From Paramoeba atlantica (taxonomy: Eukaryota; Protista; Discosea), in NCBI GenBank assembly GCA_977017575.1, contig CDRNVI010000152.1:1-64000 (forward strand): a stretch of 64,000 bases of DNA. The letters are read 5' to 3'. Numbering within the stretch: position 1 is the first letter of the stretch; each line of letters begins with the position of its first letter. The notes beneath the pieces were generated by a model. It had not been told where the DNA came from, did not search any database, and saw only the letters and a program-made list of their open reading frames with translations. Made by a program: the position numbers and the translations under genes. This document shows, piece by piece, positions 1 through 64,000 of this stretch.

Positions 1-468
1 AAATTCCTTAAAACTCAGTCCTTTTCAGATTCTTTGAGCCTCTCTTCTTTTGAATCTGTGATGGGGGATCATACTCCTTCAAACCTAGCAGCAGTTGGAG
101 AATTGAGTCAAATGGCTGGAAAAATCCTTCAGATTCTTGGTTGCCATGCCCATAAATGTGATCTTGTTGAAGAAGCTTTTTGAAAGGCTCTAATCAAAAA
201 TCTATCTTCTTGAGTTGAACAGATTGTTGATGATGATAATTTTGATTGTGGTGGTAGATCTGACTTATTGATGAAAGCTCCAACAAGAGTGAAAAATATT
301 CACTCTTCTTCACACTTTCTGTATCAACTTGAAAAACTTGCACTGACTTCATTAAACAAGTATGGGCATTCTAAAAAATTTCAGGTCTGGACAGCACAAC
401 ATAATTTTATCTACCACCACCTCAAACTTCTTCACTCAAATCAGTTTTTAGTTTATTCATACAATAGT
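1..468 (+). pseudogene. DDE transposase remnant, hAT/Mutator-type (D...CxxH segment), interrupted by stops
   Basis: Frame 1 reads ...VMGDHTPSNLAAVGELSQMAGKILQILGCHAHKCDLVEEAF*KAL..., a D-x-N..CxxH pattern typical of hAT/MULE transposases. In-frame TGA at 181-183 and 211-213. The frame continues into the 268..498 ORF. The 5' part lies outside the window. Confidence 0.45.
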
Positions 469-589
469 TTGACTTGTTATCAAGACTTACACTATTAGGA
501 AATGTTTGTGGAAAATTGTTTGCCTTCTTCCACTTGAACATTTGAAATAGAGAATAAACAAGAAATTATTAAAAGTGATTTTTTTAATA

Positions 590-3500
590 TTAATTTTCTT
601 ATAATTTCAATTTCTTAATTATGTTTCCATATTGAATAGAATGTTTTAATTTATTTTTTAATTTTATAATATATTTTAAATTTATTTTTTAATTTTATAA
701 TGTGTTTTCAATTTATTTTTCATTTTAAAAATATTTTTTAAGTTGGTTCAATCAAATTTCTTAATTGTTTTAAATTGATGTATTTGATTTATTTTTTATT
801 TTATTTTTTTCATATTATTTTTTTGTAATTTCAATTTCTTAATTATGTCTCCATATTGAATGCAATTTCCTAATTTATTTTCTGATTCTGTGATATTTTT
901 AGAACTTATATTTCAGATCTATGATATTTTTTAAGTTGGTTCAATCAAATTTCTTAATTGTTTTGAATTGATGTATTTAATTTATTTTTTATTTTCTTTT
1001 TTTCACATTAATTTTTTGTAATTTCAATTTCTTAATTATGTCTCCATATTGAATGCAATTTCCTAATTTATTTTCTGATTCTGTGATATTTTTAGAACTT
1101 ATATTTCAGATCTATGATATTTTTTAAGTTGGTTCAATAAAATTTCTTAATTGTTTTTGGTTGATGTATTTGATTTATTTTTTGTTTCATTTTTTTCATA
1201 TTATTTTTTTGTAATTTCAATTTCTTAATTATGTCTCTATATTGAATGCAATTCCTTAATTTATTTTCTGATTCTCTGATATTTTTAGAACTTATATTTC
1301 AGATCTATGATATTTTTTAAGTTGGTTCAATCAAATTTCTTAATTGTTTTGAATTGATGTATTTAATTTATTTTTTATTTTCTTTTTTTCACATTAATTT
1401 TTTGTAATTTCAATTTCTTAATTATGTCTCCATATTGAATGCAATTTCCTAATTTATTTTCTGATTCTGTGATATTTTTAGAACTTATATTTCAGATCTA
1501 TGATATTTTTTAAGTTGGTTCAATAAAATTTCTTAATTGTTTTTGGTTGATGTATTTGATTTATTTTTTGTTTCATTTTTTTCATATTATTTTTTTGTAA
1601 TTTCAATTTCTTAATTATGTCTCTATATTGAATGCAATTCCTTAATTTATTTTCTGATTCTCTGATATTTTTAGAACTTATATTTCAGATCTATGATATT
1701 TTTTAAGTTGGTTCAATCAAATTTCTTAATTGTTTTGAATTGATGTATTTAATTTATTTTTTATTTTCTTTTTTTCACATTAATTTTTTGTAATTTCAAT
1801 TTCTTAATTATGTCTCCATATTGAATGCAATTTCCTAATTTATTTTCTGATTCTGTGATATTTTTAGAACTTATATTTCAGATCTATGATATTTTTTAAG
1901 TTGGTTCAATAAAATTTCTTAATTGTTTTTGGTTGATGTATTTGATTTATTTTTTGTTTCATTTTTTTCATATTATTTTTTTGTAATTTCAATTTCTTAA
2001 TTATGTCTCTATATTGAATGCAATTCCTTAATTTATTTTCTGATTCTCTGATATTTTTAGAACTTATATTTCAGATCTATGATATTTTTTAAGTTGGTTC
2101 AATCAAATTTCTTAATTGTTTTGAATTGATGTATTTAATTTATTTTTTATTTTCTTTTTTTCACATTAATTTTTTGTAATTTCAATTTCTTAATTATGTC
2201 TCCATATTGAATGCAATTTCCTAATTTATTTTCTGATTCTGTGATATTTTTAGAACTTATATTTCAGATCTATGATATTTTTTAAGTTGGTTCAATAAAA
2301 TTTCTTAATTGTTTTTGGTTGATGTATTTGATTTATTTTTTGTTTCATTTTTTTCATATTATTTTTTTGTAATTTCAATTTCTTAATTATGTCTCTATAT
2401 TGAATGCAATTCCTTAATTTATTTTCTGATTCTCTGATATTTTTAGAACTTATATTTCAGATCTATGATATTTTTTAAGTTGGTTCAATCAAATTTCTTA
2501 ATTGTTTTGAATTGATGTATTTAATTTATTTTTTATTTTCTTTTTTTCACATTAATTTTTTGTAATTTCAATTTCTTAATTATGTCTCCATATTGAATGC
2601 AATTTCCTAATTTATTTTCTGATTCTGTGATATTTTTAGAACTTATATTTCAGATCTATGATATTTTTTAAGTTGGTTCAATAAAATTTCTTAATTGTTT
2701 TTGGTTGATGTATTTGATTTATTTTTTGTTTCATTTTTTTCATATTATTTTTTTGTAATTTCAATTTCTTAATTATGTCTCTATATTGAATGCAATTCCT
2801 TAATTTATTTTCTGATTCTCTGATATTTTTAGAACTTATATTTCAGATCTATGATATTTTTTAAGTTGGTTCAATCAAATTTCTTAATTGTTTTGAATTG
2901 ATGTATTTAATTTATTTTTTATTTTCTTTTTTTCACATTAATTTTTTGTAATTTCAATTTCTTAATTATGTCTCCATATTGAATGCAATTTCCTAATTTA
3001 TTTTCTGATTCTGTGATATTTTTAGAACTTATATTTCAGATCTATGATATTTTTTAAGTTGGTTCAATAAAATTTCTTAATTGTTTTTGGTTGATGTATT
3101 TGATTTATTTTTTGTTTCATTTTTTTCATATTATTTTTTTGTAATTTCAATTTCTTAATTATGTCTCTATATTGAATGCAATTCCTTAATTTATTTTCTG
3201 ATTCTCTGATATTTTTAGAACTTATATTTCAGATCTATGATATTTTTTAAGTTGGTTCAATCAAATTTCTTAATTGTTTTGAATTGATGTATTTAATTTA
3301 TTTTTTATTTTCTTTTTTTCACATTAATTTTTTGTAATTTCAATTTCTTAATTATGTCTCCATATTGAATGCAATTTCCTAATTTATTTTCTGATTCTGT
3401 GATATTTTTAGAACTTATATTTCAGATCTATGATATTTTTTAAGTTGGTTCAATAAAATTTCTTAATTGTTTTTGGTTGATGTATTTGATTTATTTTTTG

Positions 3501-6500
3501 TTTCATTTTTTTCATATTATTTTTTTGTAATTTCAATTTCTTAATTATGTCTCTATATTGAATGCAATTCCTTAATTTATTTTCTGATTCTCTGATATTT
3601 TTAGAACTTATATTTCAGATCTATGATATTTTTTAAGTTGGTTCAATCAAATTTCTTAATTGTTTTGAATTGATGTATTTAATTTATTTTTTATTTTCTT
3701 TTTTTCACATTAATTTTTTGTAATTTCAATTTCTTAATTATGTCTCCATATTGAATGCAATTTCCTAATTTATTTTCTGATTCTGTGATATTTTTAGAAC
3801 TTATATTTCAGATCTATGATATTTTTTAAGTTGGTTCAATAAAATTTCTTAATTGTTTTTGGTTGATGTATTTGATTTATTTTTTGTTTCATTTTTTTCA
3901 TATTATTTTTTTGTAATTTCAATTTCTTAATTATGTCTCTATATTGAATGCAATTCCTTAATTTATTTTCTGATTCTCTGATATTTTTAGAACTTATATT
4001 TCAGATCTATGATATTTTTTAAGTTGGTTCAATCAAATTTCTTAATTGTTTTGAATTGATGTATTTAATTTATTTTTTATTTTCTTTTTTTCACATTAAT
4101 TTTTTGTAATTTCAATTTCTTAATTATGTCTCCATATTGAATGCAATTTCCTAATTTATTTTCTGATTCTGTGATATTTTTAGAACTTATATTTCAGATC
4201 TATGATATTTTTTAAGTTGGTTCAATAAAATTTCTTAATTGTTTTTGGTTGATGTATTTGATTTATTTTTTGTTTCATTTTTTTCATATTATTTTTTTGT
4301 AATTTCAATTTCTTAATTATGTCTCTATATTGAATGCAATTCCTTAATTTATTTTCTGATTCTCTGATATTTTTAGAACTTATATTTCAGATCTATGATA
4401 TTTTTTAAGTTGGTTCAATCAAATTTCTTAATTGTTTTGAATTGATGTATTTAATTTATTTTTTATTTTCTTTTTTTCACATTAATTTTTTGTAATTTCA
4501 ATTTCTTAATTATGTCTCCATATTGAATGCAATTTCCTAATTTATTTTCTGATTCTGTGATATTTTTAGAACTTATATTTCAGATCTATGATATTTTTTA
4601 AGTTGGTTCAATAAAATTTCTTAATTGTTTTTGGTTGATGTATTTGATTTATTTTTTGTTTCATTTTTTTCATATTATTTTTTTGTAATTTCAATTTCTT
4701 AATTATGTCTCTATATTGAATGCAATTCCTTAATTTATTTTCTGATTCTCTGATATTTTTAGAACTTATATTTCAGATCTATGATATTTTTTAAGTTGGT
4801 TCAATCAAATTTCTTAATTGTTTTGAATTGATGTATTTAATTTATTTTTTATTTTCTTTTTTTCACATTAATTTTTTGTAATTTCAATTTCTTAATTATG
4901 TCTCCATATTGAATGCAATTTCCTAATTTATTTTCTGATTCTGTGATATTTTTAGAACTTATATTTCAGATCTATGATATTTTTTAAGTTGGTTCAATAA
5001 AATTTCTTAATTGTTTTTGGTTGATGTATTTGATTTATTTTTTGTTTCATTTTTTTCATATTATTTTTTTGTAATTTCAATTTCTTAATTATGTCTCTAT
5101 ATTGAATGCAATTCCTTAATTTATTTTCTGATTCTCTGATATTTTTAGAACTTATATTTCAGATCTATGATATTTTTTAAGTTGGTTCAATCAAATTTCT
5201 TAATTGTTTTGAATTGATGTATTTAATTTATTTTTTATTTTCTTTTTTTCACATTAATTTTTTGTAATTTCAATTTCTTAATTATGTCTCCATATTGAAT
5301 GCAATTTCCTAATTTATTTTCTGATTCTGTGATATTTTTAGAACTTATATTTCAGATCTATGATATTTTTTAAGTTGGTTCAATAAAATTTCTTAATTGT
5401 TTTTGGTTGATGTATTTGATTTATTTTTTGTTTCATTTTTTTCATATTATTTTTTTGTAATTTCAATTTCTTAATTATGTCTCTATATTGAATGCAATTC
5501 CTTAATTTATTTTCTGATTCTCTGATATTTTTAGAACTTATATTTCAGATCTATGATATTTTTTAAGTTGGTTCAATCAAATTTCTTAATTGTTTTGAAT
5601 TGATGTATTTAATTTATTTTTTATTTTCTTTTTTTCACATTAATTTTTTGTAATTTCAATTTCTTAATTATGTCTCCATATTGAATGCAATTTCCTAATT
5701 TATTTTCTGATTCTGTGATATTTTTAGAACTTATATTTCAGATCTATGATATTTTTTAAGTTGGTTCAATAAAATTTCTTAATTGTTTTTGGTTGATGTA
5801 TTTGATTTATTTTTTGTTTCATTTTTTTCATATTATTTTTTTGTAATTTCAATTTCTTAATTATGTCTCTATATTGAATGCAATTCCTTAATTTATTTTC
5901 TGATTCTCTGATATTTTTAGAACTTATATTTCAGATCTATGATATTTTTTAAGTTGGTTCAATCAAATTTCTTAATTGTTTTGAATTGATGTATTTAATT
6001 TATTTTTTATTTTCTTTTTTTCACATTAATTTTTTGTAATTTCAATTTCTTAATTATGTCTCCATATTGAATGCAATTTCCTAATTTATTTTCTGATTCT
6101 GTGATATTTTTAGAACTTATATTTCAGATCTATGATATTTTTTAAGTTGGTTCAATAAAATTTCTTAATTGTTTTTGGTTGATGTATTTGATTTATTTTT
6201 TGTTTCATTTTTTTCATATTATTTTTTTGTAATTTCAATTTCTTAATTATGTCTCTATATTGAATGCAATTCCTTAATTTATTTTCTGATTCTCTGATAT
6301 TTTTAGAACTTATATTTCAGATCTATGATATTTTTTAAGTTGGTTCAATCAAATTTCTTAATTGTTTTGAATTGATGTATTTAATTTATTTTTTATTTTC
6401 TTTTTTTCACATTAATTTTTTGTAATTTCAATTTCTTAATTATGTCTCCATATTGAATGCAATTTCCTAATTTATTTTCTGATTCTGTGATATTTTTAGA

Positions 6501-9500
6501 ACTTATATTTCAGATCTATGATATTTTTTAAGTTGGTTCAATAAAATTTCTTAATTGTTTTTGGTTGATGTATTTGATTTATTTTTTGTTTCATTTTTTT
6601 CATATTATTTTTTTGTAATTTCAATTTCTTAATTATGTCTCTATATTGAATGCAATTCCTTAATTTATTTTCTGATTCTCTGATATTTTTAGAACTTATA
6701 TTTCAGATCTATGATATTTTTTAAGTTGGTTCAATCAAATTTCTTAATTGTTTTGAATTGATGTATTTAATTTATTTTTTATTTTCTTTTTTTCACATTA
6801 ATTTTTTGTAATTTCAATTTCTTAATTATGTCTCCATATTGAATGCAATTTCCTAATTTATTTTCTGATTCTGTGATATTTTTAGAACTTATATTTCAGA
6901 TCTATGATATTTTTTAAGTTGGTTCAATAAAATTTCTTAATTGTTTTTGGTTGATGTATTTGATTTATTTTTTGTTTCATTTTTTTCATATTATTTTTTT
7001 GTAATTTCAATTTCTTAATTATGTCTCTATATTGAATGCAATTCCTTAATTTATTTTCTGATTCTCTGATATTTTTAGAACTTATATTTCAGATCTATGA
7101 TATTTTTTAAGTTGGTTCAATCAAATTTCTTAATTGTTTTGAATTGATGTATTTAATTTATTTTTTATTTTCTTTTTTTCACATTAATTTTTTGTAATTT
7201 CAATTTCTTAATTATGTCTCCATATTGAATGCAATTTCCTAATTTATTTTCTGATTCTGTGATATTTTTAGAACTTATATTTCAGATCTATGATATTTTT
7301 TAAGTTGGTTCAATAAAATTTCTTAATTGTTTTTGGTTGATGTATTTGATTTATTTTTTGTTTCATTTTTTTCATATTATTTTTTTGTAATTTCAATTTC
7401 TTAATTATGTCTCTATATTGAATGCAATTCCTTAATTTATTTTCTGATTCTCTGATATTTTTAGAACTTATATTTCAGATCTATGATATTTTTTAAGTTG
7501 GTTCAATCAAATTTCTTAATTGTTTTGAATTGATGTATTTAATTTATTTTTTATTTTCTTTTTTTCACATTAATTTTTTGTAATTTCAATTTCTTAATTA
7601 TGTCTCCATATTGAATGCAATTTCCTAATTTATTTTCTGATTCTGTGATATTTTTAGAACTTATATTTCAGATCTATGATATTTTTTAAGTTGGTTCAAT
7701 AAAATTTCTTAATTGTTTTTGGTTGATGTATTTGATTTATTTTTTGTTTCATTTTTTTCATATTATTTTTTTGTAATTTCAATTTCTTAATTATGTCTCT
7801 ATATTGAATGCAATTCCTTAATTTATTTTCTGATTCTCTGATATTTTTAGAACTTATATTTCAGATCTATGATATTTTTTAAGTTGGTTCAATCAAATTT
7901 CTTAATTGTTTTGAATTGATGTATTTAATTTATTTTTTATTTTCTTTTTTTCACATTAATTTTTTGTAATTTCAATTTCTTAATTATGTCTCCATATTGA
8001 ATGCAATTTCCTAATTTATTTTCTGATTCTGTGATATTTTTAGAACTTATATTTCAGATCTATGATATTTTTTAAGTTGGTTCAATAAAATTTCTTAATT
8101 GTTTTTGGTTGATGTATTTGATTTATTTTTTGTTTCATTTTTTTCATATTATTTTTTTGTAATTTCAATTTCTTAATTATGTCTCTATATTGAATGCAAT
8201 TCCTTAATTTATTTTCTGATTCTCTGATATTTTTAGAACTTATATTTCAGATCTATGATATTTTTTAAGTTGGTTCAATCAAATTTCTTAATTGTTTTGA
8301 ATTGATGTATTTAATTTATTTTTTATTTTCTTTTTTTCACATTAATTTTTTGTAATTTCAATTTCTTAATTATGTCTCCATATTGAATGCAATTTCCTAA
8401 TTTATTTTCTGATTCTGTGATATTTTTAGAACTTATATTTCAGATCTATGATATTTTTTAAGTTGGTTCAATAAAATTTCTTAATTGTTTTTGGTTGATG
8501 TATTTGATTTATTTTTTGTTTCATTTTTTTCATATTATTTTTTTGTAATTTCAATTTCTTAATTATGTCTCTATATTGAATGCAATTCCTTAATTTATTT
8601 TCTGATTCTCTGATATTTTTAGAACTTATATTTCAGATCTATGATATTTTTTAAGTTGGTTCAATCAAATTTCTTAATTGTTTTGAATTGATGTATTTAA
8701 TTTATTTTTTATTTTCTTTTTTTCACATTAATTTTTTGTAATTTCAATTTCTTAATTATGTCTCCATATTGAATGCAATTTCCTAATTTATTTTCTGATT
8801 CTGTGATATTTTTAGAACTTATATTTCAGATCTATGATATTTTTTAAGTTGGTTCAATAAAATTTCTTAATTGTTTTTGGTTGATGTATTTGATTTATTT
8901 TTTGTTTCATTTTTTTCATATTATTTTTTTGTAATTTCAATTTCTTAATTATGTCTCTATATTGAATGCAATTCCTTAATTTATTTTCTGATTCTCTGAT
9001 ATTTTTAGAACTTATATTTCAGATCTATGATATTTTTTAAGTTGGTTCAATCAAATTTCTTAATTGTTTTGAATTGATGTATTTAATTTATTTTTTATTT
9101 TCTTTTTTTCACATTAATTTTTTGTAATTTCAATTTCTTAATTATGTCTCCATATTGAATGCAATTTCCTAATTTATTTTCTGATTCTGTGATATTTTTA
9201 GAACTTATATTTCAGATCTATGATATTTTTTAAGTTGGTTCAATAAAATTTCTTAATTGTTTTTGGTTGATGTATTTGATTTATTTTTTGTTTCATTTTT
9301 TTCATATTATTTTTTTGTAATTTCAATTTCTTAATTATGTCTCTATATTGAATGCAATTCCTTAATTTATTTTCTGATTCTCTGATATTTTTAGAACTTA
9401 TATTTCAGATCTATGATATTTTTTAAGTTGGTTCAATCAAATTTCTTAATTGTTTTGAATTGATGTATTTAATTTATTTTTTATTTTCTTTTTTTCACAT

Positions 9501-10266
9501 TAATTTTTTGTAATTTCAATTTCTTAATTATGTCTCCATATTGAATGCAATTTCCTAATTTATTTTCTGATTCTGTGATATTTTTAGAACTTATATTTCA
9601 GATCTATGATATTTTTTAAGTTGGTTCAATAAAATTTCTTAATTGTTTTTGGTTGATGTATTTGATTTATTTTTTGTTTCATTTTTTTCATATTATTTTT
9701 TTGTAATTTCAATTTCTTAATTATGTCTCTATATTGAATGCAATTCCTTAATTTATTTTCTGATTCTCTGATATTTTTAGAACTTATATTTCAGATCTAT
9801 GATATTTTTTAAGTTGGTTCAATCAAATTTCTTAATTGTTTTGAATTGATGTATTTAATTTATTTTTTATTTTCTTTTTTTCACATTAATTTTTTGTAAT
9901 TTCAATTTCTTAATTATGTCTCCATATTGAATGCAATTTCCTAATTTATTTTCTGATTCTGTGATATTTTTAGAACTTATATTTCAGATCTATGATATTT
10001 TTTAAGTTGGTTCAATAAAATTTCTTAATTGTTTTTGGTTGATGTATTTGATTTATTTTTTGTTTCATTTTTTTCATATTATTTTTTTGTAATTTCAATT
10101 TCTTAATTATGTCTCTATATTGAATGCAATTCCTTAATTTATTTTCTGATTCTCTGATATTTTTAGAACTTATATTTCAGATCTATGATATTTTTTAAGT
10201 TGGTTCAATCAAATTTCTTAATTGTTTTGAATTGATGTATTTAATTTATTTTTTATTTTCTTTTTT
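590..10266. repeat. AT-rich tandem satellite: 193-bp monomers alternating as A/B variants, 386-bp higher-order repeat, about 24 units
   Basis: ATTTCAATTTCTTAATTATGTCTC recurs at 828, 1021, 1214, 1407, 1793 (193-bp step), and exact identity recurs every 386 bp. A/B diagnostics include CTCCAT/CTCTAT, CTGTGAT/CTCTGAT, CAATAA/CAATCA and TTGGTTG/GAATTG. Diverged partial monomers occur at about 590-830. Confidence 0.97.
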
Positions 10267-11799
10267 ATCAAAAATTTTTTTCTCTTTTTTGAATATTTAA
10301 AATCTTATTTTTTTCAAAAATATAAAAATCAAATTGAGAAAAATATTTTTATTTTTAGCCAAATAAAGAAAATTAGTTTTGTTTCTGAAATTGATTTTAG
10401 TTTTTTGTTTGTTTTTGTTGGTTTTTGTTTAATTGCTTCATTTCACCTAAATTCCTTTTCAAGAATTTATTATCTTCTTTTTTAAAAAAAAAAAAATCTT
10501 TTATCTTTCTTGTTAAAGTAATTTCATTGTAAAATTTAAAACTTTTAGTTCATGAATACATTCTTTTTTATGAAACCTTTGAATGAGAAAAGTTGACTCT
10601 TTGTTAAACTTTAATTAAGTAATGTTATTGTTTTTATGAAAAATTGATTTTTAATAATTCAAATGAAAAAGAATGAATAAAAACTTTCACAACTATAAGT
10701 TGTTTTTTTCAAATTGACTAACAACAAAACAGAAAACTTTTCAAAACCTAGGGTAATCTGCTTTTTGGAGTGAAATCAAAGATATGAAAACACTTTACAA
10801 AGATTGAACCTTCTCAAATTGATAAAATTGTTAAGTATGTGTAAAAATGTAATGGAAACCAAGTTTCATTGATCCAAACCACCTTCAAAGATTGGATTAA
10901 TACCACTTTCTCAAAAGCAATCTTTTTCACCTGAATTTATTTCTTTGTTTAGAGTGAAAAACAACTTTTTCTTATTGATTCAGAGTCATTTGAGGTAGAG
11001 AGGTGCAGTTTGTTTGAGGAAAAGCTGAAACAAAATACAAAAAAATTGTAAGAAAAAATTGATGCTACTCACTCTCAATTGATCATAAATATTAATGAAA
11101 CTGATTTTAATTGCAAAAAAGATACTGAAAAACTCAAAGTTGTTTTAATATATAATTGCTCCTATATATATTGTTCCTCTTGAAATGAATTCTATATCAC
11201 TTTAATACTTATAGTTGGTATTATTGGATGGAGTCTTTCAATTTTTGCAACTATCAAAACAATATTCTTTGTTTTAGACTTAAAGGTGATGTATAATTTC
11301 TCAGTAAATGAGTAGTATTATATAATATTATTTTCATCATCAAATATCAATAATAAGTTATTTTCTTATTAAATTGATAAAATTTTTGTTCTAAAAGTAA
11401 TTATAAGATGTTGATTTTTAGAGTTCAAAGATAATACCAAAACTCTTCTTATCTTAAATAGTTGTTTTGTTTATAGTGTTGCAAATTTTCAAGCCTTAAC
11501 TTGTAATTTCACAAAGTAATTCATTTAAAGCATAATTTTTTCTAGTATGGGTTTTGAACATTGTCTTGGTAAGAATTATACAATCTTCAACAATCACAAT
11601 CTTTTTTATCATTGATCTAATACTTTGTATCCCTTTTAAGTAGTCTATAAATTCACCAATATTGTTAAAGCTAAGAGAAATGGTTTCAAACCCACCACAT
11701 ATTTCTCTCTCTTTCCTGAAAACTGCAAAATCTGCACCCCCCAGATGAAGGCCTGTATATCTTGAATCATTATAAAACATTTAAAAGCTTTTGAATTTA

Positions 11800-13148
11800 A
11801 AGTTTTTCTTCTTTTTAGGTTCTTTTTTGATTTGAGTTCTTGGAGGCTAAAGAAGGATTTTATTCTTTCTCAGGATTTTTCTAACAATTTTTATAGTAAA
11901 CTAAACTAATTTAGTTTCTTCTGCACACACTATGAGCCACAAACTTAGTAAGGCAGCACTCACCACAGAGGTTTCTTGTCTAGTAAAATACTTTGAGACA
12001 AGACCACATACATTTTTAGTTTCTTGCCAATTGAGTACTTTCAGCAAAATACATTTCCTTCCTCTTGCTTGAAGAAAACCCTCAACCACAAAGCATTTTT
12101 CCAGTAGATGAGATTATAACTCCTTTTCTCAGTGGCAGAGGCAACAACTTGAATCTTGGTTTGAGAAGTGAAACAACTTGTTTCTTGTAGATAGTTCTTT
12201 TATTAGAAATTTAAGTAAATTCTTCTTAAACTGAGGTTTAATTGCATGAACCAAGTTGTACACCACATACTCAGCTCTTCTTTTCCCCACATACAAGTCT
12301 TTGATTTCAATTGAAATCATTTGAGACATATTGGTATATGTAACACAAGTGGCCTGGCCAAACACAACTTTGGAAGAAAGGCTTTGGGCTGCAATGAAAG
12401 CATTCTTCCACATGGCTTCAATGGAGAGAGGATTCTAATAATCACTCTTCATTGGTGGACAAGAGGTGAAAAGAGCCCAATTAAAAACAATAGGGTGATG
12501 TAGTTGAGGATTTGAGTCCAAAGAGGATAGCATAAAGTAAGAACAGAGGTTTTAGTGATGGCATAGGCACCCAGGGCTGAGCAAATGGATTTCCACATCA
12601 AAGAGGTGATAGATTTTAGGATCAACTTGAATCTCACTAAGTATTCCATACATGGAGTTAGATAGATATTGACCATCCTCACTCTTGAGTAAAAATTCCC
12701 ACCTCTCTTTTTAATTGCTGTTCCAACTTTCTTCATCTTTTGGACCACCTTCTCTCAATCTTTGAGAGAAGATAACCATTTATTCAATCTCACTCCCAGT
12801 TTCATTACCACAGTAATTGAGTCTTGCCATCTCAGACCAGGGGCCTACTGGTTTGTAAGACTCAGTTGAGAGGACAAAGCACTTATTAAAGTTCAGTTTA
12901 GCTTCAGTTGCTTCTTTATATTTCTTAAAGGTTGGAGTGAGAGAATTGATGGTTTCAACTCTCTGAAGCACTATCCCCAAATCATCCATAAAGCCTGACA
13001 GATCTTGGAGGTTGTGTTTCTTCTTCAAACTCACAAGGAGGATGTCAAACACAATCACAAACAATAGAAGGGAGATTGGGCATCTTTGTCTAACTCCTGT
13101 CCAGCTTTGGATTGATTCTTTGGTGCCTGCCCTTTTGGATTCACTAAT
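11800..13148 (-). mobile_element. Non-LTR retrotransposon (LINE, L1/Tx1-like) ORF2 3' part, decayed
   Basis: Fragments GTKESIQSWTGVRQRCPISLLLF (GVRQGCPLSPLLF motif), GFMDDL (YxDD) and LNFNKC, then a C-terminal FL..L.TR..L....C.LC zinc-finger-like segment (12129..12413). Stops and frameshifts are present. Confidence 0.85.
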
Positions 13149-14256
13149 CACTTTGGGACAAAAAAATTTCTTGGGAGAGAACATAGCCAGAGGTCAACCT
13201 GCATTTTTTGGCTCTGAAACACGACTGTGGAAGTGATGTGGCAAAGTGGATAGGCAAAAAAGACCCCAAAAAAACGCGGAAAGGCGAAAAGATATGAACC
13301 CAATTGCCAAAAAGGATGATAATTGGGTTCTTTTTCACTCAAAATTTTTGGGTGGGATCAAGATGGCGTGGGAGAGGAGGAGGTGTTCTTTTTCAACTTC
13401 TCGAAATGGAAAACAAACTGATGATCGAAGATACTTGGGAGACTGAAGAATATCTCCATTTGATTCAGAAAGAGCAAAACACTTCAAATAGAAGAAAAAA
13501 AGCGAAAAAAATAGCAGGACCTGGTGGAAACAAACAAGACGAGATGACAATGCTGATGAATGAACAAATGGTTCATTGTGTTCTGGCACAAAGAATCCCA
13601 AAGACCCTCGAAAAATTGGTAAAAAACACTCTCATGAGTTTTTTTTTTTTCTAAAGATTCTTTTTTTCACTCACACACAAAATTCTTTTAGTGGAGGGGA
13701 AAAGGTTGAAAACATTGGTGCTCTCGCCGGGTTTTCATTCAACATTTCCCTGAGGCCCTCTTTTTCTTTTTGGTCGATAATAACGTTACCAAAACCAAAA
13801 CAAATCGAAAAACTGGGAAGAAAGAATTTTGGGGACAACTTGATCTCCCTTCACAAATCCGAAAGAAGTTGGGGGTCATTGCCTACCAGAAAATTTTTCG
13901 GGATGGGTCCACTGCAACAGTGACTGGCCCTGTGAAAATCAAATTTTCACAGGAAAAAAAATTGTTGTCGATTTCTTATGGCTATTTTCTTCAAAACCAA
14001 GATGGAAGGCCAGCAAGGGGGATGGCTGAAAACTGGAAACTCCCAGTAGTTGCCCCAGTTGTTGTTGTGAAAGAGGAGGCTCTCGACAAATAGTGAAAAA
14101 TAAATTATTTTTTTTATCCGAGGCACCGCCTTTTTTTTTTTTTTTTCTCTTGAGAAAAGACCAAAAAACAAAGCAGCTGCTTTGTTTCGTGACCCACTGA
14201 AGAAGAAGAAAAAGGAGGAAAAGACAGGGTTGTGTGTTGTGTTGTGTTGTGTTCAA

Positions 14257-17200
14257 ATGGCTGAGAGAGGAGTCTCTAGAAAGAAACAGTTGGTGTGTAG
14301 TCATTTGGTGCAGTTTTGTGTGAGAAGGAATGAGAAAAGTTCATGTGGAGTTTTCAGTTCAAAACAAGCCAAAAGTATTCATCAACGTTTACGCCATTAT
14401 TGTCCAGATGAATGTAAGAGGTGTCAAAAAGAACAAGGTTTGAATTCTTTTCCTCTTCTTCGATCTTCAGTTTCAGAGAGTAGTTGGGTGGGTGGGTTTA
14501 AAGTTTCTGTTTGTCTTTTTTCTTTTTGGTGGGTTTGAAAGTGTTGCTATTCTGAAAGAATTTGGTGTTTGGAATTAGAAAGAGCTGCTGCTGCTGTTGA
14601 TCAAACTGCTGAGAGTATGATGGGTATGGGAGCAATTCCTCAAGTTTTTCCACAACAAGGACAACAGGAACAGGTCTTTTTTTTTTGCAAAGAGAAGAGT
14701 CTTTTTATTCTTCAAGTCAAGTTAAGTGATGACACTGCAAGAAAAATAATTTTTGTTTTTTAGACTAGAAGAAGAGGTGGTACCACCTCTGCTTTTTCCA
14801 CCACCACCACCACACTCCCCATTGCTGCTTCCAACAGTACCTTTACCACCACCACCACCACCGCCACTTTTACTCCTCCTGTGACTGCTTCTTGCCATCA
14901 CCGTAGTTCCTCAGATGAGAAATTCCTCCGAACCAACTGGGTGAATGAAGCTGTGGGATCACTTGGTTTTGAAAATCCAACCTCTTTCTTGGCTCAGCTT
15001 TTAAGTGATTGCAACACTTCTCAGATTGTTGAAGTCTTAGAGAAACTCTTTCAGTTGGATGATGGAAATGCAAGAAGGGGGAGGAGTGGTTTTTCTCAGA
15101 AACAACAGATTAGAAACTTTTTTGGACTCCCAAATGATGCACAAGAAGTATCAAAAAAATATCGGTGTATGAAAAAACAGGAAAAGGCAGAGTTTTTTGG
15201 AAGATTGTTTCTAAGATTGGGTCTCACTAGGTATCAGATTCGAGGTCTTAATTCTGAACTGGGTTGGGAATTTTCAGATTGTCAGTTCAAGTATTGGTTC
15301 CAAAAACTAAAAGATCAGATTCCCTTGGAAAAAACAGACCATGGTTGGAGAGTGAATGATGTTGAGGGTGAAGTGAATAGAATGTTTGATGATGATTGGG
15401 AGGGCAACAAGTATCCTCTTTGGGATGAATATGATCGGGTGAACAACAATATGAATCACCAAGAAGAAGCAACTATTGGTGGTGTTGCTAATGCAGAGGA
15501 AAATTTAAAGCTGAAGATGATCTTTTCTGCTGATGGGGGTTCTTTTGATCGAAGGAACAAAGGAGTTGTTGTGAAATTGATACGTGGTGATGAAGAGTGG
15601 TGGGCAAAAGGAACTCGAACTTGGAGAGCAGTCCTCAATTTAAGTTTGGGTGTCTTTGTAATGAAAGAGAGCTTTAAAACCTTTCAAGAAGAGATATCTC
15701 CGATTTATCAGATGATTTACCAGGTAAGTATTTTTTTGTAATGCTTTTAATTTAATTTAATATTAATATTAATATTAATTTAATTTAATTTAATTTTTGA
15801 CTTTTTTAATTTTTTTTTTTAAAAAAAATTAATTTAATTTTTCGTTTGATATTCATTTCATTAATTTTCTTCTCTTTTTTACCTACTTTTTCTTTCCCCT
15901 CTCTCCTCTCTCTTTCTTCTCTTGGGACTCTTTTGTGATTTTTATTAGAAAAAGATTCAGTATTCAGATTTCAAGGAATGAACAATTTCATTCACTGAAA
16001 CACATGACATGTTATGCTCTTCACTTCTTTTTGGTCATGGTGGCAAATCAATATTTCATCACACATCAAAAAGGCCTTGTTGGCGTTGTAACATTGTTCG
16101 AGATAAGGATGATAGAGGGCTTTGGGATGATCATACAAAGGTTTGCAGCTTCTTCCAAATTTTATTAAAATAATTTACTCCATAAAAATGAATAAGAAAA
16201 TAAAAGAAGAAAAATTTCAAAAATAATTAAGAAAAAAAAAATAATTTCAACTAAAAAAAATAATTTTGTTTTTACTAACATCCACCCCCCACCCATATTT
16301 TTTTGTCAGCATCACTTTTGGGATAATCAATTTGGTGGTTATAGTATCTTTGAAAGTTTTGCTGAGGCTGATGATGAACTGGCAATTAATCTTGTTGGTA
16401 ACTTGGATCAAAAACATACATGGTGAACTTTAGAACAAAAAAAAAGCGATTTTCAATTGGTTCAGGGCTGGGAGGGATCCAAGAACAGTCTTGCAAAATT
16501 TATGAATCAAATGGGAATGAGAAATCCTCCAATAACTCCATCGCAACCATGGGACCACAACTTGGACTTGATCCACTTTGTTGAAGGGACTTGTAGAAAT
16601 GTTGTTAAACTTTTTGTGATGGATGTTTCTCTGTGTAAGTTAAAAAAAGAATATTTTGAAAATAATACTTTTGAAAAGAATAAAATTCTCATTGAAAAAG
16701 AAAATAGATTCACCTCATGATTTAACGATTTGAATTGCTTTTTATCTCATTGGAGGAGTGAAAATTCCAGATCCATCACAAAAGGTATTCAACCTTTGGG
16801 AGAGAATCAAAAAAGTAAGACCTAGTTACGTTCAATGGATCAAGATTTTAAGGGGTTTTCCCAATAAAACTGGTTGGTTTATTCTTCTCTTCTTTCTTTG
16901 ATATCTTCTTCATTTTTAAAATTTTATAAATAATTATAATAAAAAAAAAATAATATTTTTTGAAATACTTTTTTTTTTTTTTGAATATCTTAATTATTAC
17001 ATTCTCTCTCTTTATTTTTCTACAACTGACAATATATTTTTGTTTTCAAAAAAAATCATTTATTTTAGCCTGAAAAGGAGCTGTTGATTTTCTTTATGAT
17101 GAATATTTTATTAAATTAGCTGAATGGATGGATTCAAATCTCCAAAGTGAAAAAGTCAAAAGCATTTCACATGAACAAGAGGAACCAGAAGTCCTTCCTT

Positions 17201-20200
17201 TTTCGGCGTTTAATGCAGCTTTGTTGAATGCAAAAGGTTGATTTACTATTTCTTGTTTTTTCCAAACAAACAAAAACTCTCTTTTTTTGATCAAATAATT
17301 TTATTCAGAAAAAAAAAATTTCAAAAGTTTTTTCATAATTTTTGTTATTCAGATTTTGATTTATCGATCATCGATGTTTTAATTGGAGATTCAGAACGAG
17401 ACACATTTGAACCAGAATATGAGTTTCTAACGTTGACTTATGACATTCTCCAAATGGCTTCAGCCCCATATCAACTCTCTCATCAGAAGATCAATATTGT
17501 TCGAAAGGCTTCCCTTCTTTGGGGAAGAAAATATAACGAATGTAATTTCTCCCCTCTTTATTGGGCTCCTTATTTACATACCCTCCATGATCACCTTCAT
17601 TGGGAGTTATTGAGGTTTGTTTTTTCTTTATTATTTTTGTGGTGTTGAAATTTTTTAAAAATGATGGTTCATAATATCCATCCTTCTTTTTTGATTTTCA
17701 GTTTTTCTGCAATACAGAATAAAGTCACTCCCCTCTGACATACACAACACAGATACCCTCTTCCACGAAGAGCAGGATTTGCAATTGAAGGAGCCATTCT
17801 TGCAGCTCGTTCTCATTGTTGGGCCCAAAAGCCATTTGGAGGTAGACATAGGCAAGGAGTGAGCAGTCAAGAGAAAGGAACTTTTTCAATCCAAATGAAT
17901 GCCTTGATCAAAGGGATGATGGAGCGAAGTGAGGCATTGAGATCAGAGAAAAAACTTGAAAACAGAGCAAGCAAAATAAGTGCAAATGAACCTTCTCGAC
18001 TTATTCGTGAGGTATTTTTTGTTGACCCTTTTTTCCCCCAAATTTGTTGTTTTCTGAAAATTTCAAATTATTTTTTTTTAAAATAAAATATGAAAACTCA
18101 AAAGCAGATTTCTAATAATTCTTTCCTTCTACCAAAATCAGGGTCACTCCTCAAAACTTGTTCCCTCTGGTTCTTCAAAGCAACCCCCCCTCCTCAAAAG
18201 AACAAAATTACCTAATTCTGTTGCCTGCAAATCAGCTTATCAGTATGCTTCTTTGTGTTGCCAGCCCCTTCAGGATACTTTGGATCCAATAACAAATTAT
18301 CAATCCTCTTCTCATCGTCACAACATCCGCTCTTTCAACCCTTCATCACACTACATGTCTTCCCAAACCACTCCAATTAACCTCTCTTCCCCTTCCCCTT
18401 CCCCTTCCCCTTCCCCTTCCTCTTCCCCTTCCCCTTCCCCTCCCCCTTTCCTTTCTTCTCTTTCTCAATCACCAGGAAAAAATTCTCAATTTTCTTTTTC
18501 CTATTCTTCCTTTCCTCTACCATCCCAAACATCCCAAAGTAATTTCTCTTCTTCCACTCATCTCTCAGGAAGTCCCTGTTCTTCACAGTCTTCTTTTCCT
18601 TCTCTTTCTGGTTCTTGTCCTTCTCCTTCTCTTTCTCCTTCTCCTTCTCACCAACCCTATACATCTTGGCCAACCATGTGTCAATCATCTCAATCATCCC
18701 AACAATCCTGTATGGGAAGATTTTCTCTTTCTCCTCAGCAGCCTTCTCCTTCTCCTTCTCCTCCTCTTTCTTGCCCTTCTGTTTCTCCTTTTTCTTCTTT
18801 TCCTTCTCGCCAATCCTCTCATCAACCACTGCCTTTTCCTTCTCCAACTCCTTCTTCCCAAACCACATCCCCACATCCCCATGTTTCTTTCAGGGAGTTT
18901 CCCTTTTCTTTTTCCCCGTCTTTTGCATTTGCGACTCCCTCTCCCCCCCCATCATCAACCCCCAAAATGGTGGGTAATTTCTCATCTTCATTTACTCATT
19001 TCCCAGTTCATTCTCATCATCCTTCTTTCTCTCCAAGTTCTCGTTTTTCACACTCACCATCTTCTTCATCTCCCTTATTGCCTTTTTCTCCTCAGTCATC
19101 TTCTTCTCTTTCTTTTTCTCTTTGTTCTCCTTTCTCTTCTCCTTCTATTTCTCATTGTTCTTCTTCTTTCTCTTTTTCTCCTTCTCCTTCTCCCCCTCCA
19201 CCCTCTCTTTCTTCTTTCTCTCCTTTTGCTCCTTCCACTCCTTTCTCAGGAAGTTCCAGGAACTCTTCACACTCTTCTTTTCCTTCTCTATCTTCTACTT
19301 CTCGCCCCTTCTCCTCTCCCTGTTCTTCTCCTTATTTCTCTCCTCTTCTCTCTTCTCCCTCTCCTTCATCCTCTCCCTCTTCCTCTCCCCTTCTCTCTCC
19401 CTCCCTCTCCCCCTCTTCCTCTCCCTTTTCCTCTTCCTCTCCTCTTTCCTCTCTCTCAGTGAGAAATGCTCTTAAACTCGTTGAAATAAACGAACACCAA
19501 GCATTTCTTGCTTTGGAGCAAGAATATGCGCACATGATGACAGAAATACTCCCAAAGGTTTTTGTGATTTTTTTTCTTTCTCATTGAGAGGAATGTTTCA
19601 TTTTTTCATTTTTAGATTGATGAAGAAATTGAAGCTGGCCATTGGGACCCAATGGCTCGGGTTCAATGTATTCAAAAGATCAAAAAGCTGTCTTCTGCAA
19701 AATCAAACACCATCTACAATCATCTGATTTCTAATGCTATTCTTGTGCAAAATATGTGGTTCTTAGAGTTCCCAAACTAGGAAAAGATGAAGAAAGCAAA
19801 AAAATGGTTGAAGGAGACCGAAGTACCAATGAAAGACAACCTCAAGAATGTTTTGATTCCTGGTAAATGGGTGGAGGAGGAAGTTTGTTTTTTTTTCTTT
19901 TCTTATTTTTCATTATTTTATCATTGTTTTTATCATCTCATACCCAATATTTAGGTGGTTTCTTGGTACTGTCAGAGTTTGAAATCCCGTTTTGTAGGAG
20001 CTCTCTTGGGATCTTTTCTTTTGGATCCACAAGTAAAAACTGATCAAAAACTCTCAAATCTTAGTCAAGTATTTTTTTTTCAAAAAATTTTTTTCAGAAA
20101 TTAGAAAAAAGATTGGCAGCCAGAACATTTTTTTACCTATCAGTAATTTTCATTTTTCAGGTGATGATTTGGCAAAAAACAGGTTTTTATTGCATTTGTA

Positions 20201-20865
20201 ACCCAGGAAATCACTGGGTTGTGATTGATGGAAAAATCGATGAGGCAAACAGAAAGGTTGAATTAACACTGTATGACAGTCTGAAGCAACAGCAAACAAA
20301 TGACAAACCTCTCCAAGGTTTTTTGTGTTTTTTTTGTTCTTCTTTCCCTTTATTCTTCCAGTTACTGAAACTTTTTTATTTTTTTTTAATATTTTCAACA
20401 AAGATATTCAAGCTCTTTTAGAAAAACATTTTCAGGAAAGGTCTGAAGATAAGTTATCATTTCAAAGAAAAATTGCAAGTAAGGGGCCTGACCAGCAACA
20501 GGTTTTTTTTCTTGACTACCTGAATATAGATGGAGAATCTCTTGATTGTTATGTTTTATTTTTCATCCAAAACTGATTTCTTTCATTTTTTCTTTCAGAA
20601 TGTCACAGAGTGTGGTGTTTTGGCTTTATTTACATTCTATTGTCTTACTCAGTCATATCCTCTGACTTTTACCCTTGCTGATTGTCCTGATATTCGTGAA
20701 CATATTTTCTACAGAGTTTATGAGGAACTTCTTCCAGGTCAAACAGAAAAAAGGAAAAGGATGGATGAAGAGCGATTAAATGAACCAAGAAGTACTGGAG
20801 TTCAAAGATCGAGAAGAAGCCAGCTGGCAACAAAGAGAAGGAAAACAACAAATCCATGGATTTGA
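14257..20865 (+). pseudogene. Multi-exon (about 15 exons, about 1600 aa) gene: N-terminal Cys/His finger, CMC-type DDE transposase, Ser/Pro linker, Ulp1/SENP (C48) protease; 6 premature stops
   Basis: Hand-spliced GT-AG exons (approx. 14257-14490, 14579-14673, 14764-15723, 15949-16140, 16310-16632, 16708-16814, 17069-17228, 17353-17613, 17702-18010, 18142-19557, 19616-19880, 19956-20068, 20161-20317, 20403-20490, 20599-20865). Motifs in order: FSADGG, HDMLC..GHGG..PCWRC, DLIHFVEG, YLHTLHDHL, GFAIEG. TACTAAC branch point near 16273. TGA at 15979, 16424, 16718, 17071, 17736; TAG at 19778. Confidence 0.75.
19830..20740 (+). other. Ulp1/SENP-like cysteine protease domain (spliced, C-terminal part of the transposon gene)
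   Basis: The spliced sequence reads NVLIPGKWVEEEVVSWYCQSL...CNPGNHWVVIDG...LTLYDSL...GPDQQQNVTECGVLAL...DCPDIREHI. This supplies the His (HW), Asp (YDSL), oxyanion Gln and Cys (ECG) of the C48 family in the expected order. Confidence 0.8.
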
Positions 20866-21151
20866 TAATAAAAAATTACATTTCTTAAGAATTGCTCTTC
20901 TTCTTATCCCTTTCAAGTATTTTTTCTTTTCTTCTTTTCTTGGGGGGGGGGGGGGGGGGGGGGGAACCTGTAGACAATAAAATTTTTGGATTGTCTACAA
21001 GTCAGATTTTTTTCTCTTAATAAATTTGGTCCCCCACTCAACCCTCTCAACTTAAACTTCAGTTTTTCAAGACTGTTTTTTTATTTACTAAGTTTTATTT
21101 ATTTTTTACAGCTTTTTTTTTCTCAGACTTTTTTGCTTTTTTTGGGGTTGT

Positions 21152-22015
21152 TCATGACTCCATTGTTTCTCTTACCATTTCACGCTTTGGGATTTTGCAT
21201 GCCCGCAAATAAGAACGATGGATAATGAAAAGACCAACCATTCGATCATCTTCAGAAGGGCTTGATGGATCTTCTTCACCATAATACCCACGAGTTCTGT
21301 GACATAACTGGTCAGTATCCAAAAGGAGAACATCCCCAATTCGAAGACCAAAAGCAATATCCAAACCACCAATCTCCAGTCCACCAACTTGATGTTTCCC
21401 AATATGGATCATAACTAAGACAGAGAGAAAATCATTTTGGTCATAATGCATTTTGGCTGATCCTGCAGGGCACATGAATAAATGGAACATCCCAAACTGT
21501 CCCTCAACATCGATTAATCCGTGTTTTTCCAGACAATTCCAAACATCAGGATGATACTTTTCCACCAATCCGGAAAGCTGCTTCCCAATTGATGTCAGAA
21601 CAGAATCGAGAACTTTTTCGACTTCGACCTCGTAGTGGCCTCCTTTTCCAGCAGGATGAAAGGTATAATGTCCTTGTTGGGTCCATCCACCACAAAACAT
21701 AAAAGCTCTCTCCCCTCTTTTTTTGTCAACTGAAGAGTCCCAATGTGTCTCTTGGCATGACAGCAAAGCTACTTGGAATTGTTTCATTTCTTCCTCAGTG
21801 AAAACCGATTTGAGGTAGTGTCCACGATAGCACTCCGTAACACGAGAATTTTTTTGGCGTTGGACCTCGAGGTACACAGACTCATTAATTATGAGACAGT
21901 GCTTCGAATGTTCCCAGTTTGGTTTTGTGGTTGCTTTCAGAGTTTTGTTCACAACTCTGAGTCCACAGCCTCTCTTTCTTTTTTTCGGCTCAGGATCATC
22001 AGGGTTTGAGGCCAT
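21152..22015 (-). CDS. TET/JBP-family 2-oxoglutarate/Fe(II) dioxygenase-like protein (287 aa, intact, intronless)
   Basis: Open frame from ATG 22015 (MASNPDDPEPKKRKR, NLS-like). It contains MHYDQND (HxD, 21440-21448), GGLEIGGLDIAFGLRIGDVLLLDT, LCHRT (distal His) and DRMVGLFIIH (2OG-binding Arg). This is the TET/JBP double-stranded beta-helix layout, as in compact protist and fungal TETs. Confidence 0.8.
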   Translation of the reverse strand: MASNPDDPEPKKRKRGCGLRVVNKTLKATTKPNWEHSKHCLIINESVYLEVQRQKNSRVTECYRGHYLKSVFTEEEMKQFQVALLSCQETHWDSSVDKKRGERAFMFCGGWTQQGHYTFHPAGKGGHYEVEVEKVLDSVLTSIGKQLSGLVEKYHPDVWNCLEKHGLIDVEGQFGMFHLFMCPAGSAKMHYDQNDFLSVLVMIHIGKHQVGGLEIGGLDIAFGLRIGDVLLLDTDQLCHRTRGYYGEEDPSSPSEDDRMVGLFIIHRSYLRACKIPKREMVRETMES

Positions 22016-22532
22016 TTTACGAGGTTGTTGTTTTGTACAAAAAAGGTTCCCAGTATTAAGCGGGCGCTGGTGAATCTCTTTTACAACTTCCACAACTCAA
22101 AAGAAACTGTTCTGAAAAGAAAAAGGAGGGGGAAAAAGAAAAAAAGAACCATGACGCAGAAAACCGTGTCGTGGAAAAAAAATTTTTCACAAGTTTTTTT
22201 TTGATGCTCTAAAAGGAAGCTTAGCACAGAAGCTTTTTTTTAAAGAGCTTTGAAAGGAACATAATCCATCTCTTCAAGCTAGTGAAAACAAATGCACCCC
22301 ATTCCTGTTTTCTCATTCCCCGAAAACGATGTCACAGAACTGGCAAGAATGGGGGCTAATTAAATCAGGGCTGTGAAAAAAAATAATTGTTTGTCTTTCA
22401 TTTCTTTCATCACCTTGAAAAAACTCCGCATTGCAGAAAGTCATTCTTGACCTTTTCAGACTTTTTGTTTCTGGAAAAGTCAATAGCAGGCAACAGAATA
22501 CTACCCTGCAATGAATTTTAACCCAAAGTGAT

Positions 22533-23150
22533 TTAGCAGCCAGGTTACATATTCACAAAGGACTTTCTCAACAATATAGATTGCTTGAGGGGGGCATTCA
22601 GACTTTTGAGAATATGAAGGAGTGCATCACAATTCACATAATCATATGCCTTGCAAAAGTCTGTTTGGAGGAGAGTCACATCTTTTCCCTCTGCCAAAGC
22701 TTTGTAAAAAGAGTTATATACTGATTCTACTGCTTCATTAATTGATCTCCTGAAAATTCATAATTTCACCTGCTTGTTGAATTAATTTTACTCACATATC
22801 AAAGTACTTCTCTTGTGTTGCCTTATACAAAAAGAAGGGAATACCATCAGGTCCTGTGCTGGTGTTGTTGGTTCTCTGAAGTAGTTTATCAACTTTCTTC
22901 CTATCCACATCATGTTTCTCAACTGGAAGGAAATGAGGTTGGTGGTCAGCAATCAGTTCATCAAGAGAATCTTTGTTATATGGTCTTTCTGTGCTGAGAA
23001 AACCCTCTCAAAAATCCTTAATTGCTTTTTTAACCACATTATCATTATGAGAGATCACCCCATCCATGATTACATGTTGTTTTTAACAAAAAGATGAAGA
23101 CCATCTTTGCTTCAAGTTAACAGCTCTGTCAGGTCTGTTTGAATGAGTGT
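22533..23150 (-). mobile_element. 5' part of the interrupted LINE RT (domains 0-3), decayed
   Basis: The reverse strand reads ...TNNTSTGPDGIPFFLYK... and ...DVTLLQTDFCKAYDYVNCDALLHIL... (DFxKAYD motif). In non-LTR RTs this motif precedes the GVRQG motif found at about 13100. Confidence 0.8.
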
Positions 23151-23246
23151 ATAGTGGTATGGTTCTACAAATTGACTTCTAGTTGAATGTTTGTTCAAAA
23201 AGAAACCATATTTTTTTGGAAATGAACATCATATAATTGGTTGAAG

Positions 23247-23385
23247 GGAGACTAGAGTGATATTTTTTCTTGAAATTGTCAAGGGAAAGTTCCATCCTCT
23301 TGAAATTCCTGAAATGGGCTTGTTCAAGTTTCAACCTCTATCAGGTTTTGGAGTGAAAACTGTTGGTTTAATGCTTTACATGAGA
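23247..23385 (+). pseudogene. Short piggyBac transposase fragment
   Basis: IFFLEIVKGKFHPLEIPEMGLFKFQPLSGFGVKTVGLML closely matches VILFLEIVEGKSHPPEMGLPKFQPPSGSGAKTVGLML in the 26753..27325 ORF. Confidence 0.75.
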
Positions 23386-23710
23386 GTGAGCTTAAGCTGC
23401 ACTTGCAATCATAGTGTTTTTAGAATTGAAGTGACTTCAAATATTTCTTTTGAGCTTTTAAAAAAAAATCTGATGTTATATCCATATGTTCACTCTTGTG
23501 GTCTCTTTTCTGATTTGTTTGTTTTTTGGTTGAATGAAGATGGTAAAGGTTGAAGAAATGGAACAAAAAAGAAAAAGAAAAAGGAAAAAAAGTGTGTGTT
23601 TATTATTCTTTTGATGATTAAATTGTTTGATTTGAAAGAAAAGGTTATGCATAGAAGTTGAAGGTGATGATGTTGTGAAAGGGAAAAAAAGAACCTGTTT
23701 TGTCAATTGA
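23385..23710 (+). repeat. Dispersed repeat of about 330 bp, copy 1 (copy 2 at about 46815-47150)
   Basis: GAGCT(T/C)AAGCTGCACTTGCAAT...GAAGTGACTTCA...GTTCACTCTTGTGGTCTCT...GGTTGAATGA...AAAAAAAGAACCTGTTTT is shared between the two loci. Confidence 0.85.
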
Positions 23711-26010
23711 TCCAAATAGAAACTCTTTCACTAGAGACTCCCATTCCTGGATGTATTCTCAGTGATTTTGACTTGACACTGATTGTTTGAAGAAACTCTG
23801 ATTCAAGTTCTTCTTCTTCTTCTTTATTGTCTGGGTCAATGCAACCTGATGTAAGCTCATGAAGAAAACACTGATCACAGTAGTCTTCAGTGTCTTTGGC
23901 TGAACATTGGAAAACTTTTGAAAGTGAAAGGAATTGGCCAAAGACACAACACTTGGTCCTCCCTCATCTCAACTTATGGCAACATATAGCTTTTGAAATG
24001 TTCTCAAGTAATTGCATGAACCTGGTCCAGTGGTTTGCTCAATCTGACCAAACCCCTCCACCACCCAAAAGGAAAAGAGAAGAGGAAATTGACCTCCAAG
24101 CAGCAAAGAAGCAAATGCTGACACAACTCAATGAAATGATTGAGAATTGTAAGGACCTTAATGAACTCAAAAGAAAATTGGACAAACAAAAATGATCCAA
24201 CTGTTACTGTTCATCATAAGCAAGATAACAGTTTCACTCTCATCATTGGAGATCTGGAAAGAGATTTATTTTGAAACTTTGCTCCCCTGCTCAAACCAAA
24301 CAAGAATTATCAGAAAACATGAGTCAACTTGCTTCCTCAACAAACAGTCATCATTTTAGGTCTGAGGTGTTGCATGGGTCAACTTGTTCTCCAGTGTACA
24401 CTCCAAGAGCCCACATCACTCAAGGCTTCAGCATTGGCCAAAACACTGAGTATGCAATTGATAGGTCAACTTTGTATAAGACATTTATTAATGCATCAAT
24501 GGGTCAACTTTCAATTTCAGTTTCAAACACCAGGCCACTCAAGTGGTGATGCTCTCACTGAACCTTATCTGGAATGGAGGAGGATGTTGAGTGCACACAC
24601 CCATGCCAAAACCAAATGTAGGGCACAAAAGAGTCACCCAAAAGATTAATGCTTTATCTGAGCAAGACTTAGTTTGAATAACTGATGAATAAACTCCTAA
24701 GAAGAGGGGTAAGGACAAGCAGAGATATTGGAGAGGAAACAAAGCAATAGACCTGAATTGAACAAATGGCTGATTCATTTTGTAAACAAATGAGAAATCT
24801 TCTCTTGAATGGAATATTACCAGAATCAAAAATAGAAGCAAAGAATAATCAATTTTGAATTTCCAATCCTGTGTCCACAAGTTCATCTTGCATGATCTGA
24901 CATCTTTAAAGTAAATTAAAAACCAAAGGAGAAGAAGGCAAAGAAGAAAGAAGGGGTAAGACAAGAGTGGATGAGGGGCAAAATGGGGCACACAGGAGAT
25001 GGACAAAAAGCACACACATCATCAGAAGGAATGCAATATCTCAAAAGATACCCTTGATTGAAGAATCTGAGCACTTTTTGCACCTAAAAAGCACTCTTGT
25101 ACCTCATCATTATAGTCACCATGATCAAATTCATGCAACATGGTGTGGAAGACCAGCTTGTGGAATTAATGAGGGGAATAGGGAGAAATGGAGAAAGAGA
25201 ATTTAGGACTTGAGAAAGAAATAAAAGAGAGAGAGAGACACATGAGAATGGAAAGGATGAGAAAGTGAAATTTGATTTAGGAGAAATCTTCAATCCTATC
25301 AACAAGAACAGAAGAAAATGATTCTCTAACACCAACTTTAGGAAATCCAAGGATCTTGAGAGGTGGACATTATCAAATAAGGAGGTTCAAGGAGATTTCA
25401 AAGAAAGTGATGAAGAAATATAAACCCAAGAGGAGCAGACTAGTAATGCCAATCAGCTCAGTTGGCCAAAAGGATGAATATTTCCCCCCTTGATAAGGGT
25501 CACTGAGATCCTTAGGGGATGCAAGGGGGGGTCTGAATATTGAGACCTTTTGTCAAGCCACCTTTTGGGCAGTTAAGAGGAAGCAGCCAAGAACCTATTT
25601 GAATGTTGAATTGGCCCAATTGGTTCAGATTGCAATCAGAAAGAAAAGAAGATGGAAGATTGAGATCAAGATAAATAAGGGGGGGGGTTTTGGAGTTGGC
25701 TTGAGAAACTCTACTCCAAAAGGGGAAGAGACCAAAACCAAGGATAATCAAGAAGGATAAACAATGGAAAAGAAGGCCAGAGAAAGTACTCAAGAAGTAT
25801 GCAAAGGAACAGGACAAAGAGGAGACTTCACCAACAGCAGCATTTCCACCCTTTTTGTACCAAAGAGAAAGATTGATCTGAAATATGTGAACCACACAGC
25901 ACAAAAACTGTGAGACTCTGGGAAAAATGTTTCACCATCTTCCAAAAGAAAAGAAAAAACCAGAAAAAAAGAAAAAACCAGAAAAACCAGAAAAAAAACA
26001 AATAAAATTG

Positions 26011-28549
26011 TTAAACTCTCCAGAAAATTGGGTTCCTTCCAGGCCAAAAGACTAATTAGGCCTCTATTTTTGACTCTTTTTTTGAAGCCACTGGTGGGTG
26101 GAGGGGAGATTTTTTTTGATAAACTTTTTAATAAAGATCTTTTAAACAAGAATATCAAGAAATATTTGTCCAAATATTGTTTTTTGAAAAAAAAAATTGA
26201 GTCACTAAAAAAAAAAAAACATCATTTTTCAAAAGGACTAATTAGTCCTCAGTCATGTGCCTGCTCATATGGTCAGCAAAGCAACCTGAACAAAAAATGA
26301 GTGTTTGATCACAGGAGCAATAGGTTTGAACTTTCTTTGTACAATTTGTCCCATTGCATCCTACTCTTCTGGTACTCTTGTCTGGCTTCAGTCCAATTAC
26401 CATTTCACCAAACTCCAGCAAAGTTGGGCTTGATCATCAGATGATGTTCTACATGAGTTGGGAGTGGTATTCGCAGGTTATAGCTTTCATCCAAGGGATG
26501 ATTCTGAGAGAGTAGACCTTGGGCAACCTCAAAACGAAATTCTGCAAAGGAGAGCTCTTTGGCTTGGGGGAAAAAGTGCTGAAATATGAGGAAGGCATTG
26601 ACTTCCACAACTACAAGAATGAAAGCAAACTGCCTGTGGACCCATTTTTTGGTCTTCCAGGAACTCTCCAAGGAGAGAGAACCTTGCCTCAGTTGGTTGT
26701 GATCATCCACACAATGCCTGGTTTGATAGTAAAAGTCAAGAGGCTGAGTATATCACAGGGAGAGTCTTTGGCCTTCAAGCTTGCAATTTTGTAGGCAACC
26801 AGTGGGAAAAGAAGTTCCCCAGGTATTAATCATTATAGAAGAGTGATGAACATCTTGGAAAGCCTCCACATAGAATTTATAACCTCTCAGAGATCCTTTC
26901 TTCACTTTCACACATAACCAGGTTCCTTCTCCTTGAGGTGTGTAACAATCTCTTTCCCTGGAATTCCTTTGGGCCAATATCATTTTTTCTTCACAACTGA
27001 AGTACAATACAATCCCTTCTCCAAGAAGTTGAATACAACCTTCCAACACACAAAAACCACTATCCAAAGCAACTACTCGACCAGTTCCCCAAATTCCCTC
27101 AGTCATTCTAAGCATTAAACCAACAGTTTTCGCTCCAGAACCAGATGGAGGTTGAAACTTGGGCAGGCCCATTTCAGGAGGATGGGACTTTCCTTCCACA
27201 ATTTCAAGAAAGAGTATCACTTTAGTCTCCCCACAACCAATTGTATGATATTCATTTCCAAAAGGATGAGGTTTCCTCTGAACAAACATCCAACCAGGAG
27301 CCCATTTACAGAACCACACCACCATAGACTCATCTAGACAGACCTGTCAACTTGGAACAAAGATGGTCTTCATCTTCTCATTAAAAGCAGCAATCAGGGG
27401 TCGAATTTCCCACATACAGTCTGTGTAAGAGGGTTTTGCAGAGAGAGGAGCAAGTTTAAGAGAGGAGACAATCATATCAAACCAATTTCTACTGATATAT
27501 TTCCTAAGATAAGGCAGTGTACCATGCAAGGAAGATCCAGCTGAATCCTTTGAAATTCGAAAAAAATCCCTTCTTTTATGTCCTGGGTAGAAAGACATAA
27601 TCTGGCACAAGGCAATAAAATCAAGCATTTCAGCTTCAGTGAAGTTCAAAGAATGGTTAAACTCATTTGTTGCTTTCAGCACATCAGTTTTTAGAAAGGT
27701 TAGAGGTAGAACTTGGAGAAAAATATCGAGGGGAGTGGGGACATAAACAGCATCAAAGCGAATTCTTGTACAGGCCTTGAAGTCTTGTGCTCCTATCACA
27801 GCACAAGCATCAGTTGTTGAGGAAGACCACTCAGAAACACAAAGGAAAGATCATTTTCAACGAGTTCTGCTGCATTGTCTTCCCCTTCCTCCTCAATATC
27901 AGAGCAAGATTCAGTATCTTCATCATCAGTATCAGATGAGCCCAAAACAGGCACAGAGGTTGTTGATGCCTGGGATGAACCAGAACTTGATCCTCCTGAG
28001 CCAGAAGAGGATGATGAAGATGAAGATGGATGAGTTGAAGTCCCACAACCCTCTGAGACATCTGCTTCTCCAACAAACTTCAAATTTTCAGGAAGAGCCA
28101 GAAGGTAATCATTCTGAAAGACAGGAGAATGAAGCAAAACTACCATCTGAGATTTCCTGTCATAGTTCTGAAGTTCCACCCTTTTCACCCTGAGTGAAGA
28201 GAGAGATGCTCCTTGATATTGGTCACCAAAATGTTTCCTTAGAAGATGAGAAGGGCAAAGGTTCACAGCTTTGCAGAACCAAATAGTATCCTCCTTCAAT
28301 TCTTCAATTCTTGGAGAAGTTGATCTAGAACTCATTTTTCTCACCACTGTAACTTTTTTCATTCAGACTTTCTGAGAAAGGCATTGTGATGAAAATCAAG
28401 AAAAAACCTCAAAGAAACACAAAAGAAAGTAAAAAAAAAAAAAAAAAAGTTCAAAAATGTGCTTTATTTTGGCCAACAAACAGGAGCCTAATTAGGCCCA
28501 AAAAGACTAATTAGGCCCCCCTGGAAAGAACCCGATATAATATTGTTAA
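26011..28549 (-). mobile_element. piggyBac-like DNA transposon, decayed
   Basis: TTAA at 26011-14 and 28546-49. Subterminal inverted GGGTTC(C/T)TTCCAGG near 26030 and 28520. Repeated palindromic CTAATTAG boxes near both ends. The exact termini are imperfect. Confidence 0.65.
26290..28362 (-). pseudogene. piggyBac (PGBD/DDE_Tnp_1_7-like) transposase pseudogene
   Basis: Acidic N-terminus, PTPLDIFLQ, CLDESMV (D1), RKPHPFGNEYH, ALDSGF (D2), KKK*YWPKG, MDDHNQLRQ (D3), WKTKKW and VNAFLIF. Stops and a frameshift are present. Confidence 0.88.
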
Positions 28550-28858
28550 CCAAAATAAACCTGATCAAATTGTGCAATATCTTGATGCAATAAATGAGGA
28601 AATATATATATATTTGTTCTCATTCTCACTTCTAATCTAAGAGAAGGAAAGAAAAGATTGAAGAAGAGATAAAAAAAAATGAAAAAATTCACTATGTGAG
28701 AATTGAACCTGTTAGATGAATAGATGGTTCTTGCCCTTCTCCTTATTCTCTTGAGGTTTGAAAAAGAAGTTTTTCAATCCCCCTCCTTTGAAACAAAAAT
28801 AGAAGACATTATTTGAAAAATAACTTTCTTCAAAAGAACAATGAACCCCCAGAATTTT

Positions 28859-28905
28859 CATACTCTCTGGGTGCTAATTTGAAAATTTGTACCCAGAGAG
28901 AGTAT
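28859..28905 (-). repeat. About 47-bp hairpin repeat CATACTCTCTGGGT-N18-ACCCAGAGAGTATG (reverse-orientation copy)
   Basis: The inner spacer GCTAATTTGAAAATTTG is the reverse complement of the CAAATTTTCAAATTAGC spacer at 61236. Other copies lie at about 37638, 60814, 61236 and 63763. Confidence 0.75.
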
Positions 28906-29520
28906 AAGTCTTCTTGCTTGAGGTCATTTGAGTTTTGCTTGTATTGCCACTGAACAAGGAAAGAACTGAAATAGTTACTTCTTCAAAAAAGATCAAAAGA
29001 AATGAGTTCTCTGTTCAAAAAAAAAATGTGAAAAAGGAGGTGAAAAGAAAAGATAAAGAAGATAAAAACTAGTAAGAAAAAGAAAGAAAAAAGAACCTTG
29101 TGTCCTTACCTCTCACAGCTTAATAGATGGTCTCCCTGATCCAGTGTCCCCTCAAGGTAAAATGATTCCCATTTCTCTCAAAGTTCTTGTTTCTCAAAAG
29201 ACAAAAGGAATGCCAAATCAAAGAAAGGTCCCAACATTGAACTGGGGTGAGTCATAAAATAATTAAAGAAATAATTGATATTCTCAAGGGTCCACCAAGT
29301 CTAATCCTCTTAAATAACATCAAAGAAATAATAGTGTTGTTTGAACAATATCAAAAGAACTATTTAACTTGTTCATATAAAACTCCTTACAATCCATTCA
29401 ATTTGTTTTGCCTTTCTCAATCTTGGATATTAATCACAAGCACAAAGTGGAGATATTATCATCACAACAAGACACTCCCTCAACAGGTATTCAACAAAAC
29501 CAAATAACTAGAACCCAAAT

Positions 29521-29739
29521 TGTTGGAGGTGAAACAGGGAAAATGATAAAACTGATGTAAGGCATGAGGGTTTAGAGAGGAAAATGAGAATAAACTTTAT
29601 TTGTGACAAACAAGGTTGCACAAACAAGTGACAATGGAATAGGTGGTTGCATTGCAATGTCTCAGGAGGATGCAACAATGTCTGGACAACTTCAATGAAA
29701 CCAGATTTATCTTAATAAGGTTAGAAGTTGCATCCAACA
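29521..29739 (-). repeat. 3' LTR of copia element
   Basis: TGTTGGA...TCCAACA, 219 bp, 10 transitions relative to the 5' LTR. Confidence 0.97.
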
Positions 29740-29752
29740 CTCTCCTCCATCC
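29740..29752 (-). other. Polypurine tract
   Basis: GGATGGAGGAGAG on the minus strand abuts the 3' LTR. Confidence 0.85.
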
Positions 29753-29762
29753 AATGAATACT

Positions 29763-32700
29763 TCAATGCAATCCGGAAAAACAAACATTCATGTGTCTCT
29801 CATGCAGGATTCTCTTGAGAGGCTTGGTCATCACGTCTGCATGTTGTACAGAGGAACAGTGATAAACAAGAGAAATGGTCTTATTTTCAATCAACTCTCG
29901 AATAAAATGCAGTTTAATATCAATGTGCTTGGTTCTTGACTTGATCATCGGGTTGTTTGCAATGTCAATAGCTTGTTGATTGTCCTCATAAATTAAAATA
30001 GGGGTTTTAACCATCAAACCCAGAGTCTCCAACAATTGTTTCAGATACATAATCTCTTTTGTAACCTCAGCTAATGCATAATATTCAGCATCAGTTGATG
30101 AGAGTTTCACAGAAGGGGTTGTCTTGAAACACCAGGAAATCAGATTGGAGCATAAGAAAACCAAATAGCCATAGGTGGAGCAACAGTCATATTGATCAGC
30201 AAAGGCAGCATCACAAAACACACTCAAATCAACAGTCATCAATTTGGGGTCAAAACCAGCAGGGTGGACAAATTTGATTTCCTCATTAGGGCGTCCATTC
30301 AGATAAGAAATAAGGTGACAAATAGTGTTCTCAAGTTCTTTGGAGGGACAGGTTTGGAACTTGCAGATCTGGCCAACAGCATATGAGATATCTGGTCAGG
30401 TGTTGGAGGCATACAAGAACTTCCCATTGATCGTGGGGATAGCTATCAGGGCACAATCTTATTTTTGGGTCAGCAGGGGTCTTGTAGTGGATTCAAACCA
30501 GGTGATTGTATTCTTGACAGATCAACTTCACATAATCAGATTGGTCCAAAGAAACTTGAAAGAGCTCATCTTGCTTGATCTGCATTCCAATCAACCAATC
30601 AACTGTGTCAAAGTATTTTAGATCATATTTTCCACACATGTATTCCATGAAGCGCTCGTGCAATTTTATGCAGGTGGAAAACCAGGTCAAGTCATCTACA
30701 ATAGCAACCAAAAACATAATTCCATTTGATTCAGCAATCATGAACAGACAAAGATCAACATCATTCCAAATGAAGCCAAAAGCCAATAGGGACTCAACCA
30801 AATGATTGTACCAGTTTCAACCAGCAGGGGGGTATCCATAAATTCCCTTCAACATCAGCCACACAAAATCATTTCCTTTCTCAACAAAACCAGGGGGTTG
30901 ACTTATATAAACAGGTTTCGTGTCAGGATCAACATCAGCACAAACATATGCTGAGGGTACATCACCACCGTGGAGCTTACATCCAAATAGGGCAGCCAAA
31001 CACAGAATGGTTCTCAGAGTGGAGGAGCGGGCAACAGGGGAATACACCTCATTGATGGAATCTGGAATAAATGAAGAGCCATTGACACAGTATCGTGACT
31101 TGAAGGAAGTAACCTTTCCATGTTGTGTTTTGATGCGATATCTCCACAAACCAGGTAAAATTACCACATTCGAATAATCGATTTGGTTCTTGTGGACAAG
31201 GACAAAAGCTTTCCTTTTCATGAGGGCATCGCACTCTCTCTTCATTGATTCAAGCCATTCACACTTCTCTTGGGAGGCAATAGCACCTTTGAAAGTTTTC
31301 AGGGTCAATGCAGTTGAGATGTCTTCCTCAGCCATGAGAGCAGCTGTCATTGAGATTTCAAAATCATCCCATTGTTTCTTCTTCCTTTCTCGAGCAGATC
31401 TTCTGGGTTCAGAGGGAGTTTGGGTCAGACTGGGTACAGGTGGGGTAATATCTCGGTCATGTGCACCAGATTCATAGAAACCATCTGAATATTCAAAGTT
31501 TTCAGGGCCATGGATCAATTCCTCCCCTCCATTTTGGGATTCCTCCTCACAAGGTGTCTCTTCCTCAAGTTCCTCAAATGAGATAGGTTCAGAAGATGGT
31601 TGCAGTCCGAAAAGGTCAATAGGAGGAGCAGAAGATCCACCAATATACTTCTGGTAGAGAGATTGGACACCAAAGGCAGTCTTGTCAAAAACCACATTAG
31701 CAGACTCAAAAAATTTCTTCACAATTGGGTCCCACATGCAGTAAGCAGCCATATTGGGGGCAGGTCACACATAAATTCTGAATCGAACTTTGGGCTTCAA
31801 TTTCTTCTGTTGTTCCTCAGGTAGCAAAGAGAAAGCATAGCAGCCAAAGGCTCTGAAGTACATCCAGTCAGGTCAGGTTTTGAAGAGAGCTTCCATTGGT
31901 GAGATCTTTGCATCGCCATGGACAGTAGATTGGTAATACAAATCAAAGAATTCAGCTGCTTCAGGCCAGAAGAAGTCAGGACAGCGACCAGAATGGAGGT
32001 TGGATCTGATTCCCTCTTGAGAGGTATGGTTGTATCTCTCAGCAATTGTGTTTTGTTCATGCTCAGAACGTGCAGACCATTGAAGATGGATCCCTTTCTC
32101 TTTACAAAATTTCAAAAGTTTTCCATGCTTGCCAATGAACATCACATTGGATAATCTTCACACAAGTGTCGCATTGTTGTTCCAATTTCACGACAGCAAC
32201 AATAATATCATCAGCAGCATCATTCTTCAGCTTCAAAGACGAACAGAGAGGATGATGAGATTTGTGTTCAATGATTGTCAACCGGTACTTGAAGCCACCA
32301 ATTCCCACAACATTCAAATACAAAATGTCAATGTGAATAAATTCTCCATAATTGAAATCACGCCGTGGTTCGATCTTGATATGTGGAGAGCGAGAAAGCT
32401 TCCCAGAAACACATCCCAATACACAATCAGTTTTGTCATTGTGGAGCACTCGAGGTAAATTGCGGCCAACTTGAAGCTCAACAGTCCATTTAATTGAACT
32501 AATGTGTCCAGCCTGTAGGTGCCAAATCAAGAAAGATTCGCGGTGTTGGGGATGGAGCTCACGGTTGCAATGCTTCTTCTTTCCAAGCAGAGCAGTACCA
32601 GGTGATGGGAGTTGGTAAGAGAGGTAGTAGAGGCCATTATTTCATGTTCCAGTTGCAATGACTTCAATCCCAGCCAAATCAGATATATTTCCTTTACAAA

Positions 32701-34495
32701 TTAGGACTCGATCTGAATCAAAAAGCATGAACGCATCCAAATCATCACATGTTGAAGAAACAGAGAGAAGATCATGGGAGAGGTTTGGAACAAACAAAAC
32801 TTGACTTAAACTTAAGTCTCTTCCATCTGTGAGGATTGAACCAGTTCCGCGTTTCTCAACAGGTAAAGCAGAACCGTTTGCTTGGGTTATTGATCCACCA
32901 GGGCCAGCAGCGTTATGTTGGATCATGTTAGGGTTGTTTGTGAGGGTAGGAAAAGCGCCAGAATCAACAATCATGTGGTGGGAACCATCAGCAGCATGAA
33001 GAGCAACAGAGTCATCAGTGACATCCAAAAAACAGAATCCATCCGTAGGTTCATTATAGTGCTCATCAGTTTGTTGCTCATCAAGAAGAAGATCTTGGAC
33101 AAACTCAAGGAACTCCTCAGTGGAAGGTTTGGTGTAGAAGGCCATTTTGCAGACGCCAGTCATTGCAAATTGTGCGAGAAATGCTTCACCAACAGAGGTC
33201 TGGGGCTTTCCTTGCTTCTTTCTTTGACATTCATCCTTCCAGTGACCAGTCACCCCACACCAATGGCAATGACCTTGACAAACAGTTGAACCACCAGGAC
33301 GTCAATCACCAGGTTTGAATTTCTTTCCAGTTCTCCAACATTTCTCCTCCTTTGCTTCAGCCAACAAACCAACATGTGGTGGGAATCCAAAACTGGATTC
33401 CTTGCCATATTTAGATAGGACTTTTTCTTCAAAGTGTGCCAAACTATCAACCAAATCCTCAAAAGATAAATCTTTCTGATATTTGAGTGTCTCCATGGGT
33501 TGGAACTCAGGACCAAGGCCTCGAAGAAGAAGAGCCATCATACAGTGTTCTGAAACAGGTTCATCATTCTCAGCAGATTCTATGGCGAGGGCCATACCTC
33601 GGGATACATAATCATTGACAGTTTCGTTCTCCTTCTTTTTCAAAGTCATCAACTCGTTCGTGAGGTCCAGCAAAGATGCCATTGTTTTCTTGTCGTACTC
33701 GTCTTCCAACTTGAGCCAAACATGGTGGGGCTTATGCTTGTAAAAGGGTGCAGCAATCTTAAGTTTTGCGTTCCGCTGCAGACAGACGAACAGGAAGCAA
33801 TAGACCTTCTTTGCATTAAAACGCATTGCCGATCGCATGCAGTGGACTTGAGGAACTGGGATGAGTAGATACTCCGCTAAACCATACGAATCCAAATGAT
33901 TTGTGATGTCATCCTTCCATTTCCGATACTTCTTCTTGGTTCCATCGAAGGGGTATTGCACCTTCATCAGGTCTTTGTGGACTTTTCGAGGGTACAACTC
34001 AATCTCATCTTCATCTGATGAAAATTCATCAGAGGAATTGCCATAATCATCAGAGCCAAAAGAATCATCGGAATCAGGTGGGTCAGGATCAGAGTGATCA
34101 GGGGGATCTCTCTGAGGCTTCGATGTCAGTGGTGTTGCAGTCTGGTGAGCAGAAGTAGAAGAACAAGAGGCATTTGAAGAACAAGGTTGGAAGAGTGGTG
34201 TGTCGTCCAATTGGATACTATCCATCCAGTTCTCATTGTCCTTTTCCTTCTCGGTGGGCAGCTGTGACTCGGGCGTCGCATATGAGTTCCTTTCTGGAAC
34301 ATCAGCAGGTTGATCAGACCCAATCAATGGTGCAAGGACTCCATTCCAACACTTTGATCGTCGTTCAGCACGCTCCCCCCTCATGCATGTCGCATCATGC
34401 TTCTTGGCAGAGCAAGAAATTGTGTTCATTTCTTCTCGCCTGATTGATCGACGATGCTTCTCAGTCTTGAGTGATTTCCCGGCCGTTAAATCCAT
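29763..34495 (-). pseudogene. Copia gag-pol polyprotein with premature TGA stops and frameshifts
   Basis: Gag with a CHWCGVTGHWKDEC knuckle, protease IVDSGA, integrase (H..AGH..C..C, IHIDI, AERYN), RT (YKSRYCVNG-like, DVPSAY, VYISQPPGF, AIVDDL) and RNase H (FCDAAF, EYYAL, KHIDIKLHFIRE, ADVMTKPL). The conserved TRPD reads T*PD (TGA 30396-30398). Confidence 0.95.
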
Positions 34496-34500
34496 ACGTA

Positions 34501-34537
34501 AGTTCAGTCATGGATAGAGCTACAGAGACTCTTAATC
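34501..34537 (-). other. Primer-binding site complementary to the 5' half of tRNA-Lys(CUU)
   Basis: The plus strand reads AGTTCAGTCATGGATAGAGCTACAGAGACTCTTAATC directly against the LTR. It resembles the D-arm to anticodon-stem sequence of eukaryotic tRNA-Lys(CUU), AGCTCAGTCGGTAGAGCATGAGACTCTTAATC, ending at tRNA position 40. Confidence 0.75.
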
Positions 34538-34756
34538 TGTTGGAGGTGAAACAGGGAAAATGATAAAACCGATGTAAGGCACGAGGGTTTAGAGAGGAAA
34601 ATGAGAATAAACTTTATTTATGACAAACAAGGTTGCACGAACAAGCAACAATGGAATAGGTGGTTGCATTGCAATGTTTCAGGAGGATGCGACAATGTCC
34701 GGACAACTTCGATGAAACCAGATTTATCTTAATAAGGTTAGAAGTTGCATCCAACA
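34538..34756 (-). repeat. 5' LTR of copia element
   Basis: TGTTGGA...TCCAACA, 219 bp. It retains several CpGs that are TG/CA in the other LTR. Confidence 0.97.
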
Positions 34757-35059
34757 CAAATATCCAACCAAGAAACAACCACCTCTAAAAACCACCAACA
34801 AATAACAAACAACAAAACAATAAAACAACAATCCCCCCACAAACAATGCACAATACTCCAGGAACAACAAAACACAAAATAAAGAAGAGGGGAAAACCTG
34901 GTGTGATAATGAGGACAAAACAATAGTGGTGACAACAACTTGCACAGCAGAAAGTGCCTTTGGTGAGAAGGTGGAAAATCAGAAAGGTGCCAAGTGTATT
35001 TTTCTACCCCATCATGAATTCTCCATTATTGTTTGTGTTAAAAACCACCCACTCCCACT

Positions 35060-36124
35060 CCCTTCATTCAAAAGGAAAGTCAATCAAAAAATTCAAAATA
35101 AAAAACAAAAGAAAAGGGGAAGGAGGAAAGGGAAAAAAAGAAAAAGGAGGAAAAGAGGGGGAAAAACAAAAGAGAAGAAGAAAAAAGGTAAAAAAGGGAG
35201 AAAAAGGGGAAAGATAAGGAAGAAACAGGAAGAAAAGAAGAAAAAACCTCTGATTGAAAGCAGATCAATCAAAGAAAAGAACCCTTTTCAATGTAATTCC
35301 ACTCTTTTCTGATAAGAATTGGAAAATGTGGAACACTTTTGTCTCTGTTCTAAAATAAAAGATTAAACAAAAGAAAAGGAAGGAAGAAAAAAAAAGAAAG
35401 AAAAAAAAAAGAGAAAAAACAAAGAAAAAAGAGAAGAAAAAAAAGAAAGAAAAAAACAAGAAAAAAGAAGGAAAAAAAAGAAAAAAAAGAACCTTGTCTG
35501 GTGGGATCTCAAGTCTCCCTGACTCCCTAACTCCTCAGCTCCTCTCTCTCTCTCTCTTTCTCTCTCTCAGCGAGAATTGAATCATCTTCTGGGACATTCC
35601 AATTCTTTGAGGGTCCCAAATTGCTGAAAAATGTCAAAGAAGAAAAAAGAGTTGTTTGAACAAATCAAAAGGACTTTTTAATTTGTTCATAAAACTCCAA
35701 AACATCACCACAAAATCCCTTCAATTGTTCTGTCTTTCTTGTTTTTTGATTATATTGTCATCTAACAGAAAAAGAAAAAAGAAAAGAAAGAAAAATTAGT
35801 TTTTCAATTAAAAAAAAACAAAGAAAAACAAAGAAAAGAAAAAAAACACATCACAAAACACCCAACAAAATAAAGGTTTTTGATCTTAAGAAAAAGAGAA
35901 CGAAAAAAGAAAGAAAAAGAAAAAGAAAAAAGAAAAAATACAGTTGAACAAGATTCATGAGTTGAGTGGTCATGTGAATGAATTCTTCCTGAAATACCTA
36001 CAAAGAGAAAAGAAAGAAAGAAAAAAGAAAGAAAAAAGAAAGAAAGGAGAGGGAAAGAAAGAAAGAAAGAGAGGAGAGGGAAAGAAAAGAAATAAAAAAA
36101 AAAATATTATGAAAGGGAGAGAGA

Positions 36125-36162
<38 letters not shown>

Positions 36163-36760
36163 AAGAGAGGGAGAGAAGAAAAAGAGAAAGAGAGAGAAAA
36201 GTGAGAGAGAAAAGAGAGAGAGAAAGAAAGAAAAGAAAAAAATCATCAGAACAGTATAATTTATTCAAAAAATAATCAGAAGAAAAAAAAGAAAAGAAAG
36301 AAAAAGAAAAAAGAAAAGAAAAAGAAAAGAAAAACATTTGAAGAAGATCAGAGAGTCGTGCAAAATTAATTCAACAGGCATTGCCCACTGAGATAGTTGT
36401 CTGCCAAAAGCCTTTTTTAACAAATAATAGAGAGAAGAGAGAGAGAAAGAAAAAGCGGAAGAAAAGAGAAAGAGAAGAGGAGAGGAGAGAGAGAGGAGAG
36501 AAGGAGAGAAGGAGAGAAGGAGAGAAGGAGAGAATGAGAAAGAGAGAGAAGAAGAAGAAGAGAAGCAAACAGAGGCCACCCTCCTCTCCCATTCTCTCTC
36601 CCCCCCTCCAAGAACCCCCTCCCCCCTTGAACACACACACACTCTCTCTCTCTGGAACCTTTTCGCTTCCTCCCTCTCCTCCCTCTCCTTCTTCCCCTCC
36701 CTCTTTCGTGAGCCAACAAAAAAAAAACCATCCAGACCCAAAATAGAGGTCCATCATTTC
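35060..36760. repeat. Low-complexity A/G-rich simple-sequence region
   Basis: Runs of AAAG, GA and GAA. The ORFs here are K/R/E or F/S/L artefacts. Confidence 0.85.

Positions 36761-64000: not shown

Follow-up and report, generated by a model that had tools for sequence, protein, structure and literature searches.

The locus raises the question of whether the 9.4 kb of DNA separating two parts of a LINE reverse transcriptase gene are one mobile element, and whether that element carries enzymes that could counter silencing by its host. The window, i.e. the whole stretch of DNA that was analysed, comprised 64,000 nucleotides. The unit and its ends were located in it as follows.

13149..22530, + strand (transposase/Ulp1 side): whole element, 9382 bp, colinear with copies L003 and L006
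13149-13157, + strand: left terminal inverted repeat, 9 bp, CACTTTGGG; the same 9 nt are the terminus of subfamily L007
22522-22530, + strand: right terminal inverted repeat, 9 bp, CCCAAAGTG

Positions 10080-19473 of L003 and 1-9571 of L006 were colinear with 13149-22530 (97.2 and 98.7% identity, respectively), and their flanks were unrelated. Similarity broke exactly at the termini in L003, L006, L001, L004, L005, and L009/L011 (93.5-98.7% identity), with different flanks each time, and for the 70%-identical subfamily L007 the limit of similarity fell at the same 9-nt terminus, again next to different flanks. On the right side, six copies (window, L001, L003, L004, L005, and L009) began at CACTTTRGG. 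A sequence-only reading of this DNA had claimed a bounded 9.4-kb unit and anticipated further copies with the same ends; both expectations were borne out, as in assembly ERZ24900291 eight other copies, together with the 70%-identical subfamily, started or ended exactly at CACTTTRGG / CYCAAAGTG within unrelated flanks. Unrelated sites of this assembly held at least nine more copies or fragments, deviating by 0.4-4.4% from their consensus. One might suspect that 9-mers pair by chance on either side of unrelated genes, or that several elements are nested, since the inverted repeat has just 9 bp and was absent among the 25 longest inverted repeats listed. This explanation is refuted by full-length colinear copies (97-99% identity) whose ends coincide exactly with these 9-mers and whose flanks are unrelated. 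In addition, a 9-nt complement would arise at fixed positions with a probability of ~1.6e-6, and we regard such a coincidence as extremely improbable. Region 13149-22530 is one copy of a multi-copy 9.4-kb DNA transposon family bounded by terminal inverted repeats.

The adjoining DNA on both sides was assigned to a single interrupted gene.

12783..13148, - strand: left flank, holding the downstream portion of the LINE reverse transcriptase that the element splits (Pfam RVT_1, E = 1.5e-8)
22531..23100, - strand: right flank, holding the upstream portion of that LINE reverse transcriptase (alignment of the joined flanks to LINE copies)

The element indeed splits a LINE reverse transcriptase, as had been proposed. 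Joined with nothing removed, the flanks aligned without gaps to a LINE paralog of 85% identity that lacks the interruption (empty site), and they held one reading frame across the junction in comparison with five LINE ORF2 copies. The AT noted earlier on either side is present; it is not a target-site duplication (TSD), because the joined flanks match the uninterrupted LINE copies without extra bases. Nor was the expected 2-bp TSD seen in further copies: flanking dinucleotides were AT/AT in the window, TC/CC in L003, and TT/AA in L009/L011, corresponding to a TSD of 0 bp in three of three full copies. The window copy entered the LINE reverse transcriptase gene without target duplication.

Close to the right end, the element holds a gene on the opposite strand.

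21155..22015, - strand: intronless ORF of 287 aa, predicted TET/JBP-family dioxygenase, convergent with the + strand exons

A distance of 515 bp separated the ORF from the right terminus in the window as well as in L003, L006, L001, L005, L009, L010, L004, and L008. Since it is found inside the element ends across copies, the TET gene travels with the element. Ninety-one relatives were found. Across 52 relatives, residues His190 and Asp192 of the HxD...H...R signature were invariant and His239 and Arg258 reached a conservation of at least 90%, and the window ORF has all four. An AlphaFold (AF2) model of the ORF reached a pLDDT of 90.5, and its predicted double-stranded beta-helix was nearer to solved TET/JBP members than to other 2OG oxygenases; the top 26 Foldseek matches were all TET2, CcTet, NgTET1, or CMD1. 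NgTet1 was the best PDB match of the family profile. The profile search suggested as a check was unsuccessful for the ORF itself, which gave no match to Pfam Tet_JBP (PF12851) at E ≤ 1. This profile matched 6 of the 52 relatives (best E = 5e-12), and the close relatives P0016, P0019, and P0021 gave values of 7e-4 to 3.5e-3, below the cut-off. The subfamily of the ORF is so far represented by metagenome proteins alone. From predicted structure and catalytic residues, we assign the ORF to the TET/JBP-family (2OGFeDO) dioxygenases, and the earlier claim of such a gene moving with the element holds. TET homologs were also seen next to a putative piggyBac transposase gene in L002 and next to a putative transposase ORF with D..D..CxxC..H(4)H in L012.

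The + strand is occupied by a series of candidate exons.

13406..14535, + strand: likely 5' transposase coding exons with a Cys-rich stretch, HYCPDECKRC (tblastx against L007; no Pfam match)
15115..15726, + strand: transposase exon, candidate first catalytic Asp (MIFSADGGSF), 60% amino acid identity to L007 over 204 aa
15982..16155, + strand: transposase exon, candidate second Asp (ETHDM) and C(2)C motif (CWRC), read by eye only
16301..16630, + strand: transposase exon (HH..., DLIHFVEG...N), 61% amino acid identity to L007
16686..16820, + strand: transposase exon, conserved with L007
17358..17600, + strand: exon with HTLHDHLHWE, candidate H(4)H and catalytic Glu, read by eye
18094..19584, + strand: CT-rich, Ser/Pro-rich low-complexity stretch from the transposase to the Ulp1 exons, linker exon or non-coding spacer
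19616..19888, + strand: candidate N-terminal Ulp1 exon (..LIPGKWVEEE)
20161..20330, + strand: candidate Ulp1 exon with His and Asp (NHWVVIDG...LYDSL), motif read by eye
20593..20865, + strand: putative Ulp1 exon with Gln and catalytic Cys (QNVTECGV), C-terminal end of the + strand gene

In tblastx comparison of 13406..14535 with L007, one frame was 50-62% conserved and the others ~40%. Exon 15115..15726 was intact in the window and in L006, and the frame of 17358..17600 was open in both. When the conserved exons were inspected by eye, FSADGG, ETHDM, CWRC, and HTLHDHLHWE followed one another in that order. The termini CACTTTGGG...CCCAAAGTG were of the 5'-CA..TG-3' type (CAC..GTG as in EnSpm) in all copies and in subfamily L007. 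Together, the D, D, C(2)C, H(4)H, and E residues and the CAC...GTG ends suggest that the multi-exon gene encodes a candidate DDE transposase of the CACTA/CMC(T) kind. Of the earlier assignment to CMC/CACTA, the ends stood, the motifs could be read by eye in L007-conserved exons, profile support was not obtained, and the 2-bp TSD was refuted. Kyakuja-Dileera-Zisupton (KDZ) was rejected as a candidate: no exon matched Pfam KDZ, and the TSD was 0 bp versus 7-8 bp.

The transposase might lie outside CMC/CACTA altogether. The element, real in itself, would then represent a separate or new lineage with terminal inverted repeats that integrates without staggered target cuts, functionally Spy-like, and its CAC...GTG ends and Cys/His motifs would be convergent or over-read. 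CMC(T) elements generate TSDs of 2-5 bp (PMC12730594), 3 bp in EnSpm, and the 0 bp seen here in all three full copies and against the empty-site paralog speaks for such a lineage. So do the searches by family: Pfam, PDB-sequence, and hhalign queries placed no transposase exon in any family, exons 15115..15726 (Pfam and PDB) and 17358..17600 (Pfam) remaining without a match, and neither profiles nor sequences of Transposase_21, Plavaka, KDZ, or RAG1 matched any exon. For the largest exon, no relatives outside this transposon family appeared in a word-based search of proteins of 179-569 aa or in JGI and viral scans. However, these blanks carry little weight because exon-by-exon searches are insensitive. 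The ends are 5'-CAC...GTG-3', the order of D, D, C(2)C, H(4)H, and E as read by eye agrees with the CMCT signature (PMC12730594), and plant CACTA elements are known in which Tnp2 is followed by a Ulp1 domain (PMC2528002). We consider a transposase outside CMC/CACTA rather unlikely and favour the CACTA/CMC-like reading.

The evidence for the protease centred on exon 20593..20865. Six of its seven PDB matches were SENP5/SENP1, aligned at the catalytic Cys (E = 0.03 for SENP5 and 0.2 for SENP1), and its sole Pfam match was Peptidase_C48 (E = 0.25; 11.6 bits versus a cut-off of 20.7; profile positions 167-213 of 217). Three of the four putative Ulp1 exons, those with His/Asp and the N terminus included, had no Pfam or PDB match; read by eye, the motifs PGxW, HW...YDS, and Q...CG followed in order across them. 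The proposed Ulp1 domain is weakly supported, by sub-threshold matches of one exon, and a Ulp1/SENP-type cysteine protease may be encoded downstream of the transposase exons. By analogy with plant CACTA-ULP elements, transposase and Ulp1 possibly form one fused protein. Two separate genes on the same strand are the alternative, and we would put their chance somewhat below even. Between the two sets of exons lie ~1.5 kb of CT-rich low-complexity DNA (18094..19584), most of which is open in all three + frames, and an additional 222 bases containing stops are present there in L006, the best-preserved copy. Openness of this stretch is uninformative because CT-rich low-complexity DNA is open in all three frames. 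Against separate genes, one frame of 18094-19584 outruns the other two by ~200 nt on the 5' side and 120 nt on the 3' side, into non-repetitive protein-like sequence, and rice and grapevine are known to have Tnp2-ULP1 fusions (PMC2528002).

The copy in the window is a dead one, with TGA at 16424-16426 (TGG, Trp, in L006 and L010), TGA at 16731-16733 (CGA, Arg, in L006), TAG at 19778-19780 in the candidate N-terminal Ulp1 exon, and a CGA>TGA change at 21152-21154 that removes the last 19 TET residues. Because of these four nonsense mutations, three in + strand exons and one in TET, the copy cannot act on its own. L006 is the least decayed, near-intact copy. All four mutations are of the C>T/G>A type, as are >90% of changes across copies. 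The CpG decay claimed before proved strong: 67% of CpG cytosines were mutated in at least one copy versus 12-17% in other contexts. This five-fold excess suggests past or present targeting of the elements by methylation. The inferred ancestral element already had a CpG o/e of 0.42; therefore any protection by TET would have been incomplete.

TET and Ulp1 may have an anti-silencing role. Intact copies would express the putative TET, which would oxidise 5-methylcytosine on element DNA and so relieve methylation-based silencing of the element, and the putative Ulp1-like protease may act on SUMO-dependent repression. Alternatively, TET could be cargo with another role, either writing a modified base (5hmC, a glyceryl adduct as with CMD1, or 5hmU as with JBP) that marks element DNA or regulates excision, or travelling as a neutral passenger. 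The catalytic residues conserved across 52 relatives argue against this, as do the homologs beside other putative transposase genes (piggyBac in L002 and the ORF in L012), and repeated TET capture points to some advantage for the element, an argument also made for fungi (PMC12730594). We hold cargo of this kind to be unlikely. The best joint explanation, to which we give a probability of roughly 0.7, is a mobile 9.4-kb family with a 0-bp TSD, TET inside, a CACTA/CMC-like transposase, Ulp1 downstream, and a putative anti-silencing function.

New here is a TET-carrying transposon outside fungi, with a probable SUMO-protease and without target-site duplication. That it represents an undescribed CACTA-like lineage of a non-fungal eukaryote, with a 0-bp TSD and a two-enzyme counter-silencing module (TET as 5mC oxidase and Ulp1 as deSUMOylase), is a tentative proposal that we do not expect to hold in every part. 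Among mobile elements, transposons with TET are the clearest candidates for enzymatic erasure of the DNA-methylation silencing mark of the host, and a well-delimited, recently active non-fungal family would widen the arms-race model built on them. If the proposal is true, TET genes beside piggyBac and another putative transposase in environmental protists would make TET capture a recurrent, eukaryote-wide counter-defence and no fungal peculiarity. The family offers near-intact copies (L006), a SUMO-protease-like gene, and CpG-decay evidence of methylation pressure, and would supply a compact (~300 aa) putative TET enzyme and a natural system for testing the anti-silencing hypothesis. Integration with a 0-bp TSD is unusual for a CAC...GTG-ended element and bears on target cutting by CMC/Transib/RAG-like transposases.

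Among known systems, Spy elements (PIF/Harbinger-ISL2EU-Spy group; cited in PMC12730594) are likewise transposons with terminal inverted repeats that integrate without TSD, but there was no sign of a PIF/Harbinger-type transposase here, and termini and motifs differ. The enzymes NgTet1 (Naegleria, PDB 4LT5/5CG9), human TET2, and Coprinopsis CcTet share just 12-17% identity with the ORF, out of reach of Pfam Tet_JBP. Plant CACTA-ULP elements with Tnp2-ULP1 proteins (Benjak et al. 2008, PMC2528002; KI-MULEs with ULP1 are cited therein) also have a C48/Ulp1-like domain downstream of the transposase on the same strand and CAC...GTG termini. They differ in having 3-bp TSDs and no TET, and the Ulp1 of the present element is weakly supported and its fusion putative. 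TET-bearing DNA transposons have been reported as 11 lineages in fungi (PMC12730594), and none published from outside fungi was found in the literature (PMC12730594). Nearest to our element among the fungal ones (Iyer et al. 2014, PNAS 111:1676; Kojima 2025, PMC12730594) are TET+ EnSpm, ESTA, and PlavakaB of the CMCT clade. Unlike these, our element has a protist host, lacks the TSD of 2-3 bp or TA of fungal CMCT families, carries a Ulp1-like protease, which is without mention in PMC12730594, and holds a TET of the metagenome subfamily. What it shares with them is a TET/JBP gene enclosed by the ends of a cut-and-paste element and copied along with it, 5'-CA..TG-3' termini, and a proposed role in escape from 5mC-based silencing.

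The element at window positions 13149-22530 begins with CACTTTGGGAC at 13149, directly after ctaat, and finishes with ttaaCCCAAAGTG at 22530, directly before atttag, as read in the window. The 9-bp inverted repeat formed by its ends (CACTTTRGG and CYCAAAGTG) was not among the 25 longest inverted repeats listed for the region. A repeat of this length is weak evidence by itself, and the question was settled by independent copies. The 287-aa minus-strand ORF (window 21155-22015), used as a query, led to a group of almost identical proteins in ENA assembly ERZ24900291, in which the following contigs carry further copies of the element.

L003, 10080-19473: full colinear copy, 97.2% identity
L006: copy covering element positions 59-9382, 98.7% identity
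L009 and L011: third full copy, with a 2-kb nested insertion
L001, L004, L005, L008 and L010: partial copies

In all copies, similarity began at CACTTTRGG or ended at CYCAAAGTG, and the neighbouring flanks were unrelated. A divergent subfamily on contig L007, merely 70-76% identical, opened with the identical nine bases. Copies ending at conserved termini in unrelated flanks, together with the L007 terminus, show that the 9382-bp unit is a mobile element. Thus, window 13149-22530 represents a real DNA transposon family with conserved termini that was recently active, which confirms the terminus-bounded unit proposed in the sequence-only reading; the further copies with the same ends and the TET ORF for which it had suggested a search were present in ERZ24900291. 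The nested insertion occupies L009:14763-16765, at element position ~5596. The sequence adjoining the L006 copy (L006:9572-9601) resembles a tRNA 3' portion (GGTTCAAATCC), placing this copy in a tRNA gene or a SINE of tRNA origin. A tRNA-headed SINE also lies at window 45193-45619; it is overlapped by a ~219-bp repeat (window 45219-45437), which recurs with 81-88% identity in L003, L004, L007, L008, L009 and L010.

The flanks of the element encode two parts of one reverse transcriptase, the distal part on the left (Pfam RVT_1, E 1.5e-8) and the preceding part on the right, as expected from the proposal that a LINE reverse transcriptase gene had been split. The AT on both flanks had been taken for a 2-bp target-site duplication (TSD). 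Contig L005 harbors an uninterrupted paralog of the host LINE (1424-1824, 85% identity), and its alignment with the joined flanks, from which nothing had been removed, was gapless at the junction (CCAATATTCAGC versus CTAAT/ATTTAGC, the slash marking the junction). The joined flanks maintained a single reading frame over the junction and were colinear with five LINE ORF2 copies. The sole gap in this alignment was a one-codon indel six residues off, which L005 also has. The single frame contradicts a 2-bp duplication, which would have displaced the reading frame at the junction. The flanks of the other two full copies read TC/CC and TT/AA. A paralogous empty site for the L003 and L009 insertions was not present among the fetched loci. 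As the joined flanks matched the LINE without extra bases, the AT duplication was rejected; the paralog, the frame and the flanks of the other copies led us to conclude that the element family inserts without target-site duplication.

The 287-aa ORF had been described as TET/JBP-like. Searches of the ORF against Pfam and, by phmmer, against the PDB returned no match, so that the proposed profile check failed to give Tet_JBP for the ORF itself. An exhaustive representative search yielded 91 relatives, all of them unnamed metagenome proteins; scans of JGI metagenomes and IMG/VR with the TET alignment were blank. In a 52-sequence alignment, H190 and D192 were invariant, and H239 and R258 were at least 90% conserved. 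Six members of the family matched Pfam Tet_JBP (best E 5e-12), and the close relatives P0016, P0019 and P0021 did so at E 7e-4 to 3.5e-3. The top PDB match of the family profile was the Naegleria Tet-like dioxygenase (E 0.011), spanning the HxD...H segment. An AlphaFold2 model of the ORF built with the family alignment reached a pLDDT of 90.5 and a pTM of 0.88, and Foldseek ranked exclusively TET2, CcTet, NgTET1 or CMD1 structures at positions 1-26 (E 2e-9 to 7e-7), followed by AlkB homologs. On the basis of predicted fold and catalytic residues, we accept the ORF as a member of the TET/JBP family, in agreement with the original description, while the ORF itself stays short of the Pfam threshold. 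A second TET paralog with 35% identity to the element TET is located at L010:2550-3302 on the minus strand, ~3 kb outside the element copy; it had no Pfam match.

The plus-strand gene convergent with the TET gene was delineated by tblastx against L007, which revealed blocks in which one frame was conserved well above the other two.

From ~13406, plus strand: earlier blocks conserved with L007
15115-15726, plus strand: block with 60% identity over 204 aa, containing MIFSADGGSF
15982-16155, plus strand: conserved block containing ETHDM...CWRC
16301-16630, plus strand: conserved block containing DLIHFVEG
16686-16820, plus strand: additional conserved block
17358-17600, plus strand: further open exon containing HTLHDHLHWE

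The motifs, as read by eye, occur in the order D, D, C(2)C, H(4)H, E, which, like the CAC...GTG termini, fits the signature of the CACTA/EnSpm-Mirage-Chapaev-Transib (CMCT) clade (PMC12730594). Motif order and termini together make up the case for this putative superfamily placement. With regard to the claimed CMC/CACTA transposase, these two features would agree, and a Pfam or PDB match was obtained for none of the transposase exons. Pfam searches with stop-to-stop pieces and with the exact transposase exons were blank, and PDB phmmer searches with transposase exons A and C found neither RAG1 nor Transib; their lone match, FosB, was judged spurious. A word-based protein search with a 325-aa exon ORF recovered just the family's own ORFs among proteins of 179-569 aa, a range from which longer intronless relatives would escape. 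Scans of JGI metagenomes and IMG/VR with the transposase exon found nothing.

The downstream exons had been assigned to a Ulp1 protease. Of the seven PDB matches of the exon containing QNVTECGV, six were to SENP5 (E 0.03) or SENP1 (E 0.2), with the catalytic cysteine aligned. Against Pfam, Peptidase_C48 was its single match (profile positions 167-213 of 217), with a sub-threshold E of 0.25. The NHW...LYDSL and LIPGKW exons appeared Ulp1-like by eye; Pfam and PDB phmmer searches with the His/Asp and N-terminal Ulp1 exons gave nothing relevant. The putative assignment is backed by weak matches of the cysteine exon, with none for the other candidate exons, and the element probably carries a Ulp1 co-cargo. 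Transposase exons and Ulp1 exons are separated by 1.5 kb of CT-rich DNA with all frames open. L006, the least decayed copy, contains 222 extra bases in this stretch (L006:3367-3540), apparently from a local duplication, and these bring stops into the frame that would join transposase to Ulp1. A transposase-Ulp1 fusion is plausible because Tnp2-ULP1 proteins are known in plants (PMC2528002).

TET homologs were also encountered beside transposase-like ORFs on metagenome contigs. At L002:1144-3897 (JGI contig 3300060879), the nearest TET outside the family, P0003 (46% identity), and a piggyBac transposase gene (DDE_Tnp_1_7, E 5e-32) share one strand, with P0003 150 bp downstream. PiggyBac terminal inverted repeats were not seen on this contig, which is too short to reach the element ends. 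P0105, a TET homolog with 35% identity, is convergent with P0112, an intronless 802-aa ORF, at L012:1283-6302 (JGI contig 3300060905); P0112 has the motifs LSGDG, VSDLK, CPFC and HLLMCH, in an order D..D..CxxC..H(4)H like that of the element. P0112 had no Pfam match and only three close relatives, and its AlphaFold2 model had a pLDDT of 41. Blastp and hhalign gave no significant similarity between P0112 and the element exons, and P0112 did not serve as a bridge for classifying the element transposase. P0112 may represent a further transposase family not yet characterised.

Relative to the majority consensus, the window copy is changed at 0.65% of sites, and it carries the following lesions.

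16424-16426, plus strand: TGA nonsense codon
16731-16733, plus strand: TGA nonsense codon
19778-19780, plus strand: TAG nonsense codon
21152-21154, minus strand: CGA to TGA, loss of the last 19 TET residues

In addition, its TET gene has a G240R exchange adjacent to the iron ligand H239. L006 is undamaged at the G240R site and all these nonsense sites. The window copy is a dead element in a LINE. When L001-L010 were aligned to window 13149-22530, C>T or G>A made up >90% of the substitutions among copies. The claimed CpG decay was evident, with 67% of CpG cytosines mutated in at least one copy versus 12-17% in other contexts, and CpG sites account for only about a third of the substitutions between copies. 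Mutation of non-CpG cytosines is much more frequent than that of A or T and shows no strong neighbour preference, which suggests that deamination is generally favoured or that methylation extends to non-CpG sites. CpG o/e was 0.00-0.26 over the first 24 kb of the window, element included, and mostly low over other TE-rich stretches, as opposed to 0.86-0.88 over the rDNA. This pattern fits CpG methylation of repeats. The inferred ancestor has a CpG o/e of 0.42, so the element lineage was not fully protected. Window 1-12000 stands in sharp contrast to the remaining window, its 12 kb having ~20% G+C and zero CpG (o/e 0.00). The rDNA unit (window 48286-55120, minus strand) is complete, with LSU, 5.8S and a long SSU of 2.1 kb at 53017-55120, and is followed by a 5S gene at 63326-63444.

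A literature search for TET/JBP transposons in Amoebozoa found none, as judged from titles and abstracts. An anti-silencing function of the element may be envisaged. Complete TET+ transposons of 11 lineages have been reported, all of them fungal (Kojima 2025, PMC12730594), in a paper that mentions neither Ulp1 nor amoebae or protists; CMCT elements create TSDs of 2-5 bp (PMC12730594). Unlike the fungal TET+ transposons, the element described here resides in a non-fungal protist and probably carries Ulp1 as co-cargo, and, unlike CMCT elements, it lacks a TSD; such a combination would be new for a TET-carrying transposon.

Follow-up and report, generated by a model that had tools for sequence, protein, structure and literature searches.

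The locus at positions 21152–22015 of the window (the whole stretch of 64,000 nucleotides that was analysed) raises the question of what an open, intronless dioxygenase-like frame is doing inside a mobile element whose neighbouring transposase gene carries six nonsense codons, and whether this frame has been kept by a selection of its own. We regard it as probable that this is the gene for a compact Fe(II)/2-oxoglutarate dioxygenase belonging to the TET/JBP family, and that a 9.4-kb cut-and-paste transposon carries it as cargo.

A run without stops extends on the minus strand from position 22093 down to 21155. It includes an ATG at 22015 and is closed by a TGA at 21152–21154, which gives a gene of 287 codons without an intron. 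Under a model of the local base composition, a run of 313 codons without stops has a probability of approximately 3e-10, and as the same genome (45.7 Mb in 248 contigs) holds 12 intact relatives, a chance frame is excluded and the frame is a real gene. The motifs that the first-pass annotation had reported (PKKRKR, HYD...H...R and GGL..G....GDVLL) could all be located in the protein, namely PKKRKR at residues 10–15, HYD at 190–192, GGLEIGG at 211–217, GDVLLLD at 227–233, the distal His239 and Arg258, and the codon of this catalytic arginine indeed reads CGA. The description of the frame as uninterrupted and intact, however, holds only in part. All 287 codons are open, but the terminating stop is itself the product of a CGA>TGA change at 21154, by which a conserved tail of 19 residues was lost. 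In a second copy of the element on contig C149, as well as in a related assembly, the frame continues for 19 further codons (RTTPKKAKK...), and the C149 allele retains the full frame of 306 residues. The severed former tail is still readable in the window at 21095–21151 on the minus strand, where 18 codons (TTPKKAKKSEKKKAVKNK) are followed by the original stop. A tail of the same type (RTxP, then a stretch of lysines) is conserved across other dioxygenase lineages, and the full-length form has basic stretches at both ends of the protein, i.e., the N-terminal PKKRKR and the lysine-rich C-terminal tail.

The copy in the related assembly lies on an ENA contig that is 96% identical to window positions 20479–22533 and includes the same element end and the dioxygenase gene. 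Its codon 18 has become a stop (GGA>TAA), and 22 other C>T or G>A changes are present; because of this stop the gene caller placed the start of the annotated protein at an internal methionine.

Taken by itself, the window protein matches neither a Pfam family (E-values up to 10 considered; the Tet_JBP threshold is not reached) nor any solved PDB chain, so its assignment to the TET/JBP family rests on transitive homology and on the fold. A word-index protein search yielded only four relatives, and a profile search of 1.84 billion representative proteins yielded 139, almost all of them unnamed proteins from short metagenome contigs. An alignment of 50 relatives served as the basis for the profile, for the analysis of residue conservation and for the final structural model. 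Among these 50 aligned members, 21 match the Pfam family PF12851 (Tet_JBP), with a best E-value of 3.6e-16. When the 50-sequence profile was compared with solved chains, Tet1 from Naegleria gruberi (NgTet1) ranked at the top (5cg8, E 3e-9; 4lt5, E 1.5e-8), followed by gamma-butyrobetaine dioxygenase (E 2e-4) and by CcTet from Coprinopsis cinerea (E 2.4e-3). An AlphaFold2 model built from five sequences was unusable (pLDDT 48.6); the model built from 50 sequences reached a pLDDT of 90.4 and a pTM of 0.88. Its fold is a double-stranded beta-helix with N-terminal additions of the TET type. A Foldseek search of the PDB returned CcTet, TET2, NgTet1 or CMD1 for all of the first 26 matches (E 3e-9 to 2e-6), and AlkBH3 ranked after the TETs with an E-value of 1.8e-5, which is three to four orders weaker. 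In VIA-align, Z-scores were 18.9 for NgTET1, 18.7 for TET2, 18.1 for CcTet and 15.4 for CMD1, compared to 14.8 for AlkBH3, and the top clusters of an ESM Atlas search carry Tet_JBP as well. The early proposal of a compact TET/JBP-like dioxygenase, together with the comparison to NgTet1 and CMD1 that had been suggested as its check, is thereby borne out, since profile and fold group the protein with NgTet1, TET2, CcTet and CMD1, and a grouping with AlkB or P4H was not seen.

Six residues are invariant among the 50 aligned relatives (Gly109, His190, Asp192, Gly227, Asp228 and Arg258), while His239 and Asp195 are each present in 49 of them. According to the profile alignment, His190, Asp192 and His239 correspond to His229, Asp231 and His279 of NgTet1, the Fe(II) triad, and Arg258 corresponds to Arg289, which contacts the C5-carboxylate of 2-oxoglutarate. 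Asp195 and His266 align with NgTet1 Asp234 and His297, the contacts to N4 and N3 of 5-methylcytosine, respectively (roles of the NgTet1 residues: PMC7854593; PMC11040006). Both elements of the characteristic spacing are present, with the cytosine-contacting Asp/Asn three residues past the Asp of the HxD motif and the His eight residues past the Arg. His266 is found in 32 of the 50 relatives, and ten have Gln at this position. Position 240, directly beside His239, is Gly in 41 of the relatives; Arg also occurs there, and it is Arg that the window copy has.

The limits of the transposon were derived from a comparison with the insertion on contig C149 (C149:582670–592474). Both are 98–99% identical over window positions 13146–22530 and unrelated beyond those points, which places the whole 9.4-kb copy at 13149–22530. 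Its terminal inverted repeats are CACTTTGGG on the left (13149–13157) and CCCAAAGTG on the right (22522–22530), both given on the plus strand. The dioxygenase gene adjoins one of the element ends and converges on a multi-exon transposase-side gene. As it lies between the terminal repeats and has moved with the element to C149, it is transposon cargo. The C149 copy is flanked on both sides by CTTTC, a 5-bp duplication, and no target-site duplication was found for the window copy (flanks CTAAT and ATTTA; 2, 3 and 5 bp examined). Only these two full copies are readable. Contig C137 contains a 99.9% identical colinear duplicate of the window locus, the adjoining satellite included, and most likely represents the other haplotype. 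Across the genome, the right element end occurs at five places and the left end at eight. In contigs from other samples with the same organism label, three or more distinct flanks were seen past 22530/22531, among them the locus of a related element (D-type, see below); these may be further insertions or an insertion polymorphism, which such contigs cannot prove.

The transposase-side gene spans 14200–20865 on the plus strand, with an approximate start. Its last two coding pieces (20065–20862, plus strand) appear Ulp1-like, as they include the motifs NHWVVIDG...LYDSL and then QNVTECGV, i.e., His, Asp, Gln and Cys motifs in the order of Peptidase_C48. This is a reading at the level of motifs: the two pieces have no Pfam or PDB match, and BLASTP found no similarity between them and the C48 protein of the B-type element described below. 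When the transposase exon pieces were searched singly, no Pfam match was obtained for either copy and no PDB match either, and a search against the ESM Atlas gave no usable match. By language-model features, RAG1, DUF1280 and Transposase_21 are favored (0.92–0.93), which is a lead only. The KDZ transposase profile PF18758 found no match in the genome, and control genomes were likewise without signal, so that this result carries no weight. The CMCT group (EnSpm/CACTA, Mirage, Chapaev, Transib and their kin) is characterized by 5′-CA..TG-3′ ends and duplications of 2–5 bp (PMC12730594), and its transposases by DDE, C(2)C and H(3-4)H motifs. The CAC...GTG ends of the element, together with the one 5-bp duplication (seen in the C149 copy only), are compatible with the group as defined in that paper. 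A CWRC motif as well as DLIHFVEG are visible in the transposase pieces of the C149 copy.

The window copy is located in a repeat-rich zone and borders on a satellite. This AT-rich satellite (approximately 19% GC) occupies window positions 579–10281 and is 99.8% identical to itself at an offset of 386 bases and 92.6% at 193 bases, which suggests a 193-base unit whose pairs form a higher-order repeat; this array is also found alongside the twin on C137. To the left of the element, a reverse-transcriptase-like frame (FMDDLGIV) was noticed at 12780–13184 on the minus strand, and to its right, frames at 23257–23553 and 26753–27325 resemble pieces of a piggyBac transposase. Judged by reading the translations, the element would thus be flanked by relics of other transposons. 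The transposase-side gene of the C149 copy contains a 399-base insertion at the point matching window position 19180. As this insertion matches window 46286–46660 at 95%, it is taken to be a small mobile element. A further short repeat, at window 45195–45617, is found again next to the C149 copy with 97% identity.

Six lineages of window-type dioxygenases are present in the genome, which are 35–59% identical to the window protein, all intact, and borne on at least two kinds of transposon. In a tree, these six lineages interleave with the metagenome proteins, so the family is old and has undergone no recent expansion in this genome. Synonymous sites have reached saturation between lineages (pS 0.70–0.84), and pN amounts to 0.29–0.53. 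The ratio of dN to dS among genomic copies, which had been recommended as a check, is informative at one level only: between lineages it lies at 0.28–0.33 where computable, but within the lineage there are too few changes to be informative. At the level of the protein family, these sequence comparisons clearly point to long-term purifying selection. Two of the other carriers can be compared with the window element directly. The D-type element (C164:41017–49287; C143:39844 onward) has a terminus which is 94–96% identical to that of the window element. The shared part comprises the last 314 bases (22217–22530) of the region that extends, on the minus strand, upstream of the dioxygenase gene to the element end (22016–22530). 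The D-type transposase side is also shared over 4.2 kb at 96% identity, with one exon reaching 99% protein identity. Its dioxygenase, in contrast, is only 40% identical to the window protein, and its Ulp1-like pieces only approximately 35%. As terminus and transposase side are shared but the dioxygenase is not, the cargo end must have been exchanged between elements. The B-type dioxygenase (C148:20000–29999 and C145:4000–13999), which shares 59% identity with the window protein, converges on a gene for Peptidase_C48 (Pfam, E 3.7e-22) in the position that is occupied by the Ulp1-like pieces in the window. Upstream beside this C48 gene, TNP-like RNase H (4e-4) and RNase_T (1.5e-3) are weakly matched, and the B-type carrier is, by these sequence matches, a different, P-element-like transposon.

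A comparison of the two full copies reveals how the window copy has decayed. They differ by 85 substitutions. Transitions account for 73 of them, and 40 of these lie at CpG. At the 73 transitions, the T/A allele belongs to the window copy 65 times and to the C149 copy eight times. Of the C/G positions within CpG sites, 12.8% have mutated in the window copy, compared to 0.92% of all other C/G positions, a 14-fold difference. Such a CpG-biased C-to-T decay is the usual trace of 5-methylcytosine. Many of the changes outside CpG follow a T (TCT, TCC, TCA). Measured against the C149 copy, the transposase-side gene exhibits exactly the six nonsense codons that had been counted before, namely CGA>TGA at 15979, 16731, 17071 and 19725, TGG>TGA at 16426 and CAG>TAG at 19778. 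These six, by which the transposase was disabled, as well as the loss of the dioxygenase tail, result from the C-to-T changes of the window copy, most of them at CpG. Within the dioxygenase frame, 32 sites are variable among the four compared copies, and all but one of these are C/T or G/A. The nearly clean C149 copy and the CpG-decayed window copy thereby offer a natural comparison within one genome.

At first sight, a frame that is open and has its catalytic residues intact while the adjacent transposase carries six stops could be a host or domesticated gene, selected independently of a dead transposon, and the first-pass annotation had considered it as possibly still functional or under such selection. 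The distribution of changes argues against this. Of the 921 bases of the dioxygenase frame, six have undergone a C>T or G>A change (0.65%), compared to 65 of 9385 in the whole element (0.69%). Since the gene decays at the element-wide rate, neither continued function nor independent selection is supported for the window copy. With the C or G allele taken as ancestral, a polarity that the related assembly supports at four of the sites, four of the six changes alter the protein, one of them being the nonsense change: R17C, R155H, G240R and R288 to stop, besides two silent ones. At the CpG rate of 12.8%, 0.38 TGA codons are expected among the three CGA codons of the frame and one is observed, so the frame remains open because it offers few vulnerable codons, just as the annotation had itself cautioned when it called the lack of stops statistically weak. 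Together with the location of the gene inside the element ends and its joint travel with the element to C149, this makes a host gene very improbable. The window copy is slowly decaying, shows no selection of its own, and has already lost its tail. The one sequencing run presumed to be RNA contained none of this stretch and so has no bearing on transcription. Still less credible, and in fact extremely improbable, is a membership in another branch of 2-oxoglutarate oxygenases, such as AlkB-type repair enzymes, prolyl hydroxylases or TauD-type enzymes, with a merely TET-like appearance. It could draw on the weak WelO5 or TauD Pfam matches of some of the 50 family members and on an early 10-sequence profile, whose sole match was gamma-butyrobetaine dioxygenase (E 0.005, through the distal-His motif). 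This affinity was overturned by the deeper 50-sequence profile, which ranks NgTet1 first by at least four orders of magnitude, and TET structures top both fold rankings with 215–249 aligned residues in VIA-align versus approximately 180 for AlkB.

Within the TET/JBP family, the substrate has to be considered separately. The 14 times faster mutation of CpG sites in the element, as the trace commonly left by 5-methylcytosine, speaks against the idea that the same fold serves another substrate or chemistry here, be it the hydroxylation of thymine (JBP), the demethylation of N6-methyladenine (CcTet), the formation of an ascorbate-dependent adduct (CMD1), or an activity on RNA. We consider this idea unlikely, but several observations would agree with it. 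The genome contains an MT-A70 gene, and no C5 cytosine methyltransferase was found in it by six-frame searches with PF00145 and TIGR00675, which an intron-rich gene can escape. Furthermore, the dioxygenase clade is too divergent for direct detection by Pfam, and the function of divergent transposon-borne TETs is left open by Kojima (2025; PMC12730594). The active site again favors the cytosine reading: Arg258 aligns with the arginine for the C5-carboxylate of 2-oxoglutarate, which CMD1 does not use, and Asp195 with the Asp234 of NgTet1 that bonds to N4 of 5-methylcytosine. An Asp or Asn at this position blocks N6-methyladenine, and CcTet has Gly there (PMC11040006), while docking indicates that an Asp at this position disfavors thymine (PMC7854593).

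From the aligned residues we therefore infer a 2-oxoglutarate-dependent 5-methylcytosine oxidase as the preferred reading. In the mechanism we propose, the basic stretches at both ends of the enzyme would permit its entry into the nucleus, where it would flip out 5-methylcytosine and then oxidize it. This oxidation could counter a methylation-based silencing of the enzyme's own element, as has been proposed for the TET-carrying transposons of fungi. As the compact enzyme of 306 residues is easy to express, the role of transposon-borne TETs becomes directly testable.

The preferred reading leaves a puzzle, in that the CpG decay resembles that of methylated DNA and yet the gene of a cytosine methyltransferase was not found in the genome searches described above. 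If it is truly missing, either an unknown enzyme marks the cytosines of the host, or the dioxygenases act on a different base. That one of these two applies, and that transposon and host here confront each other through an unfamiliar DNA-modification system, we regard as quite unlikely. The assembly also includes two classical Tet_JBP loci, each a long intron-free frame with a GC content of 45–46%: JBP1 (C3:216687–220160, with a twin on C30), which combines Tet_JBP with DB_JBP1 (E 6e-55), and JBP2 (C39:573202–576660, with a twin on C40), which combines Tet_JBP with SNF2 and Helicase_C. By their sequence features, these contigs probably belong to the genome of a kinetoplastid partner within the assembly. 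As JBP1 and JBP2 would then be kinetoplastid genes, the host's own TET/JBP set, as found here, would consist of the transposon-borne family only.

Among the known systems, the kinetoplastid JBP1 and JBP2, with both genes in the same assembly, have the Tet_JBP oxygenase superfamily in common with the window protein. Unlike it, they are large, contain DB_JBP1 or SNF2 domains, hydroxylate thymine and are not close to the compact family. CcTet (7VPN, 8JKK, 7W5P) provides the top Foldseek match (E 3e-9; Z 18) and is likewise a member of a transposon-linked expansion. Yet Asp195 is replaced by Gly in CcTet, so that N6-methyladenine can be accommodated (PMC11040006), whereas the window family has Asp in 49 of 50 members. 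The closest counterpart is NgTet1 (4LT5, 5CG8, 5CG9), which is also a compact single domain of approximately 300 residues without a Cys-rich domain. It is the best match by profile (E 3e-9), aligns in fold over 215 residues (Z 18.9, rmsd 3.2), and shares HxDxxD, the distal His, the Arg and, eight residues further on, a His. The identity between both proteins is, however, only 14–17%, and the window protein alone does not retrieve NgTet1. Moreover, the window-type gene is the cargo of a transposon, and its product has basic stretches at both ends.

As for the element as a whole, transposons equipped with their own TET-type enzyme have, to our knowledge, been characterized as complete elements in fungi only. 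Fungal transposons with a TET/JBP gene were reportedly already described by Iyer et al. in 2014, and it has been proposed that TET-carrying transposons erase the methyl marks by which they are silenced. TET/JBP-carrying transposons occur in Basidiomycota and Pezizomycetes (Kojima, 2025; PMC12730594), and our literature searches yielded no report of such elements in amoebae. The window element resembles its fungal counterparts in that a TET/JBP gene lies next to the transposase inside the terminal repeats of a DNA transposon, in that several transposon lineages with related dioxygenases exist per genome, and in the proposed role as an escape from methylation silencing. Its ends fit the 5′-CA..TG-3′ pattern of Kojima's CMCT elements, and the duplication seen in the C149 copy only would fit their range of 2–5 bp. 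It differs from the fungal elements in its host, which appears to be an amoeba-like protist, in a dioxygenase clade that is otherwise represented by metagenome contigs only, and in a transposase-side gene which seems to end in a Ulp1-like part. Elements of this kind are already known, and the novelty lies in the lineage of the host and in the clade of the dioxygenase. The element extends the pattern of TET-carrying transposons to an amoeba-like protist, with a clade of dioxygenases that standard domain scans miss.
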